The position numbers and the translations under genes were made by a program. Source: Trypanosoma brucei (lineage: Eukaryota). From it: a DNA stretch of 64,000 nt. The DNA lies in the NCBI GenBank assembly GCA_000002445.1, contig CH464491.1, positions 128,001 through 192,000 of the forward strand. The letters are read 5' to 3'. The notes beneath the pieces are model-generated. The model saw only the letters and a list, made by a program, of their open reading frames with translations, had not been told where the DNA came from and did not search any database. This document shows positions 1-64,000 of this stretch, piece after piece (positions within the stretch are counted from its first letter, which is position 1; every line of letters starts with the position of its first letter).

Positions 1-625
1 TCTTTGTTTATTAATCACTAGTAAAACACGGTTTCTTATTATTGTGTTGCGTTGTTGTTGTTGTTTTCGTTTTTGGTTGAGTGTTAACGTGGAAATGTGG
101 AAGTTCCGACGGCAGCAGAGAGACGAATGAAAGAAATAATATATGTTCAGATATATGTATATGAAGGTAAAATATCAACCTTACACTGGTGCAATTAATG
201 GAAAACAGAACTAAAAGCAATGCCTAACAATCACCCCAGCCGAAGCAAATCACAAAAAGATGATATTCAAAAAAGAAAAATAACGAATCGAGATGTTAAA
301 CTGAACTCATAAATATTTTTTATATCTTTTTTTTTTTAATTCACAAAAAAAATAATAAAACGGACCTTCGCGCCGCAACACAACCCGCTACTTCCGAGAC
401 ATTACGTGCGCTCAAATAAAATGGGAGACGAGAAATACGCCAAACAACCCGAGATGTATAATATATATGCATATATATATATATTGATGAAGCGAACAGG
501 ACACAACAGCTATGAGGGTATATCTAATATAAAAAGAGATGCAAAAAAAAAAAAAAGAAACAATGATGGTTAAATAGTTCCACACATTTTTAAAGGTGGA
601 CTCCTCCAGTCATCAGATTCATTTT

Positions 626-651
626 GCCTCCTCCTCCTCCTCCTCCTCCTA
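626..651. repeat. (CCT)8 trinucleotide repeat
   Basis: cctcctcctcctcctcctcctcct in the 5'-proximal intergenic region. Confidence 0.9.
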
Positions 652-880
652 CCTTTTCATCCACTCCCCAGTGAAAAAAACTAATAACAAAAAAAAAAGC
701 ATCTGTATTTTCTGTAACAATAAAAAATTATCCAGCCCCTCCCTCCTTCTCTTCTCCTTCAGCCTTCGCCACTAACACAAAACGGTATTTTACCATTCGT
801 ACAAACGGTAAAAAGAATGATATTTGAAAAAAAAATTAAGATTAAAAAAGGACATTTTGTGCGATTGACTGCGAGGCATT

Positions 881-2053
881 TCATTGGAGGCCACTCCTCA
901 ACTTCGCCTCGTCGATGCACCGTTCAAGGGTCACCCGAAGGTCATGTTCCCTGTTAATGCAGCGTTCCAATTGAGTAAAATCCCTACGATACGCCGCCTC
1001 TTGAGCTAACAAAAAGTCCTCAACAGCAGCTGCGGGTACGGGAGGCCCATCCGTTATGCAACATCCGCCTGCCGCATCCTCATCAGTTTGAAGGTTGACA
1101 TTCACGGATGAATAACTGGAGAAATTAATATTCGCCTGCCTCAGAAACATGCACGCCTGTTCCCGCTCAGTTCCCTCTACACCACCCACTGCAGCATCCA
1201 CTTTTAAGAGTGCTGCGACTGTTTCTGCAAGGTAAAGTAAAGCAAGGCGAAGCGCCACACGATGAGAAGAGGCAGCAGAGTTTAAAGGCAAATACGATAA
1301 GAGTGCGAGTGCCAGGTGGCGATCCTCCCGCAACTCAACACGGGCGGCGTCACCGGTAACAATGTGCAACGGAAGCAAATGTTTCTCCATCCATGGAATG
1401 ATATCACGCTCCAGTGCCTCATCTGTCACCGAAGCGCCAGCACAAATCCGACCTTGGAATGTTTCCCCGTCAGTTCCAGCAATACATGGTCCTATCCGTC
1501 GCATAGCATTGCGAATGGTTATGCGGGTGACGCGAAGGATGCTCAAAGGCTCGTTTTCAACGGTACTGCGTGGCAAGCAACTGAGAAGTTGCAGTAGGCA
1601 GTTAAGAATGTTACATCCCTCGTCACAGAGTGCATCCAATGGCGCATATTTCACAACTAAAACGGCCATTCGAAGCAGTGCTCCAATTGCTCGGGGACCC
1701 AACAGCGGGCGGTGCGCGAAACAATCAGCGAGACTCCGAAGGTTTTCTAACGAAATTTGATGCAAGCACGGCGCAGTTCCGGTCCCATCACCTCCCAATT
1801 CATTATATACCTGAAGGACATCCCTGACAGATTTCAGTATCATTTCCTCCATTCCAATAACCGCAGCCCCCGCCACATTGATGCTATTGCTGAGAAATAC
1901 CAATAATTGCGAAGTATGACGAGGCGCCTCTGGAAAACGAAAACCAGCAGAAATTCCACTAGAAAACAATGTGGCGTAAAAACTTCCTCCCGGTTTTCTT
2001 CCGTAAAGCGACGGTCCCTCGGGTGGGAAAGCAGTAACACCACCATTGCTCAT
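881..2053 (-). CDS. Conserved hypothetical protein (~390 aa), no recognisable domain
   Basis: Long ORF with coding-like GC3-rich codon usage. The track start at 2059 is a TTG; the first in-frame ATG is at 2053 (cat at 2051-2053, MSNGGVTAF...). No motif recognised. Confidence 0.6.
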   Translation of the reverse strand: MSNGGVTAFPPEGPSLYGRKPGGSFYATLFSSGISAGFRFPEAPRHTSQLLVFLSNSINVAGAAVIGMEEMILKSVRDVLQVYNELGGDGTGTAPCLHQISLENLRSLADCFAHRPLLGPRAIGALLRMAVLVVKYAPLDALCDEGCNILNCLLQLLSCLPRSTVENEPLSILRVTRITIRNAMRRIGPCIAGTDGETFQGRICAGASVTDEALERDIIPWMEKHLLPLHIVTGDAARVELREDRHLALALLSYLPLNSAASSHRVALRLALLYLAETVAALLKVDAAVGGVEGTEREQACMFLRQANINFSSYSSVNVNLQTDEDAAGGCCITDGPPVPAAAVEDFLLAQEAAYRRDFTQLERCINREHDLRVTLERCIDEAKLRSGLQ

Positions 2054-5000
2054 TTCCAAATAGTTATATAACTCTTCCTATTAGTTTGTTTGTATTGTTT
2101 ATTTCGACACTCCACTCCAAGTTTCAACCCTCGTTACACCGCTTATGGATTATCAAATAGCAGTAAAGATGAAAATGTGGATAAAACAAAACAATAATAA
2201 TAATAGAAAATAATAATGAGATTATAATAAAGGATGGGGAATTTTTTTTTACTTTAGATATGATGGACATTGTGCCAAACAGAGTGTCAGAGAAGAATTC
2301 AAGTGATGTTGTTGGCGAGGCAAATCATTAAAATAAGTGTTGAGGCAAATTCGCATAGAAAAAGAGGAGTTTAGGTTTGAAATGTTTTATTATGCAAATT
2401 ACGCACCACGCATGCGCATATCATCCCCAGCATGTTGATTTCTTTTCTTCTTTCCCATGTGATTTGTCTCATTCCACTTCTTCTGCCACTGCCATTCCGT
2501 TTTGTTTGGTGTTTTTTTTTTCATTTCCTTTTTTAAAAAAAAGAAAACCACTTGTGTCAGTGTGTATAAGTGTGCGCTTATGTGCAAATATACATTAAAT
2601 ACATTATATATATGTATATATATGTATAGGTATGTATATATGTATGTATACGTCATGTGGATTTTGCACGTATGTGATATAGCTGAAACATGTTACATGA
2701 ATCAGAGTATATTCAAATATCACACATATGCTCAACATCACACAACAGACACACACACATATGCGCAAACACACAATGACAAAAAAGAAAAAAAAGACAT
2801 ATACACATATACATATATACTCATTTATATATATGTATATATATATATATATGCGGACAAAAGTTAAAAGAGCAAAGAAACAACAACAAACAAAAAAAAA
2901 CAAAAGTAAGACACATTTATGTCGAAGTATACGGTAACTCATTCCGCACGTCCATGGAAAACATTTTGCAACGGCAAGAGTTAAAAATCCTCGAGACACT
3001 GCTCGTAGAACTCCTTTCATAACTCTCAACCCCTTCGTCATCTCTTCTCCGCATTTAAAACCATTGTGTTGCGAAAAGTAACTGATTAAAAGCAGGGGAC
3101 AAAACAAAAACAAAATCAAAAAAAAACAAACACAAGCTCACGCGTAAGCGCAAAAAAAAAAAAAAAAGACGCTAATATCATACGTCACTCCTTACCTTTG
3201 CTTAGTCCGTGTGTGGACGTTCGTCCCTCCGCTCGTTCTCAAGGCCGCTCAACTTATAATAGTAGCGAAAAAGAAAAATACTTTTAAAAAAAAAAGGCAG
3301 CAAAAAAATGAAAAATAGAGAAATAAAAAAAGAAAACAAGCTCCTTCCTCCTTTTAATCAATCCTTCCGCTGTTGGACCCTAATGAAAAATCGGGCAAAT
3401 GCATATAATAATATAGTGGTAATATATATGTAAATAAATATGAATGTATATATATATATATATATATCATCAGCCTCTACACGGTTACAAAGGAATTAAG
3501 ACTGAGGGAAAAGCCCCCCCAAAAAAAAAAAAGAAACAAATCGAAGCAAAACAAAGCAAAGCGGAAGGTATTTATTTATATTATTAATATTTATATGTAG
3601 CACCAGTATCTGGAGGAGAGGAGGAGGAGGAGGAGAGGAAGAAGAAAAAACAACGTTTCAGCGCCTCCAACAAACCTCCCCCGCAACACAAAACAAAAAA
3701 AACAAAACAAAACAAAAATGAAAGGAAATGAAATGAAAAGAAAAGAAAATGAGGGATAGAGCAAATACAAGACAGCAACAACAACACAGAATTGAGAGAA
3801 ACAGGAAATAAAATAAAAAAGGGGGGAAAATATATTTACAAAAAGAAAAAAAGCAAGAACCCAATCGAGACAAAGACGGTCTCAAACACATCAGTTTATT
3901 ATTAATAAAAATATTCTTCATATCGTCTCCCACTGTTAATATTTAGTTATGTTTGTTTGTTATATTTCCTCAACTTAACCCTTCACGCATACTCTCCTTT
4001 TTCGTCTTTCTTTTTGTTTACTTTCTTTTTTTTTTCTTCTTTCCTTCGTTTCACGAAAACGTATTTTTCCCGTTTCTCTTTCTTTTATTTTTAATATATT
4101 TTTGTCCCCTTTCTCTCTTCTCTAATCCCTCTTTCCTCACGCATACGCGGACGAAAACAAAAAAAAATTAAAAAGGAAAAAAAAGAAAAAAGAAAAAAGA
4201 AAAAGAAACAAATTGGTCACTCTTTTTTTATTTATTTATTTATTTACTTTAGGAACTGCCGCTTCCTCCCTCTTTTGCCTCCATATCCTCTCTCCCGCAA
4301 ATACGCAAAAACATACACGTCTAAATAATATTCAAAACGGAGCGTTGCCTCATTTATTTATTTATTTAAAAATCACTTCACCGTTTGTTCTCTTCATCTT
4401 CTCTGCTTCTATTCACACTATTTGTTCCCTGATATTATTCTCTCACTGCTTTACTCCTCTTTCACTTCTTTTTATTTCCGATTAAATTCCAAACACCATC
4501 ATCATTATTTTCCCTTTTTATTATTTTTTTTTCCTTTTTTTATTTTACTTTTTTTTTAATTTTACGGAAATATAAAGAAAAAGAAGAAAAGGAGGGTAAA
4601 AGAAAGTAGCGACGGTATGACCCATTTAACTAAAAAAAATTTTCCCGTCCTCCTCCTCCTCCCCTGTTTTATTATTTTTTAAAAAAAAAAAAGAATCCAT
4701 TATATTATTGCGGCATCCGCCACACATGCGTAACACCCTCAATTAACAGAAGAGGGGAGGGGGGAAAAAAAAAAAAGAAAAGAAAAAAAAACGAAAACAA
4801 AAAAATTAAACCTACGTAAAGAAAAAAAAAATGAGAATACAAAGAAAAAAAAAGCAAAGCAAAAGCATAAACTGTCAAAAGCAGCAGTAAAACGAAAAGT
4901 AAAAAAAGAAAAAAGAAAAACAACCCCGTACCCGCCAACAGAAACCCCCCCCTTCTGCCCACAGGAAAAAAAAAGCATATAAATCGTGAACTTAAAAAAA

Positions 5001-5180
5001 AGAAAATCACCACACATTCATAAAAAAAAAAAAGATATAAAGAAAAAGAAAAGAAAAACAAATGCTTACAAACAATATAAGAGAAAACAAACAAAAAAAA
5101 GAGAGTTTACAACCGTCGCAAAACGCACAGGTTCTTCTTCTTCAGTTTTCAACCTTTCTTTTCTTTAAAAACATCAAACA

Positions 5181-5338
5181 ATAATAATAATAATAACAGT
5201 AATAGTAATAGTAATAATCAATAATCAATAATCAATGATAGTTATAGCTATATTTATACTTATATATATTTATATCGGTGGTAACAGCAGCAGCAGCAGT
5301 AATAGTAATAGTAATAATAATAATAACAATAATAATCA
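5181..5338. repeat. (AATAAT)/(AGTAAT)/(CAG)n compound microsatellite blocks in intergenic DNA
   Basis: ataataataataataacagtaatagtaatagtaataat ... cagcagcagcagtaatagtaatagtaataataataataac, seen directly. Confidence 0.9.
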
Positions 5339-5923
5339 CACAATAAAGGCAACACAAAATAGAAGAGACGTTAAAAATTAAAAAGTGCCGCATGGGAGGA
5401 AAATATTTTGAAAAAAAAGAAAAAGATATATCCGCGTTCATACGTCACGGCCACTTTTAAAAAAGTTGCAGCAACCCGCCACAGTGCGTGTAAAACTTTG
5501 CGGTCCTCCAACAACGTCCACCACACTGAAAAAAAAAAAACAATCAAGGAAATAAACAATGTGGAAACGAACAAGGAGAAGATGGAAAAAGAAAAAAAGA
5601 GTGGGGGTATATATCGTAAAGGATTGAGCAACAACAAAACGGGAAAAAAAAAAGAAAAAAAGAAAAAGAAAAAAAAAAGATGACCGACATGAATCAGTGG
5701 GGCGATAATTCTTGGTGGCAAACCTGTGTACAAACAAGAAACAAAAAGAAGAAACCCCAATTTCCTTTTTCCCCCTTTCCTAATCTTTTCCCCAACCTCA
5801 TCCTTTACTTCTTTCCATCATTTCCCTCTTTCCTCCTCCTCTTCTTCCTTTCCACACACCACCCCCATACAATTCTACTTCCCAATAGCTGCTGTCACAC
5901 ACACAAATACACATTTCATAATG

Positions 5924-6526
5924 TTAATTCTGCTGCTGCTGCTGCTGCTGTGCGAGAAACATCTGCCGCTGGAAGATATTTTGCATAGCAGCCTGCTGTT
6001 GCATTGTAAACATCATGGCGGATGCACTCATGGCCTTGTAGCTTTCCATAGCCGCCTCCGCATTGGCAAATGCCACCTTTAATCGTTTCCCTGCAATGGG
6101 GTATCCATTCAACCATTGCACAGCATATGTGGCGCTAAAGAAATACATATACTTCACAAAACCATAACCTCGACTCTCTCTTGTAACCTTGTCGTAAATA
6201 ATCTTCACGCTCTCAATGGGACCGAATTGCGCAAACAGTTGGAAAAGCCGGTCCTCGTCCATCATGGGAGGCAAATAATTGACAATAAGGTTTCGCAACG
6301 GTTCCGGTTCCATCGAAAATGAGGGTCTCGGGGCGGCGAATGGAGCTGCCCTCGGAGTTAAACCTCCACTGAGATGTTGTTTCGACCCTTCAGGCGCCTC
6401 GGCTTCATTTGATGGAAGTTGAGGTGCTGATGTCATCGGTGGCGGCATTTGCGTGGAAATAAAAGGAGATGATGTGGATGCGGGCGCTGCCTCCCCTACT
6501 GGGAAGCTTTCACACTCCGGTTCCAT
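5924..6526 (-). CDS. Small RRM-type RNA-binding protein (Pro-rich N-terminus, single RRM, Gln-rich C-terminus)
   Basis: RNP2-like LIVNYLP and RNP1-like RGYGFVKY within NLIVNYLPPMMDEDRLFQLFAQFGPIESVKIIYDKVTRESRGYGFVKY...LKVAFA. The track start at 6541 is GTG; the first ATG is at 6526 (MEPECESF). The position upstream of the SCD6 and ABC genes resembles T. brucei RBP3, from memory and unverified. Confidence 0.8.
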   Translation of the reverse strand: MEPECESFPVGEAAPASTSSPFISTQMPPPMTSAPQLPSNEAEAPEGSKQHLSGGLTPRAAPFAAPRPSFSMEPEPLRNLIVNYLPPMMDEDRLFQLFAQFGPIESVKIIYDKVTRESRGYGFVKYMYFFSATYAVQWLNGYPIAGKRLKVAFANAEAAMESYKAMSASAMMFTMQQQAAMQNIFQRQMFLAQQQQQQQN

Positions 6527-7444
6527 TTGTATTGGTAACACTACTTGCGCAATAAATATTTATCTCTTTTACTTATTTTATTTTATTTTTGTTCTAGTTG
6601 CTTAGCTTAAAAATAATAATAATAATCACAGCGAGAAGAGAGAGCAAATTAAAATAAAGAAATAGCGATAAAAAGAAATAAATGAAGAAAGGGAACAGAC
6701 AGGGTGACGCAAAGATATGTTATTAGCATTACCGCTAGTCTCTACGGTCTGCCACCTGCGCGTACATATATATATATATATATTGGATGTGCTTGTGAAA
6801 ACATATAAACACTTAAGTGTGAAGAAACTCAGGCATGTGTGACGGGGGAAAAAAAAACATAACAGCAAAGCTATAAAACAAATATGCATCACATAGCGAA
6901 TAGCAGCGAGCGTACGAGCAAGAGCTACATGCAAAACGGAAAAATAAAATCAAGCTTCTCGAACGCTTCGACAAAGCAAATGGTGTGAAATACAAAACAA
7001 ACCAAACTAGACTTGACTACATGTCTCGAAAGAAAGTAACACGAACAGTGCCACGCCAATAGTCAAATGCACATTGTGATGATAAATAAACAGTTATTGG
7101 CCCATTCCAGCACATTCACGTTATAAAAATGGAAATGTAAAGGAGAGCACACACGTAATTTTCTCTAAAATTCACTACCGTTCGCCTGTTCAACAAAACA
7201 TCTTTCCAACTCTCTTTCATTTTCCCCCTCGTTCTTTGATGTTCCATTTACTCCTATATTCTACTCCCTGCACGCATGCATTATCGTTTATCCACAACCA
7301 CCACAACTAACATTTTTATCCACAACCATACACCTCAGGTATGAAATCATACTAAAGAACTCACGGCAACTTTCCCTCTTCTTTTTTTTTTTGTGAAGTG
7401 CCACGCCCCTATGAAGACGTCATGCACCTCTTCCAAATCATTTC

Positions 7445-9466
7445 TCACACCTCCGCCCCTGCCTCGAGAGTATCCGATTGCTGCTCTCTGACACTTTGAG
7501 GTAAAGGCAGTCCCACAAGTTGGCAGAAAAGAGGATGCATCCGAACTTCATCAAAACTTCCCTGCGCTACGGCGCGACCCCTCTCCAAGACAACAATGTG
7601 ATCAGCCTTACGTATCATACTAAGTTTATGGGCAAACATAAGTACTGTTCGCTTCTCACTCCCCTTCTTCGCATCCTCAATGAGCCGACTGACGGCTTCA
7701 TGCACCACAATCTCCGACTCACTGTCAAGTGCAGATGTGGCTTCATCAAGGATTAAAATGCCGGGAGAACGCATCAAAGCCCGTGCAATGGCAATGCGTT
7801 GCTTTTGACCACCAGAAAGTGACCGTCCACCCTCGCCAACATAAGTATTGTAACCTTCAGGTAAGGCGGTGACAAACTGGTGGGCATTAGCTTTCGTCGC
7901 GCTCTCAACAACAGATGAATACAGCCACCGATCAACCGCATCATCCCAGTCGTGTCCCTCAGCCCCATATGCAATATTCTGCGCAATTGTCCCCCCAAAT
8001 AATACCGGCTCCTGTCCAACATACCCAACCTTGCTCCGTAACCAGTGGGTGTCAATACTCTTAAGGTCCGTTCCATCCAGAGTTATTGTTCCGTCTGAGT
8101 GTTCGTACAACTTCATCAAAAGCATTGCCAATGAGCTTTTACCAGAACCACTACTCCCCACAATACAGGTACATCGCGAGGGTTTTATCTCTAGGCTGAG
8201 TTTCTCGTACACTGCAACCTCGGGACGTGTCGGATAGGCGAAAGAAACATCAGTTAATTTAATGTTCCAGTGGCACTCAAGAGGAACCATACCTTTCGTT
8301 TGTTCTTGTAACTTTTGTATTTCGTCCGCAGTATCAAGTATGTCATACACTCGTATGCTTGCACCAAATCCTTTGTTGATTTCAGTTGCCAAGTTGGTAA
8401 GACCCATAAGTCCCAGGCCGCAGTAAACCGTGTACAATACAAATGAGAAAAGGACACCGGACGATATCTGGTTCGCAGCCACAAGCATAGACCCCGCCCA
8501 TATGATGCAATACAGCGCACCATACCCCACAAACTGGATCGAACTAACATATGAAGCATTGAAAAACAACATACGCTTGCTTATCTGGAAGACTACATCG
8601 ACCTTCTTTTCGTACCACTTCGATTCTTTAGATTCCATAGCAAAGGCCTTTACAGTGCGGATGTTATTTAGTCGCTCACTTGCGACGCTTCCACTAACGG
8701 CGAGGGCGTCCTGCATTTGGCGCTGCAGTTTGCGAACAAATTTTCCATAAACCCCAGCAAATACGGCCAAAGGGGGGATCATGCCACACACCACACATGT
8801 TAAAGTGGGTGAATAATAGAGCATAATACCAATGCTCCCAAACGTTTGCAGGATGTTCTTACTTCCTTGAGTCACCGCGTCCGTAAGGGACGCGCCAATA
8901 AGGTTACAATCCATGGAAAGGCGTTGTGCAAGTGAGCCAGCGCTGTTTTCTGCCACATCAAAGAATGCTGCCGGTTGTCTAAAAATGGCACGATAGAGTT
9001 GACCGCGCAGACGGGCAATTACACGCTCGCCCGTATAGCCAATACAAGCCAGCCTGGCAAAGTTGGCAACACCGGCAAGTGTAAACCAGCCAAGCAACTG
9101 CATGGATGTCCCCAACGGTAGCTCCCCGTTTCCTGCAAAATCGATAAGTTTCCCAAAAGTCGCCGGGATTGCGAGAGTGGCCAAACTGTAAAACCCAACG
9201 CCAACCACCGCAGCCCCAATGAGTACCGCCTCCTGCCGCACTGTCCGAAGGTACCGCCAAAACGAACCTTTTCGTGTCGACGGCTCCACAACGTAAAGTG
9301 GCGAGAAGCTCCTGCTTGGTCGTTGTGTTGGTGATGCCTCACCGTAATGGTTACGCTGGCGAACACTCGAGGCAAAGCGCTTAACACTAAGCAAAGTTTC
9401 AGGATGATGTGGGTACCACAACAAATGAGCGTGGCGGACCATTTTAGTTATACAACGTGCTGTCAT
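7445..9466 (-). CDS. ABC half-transporter, ABCB family (TMD-NBD), probably mitochondrial
   Basis: Walker A CIVGSSGSGKSS, ABC signature LSGGQKQRIAIARA, Walker B ILILDEATSALD. An N-terminal six-helix TMD sits ahead of the NBD, with a basic Arg-rich N-terminus that looks like a presequence. The track start at 9535 is TTG. The first ATG is at 9466; an alternative ATG is at 9442 (MVRHAHLLW...) if the splice-acceptor AG lies just after 9466. Confidence 0.85.
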   Translation of the reverse strand: MTARCITKMVRHAHLLWYPHHPETLLSVKRFASSVRQRNHYGEASPTQRPSRSFSPLYVVEPSTRKGSFWRYLRTVRQEAVLIGAAVVGVGFYSLATLAIPATFGKLIDFAGNGELPLGTSMQLLGWFTLAGVANFARLACIGYTGERVIARLRGQLYRAIFRQPAAFFDVAENSAGSLAQRLSMDCNLIGASLTDAVTQGSKNILQTFGSIGIMLYYSPTLTCVVCGMIPPLAVFAGVYGKFVRKLQRQMQDALAVSGSVASERLNNIRTVKAFAMESKESKWYEKKVDVVFQISKRMLFFNASYVSSIQFVGYGALYCIIWAGSMLVAANQISSGVLFSFVLYTVYCGLGLMGLTNLATEINKGFGASIRVYDILDTADEIQKLQEQTKGMVPLECHWNIKLTDVSFAYPTRPEVAVYEKLSLEIKPSRCTCIVGSSGSGKSSLAMLLMKLYEHSDGTITLDGTDLKSIDTHWLRSKVGYVGQEPVLFGGTIAQNIAYGAEGHDWDDAVDRWLYSSVVESATKANAHQFVTALPEGYNTYVGEGGRSLSGGQKQRIAIARALMRSPGILILDEATSALDSESEIVVHEAVSRLIEDAKKGSEKRTVLMFAHKLSMIRKADHIVVLERGRAVAQGSFDEVRMHPLFCQLVGLPLPQSVREQQSDTLEAGAEV

Positions 9467-10765
9467 GTGCCGAAGCAAGAAGAAAAGAAAGAAGAAACGG
9501 AGAACGATAAGTATATACATGTGGCATAGTCTCAAGCATATAGAGATCTAGGAACAGGCGCTCATTTGAGCACTCTCCCGCGGAAATACATCCTTGATGC
9601 AAAAGGTCATACACCGCAGGGGACACATATCACAATTTGGCCAACTTCGTATGTTGTTGTTGTTGTTTTTGTTGCCGATCTTCTTCCAGCGAGGTAAGAG
9701 GAAAGAAAGTCCCTCACCTCACCTTCCTCCGCGCAGGGGCAGTATTTAAAATGAGAGTATTTGGCCGGCAAAGTAACCTTTTTCCTTACTTGCTTGTGTG
9801 TTTTCTTCTCTTCTGTCCTCTTCCTCATTTCCTCTTCACGCGTATCATTTTTTTTTCATTTCATTTCCTCTCTTCACGTGGCTAAGAGGAACAGAATATG
9901 TATATGCATATCCCCCACTTCATTCCTTTCCGTCCCTGCTTCTCCCTTGTGATCCTCTCTTTCATTTCTTTCAGCTCCCGCTGTGCCTTCCTAAGTATTT
10001 CTCCTCATTTCTACGTATTATGAAAGACTTTAAAAAAAAAAAAAAGACGCCGCACGCTTCTCCCATCCCTCCCCTCTTCGGGTTTCCCCTCTTCTTTATT
10101 CCCTTCCTCTCTTATTCGTTTCTCTTCTTCTCTCTTTTAATGCCGTTGGGGGTAAATGCAAATATGACACACGGGTAGCTCTTGCTTTGTAGTTGTTGTT
10201 GTTGTTTTCCCCATTGCCTGGTCACTCCACAAGTGGCGGCAAACCACCGACACGAAAAAAAAAGAGAAATTTTTTTTTTTTTAAAAAAGGAAACACGTAG
10301 GTAGGGAGCAGAGCAGTATTCTTTACTAGTGTTTGTTTTCCACAAATATATTCAAGAAGACGAAGAGAAAAAAAGGAGGAGTAATGACTGCTATAGTGGT
10401 GATGATAAAAATAACAAACCTTTTTCTCCTACCCACTTTTTTAAAAAAAATTTTCCCATCCCTTCGAATTTATATTCCGCATTCCTTTTGCCTTAATTGT
10501 CTGCCGTTGTTTTAAACTGTTTATTGTTTGTTTGTTTGCATTCGCCACAGGAAGGAAAAAGTAGGGAGACACATGAAGAAATGGAAAGAGAAAAGAAAAG
10601 AAAAGAGCACCAGCGATGCGAAGACAAACAAACAAAGGCGAGAAGAAACTAAAGAGAAAAAAAGATATAAAGATATAAAAAAACAAATAAATGAATTAAG
10701 TGGATCGGACAATCCAACGGCAAATAAAAAAACACGCACACACAAACACACACACACATATATAT

Positions 10766-10802
10766 AAACAAACAAACAAACAAACAAACAAACAAACAAA
10801 CA
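10766..10802. repeat. (AAAC)9 tetranucleotide microsatellite, adjacent to a (CA)n run
   Basis: aaacaaacaaacaaacaaacaaacaaacaaacaaaca, preceded by cacaaacacacacacacatatatat. Confidence 0.95.
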
Positions 10803-12115
10803 CAAAAAAATGAGGGTGCTTAACAAGAACAGAAGAAGTGGTGGACAAAATTAGAGAAAAAAAGTGGGAGCTCCCCTAACCAAGAGACTTACCATCTACT
10901 CTTCATTCATACGCAGTTCACGGCGAGGACACCGCAGCGCGGTAAGAGGTTGCCAACCAAAGACCCACGGACTAAGAATAGGTTTGAGAATCATACGGGT
11001 GGCAACAGCATTGAACAAGAAAAAAAAAATTTCATAAAGTCATGGCGGAGGGGGGGAATGGGGAGGGAGGACGACAACGGAGGAAAAATGCACACACAGA
11101 CATATACATACTTACAAGTGAGGGGAAAAGTTTGAAAAAAAAAGCCTAAAGCCATAGTAAATGGTGAAGATAAAGGAAGTCAAGAAAAAATGATAAGTGA
11201 TCAATTAAAGATGAGGCACTACAAGGAATTACGCAGCACGTAACACAAAATGTTATCAAACAGCTACATTTACTCTTCCCTCCACAACCTTTTTCCCACA
11301 TCCTTTTCCCCTCAACACGCACCCTCCTCCCCCGCCACCACCCCAAACCTCTTCTCGCTGCCCTCTATCCACCGCAACGGTCAAATCGTGAAAACTAAAG
11401 GTAAATGTTTGGCCTCATCCCGCACGCTTACAGGTAGTTCCTTTCCACAACATGAACCCGCCAAGAGGAATGCTGACTTGTGATAATCAAGTAGGAGGGT
11501 TAATAATTTGATCCACTTCCCTCTACATAAAAACACACACACACAGCCACAACAATTATCCTCTATTCCGCAGCTTGCAGTCCCCCACGTTCCACCTTTT
11601 TTTTTCTCTTTCTTCCTCTCCTTACTTCCTCATCCCCTCATCTTTGGTTCTACCCCGAACCCCTCCGTCCATACGCCGACTTCAAGTAGCCGATTTCTTC
11701 CCGCTATTTTCTTTTAATCCTTAATTACTTTCCTTCCCCCACGCTAACTCCACCTCCCTTCTTTTACACCTTTCTTCCTTTATTTTATTTGCATATTGAC
11801 ATCCTGTTCATTTGCCCTCACCCTCTCTTTTTTTTTTCCTTTTCTTTGTTCTCAGCATTTATCCTGTGAACGTTTTTTTTTGTCCAAATCGGCTTCCATT
11901 CGCACTCGTATTTCCTTTTTTGTCGCTCTCCCCCTTCCCCTTTGTTCCACACGCCTACGAACATGTGAACATGCACACAAACATCCTCTTCTCCTTCTCA
12001 ATCCTTACATCTCCCCTTCTTAGTACATACGCCAAGCCACCGCACAAACTACCCCAAACCACCCACACATATTTCCCTAAGCGGTTATTTCGCAACTCCG
12101 CACCGGACGCCTTTA

Positions 12116-12958
12116 TTAGTTGTAGCGGCCGTTGTAACGTCCCCGGCCCCCACGGCCACGGCGAGGTCCGCGCATGTTTCCAACCATCTCACTTCCAAAT
12201 GTTTCGGCATCCGTTCGCTTCATCCCCTCACGGTCCAGTGGAGGCGCGCGGTCCTGCTGATCACAAGAAATCTTATCGAAGAAGTTGCTGCGGTCATACG
12301 CCTTGCTATGGTTCTTTGCATCCTCCTTAGCCTTTTCAAACTCGCTCTTCTTCTTTTCAAACTCTTCACGGCTTTTGATGAAATCGAAGTCGTCTTTAAA
12401 CTCCTCCTTGGCTGTGCCGGTGGCGGGATGGAAATCGCGGCCAGTGTGTGAGTCAACCCGTCGACCACTCCGGTACCCACCGCGGCCACCTCGCCTGTAG
12501 CCTCCGGAGTACATGTGCTGTTGTTTCTGGTGATGACCGGGTCCCATCGATGCGCCGCCGTGACGTTGTGGGCTCTGTGGCATCCTCATGTTGTTGTTAT
12601 TGTTGGAGTGGGCGTTGTTGTTGTTATTACCGCTGCTGGTGTTATTGTTATTGTTATTATTCCTTGCGGGAAGCGCAGTAACAACGGCAGGGTCCATCAT
12701 GGCGTTATGAGATTCCTCAAATACCGTCAGCTCCTCGATATCAGATCCACGGAATACAATCTGGTCAAAAAGCTGCTCAGCTGCGGGAACCTCAACTTGG
12801 CCCTTTTCCTTTGCACGACCTTCTGTACCGAAGACACGAACATTTGTCAAACTGACGGTATTCTTTGAGGCATCAATGTGACCCAAGGTACCCTCATAAC
12901 GAATCTGACTGTTCGTGATGAGGGTAATCGTACTTCCTATAGCACGTGTCGCAGCCAT
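12116..12958 (-). CDS. SCD6: LSm14/SCD6 (RAP55-family) translational repressor / P-body protein
   Basis: N-terminal Lsm14 domain (MAATRAIGSTITLITNSQIRYEGTLGHIDASKNTVSLTNVRVFGTEG), FDF motif (KDDFDFIKSREEFEKK) and RGG/RG-rich stretch (GGYRRGGRGGYRSGRR; C-terminal RGRGGRGRYNGRYN). Poly-Asn tract in the middle. The first codon in the track is GTG; ATG is the next codon. I found a 1-nt bookkeeping mismatch between the printed sequence and the track at the 5' end, so the start is +/-1. Confidence 0.9.
   Translation of the reverse strand: MAATRAIGSTITLITNSQIRYEGTLGHIDASKNTVSLTNVRVFGTEGRAKEKGQVEVPAAEQLFDQIVFRGSDIEELTVFEESHNAMMDPAVVTALPARNNNNNNNTSSGNNNNNAHSNNNNNMRMPQSPQRHGGASMGPGHHQKQQHMYSGGYRRGGRGGYRSGRRVDSHTGRDFHPATGTAKEEFKDDFDFIKSREEFEKKKSEFEKAKEDAKNHSKAYDRSNFFDKISCDQQDRAPPLDREGMKRTDAETFGSEMVGNMRGPRRGRGGRGRYNGRYN
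12591..12662 (-). repeat. Imperfect (GTT/ATT)n trinucleotide repeat encoding the poly-Asn tract of SCD6
   Basis: gttgttgttattgttggag...gttgttgttgttattacc...gttattgttattgttattatt on the plus strand, corresponding to NNNNNNNTSSGNNNNNAHSNNNNN. Confidence 0.85.
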
Positions 12959-13561
12959 CACGTCTGTCTGTCCTTTTATTTACTGATTGGTCAATAAAAT
13001 GGTGATGCAACTTACCGAACAAGACAAAATAAAAGGAAAAGTAGGTTCCCTTCACTTATATTATTATCAACTTTCAACACCCAGGTCTCCTCAATTGCTC
13101 TCTCTTCTTAACTTCTATAGTCTTCCGCTTGCAAAACGGTGCAAGTTTTAACTAATATTTCCCTTATACAATGCGCTTTCGAAATCTTCCAAGTAGAAGG
13201 TGGACGAAAAACAAAAATTGGCAGAGAAAACGTAGTGAATTTAAGATGCAGGTCAAACCGTGACAACACCATTTACGCGGCTAAGTCGGTCAAGCTTCTC
13301 ATTGCTCCGTAAGGCTGATGTAAATATGAATGCACGAACACGGTCACAAATATATATATATATGTATTTTTTACATGTACGCGCCCCTGTGCACAGCATC
13401 TTTAGGCCACAAGATTATTAAGTACAGTTGCAAGGCACATACCGGGTGGCACACACACAAAGCGTTCATGGTCACAAAGAAAGAGAAAGGGGAACTTACA
13501 CACTTAAGGAAAAATGACCCATGTCTTCTTCCAAAATATTCTACTATTGTGGATATGTTTG

Positions 13562-15121
13562 CTAGTCAGATGACATGATCGAGCGCACAATAGCCTCGAT
13601 CTGCTCATCAACCAGGTCCTCGTGAAGTATCACGCTATACAAAGCGCTTCCCACCACGTCGTGTATGTGCTTTGAGAATTTGTCAAGCGAAATACATGAA
13701 CCCGCGCTGCCTTCCCCATCCTCGCGACCCCGCTGGTTTTGCTGAACAGCTTCACGGCACAACAACTGCACAAGGCGGCAACAGTCCACGGCATTGGTGT
13801 TCTGCGCAACACCAAGGAGACGAAGGAATTTCAGCAACGTGAAATGTGTGCTGCGACGGGCCACGAGTCCCACGATGATTCTTCTTCTTGCTTCGAAATC
13901 CCAATCAGTCAACATAACCTTGACGGCTGTGGTTCCTAGCGTAATTTGATGACGACGGAGATTGTGAATGGCCTCGACGTCGTCATCGATCTCAACTACC
14001 AACCGGTTTTCATCAACTACATCAAGGCATCGTGACAAAATCTTCCCCGTGAGCTGCAGGTTTTTGGATACTAACGCCAGCAACTCACTACCCTCAGCTC
14101 GCACTGTCAGTTCACTATGATACAGTAGAGCGAACAGGGAGTCCAACAAAACCTGCGCGCTCCCGACGGGATCTTCTGGATTTATACCCACAACAGGGAC
14201 GGAGCCTGTATTTTCCGCATTATTAGCAGCCACAGAGTCCATGTATTTCTTCTCCCACGAGGTCTGATAGGTGCGTAATGTGCGTGCAGCGTACAGTGCA
14301 GCAGCAGCCGTTGTTTCTTCGTTGGGAAGGAGTCGTATGAGTCCAAGGTAAACAGGAGAGTTCAGCGAGCGGCTGCTCCCCTCACCAACCGCTAAGAACA
14401 GGGCGGAAAAAAGGTCAAGTATTTTTTCATCCTCTTCCCGACGCATTGCCTCTATAAGCAACTCTACACCATTTTCATCACAAATCATTTCACGGTAAAC
14501 ACGCCCCGCATTCGCGATGTACAGGAGCAGCAGTACAGCTTCCTGACGGTCCTCCACGCAAAGAGTCCCCGTGGCTAACGTGTCAGCAAGCGTCGTAGCT
14601 CCACCAACCTCTGCAAAGCAGGTTAGATAACGTACCCCCCGTATGAACACCGAAATCGCCGAAAGGACAGAACGGAGTCCGACGCCCAACTTGTAAGTTA
14701 GGCGCAGCCATGCTGTGATGCGTGTGAAGAAGAGAATAGAGGCATCACCAAGATCAACCTCTATTCGTCTACTGTTGCTCTCTGAGTGAAGAGTGAGGAA
14801 AGCCTCCAAAATCCTAAGTCTGACGCTACGGGACCCTCGGTCCCACTCCTGCAGCCAAACAGCCGCTCTCCTTCCCGCTAGCGTGGGACTCAACATAGCC
14901 TTCAAGGCCTCCTTCCGACGACCCTCCGTTTGTTGCACTCGCCAAACGCAAGGTTTGGTGTTCGACCTGGTTCCAGGAGAAACTTCGACAGGGGGAGAAA
15001 AGCCGTTCGCAGGCGACGGTTGTGAGCGTTCATTTAGTTCTAATTCCTCATCTACATCTGGTTCCTGTGGTGCTCCGATCCGTGGTTGCTTTCCCATCGC
15101 CACATCTTTCTTTGGTGGCAT
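13562..15121 (-). CDS. Hypothetical protein, predicted armadillo/HEAT-like alpha-helical repeat protein (519 aa)
   Basis: Genuine ATG at 15121 (MPPKKDV). Long ORF with leucine-rich helical repeats; no catalytic motif recognised. Confidence 0.7.
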   Translation of the reverse strand: MPPKKDVAMGKQPRIGAPQEPDVDEELELNERSQPSPANGFSPPVEVSPGTRSNTKPCVWRVQQTEGRRKEALKAMLSPTLAGRRAAVWLQEWDRGSRSVRLRILEAFLTLHSESNSRRIEVDLGDASILFFTRITAWLRLTYKLGVGLRSVLSAISVFIRGVRYLTCFAEVGGATTLADTLATGTLCVEDRQEAVLLLLYIANAGRVYREMICDENGVELLIEAMRREEDEKILDLFSALFLAVGEGSSRSLNSPVYLGLIRLLPNEETTAAAALYAARTLRTYQTSWEKKYMDSVAANNAENTGSVPVVGINPEDPVGSAQVLLDSLFALLYHSELTVRAEGSELLALVSKNLQLTGKILSRCLDVVDENRLVVEIDDDVEAIHNLRRHQITLGTTAVKVMLTDWDFEARRRIIVGLVARRSTHFTLLKFLRLLGVAQNTNAVDCCRLVQLLCREAVQQNQRGREDGEGSAGSCISLDKFSKHIHDVVGSALYSVILHEDLVDEQIEAIVRSIMSSD

Positions 15122-15468
15122 CCATACCTAACGTTTAAAAAATTGGCGTGACTCGGGAAGATAATAACAACACATAAAGGAATAGTAGAGCATCACAAAT
15201 GGATAAAATCAAACGTCTAAAAATGCAAACTCCCTAGCACATGGCAACCGATAGTTTGGGGGGGGGGGAGTATCATTTCTTGTCATTTCTTTTGGCATAT
15301 GCCTGATTTCACCCCACCCTAGCACCCCAGACACGGTTGAAACTGGTCCACACCACCCATGCATGAACACACGTACACAAAAAAAAAACGTCTCATCCCC
15401 GGTGAGCCGCCGCAATGGATACGCCACAAACCAAATCATCCGGAAGATAACCCATTGCCCTCATAAAG

Positions 15469-16032
15469 TCAACGTGTCGCAGCGCGTAGCATCCGCTTAA
15501 CCGGGCGAAAGGTCATGGAAATTACAAGCATGGCAATACCCGCCAAAAACAACACCAACATCCCAGCCTGGGCCTTAATGAGACGCCGCTGCCGCTTTGG
15601 GAGCAGCTGAAACTGAAGCCGCTGGCGGTCACTGTCAGAAGAGTGCGCCCGTAAGTAATACGGTGAAGCAGGATCTTTTAGCACCTCATGCGCCCTGAAG
15701 ACGCGGTCAACCATCTGCGCGTTGGGAGTGGGGCCATTTGGTCCATATTTTGCGCTCATCCGCTTAAAGGCCTCATCAATATCGTCGACAGTGCATGATT
15801 CATTGAGGCCAAGCACATCCAGAGGGTTGAATTGAGCTAGAAAGGCCTCCTGGTCACGCTTTCCCGGAATCTGAGCGAACTGCGTACGCACTTGAACCCT
15901 GAGAAACGTGGGGCCAAGTAGTGAAGCGACAGCGGACCGCCGCAATCTAACGCTCACAGTATGTGGGGCACGAAGGTACAAGGCACTAGGTGCACCGCGA
16001 AGCACGGTGACACGGGAACACGACCGATTCAT
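15469..16032 (-). CDS. J-like domain protein with degenerate HPD motif and C-terminal transmembrane anchor
   Basis: ATG at 16032. Central segment NPLDVLGLNESCTVDDIDEAFKRMSAKYGPNGPTPNAQMVDRVFRAHEVLKDP has J-domain helix II/III spacing but YGPNGP in place of HPD. Arg-rich N-terminus; hydrophobic C-terminal helix GMLVLFLAGIAMLVISMTF. Confidence 0.6.
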   Translation of the reverse strand: MNRSCSRVTVLRGAPSALYLRAPHTVSVRLRRSAVASLLGPTFLRVQVRTQFAQIPGKRDQEAFLAQFNPLDVLGLNESCTVDDIDEAFKRMSAKYGPNGPTPNAQMVDRVFRAHEVLKDPASPYYLRAHSSDSDRQRLQFQLLPKRQRRLIKAQAGMLVLFLAGIAMLVISMTFRPVKRMLRAATR

Positions 16033-16302
16033 GGAAACAAGCTCCTAACGATAAATGAAGACGGTGCACACTCTTGTACACAAAACTCAGAGACTTCAAT
16101 TCGTAGCCCCTGAACTACGCCCCACAGCGATAGATTAAGTTGTTACTACCCCCTGCGGCGTACTATGTACAAGAGAGTTGAAGGGCGAAGGTAGACAAAA
16201 ACGTAGCAGTAAGGATTCACGACAATTTACGCACTGAAACAAAGGAAAGAGAAAGCATCGTGAGTAAACGGTGACACGAAGGTTGCTGTACCGATAGGGC
16301 CG

Positions 16303-16330
16303 ACACACACATACACACACACACACGCAC
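16303..16330. repeat. (CA)n dinucleotide microsatellite
   Basis: acacacacatacacacacacacacgcac in the intergenic region between 16032 and 16550. Confidence 0.9.
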
Positions 16331-16549
16331 GTAGATACCTTCACTGAACTGCAAAGGAGGGAAGAAACCACGAGGTGGAGCAAAGCGATGAAAAAAAGGG
16401 AACACGCAAAAAAAATCCACAAAGACCCAATGACCACAGTTTTAAAAAATGCCGGGCACCATGCGAGCGACACAACACGCCAGTCTCACCTAGTGCAACA
16501 GCATGATGTGTTTTTTTCTCCTCTCTTCTGCGCTGTTTCCCTCTCCACC

Positions 16550-17131
16550 TTAGTCGTTTTCATAGAAAAGGATAGTTGGTTTCCGGCCATTCTTAAGTTC
16601 TGTGCTAACCAGGTCCCTGTCGAACAGTGCAATGAACTCCTCATTGTCGGCGCGGCTCTTATCTTGTGCATACCGTCTGTACTCCTCCAATATGCTAACC
16701 AAGTTCCAGCCCTGGAGTTTCCGCAGGCAGCCGCACACAATACCGGTGCGGTACCTGCCCATACTGCAAGTCAGCAAAAGAGGATAGCTGATGGGGTCAA
16801 TCAACTCATGCAGTATCCCTACAACAACAGGCTCCGAAAGCGTCATGCTCCCTCTATGATGACCAACTCCACTCATCTCAACGCAAGTGCGACTTGGGTG
16901 AGAATCATCGTGCAGCGGGCATACGGTGCGTATGTTGTTTTCGCGCAACCACTGAACAAATGCCTCGTCATGACTGTCCGTCAAGAGCACACAGGTGCGT
17001 AACTTAAGAGAAGCTAAGAAGCCGTAGTGACATGGCTCCGGCGCACCACATCGGTAGATGCGCTCCTCGACGTACCCAAAATTTGACGGTACTATCATGC
17101 TGCGCCAGTTGCAACTAAGAACTGACTCCAT
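16550..17131 (-). CDS. Atypical dual-specificity phosphatase of the PFA-DSP / Siw14-Oca (Y_phosphatase2) family
   Basis: CX5R P-loop CSMGRYRTG preceded by LLTCSMG, family-typical. The track start at 17191 is not ATG; the first ATG is at 17131 (cat 17129-17131, MESVLSCNW). Confidence 0.75.
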   Translation of the reverse strand: MESVLSCNWRSMIVPSNFGYVEERIYRCGAPEPCHYGFLASLKLRTCVLLTDSHDEAFVQWLRENNIRTVCPLHDDSHPSRTCVEMSGVGHHRGSMTLSEPVVVGILHELIDPISYPLLLTCSMGRYRTGIVCGCLRKLQGWNLVSILEEYRRYAQDKSRADNEEFIALFDRDLVSTELKNGRKPTILFYEND

Positions 17132-17373
17132 CGTGGGGGAAAACAGGAAGAAAAGAAGGAACACAAAAGCAAAGAGATTTTTGACGCGCAAAAGGTACTG
17201 TGACGGTGCTCAGTGACAAACACCCTCCCCTGCTGGAGTAGTTCTGCCATGAAGAGAAGAAGTTACTCCACCCATTGCGATGATAACAAAAGATTAAAAT
17301 GGGCAAGGGAGCGGTTTCCACAAATCGAGACAAGCCAAAACCGACGCAACCTGCTGTGAAACAGTCCCCATGT

Positions 17374-17976
17374 TTAGAAAGAAGGAAGCTTGGCACCAAA
17401 TTCTCCCTGTTGCCTCTGCCGCATTGCCGCATAGGGGTCGTGTCCGCCATCTGCCGCAACCTGTGTTTCGTGCATATCACGCTTCTCACGAATCCGCTCG
17501 TAACTCTCCTGTATTGCACACAGTGTGAGAGACATTTTCTTGTTTGTCTTAAGCTTTTCTCGCAACTTCATCATGAATTCGTCGTCATGCCCCGTGGACT
17601 CTGTCAGCACATTCATGTCTTTCGCCACACCACCCTCACGGCGAAGCGTCTCCACCCACTCAGCGTCATTTCGCATCTCCCGTTGGACCGCCTGCAGCCA
17701 CTTTTGATCGCAGCAAGCCTGCAAAACCTCGTGGTATAGTTGTGGGTTAAACATACGACCGCATGCAGTGGGATAAGGCGAATGCAACCCCACGCTACTG
17801 TGAAGGTGGTGACCGCGCCGTAACTCCCAACCAGGTGCCCCCTCTCCACCCGTCCCGTTACCGTGTCGCAGGGAATCATCTGTTGGTATCTGTCCCGGTA
17901 TAACACTCCGCTGCTGCAGGGCGATAAAAATACATGGAAGGTGCCCCCGAACGGTCCCTCCTAACGTGCGCCGCAT
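17374..17976 (-). CDS. Hypothetical protein (200 aa)
   Basis: ATG at 17976 with coding-like composition; no recognisable domain. The C-terminal half is helical/charged (KLREKLKTNKK...). Confidence 0.5.
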   Translation of the reverse strand: MRRTLGGTVRGHLPCIFIALQQRSVIPGQIPTDDSLRHGNGTGGEGAPGWELRRGHHLHSSVGLHSPYPTACGRMFNPQLYHEVLQACCDQKWLQAVQREMRNDAEWVETLRREGGVAKDMNVLTESTGHDDEFMMKLREKLKTNKKMSLTLCAIQESYERIREKRDMHETQVAADGGHDPYAAMRQRQQGEFGAKLPSF

Positions 17977-18961
17977 CGCTAAAGAAGCAAATTTAATATT
18001 TTATTCGGAATAACAAAGGCTAAGAAGGAGTTGGATTAAACGCGAGCGTTAGTCACCCCAATGCTCTCAAATAACAGTGGCTGGTTGCTTGCAGTAGGAA
18101 CGAATGGCACCATACGCTAACACTTTAGTTAAACGAAGCAACACCCCCTCCCCTCGGGGTTCGTATGAGGTACGAAAATCAACGGCACCCAAACCAAGAT
18201 CAGTCCCACGCGCCACCAGCCTAGCGGAACCGGCGAAATAGTGCTCCAAGGAACTTGCCCAAAGAGCAGGACAAAAAGAGCATAGATATCACTACTTCTT
18301 GGGTATTCTCCCTTCCCCCAATCTTGCAGGCACAAACATGATGCAACCAAATCTGAAGCATACAAATACACGTATATATGGAGCCGTTTTCGCTAATCAC
18401 ACTCAGACCCATTAACACCATCAGCATACACACAGAACCAACGAAAGGGTCATGCTGAACCGTCTGCCACCATTTACCACTATCTGGAGCGCTGTTCCGA
18501 CTGGAGCAGAGTGCTAGTGCCTGCGTGGCAGCCGATCCTCCTCGTGGCGTTGTCAGCTATTGACAAACTATTGAAAGAAAAACAAAGGTATGGGCAGAAT
18601 AGAAAGGTGTGAGCTCCAATAGACGGACCCAAGAAAGTGTTTGCAAAATATAGATAGACGTAAAACCCCTTCCACATTCCTACACCCTGTGTCAGGTAGT
18701 AACGACCACGCGATGCGCACAAGTAAAGTGCGTGCACACCATCAGCTGAAACGACATAACGACAAAAGAAAAGACAAAAATATATAAATATGTTCCTTCT
18801 TCCACTACTCCACACATTTCGCAACAACAAGAACAGTGTGTTACACCAACTCAGACCATTACGATTCTCCTATTATGGCATCGCCCACCCAAGTGTGTCC
18901 CTTTTCCACCATCCCGGACCGAAAGGAGGGGAGAAGGGGAGGGGTGCCCAATTGTTTCCTA

Positions 18962-19282
18962 CTACTTAGTGAAAGCTTCAGCAAGCTGCTGGAGCTCTGC
19001 GGGCACACCTTCAAGCTGACCTGGAGTGGTGGCCCTGACGCCTTGCTGCATCAGCTTGATGGAGTCCAGTGCCTGTTGCCTCTCAACGTTCTGCTGTCGA
19101 ACCTTGCGCTGATGCTCCACCCACAGCCGGTCGTTAGCACTTTTTTCAATGTAGCCCTTCTGTACTCCCAACCACGCCGCAAAGAAGTACGCCACGTTGC
19201 GCACCTGATGAAGTGTCTTTGGAGCTGCCTTAGCCGACATAAAGTGTGTGCAAGGCTTGTACCTAATTCCTTTTGGAGACAT
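18962..19282 (-). CDS. Small hypothetical protein (106 aa)
   Basis: Genuine ATG at 19282 (MSPKGIRYK). Balanced amino-acid composition and same orientation as the surrounding transcription unit; no motif recognised. Confidence 0.45.
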   Translation of the reverse strand: MSPKGIRYKPCTHFMSAKAAPKTLHQVRNVAYFFAAWLGVQKGYIEKSANDRLWVEHQRKVRQQNVERQQALDSIKLMQQGVRATTPGQLEGVPAELQQLAEAFTK

Positions 19283-20248
19283 GACAAAATTTCAACCGGA
19301 GAAACGCACCGAAAGAGCACCATACGCTCTGTTATCACAACAAAGATTTAAATAGCAGCCACGGATGATACTGAACGTGGAGGTAATGAAAGAAAGTGGC
19401 TCAAAAACGTCAGGTCTCACACACATGAATACATATACGATTTGGACCAAACGTGCAGATCGTAAATGAGCGTATCATCGATATATTCAACCATTAGCGA
19501 CGGACGCTTATCAAATAACTGGAGGAAGTCTTACGTAAGCAGAAGAATAGCGCCATTAAGCCAAACAACAGGGACAGGGTTACACAACCACAACACCTAC
19601 AATCGGGCTTGAACAACAACAAAAAAAGTTACTTCACGCTTACTCCCTCGAATTGGGAGGCGCCATCAACGAAGCCATCCGCGGGTGGCTCCCTAGTGCG
19701 GGAGCGGAAAGCTGCTGCGGGGATGTAAACGTCACTCTCAGTATGCACCTTACCCAACGCATTACCGCGGAAACAAACGTTTATGCACGCAATACCGCAA
19801 AGACAAACTGCGGCTCCCTTCAGTGATCGCTTCCACGAACCCGTCGCTTCTGTTCCCCCAAACCACGTCGCAGAGGCCGCCTCCCGATAAGCCACCTGGT
19901 GCGGGATCGAGCAGTAACCACCCACAACAGGTGCGCTCAGCCTCCTCATAAGCAGTTTTGCTATCCCACACGCACCCTCGACACTCCCCACTCTGTGATG
20001 TATATACCCTTCTTTTACAACAGCCTAAATCGAAAGAGAGGAGGGGAAGGAAAACAATACTTACAGTTGGCCATCTTTGTTGCAACCTTGTAGTTCCCGA
20101 GAGTCCCCAACAAACAATGGGGCACGGATTTCCGCCAATATGTGCTACAAATGAAACAAAAGAGGTAAGTTTACGCACGCTATGCACGTGTGTGGTGTCT
20201 AGTATACATCCCAGCTATCAGCGCCCACGTTGCACGTCACTAGGGATG

Positions 20249-21319
20249 CTACGCCAGTTTGAAGTTGTGTCGACTCATGCGACTTGGCTTCAACTCCACG
20301 CCAGGCCCGTAGCGGTCCTCTGGAACCGGGTCCAGTTTCTGTACCGGTCGTGTGAGTGTGGGCGCAGACTCTTCAATCGTATGAAAGGTACGACCAAATT
20401 TACTGCAATAAGTGGGAATATGGCCAGCGTAACCAGGTAGAAACCGTTTGTACATTTCCCCTGGAGGTCTTTCCTCACGACCGCGGATCCACTCGTCCTT
20501 ATTATCGCGGTCGGTATAATAATCAAACCCGCGTTCCCTCCGTTGAGTGAGAGGCAACACGGGAGGGAGAGCGGGGGCAACCTCATGTGGTGATTCCGGC
20601 GAAAACCTCACCATCGAGAGCCAATCTACAACCGATTCCTCGTCCCCAACTGCATTAAGAAGTATAGCAGCGAAAAAGTTCAAAACATCCCGGGGAGGCA
20701 CATATCCTTTGGGATATAGCGACGGAGTAAATACGGTTTGCAGCTCCACAAGTGCAGAGGCGATGACAGGCGATTCGCCTGCCTCCGGGGTTGCGCTCCT
20801 TGCAACCAGCGCCTCCTCGAGGGTGCGTCGCAGGACATCCAAAGGAATCATTGGCGCGGAGTCGTAATCAGTATACATTCCCATCAGCATGCTTATCTGC
20901 TCCTCCCGAAGGCATCTAAGAGGACACACAAGCTCAAGGAACTGGTCAACAATAAACCCTCCCTCGTCCGAGTAGGCTGCTCGAAGGGACTTGTGTTCCT
21001 CTGGAGTAAGCAAAACTCCACACTGAACCATAACCGACTTAAAGGTTACGGGATTGATGCGACGTCCTTTTTTGCTGTCATCGCTGTCTTTTTCTGTGCT
21101 CCTGTGCAGCATCTTCTCTAGATTCAGGTAACCAAACGCGCCCCCCCGCAGTAACAGATTGGTTACCTTCTTTAATATCGGGGCGTTCCGCTCCTTGTAG
21201 ATTATTATCTCCGTGGGGCTGAGAACGGCGTAGTCGAAACTCATATTTCCCTTTAAGATGATAGTAGATTCGATGGGGAAAAAATACATCCACGTGGTCA
21301 CGAAAAGCTTATGAATCAT
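20249..21319 (-). CDS. Conserved hypothetical protein (356 aa)
   Basis: ATG at 21319 and long ORF; no recognisable catalytic motif. Confidence 0.65.
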   Translation of the reverse strand: MIHKLFVTTWMYFFPIESTIILKGNMSFDYAVLSPTEIIIYKERNAPILKKVTNLLLRGGAFGYLNLEKMLHRSTEKDSDDSKKGRRINPVTFKSVMVQCGVLLTPEEHKSLRAAYSDEGGFIVDQFLELVCPLRCLREEQISMLMGMYTDYDSAPMIPLDVLRRTLEEALVARSATPEAGESPVIASALVELQTVFTPSLYPKGYVPPRDVLNFFAAILLNAVGDEESVVDWLSMVRFSPESPHEVAPALPPVLPLTQRRERGFDYYTDRDNKDEWIRGREERPPGEMYKRFLPGYAGHIPTYCSKFGRTFHTIEESAPTLTRPVQKLDPVPEDRYGPGVELKPSRMSRHNFKLA

Positions 21320-21507
21320 AAAATTGCCAACGGAACTCGTGAAATTTTTTTAGGAAACGTGAAAAAAAAAAGGTGGTGGAAAACATGCTCACACGAAAGG
21401 GAAACCACCCCCTCTTCACCGCCCTTCCCCACAACTCGTTACACGTTACTCCTTCCAGAAACACAGCAAGAACACAAACAACACAGAGGCTGGCAACCAA
21501 ATAGTGC

Positions 21508-24500
21508 TCAGTGCACAACTAAAATCTCACCTCCTACAGACATAACTCGCCTCAAGGGGTGCACTGCCAACGATCCCGGAAAAATTGGTCCCTGAACCCT
21601 CGTTTGGATCGCCCTGCGCAGAATCGGCCGGCCCCGCGCATTTAACGCCGTGTACGTACCATCTGCGAAAAGCACACCCAACATGCCCGTGTGCGTGCCC
21701 GCGTCAAAAGCACGAATCGGTGGAGGTTTCGCCGCGGAGGAAGGGACAACTGCATCACAGAGTTCGTTTACACGAACTTCAAGATACGGCGCATTGACTT
21801 TCCGCGTGTCGTACAGGTACACTGCACTACGGCTTGCCATTGCAATCGTTAACTGTGCCACATCTCTCTCGACAGGTCCAGCTCCCAGAACGGCCTCCAT
21901 TGGAGAATATGAGGTTGTACCACAGCGGAGAGACCCTACTGCGCCTAAAAATCCTTGCTTCTGTCGGTCATCGTAGTAACGGACAAGGCCATCTGAGCAA
22001 CCCGCAAATACCGCACGGCCAGTTGTATGTGCACTGAGAGAGGTGATGGTAGGATCGCCTGACACCTTCAACTGTTGAATCACCTGCTCCTCATCAAGCG
22101 AAAGGATGTGTATCTCAGTTCCACCGCCATAGCCGATGGGTCCCCCATAAATGAGGTTAGCGTTGTGCGAACGGTACGCAGATTTGATGTCCACTGTGCG
22201 TTGAGGTGGACACGCAGAGAATACAGCCACCTCCACTGGCGAACCCTGGGTCTTTTCCCAGCAGTCCCGTATCAGACTGTAGCCACCACGCTGATTCACG
22301 AGCAGTAGACCCGCTTGCTCAGAGGCATCGTTGATCACTAAAATATCGTGCAATGGTGAGGCAAGATGAACTTGAAAACTGTGAACTGTTTCCTGCACGC
22401 TATACGACTCATATGACACGTGATAAATATACTGATTTCTTGTGGCTATCACCATCGCCGTCTCGAGCACACGGAGAGTGGAACAGATCACTTGATCGCA
22501 CGGAAGCAGACTTTGCAATATTTGATGTGGTGCGTAAACCAAATCCAAGTTCACTTTCTCATCTCCAGCACCGGGTATACCTGAACTGTGATTAGCGTTA
22601 TAAGTCGCGGAGTGGCCATCCACCGCTAACGACCTTGTCCTGTTGGCCGCAGTTGTGCACATTGACGGAGGCTCGGTCTTCTGGTCGTGCAGGTCAAGAA
22701 CAATTCGCTGCATGTTGTCAGCATTCCGTGTCACACGCGCGCGTTCCGCCTCCGACATAAAATGCGTTGAATTGGCAGACACAACACTCGACATACTGCG
22801 GAGGCTCTCATTCGTAAACCGCTGCGATTCGGGTCGCTTATTGTCACCTAACTTCTCCAACGCCGCTGTAACCATCACTTTGTCGCACGCCTGATACAAG
22901 CTGAAGAGCATCAGTGCAGCATCGTGTACCATTCCTCGTAATACCGGGAGGTCCTCAGAACGAATATCATCCATAGCGAGAGGAGTCCATGGCGGCTCAG
23001 TTAAATCAGCCGGAGCGCATGGTGCATTTTCGAACACGCTTTTACTGTTAAAACACCTATTAGCTGTGGGACGAGATGTGTTAAGCATTGACTTAACCTG
23101 GACATCAGGTTCATCAAGAAACCAACTAGGGAAACACTGACCAACCTCCTGCATGTAAACCACATAACGAGTTTTGGCAGTGGTGTCTTGCAGTGACGGC
23201 AAAAAGGGGCCGTAATGAAACAACACCGTGCACGCAAAAAGAACCAGCTCTTGCCTAACGATCACGCTGGCATCGTACACCATGCCGCGCAGCTTGATTA
23301 GAAGCGTCTTCTCCACCTGCAAGCGCCGCACTGCGTGCTCACCGGGGGCCTCGCTTACTCGGAAACCAATCAGCGAGGACAGCAGCGTGACGCAGGAACC
23401 GCGCACAATCGGTGACTTGTCCTGCAGTAAGTGCGTAAACAAACCCACATGCGTCGTACACTTTCGTGATACAAAGTCCTTAGCGAACTGCAGACTAAAA
23501 AGAAGCTGTGCAAGAACTAAGCATGACCACGACCTCACTTCGGCACTGGGGGATTCTAAGAGGGATGCCGCAGCGTTGAGCAACCCACCGTTCCAACACT
23601 CTACACATGCAGTGGTGCCACCATGTCGAAGAAGTTGACAAAACAAGTAGCATGCAATTTCCTTGCATCTTCCGAGATCCACTCCCTCCATGAGGTAGCA
23701 TGAAATCTGTGCTGGACACGCAGAATTGTTACCACTTGCTTGGGTGTCACCTCTCCCAACACGGCGGTTCACGTTGTTCAACGCGCGCAACGGCGCCACC
23801 TGCCCGCGTTCCACAGTCTGGACACATAAATCCTTTTCCGTCAGCGTCAGTACTTTAATGAAGCGGTTTCCCAGCCGCCTCTTAATCAATTCGGACGTAC
23901 CCAGACTTTCATCAACCCGTAACACTTGCATCCAGAGCACACTTGCCATAAGAAACAGCTCTTGGTTCCTCAACAAACTGGTGATGTGTGTGAGAATGCC
24001 GCAAAGAATCGCCCATTTTCCTGCAATCACGTCTGAGTCTAAATAAGTGACTAGCAGTGTGAGTGCGGCAACACAACATTGGGGACGCTTCAAGGCCGAG
24101 AGAACAGAGGGCAACTCCTCAGGTTGTTCCCTCATGTCTCCCGACTTCAGCCAAACCTCAAATGACATCAACTGATCTTCAAAAAATGTTGATGGCTTGT
24201 ACGTGTAGTTGGGATTTAGCACTAGATCTCGCGTCAGGAGGTCTGGTAGTTGACAAATAACATTCTCCAACGTGTAGTCCCAGAGGTCCCAAGCATGGTG
24301 CAAGTGGGCTTCTTCGGGTATGGGTGGATGAGTTTGCGGTACGCAGCCAACCTCGCGTAGGAGCCGATCGGCCAGTAAGAAATTCCGAAACAGTACCATC
24401 GTGGTTTCGTCCCGCCGAAACAACTTGCAATACAACGGGGAAGGCACGATGCACCAAGCGACAATGTCAGTCACAGCAGTCAAGATAAGCTGCAACTCAC

Positions 24501-25467
24501 CCAAAGGTGTCCTTTCATCAGATATATCTCCAGGAACGTTGCGGATCATCTCCGCCGTCACGTGCGGCAGAAGATGTTTTCTGTGCGAAAAATTTATATA
24601 CCACTCCGAAGCCATTCTCAGCGGTGTGGTGAGAGAAGAGGTAAGAACATCCGCCGGGAGTTGTGGGTTCAAAGGAAGAAAGGCCCCCGCGCTGCAGGCG
24701 CATATAAACATATCGTCCGGCCGGGTTTCATGCAAGCGTTCCTCACACCAGAACTTCAAAAGCGACCCAGCAGAATTACAGTCAAAAACGTACAACGTTG
24801 GAGAAGAGAGATGCTCCGCCATTTCAGCCAAACTAAGCGGAACATAACTTGTCCTCTTTTTATCAAACATCCATATCTCACCGTACCCTGTCGCACGGGG
24901 CATACCATGACCATTATAATGGAAAACTACAAGCTCCTCTCTCGCATCCAATCGGATATTGGCCATCCGCTTTTTGGCATCTTCCAGCTCCACTTCCACA
25001 GCCATACTGCTCACCGCACCCTGCAACTGTGAGTGATATTGTCTCTGTAACAAAGCGGCAATACGCTCGCTCCCGCCGCCGGTAACGATATGCGGCATCC
25101 GTGCAATATATGGCTCCTCCCAACATTCAAGACGTGCACACGGATCGATTCTGGAAAAGTCAGGAGGGTCGTTCCCGTTGTTCAAACACAAAATTAAAAG
25201 AAGTCGCGGGCATCGTCTACCCCTCCCCCCGCGGTACCACTCCCTGTGTCCATCGATATCCTGAATGTCTTCTGACGATCGGCCCATATCAAAACCAGTG
25301 GACAGTGACGGTAAATGGTGAGGAGCAAACGCAGCCAACAATTCATTTACAAGAGCGCTCGTTGAGGAAGTCACACTCACACGCCGCCGGTTCCTCATAA
25401 TGCTCTGTATTGGTAAACGGGAAAAAACTACACGACACGGTGTTATAATACGTGTTCCACGCTTCAT
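21508..25467 (-). CDS. Raptor (regulatory-associated protein of TOR; TORC1 subunit)
   Basis: 1319 aa, ATG at 25467. N-terminal caspase-like RNC domain with the Raptor-typical block LLLILCLNNGNDPPDFSRIDPCARLECWEEP and YNGHGMP...YVFDCNSAGS. Central HEAT/ARM-like region and C-terminal WD40-like repeats. The size matches Raptor (about 1300 aa). Confidence 0.85.
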   Translation of the reverse strand: MKRGTRIITPCRVVFSRLPIQSIMRNRRRVSVTSSTSALVNELLAAFAPHHLPSLSTGFDMGRSSEDIQDIDGHREWYRGGRGRRCPRLLLILCLNNGNDPPDFSRIDPCARLECWEEPYIARMPHIVTGGGSERIAALLQRQYHSQLQGAVSSMAVEVELEDAKKRMANIRLDAREELVVFHYNGHGMPRATGYGEIWMFDKKRTSYVPLSLAEMAEHLSSPTLYVFDCNSAGSLLKFWCEERLHETRPDDMFICACSAGAFLPLNPQLPADVLTSSLTTPLRMASEWYINFSHRKHLLPHVTAEMIRNVPGDISDERTPLGELQLILTAVTDIVAWCIVPSPLYCKLFRRDETTMVLFRNFLLADRLLREVGCVPQTHPPIPEEAHLHHAWDLWDYTLENVICQLPDLLTRDLVLNPNYTYKPSTFFEDQLMSFEVWLKSGDMREQPEELPSVLSALKRPQCCVAALTLLVTYLDSDVIAGKWAILCGILTHITSLLRNQELFLMASVLWMQVLRVDESLGTSELIKRRLGNRFIKVLTLTEKDLCVQTVERGQVAPLRALNNVNRRVGRGDTQASGNNSACPAQISCYLMEGVDLGRCKEIACYLFCQLLRHGGTTACVECWNGGLLNAAASLLESPSAEVRSWSCLVLAQLLFSLQFAKDFVSRKCTTHVGLFTHLLQDKSPIVRGSCVTLLSSLIGFRVSEAPGEHAVRRLQVEKTLLIKLRGMVYDASVIVRQELVLFACTVLFHYGPFLPSLQDTTAKTRYVVYMQEVGQCFPSWFLDEPDVQVKSMLNTSRPTANRCFNSKSVFENAPCAPADLTEPPWTPLAMDDIRSEDLPVLRGMVHDAALMLFSLYQACDKVMVTAALEKLGDNKRPESQRFTNESLRSMSSVVSANSTHFMSEAERARVTRNADNMQRIVLDLHDQKTEPPSMCTTAANRTRSLAVDGHSATYNANHSSGIPGAGDEKVNLDLVYAPHQILQSLLPCDQVICSTLRVLETAMVIATRNQYIYHVSYESYSVQETVHSFQVHLASPLHDILVINDASEQAGLLLVNQRGGYSLIRDCWEKTQGSPVEVAVFSACPPQRTVDIKSAYRSHNANLIYGGPIGYGGGTEIHILSLDEEQVIQQLKVSGDPTITSLSAHTTGRAVFAGCSDGLVRYYDDRQKQGFLGAVGSLRCGTTSYSPMEAVLGAGPVERDVAQLTIAMASRSAVYLYDTRKVNAPYLEVRVNELCDAVVPSSAAKPPPIRAFDAGTHTGMLGVLFADGTYTALNARGRPILRRAIQTRVQGPIFPGSLAVHPLRRVMSVGGEILVVH

Positions 25468-26045
25468 TCAATTTCAATTTTATTATATTTTATTTGCATT
25501 TTCCGGGGAAAGAAGAAAAGGAGGAAAACGATAGAAACGCCTTGGTTCATTTTGCTCTATGGTACACCAAGTAACACCCACATTCTCTGAACCGTCCAAG
25601 CCTCGTGGAAGATGCGAAGAAGGTCCCATTATTAGAATAGTGTACGTACCACAGTTTTCAACTCCGTGCATGCATAGATGTACGGGTGTGTGCACCTGAG
25701 CAAAGATACACTTGTTTTTTTTCTTTTTAAATACGCCACATGCGCATCAAAACATACACGCCGGCACAACCCCAGGTATTGTCAGTGACAACATAGTTAC
25801 CTACTATCATTTCTTCTTAATTCGCTTCGTTACCTCTTCTCTAACATCACCCATTTACTCGTCTTAATATCGCAACTAGAGGAGTGGTGAAGAAGAGGGG
25901 TCATTAAAAGAAAAAAAAGCACCAATCCTCCACTTTCCGTTCATTCTTCCGTGTATCTCTTCCTTTTGTTCCTTTTTTTTTCGTGCATTCCGTCTCGTTG
26001 AAAATACTCAGTACAGATATTCGCATGCCTCTCTGAGTTGCCTCC

Positions 26046-29000
26046 TTACAAGGATGTTTCACTGGTCTTCAGCACAACTCGAATGCCGACGCTTGTAAGC
26101 TCCGTTGCCCAGAGACGAAGCACCTGCGGGATCTCAACGAAAGCTATTGTGTCATCTGTCTCGTGCAGACCTGCACTGCAGAATTTGCACGTTTTCCACG
26201 TTGAATATTCTGTTGCGTGTCGTTCGTAAATGGACAGCATAGAGCCGCACTCAACACAAATAAAAGCCTTCGTTTTATCGGACACATGAAGCAGCCTGTC
26301 GATAACGACCTCAGCCACACCGTGGGAAAGCAACGCGTCACGCTCCATCTCACCGACGCGGACGCCACCGTGGCGCTTACGTCCCTTCACTGGTTGCCCT
26401 GTTTTCGTCACTGCTCGATGAGTGTGGGAATCTGTCCTGGCCCGCGCCTGCCACTTGTCACTTACCATGTGCCGCAAGCGCTGGTATCCCGAGATGCCTA
26501 CCAATACTTCAGCTTCGATTTCCTCCCCAGTTATGCCATCTATAAGTTTCTCACGGCCATATCGGTTGTAACCGAGTGCCTCAAGGGCGTCGCCAATCGT
26601 TTTAGCGGATCGGGGCTGCTCATCAATAACACTCCATGCACTATGATCGCACAACCGACCTTGGATACAGCCCAGCTTCGCACCCATCATCTCCAGCACC
26701 ATGCCTACTGTCATGCGGGAGGGGAAAGCATGAGGGTTGATAATAATGTCAGGCGTAATACCATCACGTGTGCTGAACGGTAAATCGTGAGAGCGTATGT
26801 CAAGGGGAAGTGTCCCCTTCTGTCCATGGCGCGAGGAAAATTTGTCACCGATAACAGGCGGGCGCGGGATACGGAACAAAACCAGCACACTGGTGGGGTC
26901 CGGTCCGTCATATGTTAGTGGAATGACGCTGTGGACCCATGCATCCTCACCTTTGTCAAAGTGCCTCCACTTCGTTATTTGGTGACGTGTGTATTCATAA
27001 GTCTTCTCATTGGTTAATGGGTCGATGTACTCAAAGCGCTTGGCACAACAATACACTGCACTGCTATCCCTCAACGACGGATATTTGTGATCGGTATCAA
27101 ACGAGAAATACGCCGTTGCATTGGGCACTGCACGCTTTTTCGGAAGGCCGTGACGATCCAACTCCGGTGTGAAGGGCTGCCCATCTGGAAGACAGTTGTG
27201 AAACACGAAGACATCGTTGCTGTCTCCTTTCCCACTGGCTTTTACGATCTTTGCAACGGTAACACCAGCATTAAGCATACCAAATTGTTTCGCTGTGCTG
27301 TTTAGTATCATGGCATCGTCCAAATCATAGCCTGTGTAGGCAAGGATGGCAACCACCGCATTAACTCCCAAGCTTACGTCATCTAGGCCAAAGTAATCCA
27401 TCGGGAGTGTACGACTAATATAACGTTGGGGATAGTACATGCGGAAGAGCTTCGCATCCCGTCGCCATGCCTGAGTTTGGAGTTGTGTACCAGCCGTCTG
27501 TTTTGACAATCCACACTGAAAAAGGTTACGGGGAGAACAGTTATGTTCAAAGAATGGAATCGTCGAGGAAGTGAAGCTCAATATGTTGAACCCGTTTTGT
27601 TCCATAAACTCGTACTTGCGTCTCAGTTGGTCAAAACCATCAAAAAGGTCGGAGGGGACGGCAGCAATGTCCCTCCACGACTGCTCCCAAGTACCTAGGT
27701 AAACGACAGGAAATGGAAGGTCGCCGCCGCGAGACGGCGACTCAATTTGCAGCACCGGGCGCATGAGTCTTCCGTACTGGTAAAATATGTACAACCCCAT
27801 TGGATCCTTGCTCCCAGGCGGTATGTAGACAACCTCCATAGTGTTTAGAGAACTTATACTGTCGCGCCTCACGATACCTGTGACACCCACAACTCCCCGG
27901 CTTCGTAATGCCTTCTTCTGTGTGAGAGCTTTGGAGGCACTCAGAGCCTCGTTAGGTGAGAGGTAACCCAGCAGCCTTCCTTCCAACCACACAGGAACGG
28001 TACCGACCAGCTGATCCACACAGGAAATCAGTGATGTGGTATTCCTAACATTCTTTAGCTCTTCCTCAATGAAAGCCAGGAGAATTTTGTACTGGCTTGA
28101 CCCAACTCGAGGAGAGGCAGAAAGAACCGTGCTTATACTCAGGTGATTTAAGACACCGCAATCCTCGCCATCGGGGCTATGAACCATGCATATAAACCCG
28201 TAAGCCTCGCATGGGTACCTGCGCACATCACTCGAACGCATTTCTGCGATCGATTTACCACGATGTACGCACATGAGCTGCTCAAAGGAGCGATAGAAGT
28301 TTAAGTGTTCCGTCATAACTGCCCAGCCAGCGGTTTGGGGAGAATAAAAATCTTCTTCACGGTCAAGGGCAAAGTTTCCCGTAAGAAGCAACCGATTGAG
28401 TGTAATAAGTGGATCAGGTCCATTGTTACGACAGCTGTATTCCAGTAACTGATTCAGCTTCTCAAGGGTATTGGCGGCTTCTCGTATTGGAGTTTCTGCC
28501 AAGCACATAGTGGCTTGAAATATCTCAGGGGAAAGTTGACCTGCCATACGAAAGGTCACTGCCCCCATGGTTTTCATCAATGACACCTCGAAAGCACCTA
28601 TTAGCACTTGCGAAACCGTGAACACCTCCTGATAAGCGAGCACGTCGTTCCCCTGGTTACCCGTTGCACCGTCATTAAAAACCAACAGCTGACGCAAGAT
28701 ACCAATTAATGCATCGAACTTCGCAGCTAGCTCCTCCTGGAGTCCAGTGGAAAGCCACTCCCTGATCTCTCGTGAGGTGGCTGTAGGCGGCAAATCCGGC
28801 GTAGCCTCAGCAGTATTCAAGTGCGGCAACATATGTCGTCGCAGCATGAACAAACCATACCAGGCGTCGTGCTGAGTGGCAAAAGAAGTGTGATACTGCG
28901 GGAGAAACCGAAAGATAAAGGATGACTCGTGGTACCGTCTGTACATCAGACCCACGACCGCTAAATAATCCAGGAAATTGTCGAGAGTACTGTACGGCAT

Positions 29001-30836
29001 CTGGCTATGGTGCTGCAAAAGTGCCTCCACACGCGCAGCATGAGGGCTTCTACCGTTGGTGAGGCCAATGGTAAGAAGCTTGTATATATCCAGCGAAGTC
29101 CGATGCCGGGTGTTCAGGGCAGATAATACCAATAGGGCCGGGATATTCCACACGACCCTCCGTGCGAAGGTAAAGATCACCTCACCCTTGGTTGCATAGT
29201 AGAAGTAGTTTTGGACGGTTAAACCACTCGGACGCTTGCAACGGATAATTACCGCCCTCGGAGAAAAGAAAGAATCCACGGTCGCAAACCGCTCACGCTC
29301 GATATTAAGAGGAACATTGCAGCGCTGTAGAATGAGGTTCCGTAGAATACGCTCACCACCGCGCAAAACGAAATAACCGCCTACCTCCTTTTGCTCCTCT
29401 AAGGCACGAAAGTGATCAAGTCGCTGGTTCACACCGCGGAGGGCGCAGCGAGCACCCAATACCATCTCCGGTAACTCTCCCAGGGATAACCACAACTCGT
29501 ACTTACTGGGTGCAAGGGTGGCAAAACGCTCTTGATCAGAAGGGGCAATCCCTTGTTGGCGCATGAGAATCAAGAATTCTGGCATAAGATTATATATCAA
29601 CTGCGTCTTCGTTCGAGAGACTGATCCATCTCCCTTGGCAACGAACTTAAAACCCACCCGCACATGGCAAGGTTGGGAATATGTCTCACTCCGAATGCGA
29701 CAGTATTGCGGAGACGCAAAAGGAAGGCACGCATAAACTGTTCGATCATGTATTGCTTGCGCCTCCTCAATCACCGTCGACTCCTTCACTCGCTTTGCAT
29801 CAATAATTGACTGCAAACCTTGAACCCCAGTACCGGCGCGTGAGAATATATCCCCTTCGTCGTGATCCCACTTATCCCTTATTCTTTCCAATTCCTCCTT
29901 AGCTTCTCTTAAACGGCCACGAATAACCTCGAATTCGAGAGACTGCATCCTGTGATGTTCGTTATTGCTACTGTCTTCCTCCGCCCCAAGGGTTAGATCG
30001 GCTTTGTCAACACGAGACTTGAGCCTGGCCAAGTTGTGAAGGGCATGCTGAATCACCAACCTAGCAGAACGCCCAGGTCGAACTCCGATGGCGACATCGA
30101 CAATGAACACTGACAGAAGTCCAATCGCATTGGCAGGTTGTTGAGAATCATTTATTACTGAAGAGAAAAGGAAACCCTCGTTTTTCAATTCTTGTAAAAA
30201 CTCTGGCACGCGCTGCTCTGCAAAGGCATCAAATTCGGCCACATGAGGAGAAACCAGGTCAGCAAGTAGTTTCAAAGATCCAGCGCTCTCCATATCTGAT
30301 GGCGCACCAGATAGCAACCCTACTAAGTTCTCCAACTCGCGATGTGTATCTTGGAGCTGGTGATACGCAAGACCCTCGTACACAGCTTCGCTTCGGTCCA
30401 TCGCTTGTTCACATTCGGAAATAATGGTCGATGCCTCTCCCAGAAGAGCATTCGCGTGCCCTCTGATATAATCAAGGTGCTTTGGTGCACCGACTTTGGA
30501 TTTTGCGACTACACGGGGGTTGTACTCAAGCTTCAGTACTCGCTTGCGTAGTCCCTCGAAGAAACTCAGCAGCCGGTCACCACCGGTTGTGTCGAGCTTC
30601 GACGTGTGACGATGGCGCTCACCAAGATAGCGCAGCCGCGCTATGGAGCAGCGCACAAGTTTGAGCCTCTCCATTGCGGTCATTGGTTCCGAAGGATTCT
30701 TCACGTAATCGTACTGCTGCCGTCTCTGCCTAGAATGCCGAGAGGATGTCCCACTGCGGGTTGATGTTACTGTCTCACCCGCGGTTGACGCATGCGACCC
30801 GGAAGCCGAACCTACAACGGAATTCTTTGTTGACAT
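26046..30836 (-). CDS. RPA2: DNA-directed RNA polymerase second-largest subunit, most likely RNA polymerase I RPA2 (N-terminally extended)
   Basis: Conserved polymerase beta-type blocks: GDKFSSRHGQKGT, the hybrid-binding region YTGYDLDDAMILN and a C-terminal Zn ribbon CVECGSMLS...CKFCSAG. About 1596 aa with a Ser/Thr-rich N-terminal extension of roughly 250 aa, which from memory is characteristic of trypanosomatid RPA2 (RPB2 and RPC2 are about 1150-1200 aa). The track start is GTG; the first ATG is at 30836 (MSTKNSVV). Confidence 0.8.
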   Translation of the reverse strand: MSTKNSVVGSASGSHASTAGETVTSTRSGTSSRHSRQRRQQYDYVKNPSEPMTAMERLKLVRCSIARLRYLGERHRHTSKLDTTGGDRLLSFFEGLRKRVLKLEYNPRVVAKSKVGAPKHLDYIRGHANALLGEASTIISECEQAMDRSEAVYEGLAYHQLQDTHRELENLVGLLSGAPSDMESAGSLKLLADLVSPHVAEFDAFAEQRVPEFLQELKNEGFLFSSVINDSQQPANAIGLLSVFIVDVAIGVRPGRSARLVIQHALHNLARLKSRVDKADLTLGAEEDSSNNEHHRMQSLEFEVIRGRLREAKEELERIRDKWDHDEGDIFSRAGTGVQGLQSIIDAKRVKESTVIEEAQAIHDRTVYACLPFASPQYCRIRSETYSQPCHVRVGFKFVAKGDGSVSRTKTQLIYNLMPEFLILMRQQGIAPSDQERFATLAPSKYELWLSLGELPEMVLGARCALRGVNQRLDHFRALEEQKEVGGYFVLRGGERILRNLILQRCNVPLNIERERFATVDSFFSPRAVIIRCKRPSGLTVQNYFYYATKGEVIFTFARRVVWNIPALLVLSALNTRHRTSLDIYKLLTIGLTNGRSPHAARVEALLQHHSQMPYSTLDNFLDYLAVVGLMYRRYHESSFIFRFLPQYHTSFATQHDAWYGLFMLRRHMLPHLNTAEATPDLPPTATSREIREWLSTGLQEELAAKFDALIGILRQLLVFNDGATGNQGNDVLAYQEVFTVSQVLIGAFEVSLMKTMGAVTFRMAGQLSPEIFQATMCLAETPIREAANTLEKLNQLLEYSCRNNGPDPLITLNRLLLTGNFALDREEDFYSPQTAGWAVMTEHLNFYRSFEQLMCVHRGKSIAEMRSSDVRRYPCEAYGFICMVHSPDGEDCGVLNHLSISTVLSASPRVGSSQYKILLAFIEEELKNVRNTTSLISCVDQLVGTVPVWLEGRLLGYLSPNEALSASKALTQKKALRSRGVVGVTGIVRRDSISSLNTMEVVYIPPGSKDPMGLYIFYQYGRLMRPVLQIESPSRGGDLPFPVVYLGTWEQSWRDIAAVPSDLFDGFDQLRRKYEFMEQNGFNILSFTSSTIPFFEHNCSPRNLFQCGLSKQTAGTQLQTQAWRRDAKLFRMYYPQRYISRTLPMDYFGLDDVSLGVNAVVAILAYTGYDLDDAMILNSTAKQFGMLNAGVTVAKIVKASGKGDSNDVFVFHNCLPDGQPFTPELDRHGLPKKRAVPNATAYFSFDTDHKYPSLRDSSAVYCCAKRFEYIDPLTNEKTYEYTRHQITKWRHFDKGEDAWVHSVIPLTYDGPDPTSVLVLFRIPRPPVIGDKFSSRHGQKGTLPLDIRSHDLPFSTRDGITPDIIINPHAFPSRMTVGMVLEMMGAKLGCIQGRLCDHSAWSVIDEQPRSAKTIGDALEALGYNRYGREKLIDGITGEEIEAEVLVGISGYQRLRHMVSDKWQARARTDSHTHRAVTKTGQPVKGRKRHGGVRVGEMERDALLSHGVAEVVIDRLLHVSDKTKAFICVECGSMLSIYERHATEYSTWKTCKFCSAGLHETDDTIAFVEIPQVLRLWATELTSVGIRVVLKTSETSL

Positions 30837-31222
30837 GTTTGCACGCTTCACGCCTTCCACAACTTATTCTGTTAGCATTACGAGGATGAAGAAGAGGGAG
30901 AAAGTGCATAGCATGTGCAGAACCACCCGGCAGGGCCACAACGACCGCTTCAACCGGAAATAGCATGAATGTGAAAAACGACAATAGAGGGGGGAAACAG
31001 CAAGACCTGTGCTGCAAGCAGCGCGGCAGATTCTCCCCTCTCTTTGAATCAGCGCGCCCGCACCCCAAAACGAGCAGTAAGGAAATATACCAACAAATAA
31101 GATGAAGACATGTGAATGTGCGTCGCAACAACCTCACAACTGGGTAACTGTTTACGGAAAACGAACTTCAAATTATCCTGACGAAGTAAAGACCCAGCCA
31201 CCCAGGCAACCTCCTGAGGCCA

Positions 31223-32125
31223 CTAAATACCATAGTTGAACAGGTGGAGGGCAGCGATGGTACAAATGGCAGTGAATATAGAGTTTATTGCAGCCCAATT
31301 GTATCGAATAAAAACACCAAACACGTAAAATATTCGAGGCACGTCGATAAAACAAAGCTTTTGAAGTCGACCGCCCTCTGCATCGCGCATAAACTGCTCT
31401 AATTTTAGGTGCGTTTCCACTTCCTCTTTGGAGCGAATCATACGAAAAATGGGTGCATAAGTAACAAATGTACGACGAATCCCCTTCGCTTTCATCTCCG
31501 ACACTACATCGAGAGCCTTCTCGAACTCATCATGCAAGCAGTAGGCCCGCACCATTTGGTTGGTTAGCTCTCGCTGCACTACTTTAGGTTGGGCGACAGA
31601 GCAGTCCATCAGCTCATCGTACAGCTCCTCCGCCATATGCAGAGACATCCTCCCTCGTTCGACATCATATGCTAGCAAGCTGAAAAGAGGAACGAGGTGA
31701 TGGGCGCCAAGCGTCGACAAAATGTGTTGATTTTTGCGGATACCATCCTCGTGGAACCAAAGCATGTGAAGCGACGGGCGAACTGGTGCATGTAATAAAT
31801 GTTTTTCAAGGAAATCTTCGGCGTTACGAATACCAAGGGCCAGCTGAGACAGCGTCATTTCTACTTGGCGCTCCACACGTTGAAGCGCTATGGCATTTTC
31901 GATCTGTACAATTTGGTCTAAGCGGTTGTACAATACGGGCGGCAGAGTGACGTTGGTCCCGATCGCTCTCAGTGGCCGCTGAGGGCGCATCATCTTGTAA
32001 TGATTGTAGGCAGGTTTCACTGATAGCATACCTCCAATAAAACTCGGCGTCACAGGATAGCAGCCAACACCCATCCACGGTTTAACATCCATCCGACCAC
32101 GGAACGTCATAGCACTGGCTCGCAT
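31223..32125 (-). CDS. Hypothetical protein, possible PPR-like helical repeat (mitochondrial?)
   Basis: ATG at 32125; alternative ATG at 32110. One segment resembles a pentatricopeptide repeat (TNQMVRAYCLHDEFEKALDVVSEMKAKGIRRTFVTYAPIF). Weak assignment. Confidence 0.55.
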   Translation of the reverse strand: MRASAMTFRGRMDVKPWMGVGCYPVTPSFIGGMLSVKPAYNHYKMMRPQRPLRAIGTNVTLPPVLYNRLDQIVQIENAIALQRVERQVEMTLSQLALGIRNAEDFLEKHLLHAPVRPSLHMLWFHEDGIRKNQHILSTLGAHHLVPLFSLLAYDVERGRMSLHMAEELYDELMDCSVAQPKVVQRELTNQMVRAYCLHDEFEKALDVVSEMKAKGIRRTFVTYAPIFRMIRSKEEVETHLKLEQFMRDAEGGRLQKLCFIDVPRIFYVFGVFIRYNWAAINSIFTAICTIAALHLFNYGI

Positions 32126-32388
32126 CTCACCGTTTTAAACTGTAACAAGAGCGAAAGGAAAGGAAAACCGCAGTACAGAGTGAACACAATAGTAGTTGTT
32201 CATTCGATCGCATTACTCAAGACCAGGTGGGAACTATAGTAACCACACCGGACCTCGGTCATTCCCCACACCCCCCACGCCCTTATTGTGCTCTTCACCT
32301 CTTAAAACCAGATACCCACACATGCGGCAGTCAGCCACAATCGATTATCATCACTGCAAAAATAACAAAAAGAGACTTTACCCCAGCA

Positions 32389-32808
32389 CTATATTGCAGG
32401 AACTTTTCGTGTTTCAACTTCGGACTGCAACAACTCAGCCAATGCGTCCGCCTCATCGTATGTTTCGATCATTGCCTGTGCAAGAGACAAGGCCTCAGTG
32501 TTCAACAGCTCAATGTCGCGATCTAACGATGCTACAGGATCATCGGGTAATGCCCTGATAGCACCCTCCAGTGCCGCGAAATGTCTTTCAAGCTCATCTG
32601 CTATCCTGCCAACACGCTGCCTCTCCGCATTATGTTCCCGTTCTAACTGGTACACCTCCGTATCAACCAACTCAATGCTACTATTTTTCCCGGCCACATC
32701 TGCCGTGAAACGCGGATGAGCGTCATCGACAGTTTCAAGTAACGCATTATACATCGCTCCAACGCAGTGCATCAACGCGGCCTCAGCCTCCACAACCGGG
32801 CCTGACAT
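32389..32808 (-). CDS. Small acidic coiled-coil hypothetical protein (~139 aa)
   Basis: The long track ORF begins in pyrimidine-rich UTR-like sequence. The first ATG at 32808 (cat 32806-32808) gives MSGPVVEAEAALMHC..., a helical acidic protein. Confidence 0.5.
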   Translation of the reverse strand: MSGPVVEAEAALMHCVGAMYNALLETVDDAHPRFTADVAGKNSSIELVDTEVYQLEREHNAERQRVGRIADELERHFAALEGAIRALPDDPVASLDRDIELLNTEALSLAQAMIETYDEADALAELLQSEVETRKVPAI

Positions 32809-33015
32809 AACTGGACAGAAAAAGAAAAGAAGAATTATTAGAGACTGTGGGAAAAATCGAGGAGTCACGTAAAGCGCGGCGAAAACACATACTCGAGAAA
32901 GAAACAGATGTAGGTAAGTGTATGCACACACGTACGCGTGCCTGTGAGTACAACACGAAAAAATTGTCAAGAGGGAAATGTGTGTTCGATAAACAATCGC
33001 GAAACTCTTTGCTCT

Positions 33016-34569
33016 CTACATGAGAGCACAGCTCTTCATCATCTTCATCTTGAGTGCCATGAGGGGTTTACCCTTCACTTCCCGCAACCTCACAACCTCG
33101 GCACGCAGTGCCTCCGAAAACACCTCACCGAAGAATAGGATATCGCGGTCCCGTAGGTCACTCCTGCTCGACAGAGGGGGAACAGTAAGAAGCTCACCTG
33201 TCGTTAGGTTAAAAAGGTTCCAACCCGGCCCTGGACGCGGTCCAGCAACTTCGTCAACAATTTCCCTAATGATATCAAGAGCACGCCCTATCGACAACTC
33301 TTTATTCAACGAAATACAAAAGGGTGCAACTTCACGTGACAACTGGCAATCGGCGACGAACACTGCCACAATGATACTTGCACTTGGAGGCTCTTTTGGG
33401 GCAGCGCGACGCGGGTTCATCCTCGTGTGAGAAAAAATGAACTCGTCGAGCGGTGGGGGGCGTAAAAAAGGCCACGGCGTTCCACCGATGTCGCATTGCT
33501 GGTGAGTGCCAATTCGCACAACCTCTCGGTCACTGACGCTCGATACCTTGACACGGTTGGTACATTCACAATGCGGCAACTGACCCGATTGAGACAATTC
33601 TTGGGACGGAGGGGAAGTGCCCCTTTTAGAAGCTTTTGTACCGAGTGAGCGGAGTCGAATACGTGAGGCAGCTGAGTGTAGACGACTCCCAGGTCGTAGA
33701 CCATCGGAGAGTGCCAAAGAGAGTAGCTGCGTTAACGCGTTCTCAAGGGCCTCCACAGATACAGTTACCTTTCCAACTTGGTCACTCACGCCACGCTCAC
33801 TTTCTTCAGTGGGGTCCCCTCGTTGCTGCACCACGAGAAGAACATCACGATTGGAGAGGTCAGCCTTGGAAGCACTTAATGATAGAGGAATTTGGTCCAC
33901 CACAGCTCGGTCCGAGAAACTAATGTGAAACATCGGCTGCTTCAAAAGGTGGGAGGGAGGCAGTACCAAGCTGACCGTACAACGGTCCAAGAGCTGCCCC
34001 ACCGACATCTCTGCCGCCACCGAAAGGGAAATAACAGCAACCGCTTTAATCGTCCCCCCTGTATCATCTACCTCACACATCAAAGCAGTCACAGGAAGCA
34101 TGGTACCGCGAAACGCTGGTGGCTGGAGGACAAGTGGTCTCCCTGGTGAGTACCTCCCACATATATGTGCGAAAGCCTCCTCGACATCCTTAGGAAAAGG
34201 GGTAGTGTCGTGTCCATTCGTCCCCTGAACTCTCCTCCTCTCGCCATGGTTGTCACTGTGTTCGTGGAACCGATGAATAGCACAAAAATCCCGCTGGCAC
34301 AGGTCACACGGAATAAGTACACACAGTGGGCTGCCACAAATAGCGCACGCGTGCCTCGGCTCGGTTGCACCTTCTTGCACCATACTAGTAACAGGCAACA
34401 CGCGGCCCAAGTAGGCGGCAGCGCATGCCTCCTCGGAACCAGGTATGTTGTGGTTTTTAATGTGCTCGCCACAAAACATGTTTCCGCAGTGGTTGCATTT
34501 CAGTGGTAGAAAGTCGAAATGACCACAAGTGTAACACACAGCGCCATCACCTTCGCATTGTAAGCTCAT
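33016..34569 (-). CDS. Zinc-finger protein with two N-terminal AN1-type zinc fingers (ZFAND1-like)
   Basis: ATG at 34569. Two AN1 consensus arrays: CYTCGHFDFLPLKCNHCGNMFCGEHIKNHN and CAICGSPLCVLIPCDLCQRDFCAIHRFHEHSDNHG. Confidence 0.8.
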   Translation of the reverse strand: MSLQCEGDGAVCYTCGHFDFLPLKCNHCGNMFCGEHIKNHNIPGSEEACAAAYLGRVLPVTSMVQEGATEPRHACAICGSPLCVLIPCDLCQRDFCAIHRFHEHSDNHGERRRVQGTNGHDTTPFPKDVEEAFAHICGRYSPGRPLVLQPPAFRGTMLPVTALMCEVDDTGGTIKAVAVISLSVAAEMSVGQLLDRCTVSLVLPPSHLLKQPMFHISFSDRAVVDQIPLSLSASKADLSNRDVLLVVQQRGDPTEESERGVSDQVGKVTVSVEALENALTQLLSLALSDGLRPGSRLHSAASRIRLRSLGTKASKRGTSPPSQELSQSGQLPHCECTNRVKVSSVSDREVVRIGTHQQCDIGGTPWPFLRPPPLDEFIFSHTRMNPRRAAPKEPPSASIIVAVFVADCQLSREVAPFCISLNKELSIGRALDIIREIVDEVAGPRPGPGWNLFNLTTGELLTVPPLSSRSDLRDRDILFFGEVFSEALRAEVVRLREVKGKPLMALKMKMMKSCALM

Positions 34570-35061
34570 TTTGCATTACTAACTTCTAACAAAAGGGCAA
34601 GTCGTCAGGTCTAAAAAACAAATGGTCAATAAACATAAACAGATAATAGCATTAATACAACAAGGGGTGAGGAATCCAGGCAACACCGCACGACTACAAG
34701 AGGACACGCCGCATCCGGAAGTAGTGGATCCATAAGGTGACGCATCGCCGAGCCAACAAAACAAACACGCATAAAAGATAAACAAGGGTGTGGAAAAAAT
34801 TAGGGCGCACTTTCACTACCTCCCGAGCATGAGTGAACCAAAATTACCATCCATATCCAACCCAGGTGCTCAGTAACCTCTACGCAAGTGCACCATTTGC
34901 AAAAAGTTCCGATGGGTCCCCCTGCGGTTCACCCACCTCCCTATCCGGTCCTTTGCCAATCGCTATTTGAAACGGTAACGTATAGGTGTACATCCGCATC
35001 AAGTCCCTACTGTCCGTATGAAAAGGAACGACATAACCGCGCAGTAAACCAAATCAAGTGA

Positions 35062-35349
35062 CTAATACCACCGCCACCGTTCTAGACGCTTGTATTTATG
35101 AATAAACTCCTTTGTGTACACCTGTGACGCGTAGTAGTTCTTGTCCTGGAAGTGCGAGTAGTGCGGCATGTATGCTGCATGATACAAATACACGATAATC
35201 GCCATTGGGGTAAACCCAATAAAGAAAAACGGCAGAAACGTGTCGGTCATTGTCCATTGATGTGGGGGATTAAACCAACGTCCGGAAAAGGGTGGTGCGA
35301 AGAGGTTTGACGTCGCATGTCCCCGCACGATGAGAGATCGACGCAGCAT
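35062..35349 (-). CDS. Small hypothetical membrane protein (95 aa), possibly mitochondrial
   Basis: ATG at 35349. N-terminus MLRRSLIVRGHATSNLF is presequence-like; one predicted TM helix FLPFFFIGFTPMAIIVYLY; basic C-terminus. Confidence 0.4.
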   Translation of the reverse strand: MLRRSLIVRGHATSNLFAPPFSGRWFNPPHQWTMTDTFLPFFFIGFTPMAIIVYLYHAAYMPHYSHFQDKNYYASQVYTKEFIHKYKRLERWRWY

Positions 35350-35878
35350 AAATAGGAGATACCTAGTCTAACTCAAAATGTTCCCTCCAATGGGAATGCT
35401 CCTACGTTAGTGATCAAGCGGCAAGAACAAGAAAGAAGAGAGATGCATACAACGAGGCAGCCGGAAGAGCAACAGGAATCAAAAGGATTTGTCGCGCGTG
35501 CTTATTCGCGTATCCGCCGGTGCTCATGTGCGCTAAAAAAATTTGACCGAATTAAGACACGCACCAGTGGCTAGAACGAACAAGGAAAAAAGAAAATATC
35601 CTTCGCTGCCTCCGTTGCATAACCTTCTTACCTGAAACGGAGGCACGCCTTGCACCCCAAAAAGTGGGAGAAAGAGACGTACACGCATTCATATTCTTTT
35701 CCATTTTTTTTTTTTTTGCAGACAGTAAGCCATTTCGTACTTTATGGCTGGACTTAAAGGTAAGCATGAACATGGTTTTTCTTTTACCACACGAATCAAG
35801 CATTAGGAGCATGTACTAGGCTAAACAAGCAGTGAAAGGGGGGGAGAAGAAAAGCAAAATTGAAGGTCTTGGCGTGCT

Positions 35879-37396
35879 CTACTGACCTAACCGGCGACCG
35901 GCCATTATACCGTCCAGTGAAGTGGACGAAGGTTGTGGAAAGCCACTGTTCTGACCAGCGAACTGTGCGATTTGTTGTTCCATCGTATTCAGTTGGGTCA
36001 CGCCGGTGCCCATATTGTCGAAAGGTGCATAACCCTGGGGAGCGCCCATTCCCATGCCCACAGCAGAGTGTGGAGCGCCACTGGACCACATGCCCGACTG
36101 TGCGGTCGGCATCGCTTGCGACAAAGGTGGTGATTGAGTCTGTTGAGCTGTTGGCGGCATATTGTACCATCCTCCACCGGAAGGGACACCGGCCGGTTGT
36201 TGCAAGGGTGCGGCTAAAGGCTGAGAATTAGCGTACGGGAATTGAGTCTGTGACGGCTGCTGGGGCCACTGCTGCTGTTGTTGCTGGGGCCACTGCTGCT
36301 GTTGTTGGGGCCACTGCTGCTGTTGTTGGGGCCACTGCTGGTGAGTTTGCAGCTGCTGGGCATTGTTGCTTGTAAAACCTCCAAATGGATCTACCGAGGC
36401 TGCCTGCTGTTGGGCAGGCATAGAGAACGCGCTAGGAGGCGCTGTGGCAGTTACTGGTACCGCGGGAGCTGACGCAAAAAGGTCATCCAGCATGTCGTGC
36501 CTAGGCTCTGCCTTTGGATGGGCCTCAACTGCATTGGAAGAAATATTATCTTCTGGTGGCGCCGTTGCCTTGATTTCAGAGGGCGCTGCACCCACGCCAC
36601 CAAACGCCCGACGTCTTTCCTCCTCCTCAAGTCGCTTCGCTAGCTCCATGTCGGCTTTTTCGGATGCCTCTTTTGCCGCGTTGCTGCGCCTTTCGAGTCC
36701 AAGCATACGCTGTGCCTCAGAAACAGTTATGCCGGCGCGGCGCTCCTCCTCACATTGCATGCGGGCGGCGAGCTCTCTATCCTCCTGTTCTTGCTGTTCC
36801 CGTGAAATTGTATAACTTGTAGTGGAGGCATGCTGAAATGTGTTTGAAGGTTGTGTGGCATTCGAACCCCCTTGGAATTGCGAAGAACCAAATCCACCAT
36901 ACATGTTGCTGCCAATGGACTCACCACTCAATTTGGCCCGTGTTGCTGCAGCTTTGTAACGCTCATCGCGCAACGTGGCAGGATCGCTGAGAAGGTCGAA
37001 GAGCTTCTTGGCACGCTCCCTCACAGAAAGACCGTGGTCCGCTCCTTGCTTTCCCGTATAGTAAAATGTCTGGGAGATGTGCTGCAAAGTGGGGAGTATC
37101 GAGCAAAGGGGAGGGAGTCCAACCTCAGGAACATTTCGCGCCAGGTGATCCAGAAGTAGAAGAGCTTTGTAGCAGGGTCTCCAAGACTTGTCGCGATTCT
37201 TCAAACGAAGCTTGATCTCCTCCATAATTTTTACAGTACCAGCTTGGAAGACACGACAAACATTGTCCATTTGCTCACCAGTCGGACCCCAAGGGTCCTC
37301 ATTTGTCGCTTCATGAACAAGTCGTGCATATTCGTTACCGCTGGTTTTCATACGAAGCATCTCTTTTGCCGCGTGGAGAGAAGTCGGAAATGACAT
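35879..37396 (-). CDS. ENTH-domain protein (epsinR-like clathrin adaptor) with Gln/Trp-Pro repeat region
   Basis: N-terminal ENTH: MSFPTSLHAAKEMLRMKTSGNEYARLVHEATNEDPWGPTGEQM...YKALLLLDHL. The C-terminal low-complexity part carries (QQQQQWPQ)n repeats. The track start at 37429 is TTG; the first ATG is at 37396 (cat 37394-37396). Confidence 0.85.
   Translation of the reverse strand: MSFPTSLHAAKEMLRMKTSGNEYARLVHEATNEDPWGPTGEQMDNVCRVFQAGTVKIMEEIKLRLKNRDKSWRPCYKALLLLDHLARNVPEVGLPPLCSILPTLQHISQTFYYTGKQGADHGLSVRERAKKLFDLLSDPATLRDERYKAAATRAKLSGESIGSNMYGGFGSSQFQGGSNATQPSNTFQHASTTSYTISREQQEQEDRELAARMQCEEERRAGITVSEAQRMLGLERRSNAAKEASEKADMELAKRLEEEERRRAFGGVGAAPSEIKATAPPEDNISSNAVEAHPKAEPRHDMLDDLFASAPAVPVTATAPPSAFSMPAQQQAASVDPFGGFTSNNAQQLQTHQQWPQQQQQWPQQQQQWPQQQQQQWPQQPSQTQFPYANSQPLAAPLQQPAGVPSGGGWYNMPPTAQQTQSPPLSQAMPTAQSGMWSSGAPHSAVGMGMGAPQGYAPFDNMGTGVTQLNTMEQQIAQFAGQNSGFPQPSSTSLDGIMAGRRLGQ
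36274..36350 (-). repeat. 24-bp tandem repeat (about 3.3 copies) inside the ENTH-protein CDS, encoding (QQQQQWPQ)n
   Basis: ggggccactgctgctgttgttg(ct) repeated head-to-tail on the plus strand. Confidence 0.9.
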
Positions 37397-37709
37397 TAAC
37401 AACTGTGCACACTTTAAAGAAGATCGCAACTACTGGTGTTCGCTTTCACTAGCAAAGAAAGTAATGAAGAACTACCCTAGACTGTACGTGAAGCGGAAGC
37501 AGGGACAAAGAAAAAGGAAAAGAGGAGTAAACTAGCACATCTTTCCGTACTACCCGGTGTGCTCAACGGAACAGGGTGTGAGTGGGCACCCCACAAGAGT
37601 GCCAAGAATAAACACTGGCGGTTTAGGATCAACAAAGTAAAAGAGAAAAAGAACAAACAAGTGGGTCAGGTAACCTTAGTTGAAGACTCAATCCTCCCCT
37701 CTGCCCAGC

Positions 37710-38189
37710 TCAATATGGAATCATTGCCTCGTAGTCTGCCGTGCGGCGCGCCAGCACCTCCACTTTCTTGGGGCAAACAAATCCGCCGTTGCGGGTGCTC
37801 ACCTTTTTGGGTGGAAGTGGGGTTCCCGCCTTCTTAGCAGCCCGAAATGCTTCAAGGTCCTTTAGCTTCTGCTTGAATGCCTCCTGGCAGCGAGACTTAC
37901 GCACGTGCTCAAAACGCACGCAGATGCGCTTGCGAACTGTACGGTTCCTCACCGGTTTATTGATGATAACACCAACACCACGCGGCGTTACGTTCCATAC
38001 AATGCCGGTTCGGCCGTGGTAATACTTGTGGGGCATCCCAGCACGTACAGCAGCGTCCGCAACAACGTCAACGTAGTCACCGACCTTGAAGTTGGTCAAT
38101 ATCGTGCTGACGGAAGGAACCCCGTGCTTGCGGAATTTTTTGGCAAAGAGGTGGCGGGTGCCACATTTGTACCCGTGGGAGTGAACCAT
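37710..38189 (-). CDS. RPL21: 60S ribosomal protein L21e
   Basis: MVHSHGYKCGTRHLFAKKFRKHG...GDYVDVVADAAV...HGRTG is diagnostic of L21e; 159 aa. The track start is TTG; ATG is at 38189. Confidence 0.92.
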   Translation of the reverse strand: MVHSHGYKCGTRHLFAKKFRKHGVPSVSTILTNFKVGDYVDVVADAAVRAGMPHKYYHGRTGIVWNVTPRGVGVIINKPVRNRTVRKRICVRFEHVRKSRCQEAFKQKLKDLEAFRAAKKAGTPLPPKKVSTRNGGFVCPKKVEVLARRTADYEAMIPY

Positions 38190-38591
38190 CTCCAACTAGA
38201 GCTAGGGATAACAAGAGAAAGGTATGAAAAACATGATCAATGAAAAAAAAATGAGCAAAAGACACTCAGTAAAACCAGCCACGAATCCAATGACCTCGGT
38301 GTACGTCACCCAACTCCACCACTATCGGGGATAGCAGGACGTCTTCTGAAAACACACGCCAGCAAAAACACTCGAAGCATGTACATACGCCACGGAAACG
38401 TACAACAGGTATTCCCAGATACGACCGCCTAGTTCGAAACGGGCATGAATGGACTGCGAAAGAACGCAGCATTAGGCGAGCTGGTTGGTGGCGGCACGGG
38501 ACACGAACGCATGTTGGGAGCGTCACAATAGGCAAGGATGTACAGGTGTGAAATCAACTGGTTTGCTGGGAAAAACATGCTACACACAAGG

Positions 38592-40724
38592 TCAAACAAC
38601 AGAAGGGAAGAAAAAAAAATCGGACGCACCCTCAGAGTTCTTTCCCTCCCCTACGTTGGAACGTTTACCCACCACACCTGAAAGGCACAGCGTATCCAGG
38701 CACCTTCCGATGCAGATGTAAGCACTGGCAACCTCCACTCGTCCCTCCCACTCCCTGATATCAGCCAGTAAATGATTGGATTTTACGCTGACGCTCACGG
38801 GCCACGATGCCTCAAATGCACTAAACAGGGGAGGGGTGGGAATGGTAACTCTGTAAAGGGGACCAAAATGTGGCTCTTGGTGTCCCGGCACAACGGTCAC
38901 GCAGCAACCACGCACACTTTGATCCACCGATCCCCATTCTACATTTTGGAAGCGCTCTTGCGAGGCACCCAAATGTGCAATTGCATCATCCGCTGTCAGC
39001 CCTCCCGATTTCCTAAGGACACATTCCATGTAAGAATTAATTGCATCTCTTACTGCTTTAATAACAGCTATCTTAAAGGTGCCAAAAGAGGATCCATCAT
39101 CTTCGAAATTATCAGTGAGGTAGCTCAGGTAACTCACAGCAAGCCCCTCCGACGTACCACCCGCCGGGATCATAGCATTATGCGGAGTTGGTGCACAAAG
39201 TACATTAATCAAGTGATGCAGCTGCCGCTGAAAAAGGCACTCGACGAGCGCCGATTCGACCACGCAACGACCACCAAGAAAAACACTAATGATGTTGCGC
39301 ATCACTCTGCTGTCATTTCCGGACGCTTCTGTATATAAGGGGGCCAAGGACAAGAGAAATGATTGTGGTTCCACTCCACCACAGCGACGTCGGAGCCCGT
39401 CGCTGCTGCTAGAAAGTGCACACATCTTGAGCCGGCATTTGACAGGAGATAGTTTAAGGGACTCTAACGTCCTTGGGAGCGTACGAAATGTCAAGGCCAG
39501 TTGAGTCATAGTCGCACGACCAACGGCAGCCGCAACCAACACTGTTCTGCTGCAGTTTCCCAATGTTTCCATGTAGTACAACACCTCCCCACAGACCTTC
39601 CCCTCCACAGCAATGACCAGCAACTTCTCCTCCGCGCCTCTCACAACAGAAAGAAGATGCCGGATGCCAAGGTTATTTTCTCCCTCGTAAACAGTGGGGA
39701 AGCGAGAAACCAAAAGCAAAGCACCATCGTGCCGGTCTTCGCGCAGCAAAGTCCCTAAGGCATTGAACGGAGACAACGAGCAAGTCCCCAAGGTTGAATC
39801 TCGACCTGCACCACCGGCATGCAAAGTTGTGACGAACGCAACACCCGAAATAACGCATCCCACCCTTCCATGAGGCACACGTCTGTTACCAGCATCGTCC
39901 GACACCCTCCAAAGAAGACGGTCCACTAGGCCATGAAGGGATGTCACAACATCCTTCCCGGGTTCGCCGGCTCTCCGACTGGACAGCATAAGATGCGGGT
40001 AAACACGCACGAAACACTCAGCTGCCAGTGCAGCTACCTCAAAGCCACATGAAAAAGAGTCATACGCATAGGTTCGCCGAAGATATTCACGCAGCAAGAG
40101 ACTAGAGAGAAATCCAAACGGCGTGTCACAACCCCCGGAACTTTCCACTTCCACCAAGCCAGCGGACGACGCGACTTCAGCCAGCAGATCCTGTGGATCC
40201 ACGGGGTGGACGATGACGGAAAGCTTTTTAATAAAGTCTCCCAGAAGGTTTCGACACCAATGGGACTCGCGAACCTCAGTCGGGTTCACATTCCGCGTCC
40301 ACGGCAAATCATCACCCCAGCTCACGGAGGAGAAACTGTCCAGGAGTGAAGCACCCCGGGGAAGGAGAGGAACCCCACGCACTAGGGTGTGGAAAGCATG
40401 CAGCACGACATAGGCCACAAAGTCCACGCGACACATTACACCGATTGAAGCCTGATGCACCTCACAGTTCTTAATTATCACCTCACAAAGATACTTCTTC
40501 TCATCATAAAGGTATGGAAAAAGTTGTTGCAGAAGTTGCAAACCGCCCAACGCAACGCTACACTGCCCACTTTGCGGTGCTTCAACGAACTTGGCAACCG
40601 AATCACCGGGGTGGACTACATACGCCGAAACATGTTGCAGAAGCTCGTATACAGCGGCCTCCATCGCGGCAGCCGTCCAACAAACGCCTAGAGCGCGCAC
40701 TACTACCTTCTCCCCTTCTGCCAT
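38592..40724 (-). CDS. Conserved hypothetical protein (~710 aa), faint chaperonin-like resemblance
   Basis: Long ORF. The track start is TTG; the first ATG is at 40724 (MAEGEKVVV). No firm motif. Confidence 0.6.
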   Translation of the reverse strand: MAEGEKVVVRALGVCWTAAAMEAAVYELLQHVSAYVVHPGDSVAKFVEAPQSGQCSVALGGLQLLQQLFPYLYDEKKYLCEVIIKNCEVHQASIGVMCRVDFVAYVVLHAFHTLVRGVPLLPRGASLLDSFSSVSWGDDLPWTRNVNPTEVRESHWCRNLLGDFIKKLSVIVHPVDPQDLLAEVASSAGLVEVESSGGCDTPFGFLSSLLLREYLRRTYAYDSFSCGFEVAALAAECFVRVYPHLMLSSRRAGEPGKDVVTSLHGLVDRLLWRVSDDAGNRRVPHGRVGCVISGVAFVTTLHAGGAGRDSTLGTCSLSPFNALGTLLREDRHDGALLLVSRFPTVYEGENNLGIRHLLSVVRGAEEKLLVIAVEGKVCGEVLYYMETLGNCSRTVLVAAAVGRATMTQLALTFRTLPRTLESLKLSPVKCRLKMCALSSSSDGLRRRCGGVEPQSFLLSLAPLYTEASGNDSRVMRNIISVFLGGRCVVESALVECLFQRQLHHLINVLCAPTPHNAMIPAGGTSEGLAVSYLSYLTDNFEDDGSSFGTFKIAVIKAVRDAINSYMECVLRKSGGLTADDAIAHLGASQERFQNVEWGSVDQSVRGCCVTVVPGHQEPHFGPLYRVTIPTPPLFSAFEASWPVSVSVKSNHLLADIREWEGRVEVASAYICIGRCLDTLCLSGVVGKRSNVGEGKNSEGASDFFFFPSVV

Positions 40725-40829
40725 CGAAGTTGACAAAGAAGAGAGTTGCGTAATCTTGTTTAGACGATCGATAACACTCCAAAACAACTCAACGCAAGTA
40801 AAACCGTCAATCTGACCACCATCACCGCT

Positions 40830-41897
40830 TCACTTAGCACCCTTAAACGGCGCCTCGAGAGAGGATACTCCGTAGCGTACCAGGTTCGCCATCAGCTCAG
40901 AAGAAACAAAGGCACAGACTTTCTTATCGCCGCTCGGAAAAAAGGACGGCTCACTACCTTTGGAGTCGTGGTCAAGGGCAGTTTCGTCGAAGGCGACCCC
41001 CACAGGATCACAATGACCAACACTGGATGAGGTCATGGACTCGCGTGCATGCCAAAGATTTAGCATTTCCGGCCCGGACGGGGCAGTGCAAATGTCAAAG
41101 GGTGTTATATTACTTCGTTTCCCTGGGGGATAATTACATACAGGGGGTCTACGAGTATTTTCATTTGAGGCGTGCTCTAAGATAATTCCCTGCACTCTTT
41201 GATTCAGAAGCGTCCACGGTTTTACCCACCGTGACAACATTGGAGGGCCTTTTGGCCTAGACTGTTTGTATCTTTGTTTCGGTTCGTCTCCATCAACGCC
41301 AAAAACCCGACCCGTTGCAGCCACGCCAGATTTATCATCGGTCGGTGCTCGGCCCATCTTACCGGCCACAGGCCGTGTGCGTTGTTTCTTACGCGCCACA
41401 CTTTGCACATGTCTTTCATCATTCATGCCGCTCTTTAAACGCTTCGGCGTTACTTCCGAACTTTCCTGTCCCGCGAATTTCGCCATCGCGGAACGTCCGA
41501 TGTGCTCAAGGTATTGGGCACCTACGTTCGTGTTACGCGATACTACATAACCGATAATCTCTCTCATAAAGATAGCTGGAGAAATTCCATCAAAGTCGTC
41601 CTGGTCATTCACCGCAGCGTTTGCACAGTTCTCCTGCACTCGTAAATCATCAACGGCATCCTCTAGGTCCGGTAGTCCCATCAAGGCTACGCCGCAGAAC
41701 TCAGCGAACTCCATGTTAAATCGCTTCTGAGAGTCAGTCCCCTTTACAAGACTTTGTGCTGATTTCACCACACCCTCAAGCAGTGAATTAATAGACACCA
41801 ATCTGGGGTCCGTCGATCCTTGCAGGGCCCTAACAAGGCGGCAGGTGTCCCCTAAGCTCTTCACAGTAGAGGTGCCATATTCAACTTTATCCCCCAT
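40830..41897 (-). CDS. Hypothetical protein (355 aa)
   Basis: ATG at 41897 (MGDKVEYG) with coding-like composition; no domain recognised. Confidence 0.6.
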   Translation of the reverse strand: MGDKVEYGTSTVKSLGDTCRLVRALQGSTDPRLVSINSLLEGVVKSAQSLVKGTDSQKRFNMEFAEFCGVALMGLPDLEDAVDDLRVQENCANAAVNDQDDFDGISPAIFMREIIGYVVSRNTNVGAQYLEHIGRSAMAKFAGQESSEVTPKRLKSGMNDERHVQSVARKKQRTRPVAGKMGRAPTDDKSGVAATGRVFGVDGDEPKQRYKQSRPKGPPMLSRWVKPWTLLNQRVQGIILEHASNENTRRPPVCNYPPGKRSNITPFDICTAPSGPEMLNLWHARESMTSSSVGHCDPVGVAFDETALDHDSKGSEPSFFPSGDKKVCAFVSSELMANLVRYGVSSLEAPFKGAK

Positions 41898-43037
41898 TGC
41901 AGTATGTCACAAAACGGTTTTGGACAAATACACCGTTTTATAACCTCCAGTGAAAATTTGTTAGGGCCGGTTGGCGCAATGCCCTCGATCCTGTACGATG
42001 CGGTGACTACCTTGGTGTTTGTTAACACGGTGAAAAGCTGCGAACAAAAAGTAGACAAAGCAAGCAAAAAATAAATGGAAAACAACAAACACCGAAAACG
42101 AGGCAATGATATGTTGAAAAGTGATATTCCCCCATGGAAAACAAAAAGAAGTCGACGAGTCACTGCAAACCCCCCTGTAGTTGCCGTTCCACACCAACAC
42201 GAACGCGCGCAGCCGTAAAATCGCGACATCGGCCTAACAGCGAGAATCACACGAATAATTGCGACACTTCATCATTGCATCCAAACCCAAATTGGCTCGC
42301 TGCACAACAATTTCAAATCACCACCAACAACATATCGTACAAGTTATCCCCACAGCACAGCAGCTGTAAGGTAAAGCTAAACTGCCAAAACATATGTGCA
42401 CGAGAATGTAAAAGGATATTGTCCGAACGAACTAGGGTTCGCCAACATGGCTTCGTATAACTTCCAAGAACTACCCATCAATTCATCATCAACACCAGTC
42501 ACAAAAATCTCATAAGCGAAAATATTTATATACATATATCAAATGCTAACACTAAAAACAAGACATAAATCATCTCCTTTAATTAAGAGGTGGACCAAAT
42601 AAATAAATAGAAAAGCAAATCCTACTTCGCACTCCCCACTAACCACCCACATACTTCACAGCAACACCTATTGTTAACAGTATCTGGGTCGTTCGATCAA
42701 AAAAAAAACGCAAGAAAAAAAAATGACTTTCCACCTTAAGGACAATACGAATTACCCAATATCAATGAAGAAGTCAATAATAACAAAACGAGGAGGTTAA
42801 CAAAAAGCGCACAAACAACACAGTACTAATATTCCAAGAGGTCACAAGTTTTCGCAAGCGTGCATGATTACGGTAGCAAAGTCGGGTAATATCACAACCA
42901 CTGGGGAGGCCATCCGGTCAAAGTGACTTCGTATTAGCGCCCATCAGCATCACTCAGCAGTTTATCTGGTGACTGCAGGAATAATTAATCTCACGACCTA
43001 GGGAATGGGAAAATCTTAATTTGGCACTAACCACGCC

Positions 43038-44243
43038 CTACACACCAATTACATTATCAATATGACTACGGGCCTCGCGCTGCGCCATGATATCCAGACG
43101 GTAAAATTTCCACTGCACCACCATACAGTAGAAAAAATATGCTGTTTCAAAGCACCACAAAGAAATAACCACTCCAAGGGGTATGAGAAGGTAATTGGAT
43201 TTGCCTTCATACACCTCCATAGCAAGAATCGCGCCACAGGCACCCGTATCTGGCAGTCCAACCAGCATGAATATGGCAAACGCCAGTGCCACCAATAACC
43301 CGCACAAGCTAACCAGATGCCTCGTAGCAAGCCCAGTGATACACGCCTTGTAAATGGGCCAGTGCCATACAAAGAAACTTAGAGGCACACCCAACAAGTA
43401 GGCAATCGACAGAGCAGTTGCCTGTGCCTTGTTCGAGGCCTTTGGGCCCTCAAATTCATTTTCATACGGAGAAAACGCAACTGTGATAGCCACGGACGCG
43501 TTGGCAACAAGCAACACACAGTTCACCATCCAGATCACATAGTTGAACTTCACGTATTTCCTTCTTGGTTCGGGAACCATCCCTATGGTGTGATTAACAA
43601 GGGGTTTGATACACAAAAACTTGGGTGGAAAGTTTGCCTCCAGGTTCGCCCCCTCTGTTGCTTTTAACTGATACTCTACCTGGCGTTGTAGGATATTTAA
43701 CCGCTCTTCTTCTGCCATAGCATTTTTCCACCTCTCAACCAACAGCGCATGTTCTTTCCCATCAACGGTCATACCATTTGTGTTAGTATTGCTCCTTCCC
43801 GTAATCTCCTTCACAATATCGGTTTTGCTCACTTCGGGAAGCTGGGCCGCCACTCCACCGGCGGTCACGTTCAAACCATCGCCGTCACCACCGGACACGC
43901 CCTGGTTCGAGGCGACGGCCGACGGGGGTGGATGCGACGGTATCTCTGTTGTGCTCAAGGCAGACCCCTCAGGGTAAAATGATGACGAATGTGCGTCACG
44001 ATACCTCGAGGCTGCGGGCACATCTTCACTTCGCCTACTTCTATGAAGAGACTCGTCGCTTTCAGAAAATACGTTCATTTCCTCCATATTTGTCGGGGTG
44101 TCATGCGAACCCCGAGCTTCTTGCCGTTGGGATTGGTGCGTTCGCGAATCATGATTGCCTGAAGGTGCCTGATCATCCGCATTGCTAGGTCCAAAATTGT
44201 ACTCTTCACGGATTTCATTAGCACCAAATCCCCGACCAAACAT
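43038..44243 (-). CDS. Secretory carrier membrane protein (SCAMP)-like four-TM protein
   Basis: Acidic N-terminal cytoplasmic region followed by four TM helices. Segment WHWPIYKACITG between TM2 and TM3 resembles the SCAMP E-peptide CWYRPIYKAFR. The track start is TTG; the first ATG is at 44243. Confidence 0.6.
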   Translation of the reverse strand: MFGRGFGANEIREEYNFGPSNADDQAPSGNHDSRTHQSQRQEARGSHDTPTNMEEMNVFSESDESLHRSRRSEDVPAASRYRDAHSSSFYPEGSALSTTEIPSHPPPSAVASNQGVSGGDGDGLNVTAGGVAAQLPEVSKTDIVKEITGRSNTNTNGMTVDGKEHALLVERWKNAMAEEERLNILQRQVEYQLKATEGANLEANFPPKFLCIKPLVNHTIGMVPEPRRKYVKFNYVIWMVNCVLLVANASVAITVAFSPYENEFEGPKASNKAQATALSIAYLLGVPLSFFVWHWPIYKACITGLATRHLVSLCGLLVALAFAIFMLVGLPDTGACGAILAMEVYEGKSNYLLIPLGVVISLWCFETAYFFYCMVVQWKFYRLDIMAQREARSHIDNVIGV

Positions 44244-45335
44244 TATGGAATCAACCAGCTCAACGTAATACAAGACAAAGCTCTTACGAGGCCGTCACGC
44301 AATTCATACCAAGATTAATGTCGTTCACTAAATAGGCACCTAGAGGTTTTTCCCCGTTACCCTGTTGTGTCCAAAGATTATATGGAGGAAGACAGTCAGA
44401 GTGTGTATGCACATATGCCATAATCCCTTTCCAGCACCTACAAATAACGAAAAATAAAGTCACCAAGCGCTGGTGCGCCTGATGCAGAGGTATCATTTAC
44501 ATCAAATAAAAAAGGCTGTATGGCCCTAATATTGTCAACGCCAAAAACAAAAACCGTAGAATGTAAAAAAAAAGAACGCTTTGGGGGAAGAAACTTCGTT
44601 GATGTCCTCTCCCTCCCCCTTTTCGTTCAACTCACCTGCCATAGGTAGCTCTGTTCTTGAGCAAAAACAATACTTTGCCTTTCCAGCCCTCTATTCTTTC
44701 CCTTCGTTAATGCTGTCTCTCTTGTCACCTCGTATGTGTATATACATAAGTGTATATTGTTCTGCTCCTCTATACCACATCCGATGCGTGTTTTTGGTCT
44801 GCCGACTCGTTTGTGCACGCACCACAGTCACACTAATAAAACCTGTTGCGCACCGTTTTCCAGTTTTCAGCATCCCAAGAGGCTTTCCAACAGCAATATT
44901 TTTCCCACCTCTTCAACCCTATTCTCTCAACTCGGACGTTTTTGTTACGCTAAAGTGAAATTTTAAAAAAGGAGTATATCACCTTTCTTTTCCTCACCAC
45001 AGCACCATCTTTGACTCATCCGTGCTGGAATCTACCTCCCGCAGTTATGCTGTCCGTGGACAAGTCAAGCAACACAAGAACACAAAAAGGAGTGGCAACG
45101 GACAACAGAAAGACACAAACCGGAAAACGTAGGGAGAAACATTGTAAGCAGCAGCAGGTTCTGCCTGTGTCAATTCATTTTCCTGTATCTTTTTTCCGCA
45201 GTCTGTCTAACGAGCAACAAAAGAAGGGGAAAGATTTACTCACTTCTCTTTTTAAAATAATAATAATAAAGAAAAGGGAATGGCTACCCATCAGAAAAAC
45301 GTCTATTCAAATAAATAATAAAAGAGAGAGCCTAC

Positions 45336-45608
45336 CTATCCTGACTTGAACAGAAGAATTGCAACCTGTCCAAAGTAAAAGTACAGGAAGCTGTGCGTTT
45401 CGTGCGTGACATAACTGCCAAAGTTACGGCCAACAATACAGTGCCACGTAGGTTGATATTTCTTGTCAAACTCTTTTTTTATGTACGCCGCAATATCCTT
45501 CTCAATGTTGAACTTCTCCAAGGCTTGAAGAGCGACCTCCACTGCATCAGACTGCATGTCCTCTGGCATGTCTGCATTCTTAATAATAGCTTTCCGATCA
45601 GTAGACAT
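45336..45608 (-). CDS. DYNLL1: Dynein light chain LC8
   Basis: [90 protein letters not shown], 90 aa, matches LC8 along its length. The ATG at 45608 was verified in the sequence. Confidence 0.93.
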
Positions 45609-46145
45609 CGTAAACGAACAATATAGCGGAGTTAATAATACTTCGAAGACAGAAAGAACTATATGGAAAAGAAAGATATGGGAAAACAAAATTTGAAGAA
45701 GATTCGAGTGTTAAACTACAAAAAATATTGCTTTATGTATCAGTTGACCGTTTGACAATATATATTAAACTAATTCCCATCTACGCGCTGTGGGGTTTCA
45801 ACCTGAAAACATCACAATATCATACATAAAGTACAGCTTTCCTCTTTTCTTTCGTTTTATCTCCTTCTTTTCCGATATCAATAGCAAACGCAAGGCATCC
45901 TGGTAGAGCCCTCCAACCGCGTAGTCTAATTAGTCCCTTCATTTTTGTATCTCCCTCTATGCGCATGTAGTACCTTAATAGATTTTCTCCTCTCTTTACA
46001 TTTGCAGTTGCCTGGTCAAAACCTGCAGACAATTCCTCCCACGTTCACAAAAATAAAGTACCCTCGCAAAGAAAGAGAAATAGAAAGAAATACAAATTTC
46101 TCTCTTCTTTTAAGAAAAATGAGGAGACTTTTTTTAACCCCTTAC

Positions 46146-46940
46146 TTACCTGAATATAATAAGATTCCTTTCACTATCAACAGACTTCTTCAGCTGCAGC
46201 TTTTCTTGTTCAGCGCTGTGGTCAACCTCAGCACAAGCTGGAACAAAATCCTTCGGTACTTTTAAAACTTTACCTGTTTCGAGCTTTATTTCTTTTGCTG
46301 GGCGTTTCATTTTGTTTTCCCAGTAAAGCTTCTCTTTCCGACGCTTCTCAAGCTCTTTTCGTTTGTTGTTTTCCGGTGGCTGAAAAACGATGGCATCACG
46401 ATCTCCGAAGAATAATTCATGGTAATGGCCGTTCGTTTGCTTCTTGGGGTCAAGCGAGCCGAGTACCGGGTTGTGCGGCATGGGTAGGGGTGTATTCGGA
46501 TCTATTGTGAACCTGATTATTGTACCATGATCACGACGAGGCGAGTGCTCGGTAGAAACCTCCACTCCAGCATCACGCTTCCCATTGGCCTTTCTTTTAG
46601 AAAAGGTAACGACGGCCTTTTTCTTATCAAGAACTTCCCTCATGTCGTCTGGAATCTTAGAGAAAATATGGTCTTCTTCGCGGGAAATATTCTCCAGTAA
46701 AGCAAGAGCATCTGAATGGAGAGAGACACCTTCTTTATCAGAAAGTGTTTTAACAGCACGAGAGACGAATGAAGTTACGTCGTCAATTCTTCTAGCATTT
46801 TCCCTGAATGCGCGTGCAGAAAGGATCCTTCGCATGACGTGTGCAGGGATATCAGCACCTGACGCGACAGCAGGGTCCTCCCCATTTTCATCCGCACTCA
46901 CTGAGCGGTTCATCTCGGGGCGCTCCTCCATCAGTTCCAT
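46146..46940 (-). CDS. Hypothetical basic/charged protein (264 aa)
   Basis: The track start is GTG; the first ATG is at 46940 (MELMEERPEM). Lys/Arg/Glu-rich C-terminus, KRKELEKRRKEKLYWENKMKRPAKE, looks nucleolar or RNA-processing. Confidence 0.55.
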   Translation of the reverse strand: MELMEERPEMNRSVSADENGEDPAVASGADIPAHVMRRILSARAFRENARRIDDVTSFVSRAVKTLSDKEGVSLHSDALALLENISREEDHIFSKIPDDMREVLDKKKAVVTFSKRKANGKRDAGVEVSTEHSPRRDHGTIIRFTIDPNTPLPMPHNPVLGSLDPKKQTNGHYHELFFGDRDAIVFQPPENNKRKELEKRRKEKLYWENKMKRPAKEIKLETGKVLKVPKDFVPACAEVDHSAEQEKLQLKKSVDSERNLIIFR

Positions 46941-48730
46941 ACGCAACGATCTTTTCGTTAACCTTTCTCGATTATATTTGAAGTATATCCTCAACCTAAC
47001 CCTAGAATAAATTGGTAAGGCACAAGAGCTGCTTAGGGCCACCGGTCACTCCCGTAACTGCAAGAACAATATACTAATATACACACGTACATGCACGAAC
47101 AAAAAGTTCTGTTGACACTTACAGTTGCTTAAAATACTAAAACCAAAGACTGGGCTCTAAACCCAAATGCACACCGCGCCTTCACATAGAAACGCAACAT
47201 TTTAAGCCGCTGAGCATGAACAAATGATTGTGTCGTCTCAACGACACATGACCGAAGAGGTGCGCAAGGACGTCCAATGACACAACAAAAGAGTGACCAC
47301 CACAATGACAATCGTTGGGCGGCGCGTTTAATTGCATTACAACTACGTCGGTACCTTCGCACTAACCATACATTTTAGTTCAAGCCAGAGAGATAACCGT
47401 GTAAAAGAAAATTTCCGTCCTTTTTCGTGACAAACGAGAGAAAACAGCCAAAGGCAACGACTTTACAGGGGAAAGGACAGGCGCTGACGAGACCAACAAC
47501 ACCTAGACATTATGCAGTACCACCGCTGGGTCCTGGTAGCACCCTGTAACCCAACCCTAGCCTCACATGAACTGTCTAAAGCACAAAAGAACGCGGACGT
47601 CACCAGTTCCAACATTAAAAGGCTATACAATAGGCTTTCAGTGATCTATTCCTATCACTTGTTTGTCTCTCTTGCTCATCCGTGGGGGAGGGGGGAACAG
47701 ACACCAATACACACCTTTCAGTCGCTATCGCGAGTCGGACTCAATTCTGCCGCTATCGTGCATGGTTAAAAGTCCCCCTGTTGTCCAAATCCCAATCGGG
47801 TTTCACGATTTCGTTGACACTGCGGCGCCGGAGGTGCAATATCTATTACACAAAGTAACGTCCCCTCCGCATCAGACTCATTCTGCGGTTATCTCATACC
47901 ACTTTTTCGCTCTAAGTCTTCGTTATTTTTTTTTATACTAGCTCTTCTTCTTTCCGTCTTTCTCCCTTTCGCGGGTGTGTGAGAGTAACTCACTGTACAT
48001 GGCCTTTCGTGTGCGATCGTTGCGGATAGTGCTCACGTTCCCAACCCCTTACACAGGGCTAAGAAAGCGCGATGCAAGTGGAGAGCGAGTGCGGGATTGG
48101 TGACACCCCTGTGCCGCGAGGAGAAGCTATGCAGGCTTTCGCGAAGTCGCATACATCGTACGATCGGCCCCTTTACAAAACATTGTACACGAGAGTGTTC
48201 GAACCAGCAGCGGTTCAGTAAGTGTTACAACGTTTCCTTCCATTCGTTGCGCCGGCTTATGCCTTCGAGTGTCGCGTGGAAGCGTTGGCCCCTTCACTAT
48301 CAAGTGCACGCTTGATCCGATTGCACGGTGTGGCGCGCACACCGGGCACACCGCCGCTGCCGCGGGCGCCCTCTCGGCACACGAAGTCCATCGGTGCCAG
48401 CTTCCTGCGCTGGAGCCTAAATCCCTTCCCACTGCCATATGCTCCGCAGCGCCCTCCGGAACAACCCCCTTGACTAAACACTCTCTGGCATATACTGAAT
48501 TATGCATCATGATCCACAAGTCTTTCCTCGACTTGACTATAACGCTTGATCACTCCGAGGGGCTGGATAATCACAACAGTTCCGCCCCCACCTTGTACAG
48601 TATCACGTTTCAGCTTCTTTTGTAAGGTGACTGGAGGGTGCACACCGAAGTTGGGCAGGCAGAGGTTGCGTTGGCACTGCCTCTGCTTACGGTTTTTTTC
48701 CAGGGGAAACAATTCACCGTTAGTCCGTAT

Positions 48731-49143
48731 CTTTTTTTTTTAATTCCCATCACAACACCATGTCGAGCAGCGGGTGCCAGCGCCTACGCCGTGTATAGCC
48801 CGTACGTTTCGTGCTAATCTCTTTCCTTGAGATAGCCCGGCGCAGTTCCACTGAATCCCGCGCGACGACGGGCTGGGATTCTCTTCCACATCACCGGACA
48901 GCAGCATCTTAGTGCGGATGATACTGCTGATGACACGCTGGCACGTGCCCAGGAACCGATAAATGAAAAACGGTGTCCCAGCATAACGCTGCTGATCCCT
49001 GTGCTGTATGATGCCGTAGCCGGAGCACAGCAGTGTTCCCCATGAAAGGAATACTGCTGGCTCTTGGCTTCCCCCGATGATACGGGATACTGGACCCTGG
49101 CACCACGTTGAGGTGGCCGGCATCACCAGGGCGTACGTTTCGT
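48731..49143 (-). mobile_element. Short ingi-derived element (RIME-like 5' fragment) with canonical Pr77, bracketed by a 12-bp direct repeat
   Basis: Minus-strand sequence from 49131 begins CCCTGGTGATGCCGGCCACCTCAACGTGGTGCCAGGGTCCAGTATCCCGTATCATCGGGGG (Pr77). It then matches the ingi 5' region including the 2A-coding segment (KMLLSGDVEENPSP). Homology ends exactly at 48812. The direct repeat cgtacgtttcgt sits at 49132-49143 and 48800-48811. An A10 run at 48731-48740 lies 60 nt further on. Confidence 0.75.
49055..49131 (-). promoter_or_regulatory. Pr77 internal promoter of ingi/RIME/L1Tc/NARTc elements
   Basis: Reverse complement of 49055-49131 matches the conserved 77-nt 5' sequence shared by trypanosome LINE/SINE pairs. 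Recognised from memory of the published Pr77 sequence. Confidence 0.75.
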
Positions 49144-49534
49144 ACGAGTCGACCCCGTACATTGAACCCTGTGATGTAGATGCGATATTGGAATACTCCT
49201 CGTTTTTGGCTGATCTACCTTGAGTGAGTCGGCACGCACACTGCCAGCTGTGAGTTCTCGGTTGGAAAAAGATCCTGGAAATGCATACGAAATTCGGGGA
49301 ATCGCCGCATACTGATGTTCATGGTGCATCCGCAGAAACAAATCCGTGCTTGCTCACCTTCCATATTTCCGGACTTGATTGACACCAGCCACGAGCTCTG
49401 CATTCACGCCATCTCGTTGTAATGCCAGCGTGTGTCAGAGTGTTTTTCACTGCCGTAATGTTCGTACTGATTGGTGGAGCTTGTGGCCATGTAAACCGAT
49501 CTTTGTTCGGGTTAGCCTCTCAGGCACAGCGGTG

Positions 49535-52500
49535 TTACTCGCGGGTTGATATTTCGCAGCAACCATTCACAATGCAAGGAGACGGCGATGCGCAAGCTCT
49601 CTTCCACCGTTCGCCAAGTGCCTCCTCTCGCGTCACGCCGCTGGAAGTGAATACGAACTGCAGCCCAATGCTCGCTTTCCTGCTTTCTATCTTTAGGACT
49701 GGTCGCCATAGCTCTCGTGCAGGCGGTTCGATAGCACTCAATGAGCCATTTGCTAGCGCAGTGGGGAGAGACGGCGAGTTGTTGAAAATCGACAGTTTCC
49801 TCATCGTTTTCTCCCGCATGGAGAGGTTCTTTAGTACACTCCGCGCACCAAGCTCCAGAACAATGCATTCCGCTCTGTAACTGCATGAGAGTTTCCCTGC
49901 TCCTGTCTTGGGTGCACAAATCAGCGTGTTGTTTCTATAGAGCAGGGCAGCTGCCCCGGACTTCTCACCGAGGGACACGGATCCATCAGTCCACAATTCG
50001 TAGTGCTCTCGTCGCGGTGGCTCCTTCCCCCTCCGTGCAAAATGCCGTGCAATCCACTTTTCGGAAGCCTCCCTTTTGACATCGTCAGGGTCATCAGCGC
50101 ACACAGGCTTTATCTGCGTGTGAAATATCGGTCGGCAGCTGTGGTGAAGCGTCGATGTCTCTAGTGGGTGCTCGCGTGGCTCAATGTGGAGGTGGGGGTA
50201 GAACCGCATGATGCGGGAATGTAAGACTCTGACTGGATGTTTGCTGTGGTATACTTCCTCAGCACTGCGCCGCAAACATCCGCCTCGTGACTCACACATC
50301 AGCATGAATTTCATGCTGCGCACAAGAGTGGCCGTCTTGAGTGGCAGGAGGTTTGCTTCCAGCAGAGAGTCCTCTTTGCGCGTCCCATGCTGTATGCCGG
50401 CTGTGATGCGACTGGCTTTGTGTTGTGCTGCTGCAAGGAGGTCGCGACTTCGTTTTGAAGCGTCCCAGTACCATACCTCAATGCCATGCATGGTGTGTGC
50501 CTGTACGAGTGCTAGATAAAAAGCTCTCAGCACTTGTCGTCTTGGCCCCCATGTAGAAGCTGAGATGGCTGCTATCTGCAGTAGTCGGAAGTCCATCTTG
50601 CGTCTCGTTTCGGCCGCATGTGTTGCCATCCCCTGCAGACTCTGGAATGTTACTCCAAGAAGCTTTAGTGTCCTGTCAGCTCCTATTCTTTTGCCGTCGA
50701 GTTGTAATGTAAGGGAGTGCCGCTCTATACACCCGAAGAGTGTGCACTTTGTTTTCGCTACGTTGACAGACATGAAGTACTCTTTTGACCACTGTAACAC
50801 CACGTTTAGACCGCATTGTAGTGTGTGGTTGATGACATCCCTCTCTGTGTGCCTCGCAAGTATCGTTAGGTCGTCTGCAAAGAATCCGTGCTGCAGTAAC
50901 GGCACTTCTGCAAGGCGTTGGCTCAACGAGTTCATGACAATAATGAACATGATTGGGCCAAGGACAGTTCCTTGTGGCACTCCTCGCTCAAATGTTCTGC
51001 TTCTGGAAAGCTTCTCCTTGAATCTCACTCTGCCAGTTCGGTTACTCAGAAATGATACGCACCACTTCACAATGTGGGGTGATACCTTCATTCTGTGCAT
51101 TTCCCTCGCAATTTTGTCGTGGTCTACTGTATCAAATGCCTTCTCGTAGTCAACGAATACAGCACCCGTACGAGATTGGTGCGTGGGGCGGCAGAGGGCA
51201 GCGCGGACGTGCAGGAGTTGTTCGAGCGTTGAGCATCCGGGGCGAAAGCCTGATTGCTGCGGCGTCAGCTGGGACTCAACAGTGTCTCTAAGTCTCGCGG
51301 CAATTATGCGCTCCATGACTTTGCAGAGACAGCTCGTGAGCGTCACAGGCCTGTAAGAATCGAGGTCCTCCGCCTTTTTTCCGGCCTTCAGGATGGGGAT
51401 GATAACACCAGTCTTCCATGCAGGCGGCACGACTCCCGTTCGTAGGCTCTCATTGAATAGCCTCAGAACAACATTCAGCGCTGTTCTACCGAGATGTTGC
51501 AGTGCCTCGTTGTATAAGCAATCAGGTCCGGCTGCGGATCCACTCGGTAGCAGTTTGATCGATCTCCGTAGTTCAGCCATCGTGATGGGACTGAACTCAC
51601 TCGCTATCGTCTTTATTGGTGCCGGTGGGTGTGAGTCGGTGTGCCTTCTTGCGCGGGACGAGTACAGTTTAATGAACCTCTCAGCTTGACGGTAGTCCGT
51701 GATGGCCGCGTTATCAACAAGTACAGCCGGTGTGGTTAGTGGTCGTGGCGCATATACCTTCTTGAAAATGTGCCAACTGCAGCGGTCTGACACCGCAAGT
51801 CTGGAGTATAGCGTGCTCCATCTCTTCTTTGTGATACGGTCCAGGATCTGCTTACGCGTGGCTACCAACTTTTCCCCTCGGTGGGAGGGTCCGCATCCAG
51901 CGATCTCTTCATCGAGTTTCGCGAGCTCAGGTGTCCAATGTGGTGACGTTGCTCTGCAGCCACGGGGGACGGAGACCTTCGTCGCAATGCGGATGGCGGA
52001 GCTCAATTTCTGTTCCAGGGTGTTGACGTTCTTCTTTCTACCAATTTTCCTGCAGTACTCGTCAACCTTCAGACGGAAATTCCTCCAGTCAGCTTTTAGC
52101 CATGCGTACATGGGCTTTCGAGGCCGCGGGCAGCTCAGCGCATCTGTGTCGTCTCCAACGATAACATCGAAAAATATGTGATGGTGATCGCTATTGGGAG
52201 AATGAAGCGATGTCCACGTGTACACTGTGCAATTCCTTGACAGTGTCACATCAGGGGTGGACTCCCCGTGGTGGCGCGCGTTCCTGGTGCACTCACCAGT
52301 GTTGCAGACCAGAAACTGGTTGTCAATGCGCCACTGTGTGAGGGTTTCACCCTTGGTATTTGGTGGGCTCGCGCGATCCGATGCCAACGCGTGTGCGTTA
52401 GCGTCTGCACCGATGAGCTGTGAACTTTCAGTCGTCAGAAGCGTATCTAGGTCAGTTGCCGTGAAGGTGTGTTTTGGTGGGATGTATGCCGACGTGACAG

Positions 52501-52843
52501 TCAGCGCCGTTCCACGTGCAAGGTGAATTGTTGCATGCACTTGTTCAATGCGACCAATAACATGCATACCGGTCTCGACTGGTAGGTCCTCCCTCACTAG
52601 TATTGATACACCACCTCCTTTGCAGTTACGAGCTATTCCGTGATGTTGGTAGCCAGCAACGCTAAAGCAAGCCGCCTCTCCAGGCGTCATCCTTGTCTCG
52701 CTCAACAGACAAAAGGCGATCCGCTCATCAACAAGGGTTTTGTGGAGTGCTAATCTCTTTCCTTGAGATAGCCCGGCGCAGTTACACTGAATCCCGCGCA
52801 ACGACGGGCCGGGATTCTCTTCCACATCACTGGACAGCAGCAT
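49535..52843 (-). CDS. ingi-type non-LTR retrotransposon ORF: 2A peptide - AP endonuclease - reverse transcriptase (1102 aa, C-terminal part frameshifted)
   Basis: ATG at 52843, MLLSSDVEENPGP (2A StopGo motif). APE/EEP motifs (LSETR, GADANAH, SDHHHI). RT motifs (QSGFRPGCST, FVDYEKAFDTV, RGVPQGTVLGP, FADDLTIL). The frame breaks after 49535, and RT/RNaseH-like sequence continues in other frames (49123-49919). Confidence 0.9.
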   Translation of the reverse strand: MLLSSDVEENPGPSLRGIQCNCAGLSQGKRLALHKTLVDERIAFCLLSETRMTPGEAACFSVAGYQHHGIARNCKGGGVSILVREDLPVETGMHVIGRIEQVHATIHLARGTALTVTSAYIPPKHTFTATDLDTLLTTESSQLIGADANAHALASDRASPPNTKGETLTQWRIDNQFLVCNTGECTRNARHHGESTPDVTLSRNCTVYTWTSLHSPNSDHHHIFFDVIVGDDTDALSCPRPRKPMYAWLKADWRNFRLKVDEYCRKIGRKKNVNTLEQKLSSAIRIATKVSVPRGCRATSPHWTPELAKLDEEIAGCGPSHRGEKLVATRKQILDRITKKRWSTLYSRLAVSDRCSWHIFKKVYAPRPLTTPAVLVDNAAITDYRQAERFIKLYSSRARRHTDSHPPAPIKTIASEFSPITMAELRRSIKLLPSGSAAGPDCLYNEALQHLGRTALNVVLRLFNESLRTGVVPPAWKTGVIIPILKAGKKAEDLDSYRPVTLTSCLCKVMERIIAARLRDTVESQLTPQQSGFRPGCSTLEQLLHVRAALCRPTHQSRTGAVFVDYEKAFDTVDHDKIAREMHRMKVSPHIVKWCVSFLSNRTGRVRFKEKLSRSRTFERGVPQGTVLGPIMFIIVMNSLSQRLAEVPLLQHGFFADDLTILARHTERDVINHTLQCGLNVVLQWSKEYFMSVNVAKTKCTLFGCIERHSLTLQLDGKRIGADRTLKLLGVTFQSLQGMATHAAETRRKMDFRLLQIAAISASTWGPRRQVLRAFYLALVQAHTMHGIEVWYWDASKRSRDLLAAAQHKASRITAGIQHGTRKEDSLLEANLLPLKTATLVRSMKFMLMCESRGGCLRRSAEEVYHSKHPVRVLHSRIMRFYPHLHIEPREHPLETSTLHHSCRPIFHTQIKPVCADDPDDVKREASEKWIARHFARRGKEPPRREHYELWTDGSVSLGEKSGAAALLYRNNTLICAPKTGAGKLSCSYRAECIVLELGARSVLKNLSMREKTMRKLSIFNNSPSLPTALANGSLSAIEPPARELWRPVLKIESRKASIGLQFVFTSSGVTREEALGERWKRACASPSPCIVNGCCEISTRE

Positions 52844-52975
52844 CTTAGTGCGGATGATACTGCTGATGGCACGCTGGCACGTGCCCAGGGACCGACAAAT
52901 GAAAAACGGTGTCCCAGCAAGACGCTGCTGATCCCTGTGCTACATGACGCCGTTGCCGGAGCAAAGCACTGCTCC
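52749..52975 (-). repeat. Dispersed direct repeat: ingi 5' region (2A-coding), about 95% identical to 48812-49039
   Basis: Aligned by eye: ctaatctctttccttgagatagcccggcgcagtt[a/c]cactgaatcccgcgc[a/g]acgacgggc[c/t]gggattctcttccacatcac...tgctgatccctgtgct. The two copies lie in the same orientation 3.9 kb apart. Confidence 0.9.
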
Positions 52976-53380
52976 AAACAAGAGGAACAATGACGTTCCG
53001 TCTGTGCAGAAAGCGAGTTTATGGGCCTTGGGGCCGCGGTGGTGTGGGTGATGTTTTCGTTGAATGAAAAGGCCCCGCCGCCTCATTCGCGTTGCGCGGG
53101 AGGAAGATCAAACCACCTCAGATGTGAATGTTTTTGCTTACTGAAATAAAGCTGTGCTGTGCCAGTCTCGGCGTGTCCGGTGTTTGCGCACCTGAAACTC
53201 CCCTTTGTGGTGCAATATCTTCTTTAGGGACTGTTCGAGTATGTCGGGGTTTTCAGGGACAGCGCGAACCTACTGCGCGCGGTGGATTGGGCTCATTTTC
53301 CAAGGCGGAGTGGTGCCGGTTCTTGGATGCACGGCCGGTCCGCAGCTGCGAGTTCGTCAGCGCCAGCCCTTCGGACCTCA

Positions 53381-53390
53381 GGGGGGGGGG
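53381..53390 (+). promoter_or_regulatory. G10 homopolymer tract on the sense strand of the plus-strand transcription unit
   Basis: Ten consecutive G (tcagggggggggggaag) about 3.2 kb upstream of eIF5A. G-runs on the transcribed strand have been reported at T. brucei pol II start regions. Confidence 0.4.
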
Positions 53391-54049
53391 AAGTTAGGGC
53401 CTGTTTCCCTTTCTAAATCCCCTCAACTACTGTTGGTTAAAAGAATGCAGGGAGTAGAACCGGAGGGGGGAAGCGTCGGGTCCGCCCCGCGTGAAAGCGG
53501 CTGGGGCGTACGACAGGCTTCGCGAGCTGGGGGCGGTTGTGTTTCGCGTGGGTCCGTTATATTTACCCCTTCCGTTTGTATCTCCACTAAAGAGAAAGTG
53601 GTGTCCCGATCCACACTGTATTGCTTCGCCGTGTGCAATTGCTGTGCCGCTGGGGAGTGCCTTACGGCGTCGTGGGACCGACGTGGCTCGGGGACTTAAG
53701 GTGCGCCCTTAAACACCGTGGCTGCTGCCTGGTCATGTGTTTATGCTTTGCGATGTGAGGCATTGTGGGGTCGGGCCTTTATGCGGACCCCTGAGGCGTT
53801 AGTATGCTTGTTTCTCTCGATCCTCTCTGTTTGTGCGCGTATGTTTTCCCCCTCCATGTTTTAGGGAGGGCGGTGGATGGGGAGATGTCACTGAACAACG
53901 TAGCTGTTGATTATTGCTGCTATGTTATTTTATTTTCCTAAGGCCACATTGTGGTGCCTAAATACCTGGGTTATCGTCACGCGCATTTATCATTTTTCTA
54001 TTTAGCCTTTATAGCTGATCCTTCTTTCAAATACATTTGCTTGTTCTAG

Positions 54050-54053
<4 letters not shown>

Positions 54054-54110
<57 letters not shown>
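54054..54110. repeat. (TA)28 dinucleotide microsatellite
   Basis: 57 bp of perfect TA repeats, seen directly. Confidence 0.98.
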
Positions 54111-54113
<3 letters not shown>

Positions 54114-56549
54114 TGCAAATGGCATCTTGGTGCACTTGTTCCGTTGCCGGGGTGATTATTTTCAGAGCGTATATACACCGCTTGTGGGTGATCGCGGTTT
54201 CAAGCCGGTTTGCTTTTGTTTTTGAGGACATGTATTGGGGGTGTTACCACTTTTTTGTTAATTGATATTGTGCACTTTTTTGTTTCGGTAAAAAGAAAAA
54301 AAATGACAGTGATATTATTTTTTTTTTTCGCTTACCTTCTATACATATATATATACTTGTCGGTGATACGTGTTTGTGTTTGGTGCTGATAATGCTTGCG
54401 CTGGGAGTTTCTTTTGTTGGTGTTTGTTTTCTCTGTAAATAAGATCGGCTTTCATTTCACTAATAGTCCTTGTAATATATCTTTTTTTTCTTTTTTTTCT
54501 AGGGGGCCATTAGTGCATGTAAGGAGCACTCTTAAGGGAACTTTTGTCAGCAGAATAATCAATGGTAAGTGTTGTACTTTGGCCATTGCGAGTGCGCTGG
54601 ACTTTGGGAGCTGGTACTGATACTTCTGTCTTGACGGATTCAAAAAAAAGACAAAAAACTTCACAACTTTTTCCGAAAGAAAGTGAAGTTTATCCTCTCA
54701 AATCAAGTGCGGATCTGTCGCTTTGCACACGCGCTGGTTGACAATAGATCGATGAGTGACATGTCTGATCACCCTGTGGTGCGGGTCTTTATTAATTGTC
54801 TTGCTCTTTATTGATTCATCTGTGCTTTGGCGACGTAGGCGGAGTAGAGGATTGCCAATTCCGTCCTTTGGAATGGTTTACCGTCTTATTTTATTTTGTT
54901 AACCCAGTTGTCTTATGTGTAATCCTTTATCGGCCGGTGCGAGCTGTGGGTGGGATGCCGATCGTTTTTTCTTCTGCAACGGCAGAGAGTAGTGCTGATG
55001 GATATCGGTAAAGGGTGTTTGCTGCGTTGGTGAAGTGAGTATGTCGATGGAAGGGTACGCATATAATTAATATATCTGGTGCTTTTTCTTCTTATTGAGT
55101 AGCTTTTGAGAGCTCGGGACGGTAAAGTTAGTTGCCGCATTAGGTGTATGTTGTTCTGGTTAATTTCTGTTCAGATCCTTACGGTAAGCACGAAACCATT
55201 ACACCTGGTATGCTTTAATCCGTTAATTCAGGCGGTTCCACATTTGGTTCAATCACTGAAATACAGCTGAATTTTTAAATTCTTGTTTTAAAATTACCTC
55301 ACTTAATAAAAGGAAGGAAATGACACATCAAAGTAATGGAAATGCTGCATTGTACACCTGTGGGTGAGCTGATGAAGTAATAAAATATGGACCCGCGCGT
55401 TAAAGCCGTTTGTTTCCATCAGCAATGCCCTCGTGTCGGTTGTTTTCCCTTTTTGTCTTTCCATTATTCCACTGTAAGTAGTTTGCTTGAATTACGGTTT
55501 GATAAAAGGAACTGATTCACCTGGGTGTCTGCCGTAGTCGGAAGGGTGGGCGGAAACGTTGCTGTTTTCTGTGAGGTAGTTAACTCTTTGCTGCTATAAT
55601 CTTTACAATACCGTTTTAAGATGTGTATGTTATTTTTAGGTGTAGTTTCCTGGCATTTTTGTGGACAGATGATGTTTGTCTACGTTTATGGAACCAGTAA
55701 GTAGGAAAAGATGTATGAATTAACAAAAGGTATTTGTGCATCAGTGACTAGCGTTTTTTCCTCGTGTACAGTAATGTCTCTCTGGTACAGTTATTAATTG
55801 TTAGAGCGCGGTGCTGTGATCTCGGGTGTAACAACTGAATCTTTTTTTTGTTTCCTTGCTGAAGTGTATGGCTCTTTCTGGAATAACACATATGTAATTA
55901 TGCCATTGCTTACAGTGGAAGTAGGGGTGGCTAACATAATGATTTGTCCTTTTGATAACACTGTATTGAAGGAAGAATTATCGCTCTTTTAGTTTTCCTG
56001 TTCTTTGTCTGTGGTCTTGTAAGTTGGTGATATTGTGTATTAAGCTTTCAATTTTTCTTTATAATTTGCAGTAGGCAGTTGTCTCTTGCGGTCATTTGGC
56101 CTACGGTATAGGATGTGTTAAGGTGTAGCTCACGTAAGTAAAGTTCATGATCGAATTCTTTTTGATTTTCGTTTTCACACATTTGATCCTTAAAGACTTA
56201 CACATGCCCTCTTTTTCATTATTATTATCTTGTTCATGAGTTGATGCGACATTGGTGGGTAGGGTTAGATGACCTTTTCTCTTTGACGCAATATGTCGCG
56301 GTTGTTACGTTCGCTTAGACACCAACGTCTCTTGTTTGTTATTTATGTATATTTGGGTACAACCGTTTTTCATTCGTTTCCCTTTGTCTTATAGTAACTT
56401 CATATATATATATTAATTTTAACGAGTTTGTATTTTTGTTTTCCTTACAATTATTGTAACCTACCATTCGGTTTATCACCCATACTATTATTACCCTTAT
56501 TTTTCTTTCTTGATATAGACCTTGAGTTCTTCTGCTTTAAATCTACACA

Positions 56550-57050
56550 ATGTCTGACGATGAGGGACAGTTTGCCGAAGGCGGAGCGCAGGTGGGCTCT
56601 CTGACGTATCCGATGCAGGCAGGCGCTCTGAAAAAGGGCGGCTACATTTGCATTAATGGACGTCCGTGCAAGGTAATCGATCTTTCAGTGTCAAAAACTG
56701 GAAAACACGGTCATGCAAAGGTGAGCATCGTTGCCCTTGACATTTTCACCGGAAACAAGATGGAAGATCAGGCCCCCTCAACTCACAACGTTGAGGTGCC
56801 CTTCGTGAAAACTGCAACGTACAGCGTACTGGACATTCAGGAAGATCGTGAAGACCCCAGCAAGCCAGCTCACCTTTCGCTCATGGACGATGAGGGTGAG
56901 ACTCGGGATAACCTGGACATGCCTCCCAACGCGGAACTCGCAGGGCAAATCAAGGAACAGTTTGATGCAGGAAAGGACGTTTTGGTCGTTGTTGTTTCTG
57001 CTATGGGAATTGACCAGATTCTCAGTTTCAAGAATGCAGCTGAGCGATAA
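56550..57050 (+). CDS. EIF5A: Eukaryotic translation initiation factor 5A
   Basis: Hypusination loop [11 protein letters not shown] within [12 protein letters not shown]...[36 protein letters not shown]; 166 aa. ATG at 56550, preceded by a polypyrimidine tract (56494-56512) and an AG at 56517-56518. Confidence 0.93.
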
Positions 57051-57393
57051 GGCCGTAAGTTCTAGGTTAATATATTTTTTTCTTTATCTTTTTCTATACA
57101 ATGTCTTAAAAGAAGAGTATGAGACACCCATGTTCTAAATTGTTAGCTGATTTTGTCGAGAATAGGGGTTATGTAGCCCCGTGTCCGTGTTTGACGTTGT
57201 TGATGTAACTCTCGTGCTAAGAGGTCATGAAAATTTGCCTCTCCCAGCTTCTCTTTGTGCTTTACAAACACATACACACACAGAAAAAAAAGGAGCGCAT
57301 AACGAGCGGTTGTATATATGTATGTGTACGTACACAATAAGGATAGAGGAGAGACTAGGAATACTTTCTTCACGAGGATAAGGCCCTTTTAAT

Positions 57394-60348
57394 ATGACAA
57401 GCAAACATAGTGCTGTATTAACTATAACCGAAAAGGGTGATTGGAGAACTGCGAAAAATGGCGAGAAGGTATGGCGGTATATGGTGCAAACGGCACCGAC
57501 GATGAGAGCTCGCTGCAGAAAATGTTCACAACCTATTTTAAAAGGTGACCTGAAATGGGGAACTCCTATACGTCATTCCCATGGAGCGTATGGGTGGATT
57601 ACCGCCTGGCATCATGTGGGGTGTACGAGAATTGCTGAACGTAAGGGCTTTAGTGACATAGTACATGGAATAGACTTACTTCCACCTGAGAAACGGGCGC
57701 AGGTCGTTGCGGAGGTGACATCCGACTCGATGCCTGAGCATTTACTACCTTTGAATCCTGACGATTTAGTAAAAAAACCTCTTCTTCCCGAAACTGAAGC
57801 ACCAGCTGAGTTGCTAAGACCACTTCTTCGTTATCAAAAGGAGGGTCTTGGCTGGATGGTGTCACAGGAGTTGTCTCAAGTTAAGGGGGGAATATTGGCT
57901 GATGAAATGGGTATGGGTAAAACAATCCAGATGATCAGTCTTTTTCTCGCCCGTCGCCTCGTGGGACCTACACTGGTTGTTTGCCCAGTTAGTTCAATGC
58001 TCCAGTGGGAATCTGAGGTGAAAGACCATGTGGTGTCCGGTTCCCTTTCGGTGGTAGTGGTGAGCCGTACCAAAAATGTGAGAAGGGATGATATTCAAAA
58101 TGCTGATGTGGTTTTGACTACGTATCCGATGCTCGAACAGTCTTGGAGGGAGCTAGTCAACAAGAAAAGAGTTCCATGCCCTTACTGCCAACAGCTTTAT
58201 TTGCCGCGGCAGCTTGTTGTGCACAATCGGTATTTTTGCGGGCCTCATGCAAAGAAAACTTCTAAACAGGCGAAGCGTGAAAAACGACAAGGTGGCACTG
58301 GTTCTTCTCCCACTCGAAAAGTTCAAGCAAAAGAAACGATTATGAAGGGGCTTCGTACGTTGCGTGTCGATGTTGACGATAACGCGGAGGAAGGGGAGGA
58401 TTCTGTGTTCGAGGAAGGACCACGGGGTGTTGTTGGACCAATGGGCTTGTATCGTGAGCTCATGGTTGAGGCCGGGCGCAAAGTTAGGAGCCGTTGGGAC
58501 CCCGCGTACGTGGGAAGTGACAGCAGTGGGGATACCAACAATTCTACCACAGAAAGTTCCACCTCATCGGAACGGGATGACTCAGAGGAGGTGTTGTCGA
58601 AAGAGGAGGTGGCCGATGACAAGCTTAGCTCGTTCCGGTGCTTGCACTGCGGGTTTCAGTTGCTACGATACCCGTTTTGCCCTAAGATAGGGCAATGTCA
58701 CGTTCTCTCTGATTATATGAAACAAATAATTGAGACTGACGACGGTAGTGACGGCGTTGACCTATCTCAATCAGTTTTCCACTCGGTAACCTGGAGTCGG
58801 ATTGTTCTGGACGAAGCTCATAGAATAAAAGGTAGCAACACAAGTACGTCAAGGGCTGCCTTTGCCTTGGTAGGTGAGCACAGGTGGTGCCTCACGGGAA
58901 CCCCTCTACAAAATCGTGTAGGGGATGTGTACAGCCTGGTTCGTTTTCTACGGTTGGCGCCTTATGCAAGGTATTATTGTGGAACTGAGGGGTGCTCCTG
59001 CTCGTCCTTTTCTCATCCATTTTCTGGAAATGATTTACGACACTGTATATTTTGTGGTCATGGACCGGTCCAACATTATGCTTATTTTAATCGCCATATT
59101 TTAAATCCTATAATACGTTATGGTTACGTTGGCGACGGCAGGCGGGGAATGATGATGCTCTCTAATGAAATCCTCCAGAAGTGTATGCTGAGGAGGACGA
59201 AGGCCGAAAGAGCAAGCGACTTGCACTTGCCGCCAATGACCGTGGAAACGTTCCAAGTAAAGCTGACCGATGAGGAGAGAAGCTTCTATGAGTCGTTGTA
59301 CAAAAAAAGCACTGCCGCTTTTGATACCTTTGTTGAGAAAGGAACGGTGCTTCATAACTATGCCCACATCTTTCAACTTTTGAGTCGTTTGAGGCAGGCT
59401 TTGGATCACCCACTGATTGTCATTAATTCTATGAATGTCGGTGGCTCGTCGTGCTCGAAGGGGATGTGTGGAATTTGCACTGAGAGTTGTGGAGAGAACT
59501 CAGTACAGGTTGACCCTTGTAAGCATACCTTCCACCGGATTTGTCTTTCGCAATTTGTCGAAAGCCAACCTTTAAAGGAATATAATTGCCCTGTGTGTTA
59601 TGTGGCTATCAACATCGACCTGCGGAGTCTACACTCAGGGTGGGACGAAGACGGTGCCCAACCTGTTCTTCCTCCAGAGTTAGTTCACTCAGACAACGAA
59701 AGCGATGAAAACAACGTTGAGGAGGAAAGTAAAGGGAGGAAACTAGATGATTCTGCGGAGGGGAAATCCGCTCGAGCGAGATCGGTCAAGAAACGAGGCA
59801 TACTCTCCCGGATTGATTCATCAAAACCTCTTCGAGGGACGAAACTGGATGCCATAACAGAATACATTTGCAGCATTCCAGAGGAGGAAAAGGTAATTGT
59901 GTTTTCTCAATTTGGGGATACTCTGGACCTCATTCAGTTGTGGTTACAGAAGGTGAAAGTAAAGACGGTGAAACTTGTGGGGTCGCTCATGTTATCGCAG
60001 CGGCAAGCGGTTCTCAGGGCTTTCTTGCATGATAAGAGCGTTCGAGCCATCCTTATTTCTCTCAAGGCCGGTGGGGAGGGTTTAAATTTACAAATTGCTA
60101 ACCATGTTGTACTTGTTGATCCTTGGTGGAATCCCGCGGTTGAAATGCAGGCGGCGCAGCGAGCCCATCGTATTGGGCAGACGCGACCCGTTCGCGTGGT
60201 CCGTTTTGTCACTGAACGTTCTGTAGAGGAGCGCATGTTGGAGTTACAAGAAAAGAAGATGCTGGTTATTGAGGGGACTATCGATGGTAAGGTAAGTTCG
60301 CTGCAGAGTCTTAGCGAGGATGATCTTCAGTTTCTGTTCACGAGGTAG
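57394..60348 (+). CDS. SNF2-family DNA-dependent ATPase with N-terminal PARP-type zinc finger and embedded RING finger (RAD5/RAD16-like)
   Basis: zf-PARP-like N-terminus (ARCRKCSQPILKGDLKWG...GWITAWHHVGC). SNF2 motifs LADEMGMGKTIQ (I), DEAHRIK (II), LTGTPLQN (III) and helicase-C SLKAGGEGLNLQIANHVVLVDPWWNPAVEMQAAQRAHRIGQTRPV. C3HC4-type RING CGICTESC...CKHTFHRICL...CPVC between the helicase lobes. Confidence 0.88.
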   Translation: MTSKHSAVLTITEKGDWRTAKNGEKVWRYMVQTAPTMRARCRKCSQPILKGDLKWGTPIRHSHGAYGWITAWHHVGCTRIAERKGFSDIVHGIDLLPPEKRAQVVAEVTSDSMPEHLLPLNPDDLVKKPLLPETEAPAELLRPLLRYQKEGLGWMVSQELSQVKGGILADEMGMGKTIQMISLFLARRLVGPTLVVCPVSSMLQWESEVKDHVVSGSLSVVVVSRTKNVRRDDIQNADVVLTTYPMLEQSWRELVNKKRVPCPYCQQLYLPRQLVVHNRYFCGPHAKKTSKQAKREKRQGGTGSSPTRKVQAKETIMKGLRTLRVDVDDNAEEGEDSVFEEGPRGVVGPMGLYRELMVEAGRKVRSRWDPAYVGSDSSGDTNNSTTESSTSSERDDSEEVLSKEEVADDKLSSFRCLHCGFQLLRYPFCPKIGQCHVLSDYMKQIIETDDGSDGVDLSQSVFHSVTWSRIVLDEAHRIKGSNTSTSRAAFALVGEHRWCLTGTPLQNRVGDVYSLVRFLRLAPYARYYCGTEGCSCSSFSHPFSGNDLRHCIFCGHGPVQHYAYFNRHILNPIIRYGYVGDGRRGMMMLSNEILQKCMLRRTKAERASDLHLPPMTVETFQVKLTDEERSFYESLYKKSTAAFDTFVEKGTVLHNYAHIFQLLSRLRQALDHPLIVINSMNVGGSSCSKGMCGICTESCGENSVQVDPCKHTFHRICLSQFVESQPLKEYNCPVCYVAINIDLRSLHSGWDEDGAQPVLPPELVHSDNESDENNVEEESKGRKLDDSAEGKSARARSVKKRGILSRIDSSKPLRGTKLDAITEYICSIPEEEKVIVFSQFGDTLDLIQLWLQKVKVKTVKLVGSLMLSQRQAVLRAFLHDKSVRAILISLKAGGEGLNLQIANHVVLVDPWWNPAVEMQAAQRAHRIGQTRPVRVVRFVTERSVEERMLELQEKKMLVIEGTIDGKVSSLQSLSEDDLQFLFTR

Positions 60349-60701
60349 GTCGTGGACTGCAGCCCGCCTTTCTGCCTTCTGTTCAAAACAAAACAAAACA
60401 AAACAATCCTATTAATGTGTTTGTTATCTCTTTTCTAAAATTCAGTGTGAACGGCGACTTTGGTTGTGTGTGCTGCACTTGAAAAGGGTAAATACATGGT
60501 GTTCCACTAGGTCATCCAACATTAACTCGTTGACTGGTCAGTGTTAACTCTAAACGAAGAACTCTCCGTGCTTTGAATTAGTTTCTGTTTTCTTTTTTTT
60601 TTTCGTACTGGTATTAGTGGTGGAGGAAAAAATTTAAAAGGGTGATTTATAATCGCAACAACAGGATATATATACAAGCTTAAAGGACCCATACTGTCAG
60701 A

Positions 60702-61928
60702 ATGGGTGTTTCGCTACCAAAGCCTGTCATGACGCACCTGCGGGAGCGCTGCGGGAATGACATATTTCGTTGCGGCTCTAGTTGCGTTAACGGATACCGA
60801 GAAAGTATGGAAGATGCACATCTCGTCTACCTTCAACCTTCATGGGGGTTCTTCGGTGTTTTCGACGGTCATGTTAACGATAATTGTTCACAATTTTTGG
60901 AAGGTGCTTGGAGGTCTGCCCTTGAGAAGGAAAGCATGCCCATGTCGGATGACCGCATGAAGGAGCTTACTCTCGCCATTGACAAAGAATGGATGGACAA
61001 GGCCTGTGATGGTGGGAGTACGGGTACCTTTTTCGTTGGCATGAAAGAAAACAACACCGTTCATCTGCAGGTGGGGAACGTGGGTGACTCGCGTGTTTTG
61101 GTTTGCGTTGACGGTAAAGCCAGGGCTATGACGGAGGATCACAAGCCGAACAACGCAGATGAAAGACGCCGAATCGAGGAGTGCGGTGGTCGTGTGGAAA
61201 GCAACCGCGTGGATGGAAGTCTAGCTGTAAGTCGGGCCTTCGGAGATCGGGACTATAAGGCAAATCCAAGTGGTGGCCAGCTTTCGCAGAAGGTCATCGC
61301 TCTCCCAGATGTGACTCATGTGGACGTGACTTGGGATAGCAAAGACTTCGCCGTACTATGTTGTGATGGTGTTTTTGAAGGTCAATTTTCCAATGAAGAG
61401 GTTGTGGACTTTATTAAGGAACAGATGGAACAAACGGATGACCTCGGCCTCATAGCCGGAAGAGTTTGCGAAGAGGCTGTCAATCGCGGTAGTCGCGACA
61501 ATGTGTCCTGTGTCATCGTCCAGTTTAAGAGCGGCAAAGATTATGCAACAGCCGAGCACCTGGAGGTAGTTCCCGGACCGTTTTCCGTCCCCCGCAACGG
61601 TACTTTCCGCAAGGTGTACAGTCTCATGGCGGAGAAGGGGGGCATGACAACGCAAGAGGTGCTAGAAAAGCGTTACGACTATCTGGCATCCCTGGAGGAT
61701 AAGACAGCGCATATGGAAGAGTGGAAGGGCTTCAAGGATGGTCCACCGGCGAACCTGGAGGGAAAGGAGCGCACGGAATGGTTTTCTGAGCTCTTCGAGC
61801 AGTACGCAGCGGAAACTCCGTCAGACCCCAGGTCGGACAACATGGAGCGCATCCAAATGCTGCAGCAGCAGATAGGCATTCCGTTGCCCATGTTGCTTTC
61901 CATTATGTCGGGGCAGTCGGAAGAATGA
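60702..61928 (+). CDS. Protein phosphatase 2C (PPM family) with C-terminal extension
   Basis: PP2C motifs FGVFDGH, GSTGTFFVG, GNVGDSRVLV, DHKPNNADERRRIEECGGRV, SLAVSRAFGD, DGVFE, SRDNVSCVIVQF. Confidence 0.9.
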   Translation: MGVSLPKPVMTHLRERCGNDIFRCGSSCVNGYRESMEDAHLVYLQPSWGFFGVFDGHVNDNCSQFLEGAWRSALEKESMPMSDDRMKELTLAIDKEWMDKACDGGSTGTFFVGMKENNTVHLQVGNVGDSRVLVCVDGKARAMTEDHKPNNADERRRIEECGGRVESNRVDGSLAVSRAFGDRDYKANPSGGQLSQKVIALPDVTHVDVTWDSKDFAVLCCDGVFEGQFSNEEVVDFIKEQMEQTDDLGLIAGRVCEEAVNRGSRDNVSCVIVQFKSGKDYATAEHLEVVPGPFSVPRNGTFRKVYSLMAEKGGMTTQEVLEKRYDYLASLEDKTAHMEEWKGFKDGPPANLEGKERTEWFSELFEQYAAETPSDPRSDNMERIQMLQQQIGIPLPMLLSIMSGQSEE

Positions 61929-61934
61929 GTCCAC

Positions 61935-61982
61935 ATGTGTGTCTGTGCGTGTGCGTGTGCGTGTGCGTGTGCGTGTGTGCTT
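61935..61982. repeat. (GTGTGC)/(TGCGTG)n hexanucleotide repeat immediately downstream of the PP2C stop
   Basis: tgtgtgtctgtgcgtgtgcgtgtgcgtgtgcgtgtgcgtgtgtgc, seen directly. Confidence 0.9.
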
Positions 61983-64000
61983 GTATTTCGTGCGACGAAG
62001 GGGGGACTTGGTGGAGGTTACCAGGGTTTATCTATGAAAATGGCACCCGTCGGGAAGTCGTCTAATCGCTGTTGGAGGTATGCAGAGGCAAACAACAAGA
62101 TGATTTCGTTTATATCCACAGGTGTTGCTAGTTGTTTGACCACACGAAGTACCCGGGGGTGTAGCAGCTCCAACTTAATCAACAGCCGAAAATGTGACTC
62201 GACATATTTGTGCGGCCAAGGCCAGTGTGCTTGTATGCTTGCCTTCTGCCATACTTGGTCGTCTCGGTATGCCCGGTTGTATGTATTTAGGCAAAGGTCA
62301 ACTTTATATATGTACGTTTCTCGTAAGGGCGCCTCTATATATGTTATATATATATATATATGTATACATATACGCATATATATATATCATTTGTTTACTT
62401 TTAAAGAGGATTAAAGATGAGAGGCAAATGCTAAGGAAGGTTGGGGCGACGCTTAGTATTGAGTTTTGGATGACGTGGACAACGTGAATAGAGGAGGTAA
62501 TGTGATTCCCGCCGTGTGGCAACCTGGGATTGTGGCAATCCAAAACTGTGTTTCTACTCACGCAGGAGGAGGGAGGGGAACCGCAGATGGGAGATGAGGC
62601 AACCCGAGCAGTGGCGACATTTTTGATACACTGACCGACAAAACCTCTTGAACTGGAAGAGTAGCGCGAACCGGTGATCACACACTAATTGGAACTCAGT
62701 CATCATTGACCGCGCTTCCGAATGCCCTTTTTTATATGGGTCCGAATTCTGCACTTCCCTGGTTTAAGCTTGTGGTTGCATACAGGCGCATTTTCCCTTT
62801 TATTTCCCGCCCTATTTTTTCACTATTTCGCTGCTGTGTACAGTTTTATCATTCTGAACCGCGCGTTTGATCGCAACCTGTCGTAGTTCATTGTGCCGAC
62901 TATATTGTTGTAGGACCAATTTTTGGCAACAAAACGATGGGAGGAAAAGAGAACAGGTGGAGAAGGAATGCGCTCGACAGTGGGCGCATCAGAGGAGGAA
63001 CTACCACACAAGGTGGTTTGAATGTGGATGGAAACCGTCTCTGTTTGTGGTAGCGAAGGTGCTTCTCCAACGCTTCCTCTACCGTCTGTCACTCACCTTC
63101 TGATATGCAAAAGGGGCAAAAAAAAACACCAATCGGTAGCACATGCATTTTTTTCTTTTAAGGGGGGGGGGAGTCGTAGAGTGTGGCAATGACGTTCCAA
63201 TTTGCGTGATGCCATACCAACACTTCTTTTTTTTTTTTTGCCCTATTGACGCCTGTAAAACCTTTTCGAGGTCACTATGGTGGAAGAAAGGGTGCCGTTG
63301 GTTCTCTTTTCCATGCCACGGGCCATTCGTGATGGAATTGGAACTACCTCCCCTTGAGCGTGCTCCCCTGTCGACTTTGTTGTGACATGCGGTGCCAGAG
63401 TGTGTTAGTGGTTGTTGAACCAAAGAAATATGAAACTACGTGTTTGGACCTTTTAAGATTTTTGTTCCAGCTTAGCTTTTTCGGTCTTTGTTCTCCTGCT
63501 GCTTTTGGTGGCTGTACTGGGGTGCAGAAGTGCGTTCTTTTAGTGTGTTTCTAACCCCCAGAGACCTGTTGTCAGAGAGAGGAAAGAAAGAGCATACACA
63601 TATATCTATATATCTGCATTTATATGTATATGTATATATGTGTGATGACCTTTATGTGTTGTACACACTTAAGCACCGACGCGCAAACGCATGAGCACAC
63701 CCGCGAGGATGGGTGTGGGCTCATTTTACACATGTTGTCTAGGTTAGGTGGTGGGAGAATGGAGGAGGTGAAGGGAAGGGAGGAAGAAGAGGAATGGGAG
63801 AAGCGGTGAGAAAGAGTAAGTGAAGTGTGCTGGAGTAGTAACCTTCGAGAGCATGGTGTGCGACGTTGTGCCTCTTATGCAACATTTATAACTAAGGGCT
63901 TCGTAACTTCCTTTTTGTGTTGGTCCGGTTAGGCCGGTGAGCGGGTGAGAGAATTAACCATGAAAAGGAGAAAACAGGAAGAGGGGAAAAGGAAAAGGAA

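Follow-up and report, generated by a model that had tools for sequence, protein, structure and literature searches.

A decayed mosaic ingi-type retroelement within an ancestral divergent strand-switch region of Trypanosoma brucei chromosome 11

Flanking genes and the strand switch

The window, a stretch of 64,000 nucleotides, belongs to T. brucei TREU927 chromosome 11, and Tb927_11_v5 positions are obtained by adding 127,996 to the window position. The coordinate offset to the v4 tables of Kolev et al. (2010) was confirmed by the AG and pyrimidine tract directly 5' of position 54444. Using ORFs of 150 aa or more that were not nested in a longer ORF, gene orientation was found to switch from the minus strand (up to 47042) to the plus strand (from 56550). 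On the minus side, exact protein look-ups placed GenBank proteins from EAN79032 (881-2053, minus) through EAN79053 (46146-46940, minus), which makes 22 proteins provided that the numbering runs consecutively; the first-pass annotation, with 23 consecutive minus-strand genes, had come close. The first gene of the minus polycistron is Tb11.50.0001 (EAN79053.1, 264 aa, conserved hypothetical; 46146-46940, minus; exact protein match). Its mechanically called ORF reaches 47042, and its poly(A) site, as given in Table S13 of Kolev et al. (2010), lies 369 nt below its stop codon. On the plus side, exact protein matches were obtained for eIF5A (Tb11.03.0410/Tb927.11.740, EAN79055.1; 56550-57050, plus), the gene that opens the plus polycistron in the annotation, and then for EAN79056 and EAN79057. 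Expression of Tb11.50.0001 and eIF5A was given as about 15 and 101 RNAs per cell, respectively (Kolev et al., 2010).

The flip in orientation that had been proposed for 47043-56549 is thus borne out by the ORF layout and by the exact protein matches on both sides. Table S14 of Kolev et al. (2010) lists Tb11.50.0001 (minus) and Tb11.03.0410 (plus) as the first ORFs of 'Divergent' pol II units, and the same study states that 5'-triphosphate reads are enriched at every divergent unit. Together with the hallmarks of Wedel et al. (2017) on the plus side, these data uphold the earlier assignment: the interval, at about 175,039-184,545 in Tb927_11_v5, is a divergent pol II start region from which two head-to-head polycistrons depart. 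The locus had already been catalogued as such and is a real, ordinary and known start region. It shares with other T. brucei divergent pol II start regions (Siegel 2009; Kolev 2010; Wedel 2017) the head-to-head 'Divergent' units, a GT-rich plus coding strand, G10 at the 5' edge and noncoding spliced transcripts upstream of the first plus gene, but differs from them in its gap of 9.5 kb and in a minus side with a short GT-rich patch only.

Composition and transcripts on the two sides

The composition profile and GC skew showed the plus strand to be strongly GT-rich (0.57-0.64) from 53.0 to 56.5 kb. This 3.5 kb block (53001-56500, plus) was taken as the plus start region and leader. Its likely 5' edge is a unique, G-skewed and GC-rich (0.58) segment (52993-53800, plus) with a G10 run at 53381-53390. 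The segment has no similarity to ingi, to the remaining window or to the outgroup loci, and T. b. gambiense and T. b. equiperdum share it at 98% identity. Wedel et al. (2017) describe a GT-rich coding strand and a run of ten Gs (G10) as hallmarks of start regions, and their Dataset EV1 ranks G10 as the top coding-strand 10-mer in the 5' fifth of start regions; the plus side of the locus carries both. Between 53 and 57 kb, 20 EV1 10-mers were found on the plus strand versus two on the minus strand, in a scan that is unspecific because ordinary low-complexity intergenic tracts score too. A (TA)28 microsatellite (54055-54110) was the source of the sole Rfam hits, which were weak and below threshold.

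Two novel spliced transcripts are listed on the plus strand in Table S7 of Kolev et al. (2010): Tb11.NT.12 (54444-55192, plus; v4 182444-183192), which is polyadenylated, 748 nt long and present at about 2.9 RNAs per cell, and Tb11.NT.13 (55313-56460, plus; v4 183313-184460), with 1147 nt and about 1.0 RNA per cell. An AG lies directly 5' of 55313, and the small ORFs of Tb11.NT.12 gave no Pfam match. These transcripts show that plus-strand transcription is underway by 54.4 kb, which the G10 run and the GT-rich block from 53.0 kb fit. The other plus-strand feature of 47043-56549 is the annotated ORF Tb11.03.0420 (EAN79054.1; 53241-53699, plus), a singleton protein cluster with no Pfam match and no detectable transcript in Table S2 of Kolev et al. 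(2010). It is the sole annotated plus ORF of the interval, and no hidden plus-strand gene, which would have spoken against the first-pass annotation, was found inside 47-53 kb.

On the minus side, a patch at 46751-47500 is GT-rich in the minus sense (plus-strand GT 0.39-0.43). Read directly, its minus strand shows candidate splice acceptor sites and pyrimidine tracts ahead of the first minus gene, and the patch is likely to represent the proximal part of the minus start region. It is short (450-750 bp) and almost free of the 10-mers of Wedel et al. (2017). No novel transcript is listed between 47043 and 54444 in Table S7 of Kolev et al. (2010), for which reads from repeats may have been discarded. 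The flip in strand composition that had been placed near 53.0-53.7 kb stands for the plus side, where GT-richness begins at 53.0 kb, but not for the minus side, where minus-type composition stops at about 47.5 kb and 47.5-53.0 kb is near neutral.

The mosaic element and the Pr77-bearing fragment

Retroelement-derived DNA in minus orientation spans about 47.65-53.0 kb, i.e. about 5.4 kb or 57% of the interval, in agreement with the earlier statements that retroelements fill most of the region and are oriented with the minus unit. The ingi core (49866-52992, minus) corresponds to ingi nt ~78-3204 at 91-98% nucleotide identity, as determined by blastn and an identity profile against canonical ingi. 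Most of an open 1102-aa ORF (49535-52843, minus) lies inside it, with endonuclease and reverse-transcriptase domains and a 2A-like DVEENPGP motif. In these respects the core resembles Tbingi, a 5.2-kb autonomous non-LTR retroposon; unlike Tbingi, the element at the locus lacks Pr77, canonical sequence beyond nt 3204, poly(A) and a Pfam RNase H match. The part missing from the 5' end is exactly the 77-nt Pr77: ingi homology begins at about nt 78, and the 100 nt upstream are no closer to Pr77 than shuffled sequence (p=0.50). The long element as an ingi carrying Pr77 was accordingly rejected.

Past nt 3204 (window 49865), identity to canonical ingi drops abruptly from 91-98% to about 45-50%. The adjoining degenerate segment (49144-49865, minus) was assigned by protein similarity to the RNase H region of ingi (41% amino-acid identity against nt 3199-3489, E=8e-19; 39% against nt 3772-3960, E=3e-9). 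It contributes the final ~110 codons of the 1102-aa ORF and gave no match to the RNase H Pfam model. A second, DIRE-like 3' remnant (47650-48800, minus) is a GC-rich block with weak protein similarity and about 45-50% nucleotide identity to ingi, the outer (3') edge of which is uncertain between 47.5 and 48.1 kb; positions 48808-48410 are colinear with ingi nt 4084-4482 (24.7% over 146 aa, E=2e-5). Neither a canonical 3' half or end, a RIME-type 3' half, poly(A) nor a convincing target-site duplication was found for the long element. From 49865 to about 47650, the weak colinear ingi protein similarity (24-41% at the amino-acid level) and the loss of coding capacity are those of a DIRE. Full-length DIREs keep the 5' Pr77 (PMC1874656), whereas the 5' part here is a young ingi-like core without it, and for this reason the element is regarded as a mosaic and not as a plain DIRE. 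It is a decayed mosaic in which an ingi core without Pr77 is fused to a degenerate ingi-related 3' part; it may have arisen by gene conversion or recombination.

Inserted inside the degenerate remnant is a fragment of 319 nt (48813-49131, minus) that matches ingi nt 1-319 with 93% identity (blastn against canonical ingi and RIME). It is flanked by an exact 12-nt direct repeat, CGTACGTTTCGT, the two copies of which (48801-48812 and 49132-49143) are the only ones in the entire window. About 2.2 kb separate the fragment from the first minus-strand start codon downstream of it. The fragment carries the single Pr77 match in the 64 kb (49131-49055, minus; 73 of 77 positions identical to canonical Pr77), which was not detected by any Rfam model. 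With RIME, the 0.5-kb non-autonomous partner of ingi, the fragment shares the common ingi/RIME 5' end with Pr77 and a direct repeat of the usual duplication length; in contrast to RIME, it follows ingi to nt 319, beyond the RIME junction at about nt 250, and has neither the RIME 3' half nor poly(A). Its classification as RIME was rejected. The 'ingi/RIME pair carrying its own Pr77' of the first-pass annotation must consequently be replaced by a large element without Pr77 and a short ingi fragment that holds the only copy. Like the dual promoter/HDV-like ribozyme of L1Tc in T. cruzi, this Pr77 keeps CGTG (+25 to +28) and, upstream of it, CCACC (+16 to +20). The L1Tc promoter is active in T. cruzi, whereas equivalent ingi/RIME constructs are reported to be inactive in T. 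brucei.

The retroelement and transcription initiation

The same gene pair flanks a retroelement-free gap in T. theileri (955 bp) and T. cruzi (about 1350 bp), and in both species the Tb11.50.0001 orthologue adjoins the strand switch. The two gaps share one layout, AC-rich on the left, GC-rich in the core and GT-rich on the right. Initiation therefore predates the insertion, and the divergent strand switch at this locus is ancestral. At 9.5 kb, against about 1 kb in T. cruzi and T. theileri, the annotated gap is unusually long because of the retroelement, and the enlargement is due mainly to the decayed mosaic. The element is also structurally polymorphic among T. brucei subspecies: the orthologous 1102-aa ORF is broken in T. 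b. equiperdum, by a stop at codon 74 and a RIME insertion, and in T. b. gambiense part of it is deleted. A true 502-bp RIME with a 12-bp duplication, ATTGAGTGTTAT, is present at the locus in both of these subspecies and absent from TREU927. Overall, the data are probably best explained by an ancestral divergent start region that carries decayed and polymorphic ingi-family DNA as a passenger.

A less probable but real competitor is that both units start at one bidirectional core at about 53.0-53.8 kb, with the minus polymerase reading through the retroelement in sense. The GC-rich core of the T. theileri and T. cruzi gaps coincides exactly with the switch in composition, the only comparable unique segment in T. 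brucei is that at 53.0-53.8 kb, and initiation was described as bidirectional at all start sites (Kolev 2010). If this were so, any role of the Pr77 RNA would be that of an HDV-like ribozyme that cleaves the read-through transcript, and element RNA would feed RNAi; L1Tc Pr77 RNA is such a ribozyme, T. brucei LINE ribozymes are reported to be active, as unpublished work, and ingi RNAs are siRNA sources. However, the GT composition of the retroelement block is neutral to slightly plus-type and not minus-type, the T. brucei segment has no sequence homology to the outgroup cores, and the DNA between two divergent start regions was found to be a low-activity zone (Wedel 2017). The lack of a listed transcript between 47043 and 54444 also counts against read-through, within the limits noted above for repeat reads.

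That the Pr77 of the 319-nt fragment has been co-opted as an internal promoter for pol II, adding to or setting initiation of the minus polycistron, is unlikely. The idea of a retroelement-borne promoter for polycistrons is not new, having been published for Pr77 (PMC1874656, PMC4035085, PMC4748587), and the first-pass annotation had raised it for the minus unit. What stands of it is the orientation: the Pr77 faces the minus unit with both motifs intact, and the L1Tc copy of Pr77 functions as a pol II promoter in T. cruzi (PMC1874656) and binds nuclear factors. Against it, the large element lacks Pr77, in T. cruzi and T. theileri the strand switch operates with no retroelement present, and Pr77-derived RNAs are unspliced (PMC1874656). 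Moreover, as Garcia-Salcedo (2003) is cited in PMC1874656, no reporter transcription was obtained in T. brucei from the first 500 bp of ingi, from RIME A or from the first 55 bp.

It is more doubtful still that the block interferes as a repressed, siRNA-targeted and SPARC-guarded island, insulating the start regions or dampening the minus unit. Loci of ingi are siRNA sources enriched in H3.V, and ingi RT/RNase H transcripts close to promoters are derepressed on loss of SET27. The extra RIME of T. b. gambiense and T. b. equiperdum, in opposite orientation, forms an inverted repeat of about 250 nt with the Pr77 fragment. TREU927, however, has no such inverted repeat, and both flanking genes are expressed at the levels given above. 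A centromere-type domain has next to no chance of being right: the likeness of this GC-rich, retroelement-filled strand switch to the T. cruzi chromosome 3 centromere, which Obado and colleagues are said to have described as a GC-rich strand-switch domain of degenerate retroelements, is superficial, the domain is just ~6 kb, and the window has no AT-rich tandem repeat array, its tandem repeats being only (TA)28 and a 21-nt T-rich pair. That Kolev et al. (2010) list the locus among ordinary divergent start regions also argues against it.

The retroelement is thus most likely a passenger and not a promoter. Plus-strand initiation would start in the GT-rich segment of about 53.0-54.4 kb that has the G run. 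Minus-strand initiation may be dispersed over the proximal part from 47.1 to about 49 kb (a 450-bp GT-rich patch and the decayed 3' remnant), a placement that we give an even chance. The retroelement would have inserted into accessible chromatin devoid of genes, at the two start regions or between them, and been tolerated there; it would be dispensable for initiation, with Pr77 at most a minor contributor. Staneva (2022) proposed that retrotransposons insert preferentially into open start-region chromatin, and found promoter-proximal retrotransposon transcripts to be normally repressed. The k-mer table of Wedel implies six to eight RIME/ingi copies co-oriented at the start-region 5' edge versus none or one antisense, and this co-oriented excess at start regions could reflect function rather than tolerance.

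Coordinates, flanking genes and strand composition

The window was assigned to chromosome 11 of Trypanosoma brucei brucei TREU927 by exact protein look-ups, and coordinates were anchored using tables of upstream open reading frames (uORFs) and of poly(A) and splice sites. The SNF2/RING gene Tb927.11.750 has two overlapping uORFs in its 5' leader (window 57318–57392), as listed in a ribosome-profiling supplement (PMC4210626). They lie at Tb927_11_v5 185314–185388 and 185318–185377, matching window 57318–57392 and 57322–57381, respectively; window position x is therefore Tb927_11_v5 x+127,996, and the interval under study (47043–56549) is Tb927_11_v5:175,039–184,545. The GeneDB v4 coordinate is the window position +128,000. 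This offset fits the poly(A) sites of eIF5A and Tb11.50.0001, and an AG with a preceding pyrimidine tract is found directly upstream of both mapped published splice sites.

The reversal of gene orientation described in the first-pass annotation was confirmed: long non-nested ORFs are all on the minus strand up to 47042 and on the plus strand from 56550. The ORF layout and exact annotated-protein matches on both sides define divergent polycistrons, that is, two units transcribed apart. Exact matches on the minus side run from the leftmost gene matched (881–2053, −; EAN79032.1) to a 264-aa conserved hypothetical protein (46146–46940, −; EAN79053.1); by these accessions the minus side would hold 22 annotated proteins, one fewer than the 23 genes counted previously. 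The plus side carries eIF5A (56550–57050, +; EAN79055.1), the SNF2/RING 'DNA repair protein' (57394–60348, +; EAN79056.1) and PP2C (+ side; EAN79057.1), all exact protein matches. Within the interval, the annotated ORF Tb11.03.0420 (53241–53699, +; EAN79054.1) is a singleton protein cluster and appears among the annotated ORFs with no detectable transcript in Table S2 of Kolev et al. (2010; PMC2936537).

The single change of strand composition placed earlier near 53.0–53.7 kb holds for the plus side, where the plus strand is GT-rich from 53.0 kb (GT content 0.58–0.64 to 56.5 kb), but minus-type composition already ends at about 47.5 kb. The plus strand is AC-rich (GT-rich for minus-sense genes) only up to that point, with a peak at 46.75–47.5 kb (plus-strand GT 0.39–0.43), and composition is near neutral over 47.5–53.0 kb. 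A tRNA scan found no tRNA in the whole window, no Rfam family was matched in it at the gathering threshold and an E-value Rfam search of the interval returned merely (TA)n chance matches. A centromeric strand-switch domain was considered and rejected, as there is no AT-rich tandem repeat array and the repeats consist of (TA)28 and a 21-nt T-rich repeat only.

Transcription units were taken from Kolev et al. (2010; PMC2936537). Their Table S14 classes two units here as 'Divergent', Tb11.50.0001 to Tb11.03.0990 (−) and Tb11.03.0410 to Tb11.53.0001 (+), and their text describes every divergent unit as enriched for 5'-triphosphate reads. The gene IDs Tb11.50.0001 (−) and Tb11.03.0410 (+) were mapped onto the window; the assignment of initiation is at the level of the unit and carries no positions. 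Within the interval, Table S7 of the same study adds Tb11.NT.12 (window 54444–55192) and Tb11.NT.13 (window 55313–56460), both novel transcripts of the plus strand. The plus unit is therefore transcribed from no later than 54.4 kb, which would place its start at 53.0–54.4 kb. Two features fit this placement: a G10 run at 53381–53390 (+), and 20 plus-strand compared with 2 minus-strand occurrences, over 53–57 kb, of the 10-mers in Dataset EV1 of Wedel et al. (2017; PMC5579346). In that data set, GGGGGGGGGG leads the coding-strand 10-mers of the first (5') fifth of start regions by a wide margin (132 vs 17). The scan used Wedel's 157 coding-strand 10-mers; it supports the plus side, but is non-specific and also flags A/AC-rich low-complexity intergenic tracts. 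Dense minus-strand clusters of this kind, overlapping A-rich or AC-rich tracts, were observed at 2000–5000 and 10000–11000. A G11 run is present at 15258–15268, within the minus polycistron. Kolev et al. (2010) give no internal start at any of these three places.

A decayed mosaic retroelement

Retroelement sequences were compared with a canonical 5,254-bp ingi (L004:3513–8766) and a canonical 502-bp RIME, both from T. b. equiperdum. The long element, on the minus strand, matches ingi nt ~78 to 3204 only (window 52992–49866), at 91–98% identity per 150-nt bin; past nt 3204 the identity drops abruptly to ~45–50%. Downstream of this core, weak protein similarity colinear with ingi reaches ~48.4 kb (41%, E = 8e-19; 39%, E = 3e-9; 25% over 146 aa, E = 2e-5), so that the 3' part is a degenerate ingi-related (DIRE-like) remnant. 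Of the domains expected, an ORF of 1102 aa (49535–52843) retains endonuclease and reverse transcriptase (RT) alone; its RNase H and C-terminal parts have degenerated, and the Pfam RNase H model gave no match in this ORF. At the start of the ingi ORF (window 52810–52833) a 2A-like motif, DVEENPGP, was noted, which reads DVEENPSP in the copy carried by the short element (48874–48897).

The first-pass annotation described an ingi/RIME pair carrying its own Pr77 promoter. In the long element, however, homology begins at nt ~78, and the first 77 nt of ingi, which are exactly Pr77, are absent; a degenerate Pr77 sought in the 100 nt upstream of the core scored no better than shuffled sequence (p = 0.50). 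The 3' half of the canonical RIME has no match in the window, and the long element is without a canonical 3' end. The flanks of the whole composite share a single 12-mer, GGTGCAATATCT at 47833/53209, for which we estimate ~0.1 matches by chance. It abuts no poly(A) and no element end, and was treated as a chance match and rejected as a target-site duplication. None of the features of an intact Tbingi (Pr77, a full-domain ORF, and a canonical 3' end with poly(A) and a 12-bp duplication) was found. The retroelement is thus a decayed mosaic of which the long component lacks Pr77. Both ends of the core (49866 and 52992) are sharp identity breakpoints (95% to ~45–50%), and one coincides exactly with the Pr77 boundary. 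The pattern of identity suggests that a young ingi may have replaced part of an old, degenerate element, by either gene conversion or recombination.

The short element, which had been classed as a RIME, is instead ingi nt 1–319 (49131–48813, −), with neither the 3' half nor a poly(A), and is embedded in the degenerate remnant. A RIME combines ~250 nt from the 5' end and ~250 nt from the 3' end of ingi and ends in poly(A), whereas the fragment is 5' ingi only; it shares with RIME the 12-bp target-site duplication, being flanked by exact 12-nt direct repeats of CGTACGTTTCGT (48801–48812 and 49132–49143). Target-primed reverse transcription usually keeps the 3' end, which makes a 3'-truncated insertion with a perfect duplication (48801–49143) unusual. 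Possible causes are truncation of the RNA template and template switching. The fragment carries the sole Pr77 in the 64-kb window; it agrees with canonical ingi at 73/77 positions and keeps both CGTG (+25 to +28) and CCACC (+16 to +20) intact. Pr77 RNA has been described as an HDV-like ribozyme, and its activity in T. brucei is cited as unpublished. No Rfam match was obtained for Pr77, and a simple fold of its RNA gave z = −1.1, by a method that is uninformative for a pseudoknot.

Syntenic loci and subspecies versions

T. theileri (L007) and T. cruzi (L011 and L013) have the strand switch at the syntenic position and share the flanking orthologues. To one side lie those of the 731-aa, 355-aa, SCAMP and 264-aa proteins, and to the other side those of eIF5A, SNF2/RING and PP2C. 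Between them is a gap of 955 bp in T. theileri and ~1350 bp in T. cruzi, with the same layout in both, AC-rich on the left, with a ~300-bp GC-rich core, and GT-rich on the right. Ingi-family matches were absent from these gaps, and the T. brucei gap matched them in low-complexity sequence only. The proposal that a retroelement-borne promoter might contribute to minus-strand initiation called for comparison with syntenic loci lacking ingi, and there the switch exists with no retroelement. The locus is therefore an ancestral divergent start region for which the retroelement is probably not needed. Copy number of eIF5A varies, with four tandem copies in T. theileri (L007:10001–12750), two in one T. 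cruzi assembly (L013:10001–11234) and one in T. brucei. T. vivax (L009) has lost synteny on the left, and upstream of its eIF5A lie GC-rich DNA and a Tvingi fragment; this strand switch may have been colonized independently. The GC-rich stretch (0.60–0.65; L009:1–7600) extends for more than 7 kb, and both of the ORFs called in it (335 and 301 aa) seem spurious.

The T. brucei subspecies have the mosaic element in common, so it is old, yet it is structurally polymorphic. T. b. gambiense (L001:4154–4656) and T. b. equiperdum (L002:2711–3213) carry an extra canonical 502-bp RIME in the plus orientation, absent from TREU927, at the equivalent of window 49731–49742; its 12-bp duplication is ATTGAGTGTTAT (minus-strand reading). 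It lies ~600 bp from the minus-oriented Pr77 fragment, and in both subspecies the two make up an inverted repeat (~250 nt, ~94–96% identity). The repeat may form a hairpin and supply siRNA in these two subspecies. Ingi loci are sources of siRNA. T. b. gambiense has in addition lost window 49832–51378 (~1.5 kb of the ingi core), and the T. b. equiperdum orthologue of the 1102-aa ORF has a stop at codon 74, so the open frame is specific to TREU927. Its disruption or deletion in sister subspecies led us to reject a domesticated gene. The polymorphism among subspecies gives no hint of constraint on the element.

Placement of initiation and role of the retroelement

In the arrangement that we favour, the plus start region would open at the G-run and GT-rich edge near 53.0–53.4 kb. 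The minus unit might initiate in a dispersed manner in the proximal 47.1 to ~49 kb, a placement to which we give an even chance. On the minus side a GT-rich coding strand is seen only at 46.75–47.5 kb, and Wedel 10-mers are few. The retroelement would then probably be a passenger that is tolerated, lying between the two start regions or at their upstream edge. The accumulation of retroelements at strand switches is textbook knowledge in trypanosomatids. Staneva et al. (2022) suggested that the open chromatin of start regions draws insertions, and found that loss of SET27 derepresses promoter-proximal ingi-derived transcripts.

The main rival is a single bidirectional core at 53.0–53.8 kb, from which minus-strand transcription would read through the entire element. 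The unique, GC-rich sequence at 52993–53800 shows no relationship to ingi, and its T. b. gambiense and T. b. equiperdum counterparts are 98% identical to it. We consider this arrangement unlikely. Promotion by Pr77, as put forward in the first-pass annotation, is harder to credit and we judge it improbable. That Pr77 on strand-switch retroelements drives polycistronic transcription has been proposed before (PMC1874656, PMC4035085, PMC4748587), and the experiments behind the proposal were done on L1Tc of T. cruzi. In T. brucei, according to PMC1874656, which cites Garcia-Salcedo et al. (2003), no CAT expression or transcription was obtained from the first 500 bp of ingi, from RIME A or from the first 55 bp. 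The idea is kept alive by the Wedel coding-strand-enriched 10-mers (Dataset EV1, PMC5579346), nine of which (9/157) are ingi/RIME sense sequence (nt 182 and 5167–5244 of L004:3513–8766) and none antisense. These nine occur 6–8 times on the coding strand in the 5' fifth of start regions and 0–1 times on the noncoding strand, which implies that 6–8 RIME/ingi copies lie co-oriented at the 5' margin of start regions, compared with 0–1 in antisense. The searched passages of PMC5579346 make no mention of retroelements. The sense bias could also arise without any function, from an ingi endonuclease whose target preference differs between strands.

Slightly less probable again, and in our view very doubtful, is that the co-oriented remnant marks, and its Pr77 fragment helps to set, the 5' boundary of the minus start region, sense RIME/ingi copies at start-region edges being generally retained because they contribute to initiation or directionality. 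The sense and antisense counts of the Wedel table hint at such a role. Were this true, the halves of an ancestral 1-kb bidirectional promoter would have been split by 5.4 kb and would still work independently.

The strand switch is real, ordinary and already known, and the identification of its elements in the first-pass annotation was partly wrong. The value of the locus as a discovery is small, given that the switch is in the published list of divergent units and the idea that Pr77 drives polycistrons is in print. T. cruzi and T. theileri have the same gene pair around a 1-kb gap free of retroelements, and the T. brucei subspecies differ in the version of the element that they carry (an additional, inverted RIME, the loss of 1.5 kb and a disrupted ORF). 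The locus thus offers a clean test case for whether a strand-switch retroelement is a neutral passenger or affects initiation.

Follow-up and report, generated by a model that had tools for sequence, protein, structure and literature searches.

How does the head of an ingi retroposon, complete with its Pr77 and lacking a poly(A) tail, come to lie between two copies of a perfect 12-bp direct repeat, close to a large ingi copy that has no Pr77 of its own? This arrangement was pointed out in a first-pass annotation of the window, by which we mean the whole stretch of 64,000 nucleotides of Trypanosoma brucei DNA analysed here. The annotation read the locus as one where the promoter and the coding body of an element had become separated, and named the insertion of a 5' fragment into a pre-existing element among the possible routes.

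The locus and its setting

The window belongs to the core region of chromosome 11 and contains a divergent strand-switch region, with genes on the minus strand to the left of ~47 kb and on the plus strand to the right of ~56.5 kb. The fragment sits at the edge of this region, and the accumulation of retroposons at strand-switch regions is known (PMC2323293, PMC4748587). Neighbouring genes encode an SNF2/RING helicase, PP2C, eIF-5A, SCAMP and dynein LC8; the neighbour proteins are 100% identical to those of Trypanosoma equiperdum OVI contigs, and chromosome 11 of T. b. gambiense DAL972 and that of T. b. equiperdum IVM-t1 share the gene order of the window. A perfect (AT)28.5 microsatellite occupies positions 54054-54110 of the strand-switch region, between the retroposon cluster and the eIF-5A gene.

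Two rows of a published TREU927 table (a Repbase INGI BLAST survey, PMC4660242 supplementary file 1) map onto the window. The row NT_165288 176811-177131, listed as element 1-321 on the minus strand with the 5' end intact and the 3' end truncated, corresponds to window 48811-49131, and its upstream 100 nt are identical to the window. The row NT_165288 177865-180968 (element 100-3203) corresponds to window 49865-52968. By these rows the window very probably spans TREU927 NT_165288 128,001-192,000. The features of the locus are collected in Table 1.

Table 1. Features of the fragment, its flanking repeats and its host element, in window coordinates.
Feature	Position	Strand	Remark
Young ingi segment, nt 98-3204, ~95% identity to active ingi	49865..52971	-	APE endonuclease, RT, RNase H start
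Empty RIME site in the window	49731..49743	.	Occupied by a canonical inverted RIME in DAL972 and IVM-t1
Old degenerate ingi-related (DIRE-like) part, ingi nt 3205 to ~4070, ~55% nucleotide identity	49144..49864	-	
GTCGACTCGT, core GTCGACT compared with GTxGGxTxxx, 4/5 fixed positions	49144..49153	-	Exactly 10 nt upstream of the target-site duplication
T1, upstream 12-bp copy ACGAAACGTACG	49132..49143	-	Abuts Pr77 nt 1
Inserted ingi 5' fragment, nt 1-319	48813..49131	-	No poly(A), no ingi 3' end
Pr77 (internal promoter / HDV-like ribozyme hallmark)	49055..49131	-	2 substitutions relative to full-length ingi
2A-like motif DVEENPSP	48869..48892	-	NPGP in the DAL972 and IVM-t1 alleles
T2, downstream 12-bp copy ACGAAACGTACG	48801..48812	-	In phase with the RNVRAIHG coding remnant of the old element
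Window sequence right after ingi nt 321: GGCTATACACGGCG...			
Old element continued downstream of the insertion, ingi-equivalent nt ~4080-5200	47715..48800	-	3' limit approximate; includes the A10 run

The inserted ingi 5' fragment

As had been annotated, the fragment begins with Pr77 and runs on through the 2A region, colinear with ingi nt 1-319/321; the dinucleotide AC at 48812-48811 fits both ingi nt 320-321 and the start of T2. Against a full-length ingi (L005), the fragment carries 12 substitutions over 321 positions and not a single indel. Within Pr77 (identical at 75 of the 77 positions), the CCACC motif at +16-20 and the DPE CGTG at +25-28, whose positions were defined previously (PMC4748587), are both intact. 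The coding content is confined to ingi residues 1-104, with no single long ORF running from APE through RT and RNase H to the zinc finger. Both a poly(A) tail and the ingi/RIME 3' end (...GAAGGCACGAAGAAAATTCC-A(n)) were searched for in the fragment and are absent, T2 following directly after nt 319/321, which bears out the earlier statement that the bracketed unit is not a normal RIME. The RIME junction lies at nt ~249 (GDVE/LQK), and as the fragment continues for another 70 nt, its template would have been an ingi RNA and not a RIME.

No Rfam family was found for the fragment region, the minimum-free-energy fold of its Pr77 is not exceptional (z = -1.3), and exact-protein look-ups returned no match for the fragment's 127-aa ORF or for the 1102-aa ORF described below. 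The fragment is a 5'-complete, tail-less, non-autonomous piece with an intact Pr77; it encodes nothing useful and has no mobility of its own. The A10 run that had been noted 60 nt beyond the downstream repeat was located at 48732-48741. This run, which belongs to the old element, varies in length: it reads A10 in the window, A11 in OVI, A13 in DAL972 and T+A12 in IVM-t1.

Pr77 is an RNA polymerase II promoter and ribozyme hallmark; it has been proposed in general to contribute to transcription initiation and to aid polycistronic transcription at strand-switch regions (PMC1874656, PMC4748587). The copy in the fragment is the only Pr77 in the window, and it lies intact at the head of the minus-strand gene cluster, whose orientation the fragment shares. 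The first gene of this cluster starts ~1.9 kb downstream of the fragment and ~2.2 kb from Pr77 +1. The fragment's Pr77 may contribute to transcription initiation.

The flanking 12-bp repeat

The fragment is bracketed by a perfect direct repeat, identical at 12 of 12 positions in both copies. Its upstream copy lies where it had been placed; the downstream copy had been given as 48800-48811, which is one base off (Table 1). Read on the plus strand, the 12-mer is CGTACGTTTCGT; it occurs twice exactly and nowhere else in the 64 kb, and shuffled sequences yielded 0.19 matches even with one mismatch permitted. Since the bases immediately outside the two copies differ (on the minus strand T/C before and C/G after), the repeat is exactly 12 bp long. 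In minus-strand order the locus reads ...GTCGACTCGT/ACGAAACGTACG/CCCTGGTGATGCC...GAGATTAGC/ACGAAACGTACG/GGCTATAC..., with slashes at the boundaries. A 12-bp target-site duplication (TSD) is the length stated for Tbingi/RIME (PMC3820030), in agreement with the first-pass annotation. It had also considered that the 12-mer might simply be part of the ingi/RIME consensus at both positions; the 12-mer is absent from the ingi consensus, and exact copies were found only at orthologous loci. What it encodes is (V)RNVR of a zinc-finger remnant in the old element, in the same codon phase at both copies.

We then built an excision construct by removing 331 nt (49143-48813), that is, one 12-mer plus the fragment. 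This construct gave one tblastn HSP (E = 2e-13) in a single frame, which covers ingi residues 1215-1492 and runs across the join. The test proposed in the annotation, whether removal of the unit and one repeat restores contiguous ingi-internal sequence, is thus positive. The restored motif FNVRGRLV/RNVRAIHGVGAG matches ingi FAVPGRLLHHIRTIHGIGSGS, and the longer stretch ...IYITGFNVRGRLV/RNVRAIHGVGAGT... aligns to ingi ...ICTSKFAVPGRLLHHIRTIHGIGSGS..., a C2H2-type finger. The fragment therefore sits inside the old element, at ingi-equivalent nt ~4070, a result that supports the insertion of a 5' fragment into a pre-existing element. Because excision restores an ingi-like zinc-finger motif, the 12-mer is native target sequence that was duplicated, and on these alignments the pair behaves as a real TSD.

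The sequence next to T1 is compatible with cleavage by the ingi endonuclease. It has been reported previously that the Tbingi/RIME (ingi4) endonuclease signature is AxxxxxxxTxxxGTxGGxTxxx^xTxTxxTxxxxx (PMC3820030). Of the five fixed positions of the core, GTCGACT next to T1 matches four with no shift in register; by chance, 1.4% of window positions do as well (p ~0.014). The other five signature positions, including all three T positions inside the TSD, are unmatched. Among 25 TREU927 insertion flanks (this site and 24 others), 16 have a core match of at least 4/5 with a 12- or 13-nt TSD.

The host is an old element with a young ingi core

The element that surrounds the fragment is a mosaic extending on the minus strand from ~53.06 kb to ~47.7 kb. 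The BLAST match to a reference ingi (L004) ends at 49865, which is ingi nt 3204. In a global alignment with the fragment and one 12-mer removed, identity to ingi is 46% over nt 1-100, 90-100% over nt 101-3200 and ~55% from nt 3201 to ~5200, and the steps are abrupt at both ends of the young segment. The 3' switch falls inside the conserved RNase H motif SCSYRAEC (GAGCGGAATGC/ATTGTT) and is identical in the gap-free PacBio assembly of IVM-t1; the 5' boundary is common to DAL972 and IVM-t1. At the protein level, three stretches of ingi show weak but collinear similarity, which covers both sides of the fragment: residues 1053-1153 to 49864-49583, residues 1214-1299 to 49595-49325 and residues 1354-1489 to 48820-48410; over residues 1053-1492 it is interrupted by stops and frameshifts. 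The 1102-aa ORF at 49535-52843 is a chance read-through from the young part into the old RNase H remnant. Since the exchange points lie at homologous positions, gene conversion or homologous recombination is indicated, and the mosaic looks as if a live element had converted a dead one.

These observations change the picture of the neighbouring copy. It had been annotated as one ingi without Pr77 at 49144-52980. As to Pr77, local alignment of the first ~97 nt of the large element detected no significant similarity, the score being no better than that of shuffled sequences. The extent is different: the high-identity part is confined to 52971-49865, and 49864-49144 is much older sequence that resumes beyond the fragment. 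MAFFT gave only a weak in-register resemblance to Pr77 at the 5' end of the large element, and a degenerate Pr77 there has no statistical support against shuffles.

The same structure in other assemblies

The structure is conserved in three assemblies. Both DAL972 (Sanger) and IVM-t1 (PacBio) show T1, fragment and T2 in this order with the two 12-mers intact, and this shared architecture excludes an assembly artefact. In T. equiperdum OVI the 3' junction agrees, and a scaffold gap lies inside Pr77. We found no empty-site allele, the fragment being present in 4/4 T. brucei-group assemblies that reach the site, and no longer form (a full-length ingi) between the 12-mers in any strain examined. 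The annotation had considered that other strains might carry a canonical RIME with poly(A) inside the repeats; in the other strains examined the insertion is tail-less too. The fragment alleles differ at ~14/320 positions, with derived changes on both alleles; the 2A motif is one of the differences. As the alleles have diverged and all are occupied, the insertion predates the divergence of the haplotypes.

The OVI scaffold L003 (CZPT02000171.1) was considered as an alternative allele and rejected as a misjoin across a repeat: at 7886-7923 it has a 10-N gap inside Pr77, and the piece upstream of it flanks a RIME at ~2.90 Mb of TREU927 chromosome 11. The order of pieces further along this scaffold is also unlike the window.

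A polymorphic RIME lies inside the old element, ~600 bp upstream of the fragment. In DAL972 (L006 5366-5866) and IVM-t1 (L008, about 5371-5871) it has poly(A) and a 12/13-bp TSD, (C)ATTGAGTGTTAT, and it serves as a positive control for what a normal insertion looks like. Together with the DIRE/ingi mosaic, this presence/absence polymorphism provides markers of retroposon dynamics among T. brucei subspecies.

Comparable tail-less pieces elsewhere

Two further loci have a similar anatomy. At L013 (IVM-t1 chromosome 11, ~3.63 Mb), ingi 1-326 is followed directly by ACGAGTTCCAC, and ACAAGTTCCAC stands before Pr77; the repeat matches at 10/11 positions, the AC of ingi nt 325-326 also belongs to the repeat, and poly(A) is absent. 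At L014 (DAL972 chromosome 10), ingi 1-420 is followed directly by TGGCTAGTCTACAC with the upstream flank TGGCTACTCTACAC (13/14 positions matching; the TREU927 upstream flank reads TGACTAGTCTACAC), again with no poly(A) and with 0 nt of microhomology at the join. L009 (IVM-t1 chromosome 4, ingi 1 to ~301) has no TSD-like repeat flanking its 3' end and was rejected as an analogue; some truncations thus arise differently. A side observation concerns positions 3040-3065 of L014, where the start of the TSD, TGGCTA(G), repeats ingi nt ~413-418, TGGCTA(C), 2 nt before the junction. This 6-nt homology is offset from the actual join, and simple terminal priming does not explain it.

The published TREU927 table contains pieces with an intact 5' end, a truncated 3' end and unrelated flanks that end at element positions 320, 321, 321 and 326, and further pieces that end at 242, 248, 294, 301, 341, 420 and 450 (PMC4660242). 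Overall, 5'-intact truncated pieces are strongly skewed to ends below 450 nt, with far fewer longer ones. The rows ending at 320-326 are NT_165288:7995-8313 and 37564-37884, NC_005063:249667-249988 and NC_007280:1935125-1935450 (PMC4660242).

Microhomology in the table was examined indirectly, from upstream flanks only: the ingi bases at the end of each alignment were set against those that open the putative TSD. At least 2 nt are shared in 5 of the 18 other 5'-intact, 3'-truncated pieces (4, 3, 2, 2 and 2 nt), when ~1.2 would be expected (permutation p ~0.004); a position-shift control was noisy, with up to 5 matches at +5. Taken together, these results indicate a recurrent kind of event and not an accident unique to this locus. 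In the literature searched we found no description of a 3'-truncated or internally primed ingi, and in the papers searched no ingi RNA species ending near nt 320. To our knowledge, the TSD-bounded nature of such pieces and their recurrence have not been described, the element itself being a bare row in the published table.

Origin of the fragment

In target-primed reverse transcription (TPRT), a bottom-strand nick at the future 5' edge of the TSD provides the primer, whose 3' end is complementary to the first TSD bases. We consider aberrant TPRT, started inside the RNA or at a 3' end without poly(A) and using 0-3 nt of microhomology, to be the best explanation of this locus, and on balance a probable one. 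The events would have begun with an old DIRE-like element whose nt 98-3204 were overwritten by young ingi sequence through gene conversion or homologous recombination. Later, the ingi endonuclease would have nicked the target, which matches the GTxGGxT core at 4 of 5 positions, inside the C-terminal zinc-finger remnant of the old element; the staggered cut would have given rise to the 12-bp duplication. [quoted passage not shown] A direct joining of the last ingi nucleotide to the TSD, with no poly(A) and few shared bases, is the expected outcome of a primer that paired with an internal stretch of the RNA or with the end of a short 5' RNA; the need for the reverse transcriptase to reach nt 1 would explain why the 5'-complete truncated pieces are short. 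The microhomology at the window locus is only 2 nt, which counts against this explanation. So do the 0 nt at the L014 join, the failure to find an empty-site allele, the indirect nature and noisy control of the table comparison, the unmatched T positions inside the TSD, the truncation at L009 and the absence, in the papers searched, of an ingi RNA ending near nt 320.

The same product could have arisen if a complete ingi with a 12-bp TSD had been inserted and a later DNA deletion had removed everything from nt 320 through the poly(A), for example by microhomology-mediated end joining in which the AC of nt 320-321 met the initial AC of the 3' TSD copy. T. brucei repairs breaks largely by microhomology-mediated joining, which counts for such a deletion, as do the AC actually present at the junction and the 5' fragments truncated with no TSD, as seen at L009. 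However, such a deletion would need a right-hand breakpoint precisely where poly(A) meets TSD, the same coincidence would be needed independently at L013, at L014 and probably at several TREU927 loci, and the longer form is retained in no strain examined; we regard a later deletion as unlikely. Alternatively, first-strand cDNA synthesis could have been completed and second-strand synthesis aborted after ~320 nt, with the nascent strand jumping to the target at the TSD and the remaining cDNA being lost. The product would again be complete at the 5' end, carry both TSD copies and short microhomology and lack poly(A), and short 5' pieces would be favoured, so that sequence alone fits this course and first-strand priming equally. 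Yet the boundary between cDNA and TSD is no preferred landing point for a polymerase, whereas for first-strand priming that boundary is the nick itself, and an aborted second strand seems to us decidedly unlikely.

Two further readings fare much worse. The separation of promoter and coding body that had been proposed would make the fragment the Pr77 head of a single ingi, rearranged by recombination or template switching so that the head now lies downstream of its own body. It is true that the large copy has no recognisable Pr77 and that the only Pr77 of the window lies 12 bp beyond the old sequence trailing that copy. However, nt 97-321 are present in both local copies, which differ from each other at 15 of 225 positions, while compared with an unrelated full-length ingi over the same stretch the large copy differs at 9 positions and the fragment at 8. 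As their mutual difference exceeds that of either from an unrelated ingi, the two copies are independent acquisitions and not the head and body of one element. In addition, the fragment lies inside and not beside the old element, interrupting sequence that is collinear across it, and the boundaries of the large copy at nt 98 and 3204 are unrelated to nt 319. On the strength of the excision alignment and of the divergence in the overlap, the split-element reading is contradicted, and we give it hardly any weight. Equally improbable is a RIME-like composite in which ingi 1-319 and the 60 nt behind it would have the A10 run for a tail, or a chimera, mobile and copied elsewhere in the genome, that joins an ingi head to the 3' part of the old element. 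The A10 run 60 nt downstream and the several TREU927 rows that end at element 320-321 would fit it; but the 60 nt are in phase with the zinc-finger remnant of the old element and unlike the ingi/RIME 3' end, no TSD surrounds the unit from Pr77 to A10, neither the protein database nor any of the loci retrieved contains a paralogue of the downstream sequence or its 127-aa ORF, and the sequences downstream of L013 and L014 are unrelated. A composite mobile family was also sought through the downstream 127-aa ORF and rejected: only orthologues were found, and Logan contigs end before the fragment.

If aberrant TPRT is accepted for this locus, it is natural to ask how general it may be. We put forward tentatively, as a possibility that may well prove wrong, a recurrent and undescribed class of endonuclease-dependent, tail-less, head-only ingi insertions that are 5'-complete, have a TSD directly 3', show 0-3 nt of microhomology and have ends clustering near nt 320-326. 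Were such a class real, it would mean that the ingi reverse transcriptase can initiate without the 3' region or poly(A), or that a discrete Pr77-derived 5' RNA of ~320-330 nt is retrotransposed; promoter-bearing modules would then be scattered independently of the element body. One could speculate that the clustering at nt 320-326 reflects a 5' RNA with a defined end, or else a readily accessible stretch that contains AC (GCACTCCAC).

Relation to known retroposon insertions

What lies here is a nested insertion and not a split element: a well-known retroposon has given rise to a non-canonical product, head-only and tail-less. Insertions of this kind are unusual but apparently recurrent for ingi. 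Mobilisation of ingi and RIME is thought to need their shared 3' region and poly(A). TSD-bounded tail-less fragments would mean that the machinery can at times begin at other points of the RNA, and every insertion of this type adds an intact Pr77 stripped of the remaining element. The general picture of trypanosome retroposons is unchanged. Among other LINEs, non-canonical TPRT products include L1 internal priming at imperfect tracts, R2 template jumps and U6/L1 chimeras. These resemble the present case in having an endonuclease-made TSD, a reverse transcription start away from the normal 3' end and little or no pairing. They differ in being mostly 5'-truncated or chimeric, a 5'-complete, 3'-truncated and tail-less product being rare among them.

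Compared with the canonical Tbingi/TbRIME insertion (ingi4; Bringaud et al. 2004, summarised in PMC3820030), the fragment has the 5' Pr77, the TSD of exactly 12 bp and a place among other retroposons in a strand-switch region, and 10 nt upstream of the TSD it has a 4/5 match to the GTxGGxT core. It departs from that insertion by lacking poly(A) and the ingi 3' region (RIME B), by retaining no more than the first 104 codons of the ORF, and by a 3' junction at nt 319/321. RIME, an internally deleted ingi of ~0.5 kb, is likewise short and non-autonomous, with an ingi head carrying Pr77 and a 12-bp TSD; however, in RIME nt ~249 is fused to the last ~250 nt plus poly(A), whereas the fragment reaches nt 319 and has no 3' half. 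The host, in turn, resembles TbDIRE, the degenerate relative of ingi and L1Tc, in its length of ~5 kb, its collinearity with ingi, its stops and frameshifts and its position in a strand-switch region. It departs from TbDIRE in that 3.1 kb are ~95% identical to active ingi with sharp homologous boundaries, and in having no significant 5' Pr77.

Follow-up and report, generated by a model that had tools for sequence, protein, structure and literature searches.

A young ingi tract set in register within an older DIRE-type relic at a Trypanosoma brucei strand-switch region, probably through recombination at the DNA level

The window analysed here is the whole 64,000-nucleotide stretch of Trypanosoma brucei DNA from positions 128,001 to 192,000 of contig CH464491.1 (GCA_000002445.1), a locus that is probably on T. 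brucei-group chromosome 11. In a divergent strand-switch region of this window, upstream of the first minus-strand gene and at the head of the gene cluster, lies an element related to Tbingi. Tbingi is the autonomous non-LTR retrotransposon of T. brucei, a 5.25 kb member of the ingi4 subclade with a single ORF of ~1657 aa, arranged in the order 2A, APE-type endonuclease (APE), reverse transcriptase (RT), RNase H and C2H2 zinc fingers. It starts with Pr77, a 79-bp 5' signature that acts as internal promoter and HDV-like ribozyme and includes the canonical start codon, and its functional 3' end comprises the RIME half, a poly(A) tail and a 12-bp target site duplication (TSD). The parts of the element, with a full-length 5.25-kb Tbingi (L001) as the reference for nucleotide comparison, are as follows.

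52942..52988, minus strand: 5' remnant of an old relic, in register with ingi nt 80-126 (35/47 identical), holding a TAG at 52944-52942
49865..52941, minus strand: young Tbingi tract, equivalent to ingi nt 127-3200 and 96-100% identical per 100 nt to full-length ingi
49535..52843, minus strand: 1102-aa ORF, with 2A motif, APE, RT and the N-terminal half of RNase H, followed by 109 codons of old relic
52805..52828, minus strand: 2A-like motif DVEENPGP, aa 6-13 of the ORF, five residues after the ATG
52175..52789, minus strand: APE-type endonuclease domain (Pfam Exo_endo_phos_2/Exo_endo_phos, aa 19-223)
50645..51373, minus strand: reverse transcriptase domain (Pfam RVT_1, aa 491-733, E = 8e-46)
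49144..49864, minus strand: old ingi-like relic, apparently of DIRE type, carrying the C-terminal half of RNase H and, after it, a change of frame, stops and a ~55-codon deletion
48123..48800, minus strand: old relic, degenerate C2H2 zinc-finger/C-terminal region matching ingi aa ~1357-1586 at 24-29% identity, with stops and an uncertain 3' end

The ATG-initiated minus-strand frame is exactly 1102 aa long, and the initial annotation of an uninterrupted 2A-APE-RT frame is confirmed: DVEENPGP is intact, the FADD motif of the RT is present at aa 655-658 (50881-50870), and Pfam recognizes APE and RT and nothing else in an ORF that is shorter than the ~1657-aa single ORF of ingi. Aligned to a full-length 1656-aa ingi protein, the ORF has one extra codon at 50260 and is otherwise collinear, with no internal deletion in APE or RT, and none of the catalytic residues of these two domains is changed; as far as its sequence goes, the 1102-aa protein may keep some residual enzymatic activity. 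The ATG at 52843 aligns with Met73 in the canonical ingi ORF, whose N-terminus is cut off by the in-frame TAG located 33 codons upstream. In active 2A peptides the upstream tract is critical, and the motif usually lies 40-80 aa from the N-terminus (PMC3708506). In the present ORF the D(V/I)ExNPGP core is intact and preceded by a tract of five residues when translation starts at 52843, the residue just before its D having changed from G to S, a private change at a clade-invariant site. By eye, a candidate pyrimidine tract followed by AG lies ~130 nt upstream of this ATG.

The young tract extends over ~3.08 kb, and its identity to Tbingi falls abruptly, and in register, at both ends. At the 5' junction, identity passes from 100/100 just inside to 35/47 (74%) just outside, a match that was reached by none of 20000 shuffles. 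At the 3' junction, at 49865 (codon 993), it drops from 96-100% to ~55% within a few bases, with no indel and with the frame unchanged, the RNase H-like sequence continuing in the same frame for 109 codons (44% aa and ~55% nt identity, offset 0, E = 1.6e-14) before the frame changes near 49595 and a stop follows at 49535. Both junctions fall in conserved motifs, namely SYRAEC at 49865 and the block of ingi nt 100-135 on the 5' side. The 3' domain had been read as part of the same copy, put out of frame by a frameshift at about 49535; instead, sequence of another origin begins at 49865, and the relic stays in frame for another 109 codons. Because the identity drop is abrupt and in register, the 3' third is an old ingi-like relic and not the same copy frameshifted, so that the ~2 kb located 3' of 49865 appear, from their divergence, to be a much older element of DIRE type, different from the young copy.

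Overall, this relic can be aligned collinearly to ingi aa 1066-1586 with 24-49% aa identity, interrupted by the stops, frame change and ~55-codon deletion listed above, and is nearer to Tbingi (49%) than to the ingi elements of T. congolense or T. vivax (32%). Three of the five RNase H catalytic positions are lost (D to N, H to S, D to G). Neither Pfam RNase_H nor zf-C2H2 matched the tail of the window, both being found in the full-length ingi protein P0035, and a blastn search of ingi nt 3200-5252 against the window gave no match. A second ingi protein, P0038, produced a longer single-frame match to the relic, which was a gapped-alignment effect and no shared frameshift. At the 3' end of the relic, DNA alignment yielded a weak, A/G-rich and low-complexity match at 47968-47905, with a score of 38 against a shuffle maximum of 42. 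No poly(A) or TSD was identified for the composite, whose ends are too uncertain for a TSD search. The sole Pr77 match in the window, at 49088-49103, belongs to a separate 5' fragment, and a degenerate Pr77 upstream of 52988 was no better than shuffles (p = 0.16). Rfam searches over 46000-57500 (E <= 0.1) gave no match, HDV-like ribozyme families included, and no tRNAs were found in the window.

Two further features, a short ingi fragment with its flanking repeats and an empty RIME target site, lie within the relic portion of the locus.

48813..49131, minus strand: separate ingi 5' fragment (ingi nt 1-319, 96% identity), with Pr77 at 49131-49053, canonical ATG at 49123, the 2A variant ENPSP and no poly(A)
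49132..49143, minus strand: left copy of a perfect 12-bp direct repeat flanking the 319-nt fragment, ACGAAACGTACG
48801..48812, minus strand: right copy of the same perfect repeat, ACGAAACGTACG
49731..49743, plus strand: RIME target site, empty here and occupied by a RIME at the orthologous site of both T. b. gambiense and T. b. equiperdum, with TSD TAACACTCAATG

The 319-nt fragment interrupts the degenerate zinc-finger region of the relic, and its removal in silico together with one repeat restores a single frame that aligns to ingi aa 1215-1492. The RNase H-like stretch was previously described as reaching down to 49123, but that position is the canonical ATG of the fragment and not RNase H sequence. 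In RIME, ingi nt ~1-250 are fused to the final ~250 nt of ingi and a poly(A), an arrangement seen in a bona fide example from the T. b. equiperdum assembly. Like RIME, the fragment has Pr77 at its start and lies between direct repeats of the canonical TSD length of 12 bp (PMC3820030); unlike RIME, it reaches nt 319, past the RIME junction, and 49131-48813 has neither the 3' half nor the poly(A). It resembles NARTc in keeping only the 5' end of a long element (PMC2323293). Upstream of it, four of the 10 specified positions of the ingi4 insertion-site signature (PMC3820030) match by eye, a comparison of low information. The RIME in the tail of the ORF, absent here, occurs in both T. b. equiperdum and T. 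b. gambiense, and this polymorphism at 49731-49743 indicates that RIME has been mobile at the locus since the subspecies split.

The T. b. equiperdum assembly (L005), which contains no Ns here, is collinear with the window over both junctions at 96.9% identity, and that of T. b. gambiense (L004) over the 5' junction. On this evidence the mosaic is real and older than the split of these lineages. Exact look-ups of the 1102-aa ORF and of a neighbouring 517-aa protein gave no match. The nearest assembly, the short-read GCA_001457755.2, is 99.6-99.8% identical to the window; it gives no information on the mosaic because it breaks on both sides of the element. On one side the ingi 5' fragment contains an N-gap beyond which unrelated DNA follows, and on the other the contig ends at window position 54575.

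Substitutions at the locus fit neutrality, as judged from the coding sequence. The 60 changes private to the window comprise 21 synonymous and 39 nonsynonymous ones, where neutral change would be expected to give 29% synonymous (p = 0.19; pooled p = 0.10), and the probability that 60 random substitutions leave no stop is 0.13. Of the 35 private amino-acid changes in the 1102-aa ORF, 13 hit residues that do not vary between Tbingi, Tcoingi and Tvingi, and APE carries four of these 13 (W20C, W155S, C172R and D217N). In T. b. equiperdum the orthologous ORF is interrupted by a stop at codon 75. Between orthologues, the Nei-Gojobori dN/dS is 0.56, not significant once transition bias is modelled; this value might point to a degree of constraint, or to sequence brought in later from selected ingi lineages.

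We consider it probable that the locus holds a composite, non-autonomous element, an old DIRE-type relic the centre of which was overwritten in register by young Tbingi, most likely by recombination or gene conversion at the DNA level. An ancient ingi-like element of DIRE type, closest to the Tbingi lineage, would have been sitting in the strand-switch region when its central 3.08 kb (ingi nt 127-3200) were replaced in register by a young Tbingi, the exchange proceeding most likely at the DNA level, by homologous recombination or gene conversion whose junctions fell in locally conserved motifs. In this reading the 1102-aa ORF would be the coding part of the young patch, running 109 codons into the relic before a stop. 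Its start at an internal Met follows from the upstream TAG that the relic supplies, and the youth of the patch, with luck in this strain, would be the only reason why the frame is still open. Recombination between sequences with ~55% identity is hard to picture, and would need short conserved patches or a relic that was less diverged at the time. As no unconverted relic allele was found in the three other assemblies examined, we infer the conversion event rather than observe it.

The similarity to ingi found in other frames downstream of the stop at 49535 might also be expected of one ordinary ingi copy in which the 3' third, from RNase H onward, was merely frameshifted. This is highly improbable, because uniform decay cannot give 3% and 45% divergence in adjacent segments, and a similar step occurs at the 5' end; nor is an aberrant reference (L001 nt 3200-5250) a plausible escape, given that P0035 and P0038 are 95% identical over 1481 aa. 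That ingi reads were wrongly joined to relic reads is scarcely credible. Ingi copies are a classic cause of misassembly, and GCA_001457755.2 does break on both sides of the element, but the independent collinearity of the T. b. equiperdum assembly across both junctions and of the T. b. gambiense assembly across the 5' junction, together with lineage-specific SNPs and the extra RIME shared by the two, contradicts the possibility, raised earlier, that the 1102-aa frame arose by misassembly. A chimera formed at the RNA level, by an RT that switched templates between DIRE and ingi transcripts during target-primed reverse transcription and inserted the product as one unit, seems unlikely. Non-LTR reverse transcriptases are known to switch templates, and the conserved junction motifs (SYRAEC and the nt 100-135 block) could let nascent cDNA re-anneal; however, two in-register switches would be needed, neither Pr77 nor poly(A) nor TSD was identified for the composite, and the 112-aa relic tail had no match at E <= 0.001 among 5.8 billion predicted proteins, which leaves no paralogous relic family or evident donor.

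It had further been proposed that the copy could supply endonuclease (EN) and RT activity in trans, for example to RIME. APE and RT do keep their catalytic residues, but several results weaken this claim. It is very unlikely that the ORF is an EN-RT gene, retained or domesticated, that is expressed from the polycistron and acts in trans. Its intact frame, with all APE/RT motif residues unchanged, a crude dN/dS of 0.5-0.6, the mobility of RIME since the lineage split and the possible pyrimidine tract with AG upstream of the ATG are what such a gene would lead one to expect. They are outweighed by the early stop in the T. b. equiperdum orthologue, lineage-specific changes that fit neutrality, the 13 substitutions at invariant residues and the lack of Pr77, RNase H and the zinc-finger domain. 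Elsewhere in T. brucei-group genomes there are complete 1656-aa ingi ORFs, which would make better suppliers in trans, and ingi transcripts are held low by RNAi (PMC4721609). The element has the same orientation as the minus-strand unit, as previously noted; the co-transcription deduced from that orientation is unproven, since the element lies within the divergent strand-switch region and its co-transcription hinges on where transcription starts.

Taken as a composite of known families, the element keeps the 2A-APE-RT order of Tbingi with no internal deletion, 52941-49865 being 96-100% identical. It differs from Tbingi in lacking nt 1-79, in having nt 80-126 and everything after nt 3200 replaced by diverged old sequence, in having no functional RNase H or zinc fingers, and in having no 3' RIME half, poly(A) or TSD that could be recognised. 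A potentially functional Tbingi would have Pr77 with the canonical start, an ORF of ~1657 aa and high identity over the whole 5.25 kb, none of which is found here. The earlier conclusion that the copy cannot be autonomous thus holds: without Pr77, a canonical start, a functional RNase H and zinc fingers, and apparently without the 3' RIME half and poly(A), the composite would be unable to retrotranspose. Transposable elements are densest in strand-switch regions, where TbDIREs, vestigial and degenerate elements of ~5 kb related to ingi and L1Tc, are frequent (PMC2323293, PMC3820030). The flanking old parts resemble TbDIRE in their degenerate, ingi-collinear protein similarity with stops and in their strand-switch location; unlike TbDIRE, the family-defining 5' 79-bp signature is undetectable and the centre is a young, non-degenerate ingi. 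Recombination between ingi and RIME occurs in trypanosome genomes (PMC2854126), and the literature searched, with Bringaud et al. 2009 (Eukaryot Cell 8:1532) outside it, gave no description of an in-register ingi/DIRE mosaic.

The locus therefore most likely holds an ordinary dead composite of known families, not a nearly working copy, and known ingi biology is unchanged by this result. The correction is one of annotation: a repeat can contain a long open frame without being a near-functional element, and an apparent 3' frameshift can be the boundary between sequences of very different age. The locus offers a clean, datable case in which an active ingi and a vestigial relative exchanged sequence in register within a strand-switch region, of relevance to the homogenisation of trypanosome retroelement copies and to counts of potentially functional ingi. 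Thanks to its 60 private substitutions and two junctions, the copy is uniquely mappable and its expression directly checkable. More speculatively, and with little probability in our estimation, relics at transcription-start regions might be landing pads repeatedly rewritten by gene conversion from active ingi, with promoter-less EN-RT frames kept at polycistron heads and, in some strains, perhaps translated, aiding RIME in trans. In T. vivax, a synteny comparison made to date the relic showed no orthologous copy: the eIF5A-SNF2-PP2C block is conserved, but the genes upstream share its strand, and the Tvingi sequence located 7.6-10 kb upstream is a young 3' part.

The open reading frame (ORF) of 1102 aa reported in the initial annotation was confirmed exactly at 49535..52843 on the minus strand, with an ATG start and beginning with MLLSSDVEENPGP. 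Among database proteins it is closest to ingi products of the T. brucei group, a cluster that includes P0035, a full-length ingi protein of 1656 aa from T. b. equiperdum. All the motif residues of the endonuclease and reverse transcriptase (RT) are unchanged in the following features:

aa 19-223 of the 1102-aa ORF: APE-type endonuclease (Pfam)
aa 491-733 of the 1102-aa ORF: RVT_1 (Pfam, E = 8e-46)
aa 655-658 of the 1102-aa ORF: FADD (motif position)

The element encoding P0035 (L001, 5252 bp, with a poly(A) tail and a 12-bp target site duplication, TSD) was used as the reference ingi. As a blastn query it gave a single long match at 96.7% identity, pairing ingi nt 80-3200 with window 52988-49865, and ingi nt 3200-5252 had no blastn match in the window. 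In a sensitive alignment, identity was 92-100% per 100 nt from ingi nt 112 to about 3200, past which it fell suddenly to 54-56%, collinearity being kept. At base level, the 5' junction lies at window 52941/52942 (ingi nt 127) and the 3' junction at 49865/49864 (ingi nt 3200), directly after the SYRAEC codons. Both are in register: outside the former, next to a stretch of 100/100 identity, ingi nt 80-126 match at 35/47 positions ungapped (0/20000 shuffles as good), and beyond the latter, the 109-codon ORF tail aligns with ingi aa 1067-1153 at offset 0 (44% identity, E = 1.6e-14). A young ingi patch of 3.08 kb therefore lies within a far older ingi-like element. The composite, initially read as a frameshifted copy, is thus a mosaic, since the drop at 49865/49864 occurs in register and without an indel.

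Downstream of the ORF, the relic shows weak collinear similarity to ingi aa 1215-1586, reaching about 48123, and is disrupted by stops, by one change of frame and by the loss of about 55 codons; its identity is 49% to Tbingi versus 32% to the ingi of T. congolense or T. vivax. It is interrupted by a further feature:

49131-48813, minus strand: ingi 5' fragment (nt 1-319), 96% identical to ingi

The range 49123-49919, initially described as RNaseH-like, had mixed relic and fragment together. The fragment retains an intact Pr77, the 79-bp 5' signature of the ingi clade, together with the canonical ATG (49123) and ENPSP, a variant of the 2A motif. On both sides it is bordered by a perfect 12-bp direct repeat, ACGAAACGTACG (span 48801-49143), which occurs only these two times in the whole window. 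Once the fragment and one repeat copy are excised, the relic reads in one frame that aligns with ingi aa 1215-1492 (E = 5e-13), FNVRGRLVRNVRAIHGVGAGT lying opposite ingi FAVPGRLLHHIRTIHGIGSGS; because the relic's frame is given back, the fragment is a clean insertion. Despite the flanking repeat, it has neither poly(A) nor the 3' half, and a 3'-truncated, TSD-flanked copy is not the normal product of target-primed reverse transcription. The fragment may represent a short derivative resembling NARTc; TSDs in the ingi clade are canonically 12 bp long (PMC3820030). About 2.1 kb downstream lies the first minus-strand gene, which its Pr77 faces. Also within the degenerate relic is a minus-strand ORF (48127-48519), annotated in the T. 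b. gambiense record (L004 2537-2920) as a 127-aa protein-coding gene, probably a spurious call on decayed retroelement sequence.

Orthologous loci were retrieved using eIF5A (56550-57050) as an anchor. The T. b. equiperdum locus (L005) is free of Ns and, across both junctions, collinear with window 49731-54071 (96.9% identity), and that of T. b. gambiense DAL972 (L004; accession series confirmed, PMC2854126) covers the 5' junction. Mis-assembly is consequently not borne out, and the mosaic is old and no artefact. The 319-nt fragment and the same flanking repeats are present at both loci, which also carry an extra 501-bp RIME, the short non-autonomous partner of ingi, on the opposite (plus) strand (L005 2712-3212; L004 about 4155-4655) with TSD TAACACTCAATG. 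As the corresponding site, 49731-49743, is empty in the window, the polymorphism speaks for RIME mobility after the split between these lineages.

Several parts of a functional ingi are missing or damaged. The first two catalytic residues of RNase H, in WTDGS and RAEC, belong to the young patch; the old part reads FNNS in place of FSDS and TSSGVTREEALGE in place of GHCGVKRNEVCDE, at positions which, together, we take to be the catalytic D, H and D of the motif. In P0035, Pfam detected C2H2 fingers and an RNase_H domain (aa 1018-1155), but the ORF tail gave no Pfam hit, even with a cut-off of E <= 1. The canonical ingi ORF has its ATG within Pr77, and the ATG of the 1102-aa ORF corresponds to Met73 of the canonical one; upstream, the old segment supplies an in-frame TAG (52944-52942). 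Pr77, which acts as internal promoter and HDV-like ribozyme in the ingi clade (PMC3383444, PMC4035085), is absent there: the sole Pr77 of the 64-kb window lies elsewhere, and similarity to it upstream of 52988 does not exceed that of shuffled sequence (p = 0.16). In the 1102-aa ORF, DVEENPGP is preceded by just five residues, and the conserved G before the D is S; active 2A sits 40-80 aa from the N-terminus, and the importance of the upstream tract has been stressed (PMC3708506).

In L005, codon 75 of the orthologous frame (window 52621) is a stop, and the tail of that frame holds the RIME. Private changes, polarised with L001, numbered 60 in the window (21 synonymous, 39 nonsynonymous) and 42 in L005 (15 and 27). 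The synonymous share, 35% versus a neutral expectation of 29% with the observed transition bias modelled, was not significantly raised (p = 0.19; pooled p = 0.10), so that the crude Nei-Gojobori ratio of 0.56 is no evidence of constraint. In simulations of 60 random substitutions the frame stayed stop-free in 13% of trials. Private amino-acid changes fell at residues invariant across Tbingi, Tcoingi and Tvingi in 13/35 cases, including, in the endonuclease, W20C (adjoining the catalytic N), W155S, C172R and D217N.

Regarding its origin, we favour a homology-guided replacement at the DNA level, by gene conversion or double crossover, in which the centre of the relic would have been overwritten by a young ingi, because the junctions are in register and within conserved motifs; an RNA-level chimera produced by template switching seems an unlikely source. 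Recombination between ingi and RIME has been reported in trypanosome genomes (PMC2854126). Lacking promoter/ribozyme, RNase H, zinc fingers and 3' end, and evolving neutrally, the composite is best regarded as dead, its frame open through youth and luck. For endonuclease/RT acting in trans, a role initially suggested for this copy, the full-length 1656-aa ingi ORFs elsewhere are a more plausible source. Every component is already known (Tbingi, DIRE, RIME, 2A and Pr77, as well as the presence of retroelements at strand-switch regions). Two minor oddities, the mosaic of ingi and relic in register and the 319-nt insertion lacking poly(A), were not found described in the literature covered, the key subfamily paper lying outside its scope.

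Up to 47042, the minus strand carries every ORF of 200 aa or longer, except one of 204 aa (16388-17002, plus strand) overlapping a minus-strand ORF, and from 56550 the plus strand encodes eIF5A, then a SNF2/RING helicase and PP2C. The composite therefore lies within a divergent strand-switch region, upstream of the first minus-strand gene; GC skew changes sign near 50-52 kb. Its orientation is that of the minus cluster, as initially stated, and co-transcription with that cluster depends on a transcription start upstream of about 53050. Transposable element density in T. brucei is highest in strand-switch regions (PMC2323293), and RNAi holds ingi RNAs low (PMC4721609). Between the composite and eIF5A, in the AT-rich half of the region (38% GC), is a long (TA)n palindromic microsatellite (54034-54121). 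The eIF5A-SNF2-PP2C block is also kept in T. vivax, where the upstream genes share its strand and no switch of strand occurs within 10 kb; a young 3' portion of Tvingi (L007 3-2376), 84% identical to P0003, lies 7.6-10 kb upstream of eIF5A in the same orientation. The region upstream of eIF5A appears to be a retroelement-associated synteny break in both species.

The short-read assembly GCA_001457755.2 is broken on both sides of the composite, at window 49017 and 54575. The former break is a 10-N gap (L003 2778-2787) inside the ingi 5' fragment, joined to unrelated DNA also ending in Pr77, and looks like a repeat-induced scaffolding join. This assembly is 99.6-99.8% identical to the window, whereas T. 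b. equiperdum IVM-t1 (L005) diverges from it by 1-4% per 250-500 bp in non-coding sequence (47027-58000); the two 'equiperdum' assemblies thus carry quite different haplotypes here.

Follow-up and report, generated by a model that had tools for sequence, protein, structure and literature searches.

What kind of protein is encoded at positions 57394..60348 on the plus strand, where an N-terminal PARP-type zinc finger meets a SNF2 motor and a RING finger, and what might the finger do there? The window, by which we mean the whole 64,000-nucleotide stretch of Trypanosoma brucei DNA that was analysed, holds at these coordinates a complete ORF with an ATG start and a stop codon. Its 984-aa product, which we annotate as a RAD16-subfamily SNF2 ATPase and putative RING E3 with an N-terminal PARP-type finger, is 100% identical over its full length to a protein of T. 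b. gambiense DAL972 that is annotated as 'DNA repair protein, putative'. The ORF is the syntenic copy of Tb927.11.750; its upstream neighbour, eIF5A, is Tb927.11.740. Because eIF5A (56550..57050) is the sole convincing plus-strand gene that separates 57394..60348 from the last ORF on the minus strand, a retroelement at 49535..52843, the earlier description of our gene as the second of a plus-strand unit holds. The sign of the GC skew flips near 50 kb of the window.

We searched the whole protein with Pfam hmmscan and judged domains by their gathering cutoffs, which four of them exceeded: zf-PARP, a split SNF2-rel_dom, zf-RING_2 and Helicase_C. SNF2-rel_dom (203.8 bits, cutoff 24.9) was matched in three stretches, the best being the first part of the N-lobe (aa 147-252, 57832..58149), which contains motif I, GMGKT (aa 173-177, 57910-57924), with G173, G175, K176 and T177 invariant. 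A second part (aa 455-680, 58756..59433) holds motif II, DEAH (aa 473-476), and motif III, TGTPLQN (aa 501-507). The RING-H2 finger (aa 691-735, 59464..59598; 31.3 bits against a cutoff of 27.3) comes next, then the Helicase_C lobe (aa 817-928, 59842..60177; 77.6 bits) and motif VI, QRAHRIGQ (aa 922-929, 60157-60180). Motifs I, II, III and VI are invariant across 94 homologues, and all eight RING ligands (C692, C695, C709, H711, H714, C717, C732 and C735) are conserved in the alignment; in the full-length structure model (pTM 0.79), the RING region has a pLDDT of 89-95. All four domain calls of the sequence-only reading were thus correct. Since the SNF2 N-lobe ends at about aa 680 and Helicase_C begins at aa 817, its placement of the RING between the lobes also stands, while its description of that site as motif VI-proximal was loose. 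A Ser/Gly/Glu-rich insertion (aa 298-398, 58285..58587), which cannot be aligned, varies in length between lineages and has a pLDDT of 35-62, is probably a disordered linker.

This layout had been treated as noteworthy; it is in fact already known from public annotation and three papers. The domain set of Tb927.11.750 was published in 2015, and a 2017 RNAi screen labelled the gene 'rad16/rhp16?'. Our analysis therefore alters the genome annotation little, because the gene was on record before, as were the four domains and the likeness to RAD16.

The protein had been assigned a RAD5/RAD16-type layout, which is right as a grouping; bit scores, a tree and a cysteine module place it specifically in the RAD16 subfamily. 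Named yeast RAD16 proteins scored 442-455 bits, versus at most 305 bits for Ris1, SMARCA-like and HLTF-like proteins. In a neighbour-joining tree, a distance method applied here with an outgroup named in part and without curated SHPRH and S. cerevisiae RAD5, the split between a RAD16 clade that includes the named yeast RAD16 and the Ris1/HLTF-like tier was recovered in 97-99 of 100 bootstraps; S. cerevisiae Rad16 and S. pombe Rhp16 fall on the same side as the trypanosome protein, and the HLTF/Ris1-like tier lies outside the clade. Several relatives are annotated as RAD16 or rhp16 in their source databases. Downstream of motif III lies a Cys/His module (58978..59076) in which C529, C534, C536, C551, C554, H556 and H561 are invariant and which matched no Pfam family. 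We built an HMM from aa 520-585, a signature derived here rather than a curated definition, and with it two named yeast RAD16 proteins scored 51-54 bits; it matched nearly all upper-tier proteins and gave zero matches among proteins outside the RAD16 clade, Ris1/HLTF-like relatives included. Being common to yeast RAD16 and missing in Ris1/HLTF-like proteins, the module is a marker of the RAD16 clade. By these comparisons of sequence, the subfamily is RAD16, not RAD5, and the protein is almost certainly the T. brucei RAD16/Rhp16 orthologue.

Yeast RAD16 shares with it the order of split SNF2, interlobe RING and Helicase_C as well as the Cys/His module, but has neither the zf-PARP finger nor a CCHC knuckle described below. 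Published maps of yeast and Arabidopsis RAD16 are limited to SNF2, a C3HC4 RING and Helicase_C, whereas the trypanosome RING is a RING-H2.

The finger had also been read as standing in place of a HIRAN domain. We found no Pfam match to HIRAN in the whole protein even at E <= 10, and the N-terminus is fully explained by zf-PARP, leaving no HIRAN. In the finger-less RAD16-clade proteins that are named or complete (yeasts, a plant, a red alga and a choanoflagellate), no match to the finger HMM turned up ahead of the SNF2 core. To our knowledge, HIRAN is not a RAD16 feature. Since these finger-less proteins gave no such match and HIRAN is not a known trait of the subfamily, the finger does not replace HIRAN.

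The comparison with Rad5 nevertheless raises an alternative of function, namely that a protein of RAD16 descent acts as an analogue of RAD5/HLTF in damage tolerance at stalled forks: the finger would engage a nick or DNA end in the way HIRAN engages the nascent-strand 3' end, while remodelling of the fork would fall to the motor and polyubiquitination of PCNA to the RING. We consider this unlikely. Rad5 and HLTF do combine an N-terminal module that binds DNA ends with a SNF2 motor that has a RING between its lobes, and among the matches listed the solved structure closest to the whole protein in sequence and fold is K. lactis Rad5. The fold search cannot tell RAD16 from RAD5, however, because no Rad16 entry is among the matches listed, which is most likely the only reason for Rad5's top rank. 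The tree and the shared cysteine module put the protein firmly in RAD16, and in contrast to Rad5/HLTF it lacks HIRAN, carries the RAD16-specific Cys module and misses no RAD16 feature.

We next consider the finger itself (aa 33-105, 57490..57708), which is supported by Pfam, PDB alignments, conservation and fold. In the whole protein PF00645 scored 43.7 bits (E 4.9e-11), covering profile positions 2-84 of 87, and the N-terminal 143 aa alone gave 47.6 bits and no other Pfam match; both values exceed the cutoff of 39.3, so that the HMM search on whose failure the call was to be dropped upheld it. The signature quoted for it, C-x2-C...WHH-x2-C, is present as C41-x2-C44-x29-H74-x2-C77 (57514-57624), with WHHVGC at aa 72-77. 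The four zinc ligands C41, C44, H74 and C77 are kept in 92, 93, 94 and 94 of the 94 homologues, respectively. In a phmmer search of PDB sequences, the finger aligned with human PARP1 Zn1 and Zn2, with chain 1v9x, which we take to be the Arabidopsis PARP finger, and with DNA ligase III, all four ligands being in register with each. An AlphaFold model of aa 1-145 reached a pLDDT of 92.7. Searched against the PDB with Foldseek, it gave 28 matches at E <= 0.001, all of them PARP-type fingers (PARP1 Zn1/Zn2, the plant finger 1v9x or Lig3), with the next match at E 0.36; superposition on such fingers gave TM values up to 0.81 and an rmsd of 1.8-2.2 Å. As modelled, aa 1-145 have the PARP-finger fold. 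The finger thus resembles those of PARP1 and DNA ligase III-alpha in fold, in its C-x2-C-x(28-30)-H-x2-C spacing and in a basic grip position, but differs from them in being single and fused to a motor and an E3 instead of an ADP-ribosyl transferase or ligase.

Is this finger likely to contact DNA as its relatives do? Position 54, K54 in T. brucei, is R or K in all 94 homologues and aligns (phmmer) with the Arg of 'SLRMA' in PARP1 Zn1. This Arg is presumably Arg34, which Langelier and colleagues are said to have identified in 2011 as a backbone-grip residue. Y66 and I69 fall in a loop aligned with the base-stacking loop of PARP1 Zn2; the hydrophobic-loop residues G67, I69 and W72 are kept in 71-82 of the 94 homologues. 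Where PARP1 Zn1 has its base-stacking Phe44, however, the trypanosome finger has Ala65; our guess from the alignment is that the nearby aromatics Y66 and W68 could replace it. The missing Phe is one ground for supposing that the finger anchors the protein to DNA or chromatin in general, or gates the ATPase from within the molecule, and does not favour strand interruptions. The predicted full-length structure, at its pTM, is compatible with a finger packed on the motor, and yeast, plant and red-alga RAD16 function without one. Set against this are the invariably basic grip position and the conserved loop, as well as the modelled fold, which deviates from DNA-bound PARP1 fingers by about 2 Å on superposition. 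Moreover, every zf-PARP finger known to us to have been characterised (PARP1 Zn1 and Zn2, Lig3, plant ZDP) binds DNA discontinuities, and we regard a mere anchor or gate as distinctly improbable.

The best overall explanation, which we favour with some reserve, is that the protein is the finger-bearing form of the RAD16/Rhp16 orthologue, with a finger-anchored motor and E3. As a SNF2-family motor it would translocate on dsDNA, and the RING-H2 finger between its ATPase lobes would act as a ubiquitin ligase. As in PARP1 and DNA ligase III, the finger would bind discontinuities of the duplex (nicks, gaps, ends or unstacked bases) and so anchor or recruit the enzyme at damage or repair intermediates; the motor would then translocate on DNA or apply torsion, and the RING would ubiquitinate a neighbouring repair factor, the target in yeast being Rad4/XPC. 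Anchoring at nicks or breaks through the finger, which is argued by analogy, comes close to an even call without quite reaching it. Direct recruitment to strand breaks, proposed in the sequence-only reading, is plausible because PARP-type fingers act so in PARP1 and ligase III. A related logic is found in ALC1/CHD1L, a SNF2 remodeller that reaches breaks via a macrodomain binding poly(ADP-ribose), the product of PARP1, and that turned up as a structural neighbour of the trypanosome motor. Both tie a SNF2 motor to break signalling, but ALC1 has no RING and reads PAR indirectly, whereas the trypanosome sensor would touch DNA itself. Yeast Rad7-Rad16 has been reviewed as a DNA translocase and ATP-dependent damage binder and as a component of the E3 for which Rad4 is a ubiquitination target. 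Typical of the RAD16 subfamily are a complex with a Rad7-like LRR protein and a cullin/elongin C E3, and a need for the protein when non-transcribed DNA is repaired, as in GG-NER of UV lesions.

We then asked whether the finger is an addition to RAD16 or, as seems more likely, an ancestral part of it. Finger-bearing RAD16 was found in kinetoplastids, diplonemids, apicomplexans, chromerids, dinoflagellates, stramenopiles, one haptophyte and prasinophyte green algae, and the pathogens with this form include Trypanosoma, Leishmania, Babesia and Phytophthora; according to the literature, Toxoplasma carries it as well. Some relatives listed without PF00645 might have been genuine finger-less close kin, but the alignment exposed them as truncated gene models: P0074, P0056 and P0059 begin inside the finger, and P0030 begins inside the SNF2 core, at MVRQE. 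In the neighbour-joining tree, the finger-bearing forms were monophyletic in 0 of 100 bootstraps and make up deep grades of the RAD16 clade. The score of 0 of 100 for an 'opisthokont' group carries no meaning, because the group was defined without several sequences nested in it. From the sequences, with a distance tree whose internal branches are unsupported and with some gene models truncated, the finger was probably present in RAD16 from early on, with later losses in opisthokonts, in land plants and in red algae. What is known of RAD16 comes mostly from yeast and to some extent from Arabidopsis, both finger-less; our comparison suggests that the finger-bearing protein is a widespread and probably the older form. 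A direct sensor of DNA discontinuities on RAD16 would offer a handle on the long-standing problem of how the RAD16 complex finds damage or acts at incision.

The one piece of experimental support for recruitment to strand breaks is indirect and comes from alkylation damage. Damage by MMS is processed via nicked intermediates; rad5 is classically linked to sensitivity to MMS, and yeast rad16 to sensitivity to UV rather than MMS. The sole phenotype recorded for the trypanosome gene departs from that of yeast rad16: it is sensitivity to MMS, seen in a pooled screen, and our search found no UV data for the gene. In T. brucei brucei, RNAi of Tb927.11.750 in this screen led to a 3.2-fold depletion under MMS (T/C 1.115; Tm/T 0.315), the third lowest value in the authors' DNA-repair list, where it adjoins several translesion Pol kappa genes. 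This position, together with the classic rad5 phenotype, would favour the RAD5-like role at stalled forks, and so would two gaps in the literature: the lists of T. brucei repair genes and helicases curated in the screen paper contain no RAD5, HLTF, SHPRH or RAD18 label, although a missing RAD5 label is no proof of absence from T. brucei, and our search for papers on a kinetoplastid RAD5 or HIRAN protein found none, the names matching only rad50, rad51 and rad54. Against that role, XPC, the partner of RAD16 in the yeast pathway, is a comparable hit in the same MMS screen (Tm/T 0.419). The pooled-screen data fit a non-essential role of the RAD16 orthologue in surviving alkylation damage, alongside XPC.

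How far the yeast model applies is a further point. In T. brucei, XPC and DDB, which are factors of global-genome NER, showed no involvement in the repair of UV or cisplatin damage, and the yeast GG-NER model may therefore not transfer. In trypanosomes XPC is essential, yet not a UV sensor, and genome sequencing found no DDB2, XPA or CSA orthologue. RAD16 is unmentioned in the main trypanosome NER papers, and RAD7 in the T. brucei NER papers examined and the gene lists of the MMS screen. With NER this unusual, RAD16 unmentioned and an MMS hit stronger than that of XPC, Tb927.11.750 is a cheap and well-defined candidate for reverse genetics. One could go further and suppose that the finger was the original lesion or nick sensor of early eukaryotic RAD16, that the yeast form is derived and that trypanosome RAD16 is the missing recogniser of damage or strand breaks; we hold this to be rather doubtful. 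Finger-bearing RAD16 would then feed an XPC-linked global repair that responds to alkylation and crosslinks, and it might couple DNA damage or chromatin state to the decision for stumpy quiescence.

Such a coupling is distinct from a mainly developmental role, in which the protein would act not in repair but as a chromatin or transcription factor for quorum-sensing slender-to-stumpy differentiation. This is very unlikely. A 2015 review gives 'Hyp 9' as a hit in the stumpy-induction screen, but names HYP1 and HYP2 alone as individually validated. The pooled hit could stem from altered growth arrest under genotoxic or nucleotide-analogue selection; moreover, the gene is kept far outside stumpy-forming organisms, and Tb927.11.750 has a separate DNA-damage phenotype.

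Two further cysteine modules lie within the protein. A CCHC knuckle in the N-lobe, C262-x2-C265-x11-H277-x4-C282 (58177..58239), is invariant in 94 of 94 homologues and has a pLDDT of about 94; it was found in protist, plant and red-alga RAD16 and went undetected in opisthokont RAD16. Its ligand spacing had led us to suspect a UBZ4 of the Rad18 type, which we rejected as the Pfam and PDB matches were noise (zf-Di19 at E 0.17 and LIM at E 0.4); no described family matched it in Pfam at E <= 10 or in a PDB sequence search. The second, a Cys cluster, FRCLHCGFQLLRYPFCPKIGQCH (aa 414-436, 58633..58701), matched no Pfam family and is missing in Perkinsela; it occurs only in the trypanosomatid-like rows of our alignment (A1), with a pLDDT of about 87-91.

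The open reading frame at 57394..60348 on the plus strand starts with ATG and encodes a protein of 984 aa, which the sequence-only reading had described as combining zf-PARP, SNF2, RING and Helicase_C domains. This description was borne out by Pfam, in which all four domains exceeded their gathering cutoffs: zf-PARP (PF00645) at aa 33-105 (43.7 bits against a cutoff of 39.3, E = 4.9e-11; 47.6 bits for the isolated N-terminus), a SNF2 domain in three separate stretches, zf-RING_2 at aa 691-735 and Helicase_C at aa 817-928. The Pfam search of the whole protein gave no match to HIRAN.

The zinc-ligand pattern of the finger is C41-x2-C44-x29-H74-x2-C77, and in a PDB sequence alignment all ligands are in register with those of human PARP1 Zn1 and Zn2, chain 1v9x, which we take to be the Arabidopsis PARP finger, and DNA ligase III. 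As an independent check, we modelled aa 1-145 from an alignment of 26 homologues (pLDDT 92.7) and performed a PDB fold search. Each of the 28 matches at E <= 0.001 was to a PARP-type finger, in several cases one bound to DNA. TM reached 0.81, rmsd was 1.8-2.2 A, and the 29th match had E = 0.36. The ligands C41, C44, H74 and C77 are kept in 92, 93, 94 and 94 of 94 homologues, respectively. Together, the Pfam score, ligand register, fold search and conservation confirm the PARP-type finger well beyond chance. Position 54 is Arg or Lys in all 94 homologues and aligns with the Arg in 'SLRMA' of PARP1 Zn1, and Y66 and I69 align with L and I in the 'LGMIDRW' loop of Zn2; their partners are presumably the backbone-grip and base-stacking residues (Langelier et al. 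2011). G56, P58, G67, I69 and W72 are kept in 71-91 of the 94 homologues, and Ala65 lies opposite PARP1 Zn1 Phe44. We consider it improbable that the finger acts only as an anchor lacking specificity or as a module for regulation.

Scanning 1.84 billion representative proteins yielded matches in three score tiers. Above about 480 bits are protist proteins, mostly finger-bearing. Among those at about 370-470 bits are two from yeasts that bear the name 'DNA repair protein RAD16' (Brettanomyces, 455 bits; Lodderomyces, 442 bits), together with mucoromycete, choanoflagellate, red-alga and water-lily proteins. The tier at 305 bits or less includes Penicillium Ris1 and a SMARCA-named protein of Balamuthia. 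The family's conserved Cys/His modules were turned into small HMMs, which were run on all retrieved proteins. The HMM of a Cys/His-rich module following motif III (C529, C534, C536, C551, C554, H556 and H561; aa 529-561, 58978..59076, plus strand), for which Pfam has no model, scored 51-54 bits with named yeast RAD16 and matched nearly all proteins of the upper two tiers, but none of those outside the RAD16 clade of an NJ tree, Ris1/HLTF-like relatives included. In this tree (114 proteins, 546 well-aligned columns), one clade unites all module-bearing proteins, including the T. brucei protein and yeast RAD16, with 97-99 of 100 bootstraps separating it from the tier at 305 bits or less. Relatives are also named RAD16 or rhp16 in several independent source annotations. 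By these sequence comparisons the protein is a RAD16-subfamily member and almost certainly a RAD16 orthologue, and the post-motif-III module may be of practical use for recognising RAD16 proteins. The previously proposed 'RAD5/RAD16-type layout' thus stands as a grouping but was too broad and, on the module HMM and the bootstraps, narrows to RAD16; with this placement, the framing of zf-PARP as a substitute for HIRAN is to be dropped. Among the matches listed, the best solved one is K. lactis Rad5, which most likely reflects nothing more than the lack of a Rad16 entry in that listing. A RAD5-like action at stalled forks, with the finger in HIRAN's role, is an unlikely reading. The comparisons show RAD16 ancestry for a protein whose ATPase, RING-H2 and PARP-type finger are all intact.

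Two further Cys/His modules were identified by alignment. A CCHC knuckle at aa 262-282 (58177..58239, plus strand; C262, C265, H277 and C282, C-x2-C-x11-H-x4-C) is invariant in 94 of 94 homologues. It has no Pfam family or solved-structure match, and we predict that it is an undescribed small zinc module. In the module HMM scan of retrieved proteins it was found in protist, plant and red-alga RAD16 and went undetected in opisthokont RAD16. The Cys cluster FRCLHCGFQLLRYPFCPKIGQCH (aa 414-436, 58633..58701, plus strand), which matched no described family, is confined in the alignment to trypanosomatid-like sequences, Perkinsela being without it, and lies within an otherwise disordered insertion with pLDDT of about 87-91. 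The full-length model (mean pLDDT 81.3, pTM 0.79) renders all Cys/His modules as structured with confidence, with low-confidence linkers at aa 298-398 and aa 754-793.

The four-domain set is present in all trypanosomatids sampled, Perkinsela and Diplonema; in Babesia, Porospora and Vitrella; in Symbiodinium, Durusdinium, Effrenium and Polykrikos; in Aureococcus and Phytophthora; in Diacronema; and in Micromonas and Chloropicon. A published Toxoplasma SNF2 inventory draws zf-PARP and RING for its SNF2 set, with a legend that leaves their placement in the same protein unstated. Four homologues listed without PF00645 are N-terminally truncated gene models, because in the alignment P0074, P0056 and P0059 start within the finger and P0030 (Angomonas) within the SNF2 core; owing to their short length and 84-91% coverage, we suspect the same of P0007 (T. 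congolense, 899 aa) and P0008 (T. grayi, 834 aa). The HMM scan found no finger in complete RAD16 of yeast, mucoromycete, choanoflagellate, land plant or red alga, and published yeast and Arabidopsis RAD16 domain maps likewise lack it. Finger-bearing proteins were monophyletic in 0 of 100 bootstraps and occupy deep grades of the NJ tree, in which opisthokont RAD16 and that of plants and red algae form nested groups. The simplest reading is that the finger is old and was later lost in some lineages, yeast RAD16 being a reduced form; because internal branches are unsupported, we put this forward as an inference.

A Trypanosoma brucei gambiense DAL972 protein annotated 'DNA repair protein, putative' and encoded on a 4.5-Mb contig matches the protein with 100% identity from end to end. 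We strongly infer that the gene corresponds by synteny to Tb927.11.750 of T. brucei brucei, because eIF5A, its upstream neighbour, is Tb927.11.740, Tb927.11.750 bears the same product name (Stortz et al. 2017 tables) and the published domain list is the same. The feature is already annotated and noted in print: the architecture is precomputed in a public protein collection and spelled out in the product name of one NCBI record, a T. cruzi E3-ligase inventory includes zf-PARP and SNF2_N among RING-protein domains, and supplementary tables label Tb927.11.750 'rad16/rhp16?' and 'rad16-like?' (Stortz et al. 2017). In the pooled MMS RIT-seq screen of that study, the gene scored 76.8 in the control, 85.65 after 5 days of RNAi and 26.95 upon RNAi with MMS. 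The T/C ratio of 1.115 therefore indicates no growth defect from RNAi alone in the pooled screen, and the Tm/T ratio of 0.315 corresponds to a 3.2-fold depletion under MMS, third in the DNA-repair list and ahead of XPC at 0.419. The main text reports three uncharacterised DNA helicases below 0.5 under MMS, and Tb927.11.750 is among the three rows <0.5 in the S2 helicase sheet; for MMS, global-genome NER factors weigh more than transcription-coupled ones (Stortz et al. 2017). Besides this MMS-sensitivity result, the gene is 'Hyp 9' of a quorum-sensing (stumpy-induction) RNAi screen, according to a 2015 review. A mainly developmental role seems very improbable. RAD16 and RAD7 are never named in the main T. 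brucei NER papers, and our literature search found no paper testing the finger or treating finger-bearing RAD16 as a class.

Rad7-Rad16 generates superhelical torsion and is required for a post-incision step. [quoted passage not shown] We tentatively propose, at somewhat less than even likelihood, that in finger-bearing RAD16 the finger would dock on a strand interruption or unstacked bases and anchor the enzyme at one end as its motor pulls on or twists the DNA; this docking would also place the RING beside XPC or another substrate. The ability to sense nicks would be apt for incision intermediates and for the nicked base-excision intermediates that MMS yields, in keeping with the MMS phenotype of Tb927.11.750. 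Recruitment to strand breaks via the finger, as suggested from sequence earlier, is reasonable, if unproven. Beyond what was in print, our analysis adds fold-level confirmation of the finger, a RAD16-specific Cys module as clade marker, the breadth of finger-bearing RAD16 with yeast RAD16 as a probable reduced form, and a domain logic tied to the existing MMS phenotype. The finding itself is unsurprising, and Tb927.11.750 is a good candidate for focused reverse genetics.

The placement of the gene as second in its plus-strand unit was upheld by the ORF and Pfam layout and by the GC skew, whose sign flips near 50 kb in the window. The gene follows that of eIF5A (56550..57050, plus strand, Pfam-confirmed); an ORF scan found no convincing genes in the ~3.7 kb 5' of eIF5A, and further upstream lies a minus-strand ORF of 1102 aa (49535..52843) with Exo_endo_phos_2 (Endonuclease-reverse transcriptase) and RVT_1 domains. 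This ORF looks like a non-LTR retroelement bordering the strand-switch region, presumably of the ingi/L1Tc type. Its N-terminal MLLSSDVEENPGPS is a 2A-like 'DxExNPGP' motif. The strand-switch region also contains a long TA-rich repeat (54037..54225) translating as YIYIYIYI. Downstream, a plus-strand gene encodes a PP2C phosphatase of 408 aa (60702..61928, Pfam 188 bits); because it directly adjoins a gene scored in RNAi-library screens, one may speculate that RNAi fragments spill over between the two. Directly 3' of the PP2C gene is a (CA)n tract (about 61935..61990) translating as CVCACACACACAC.
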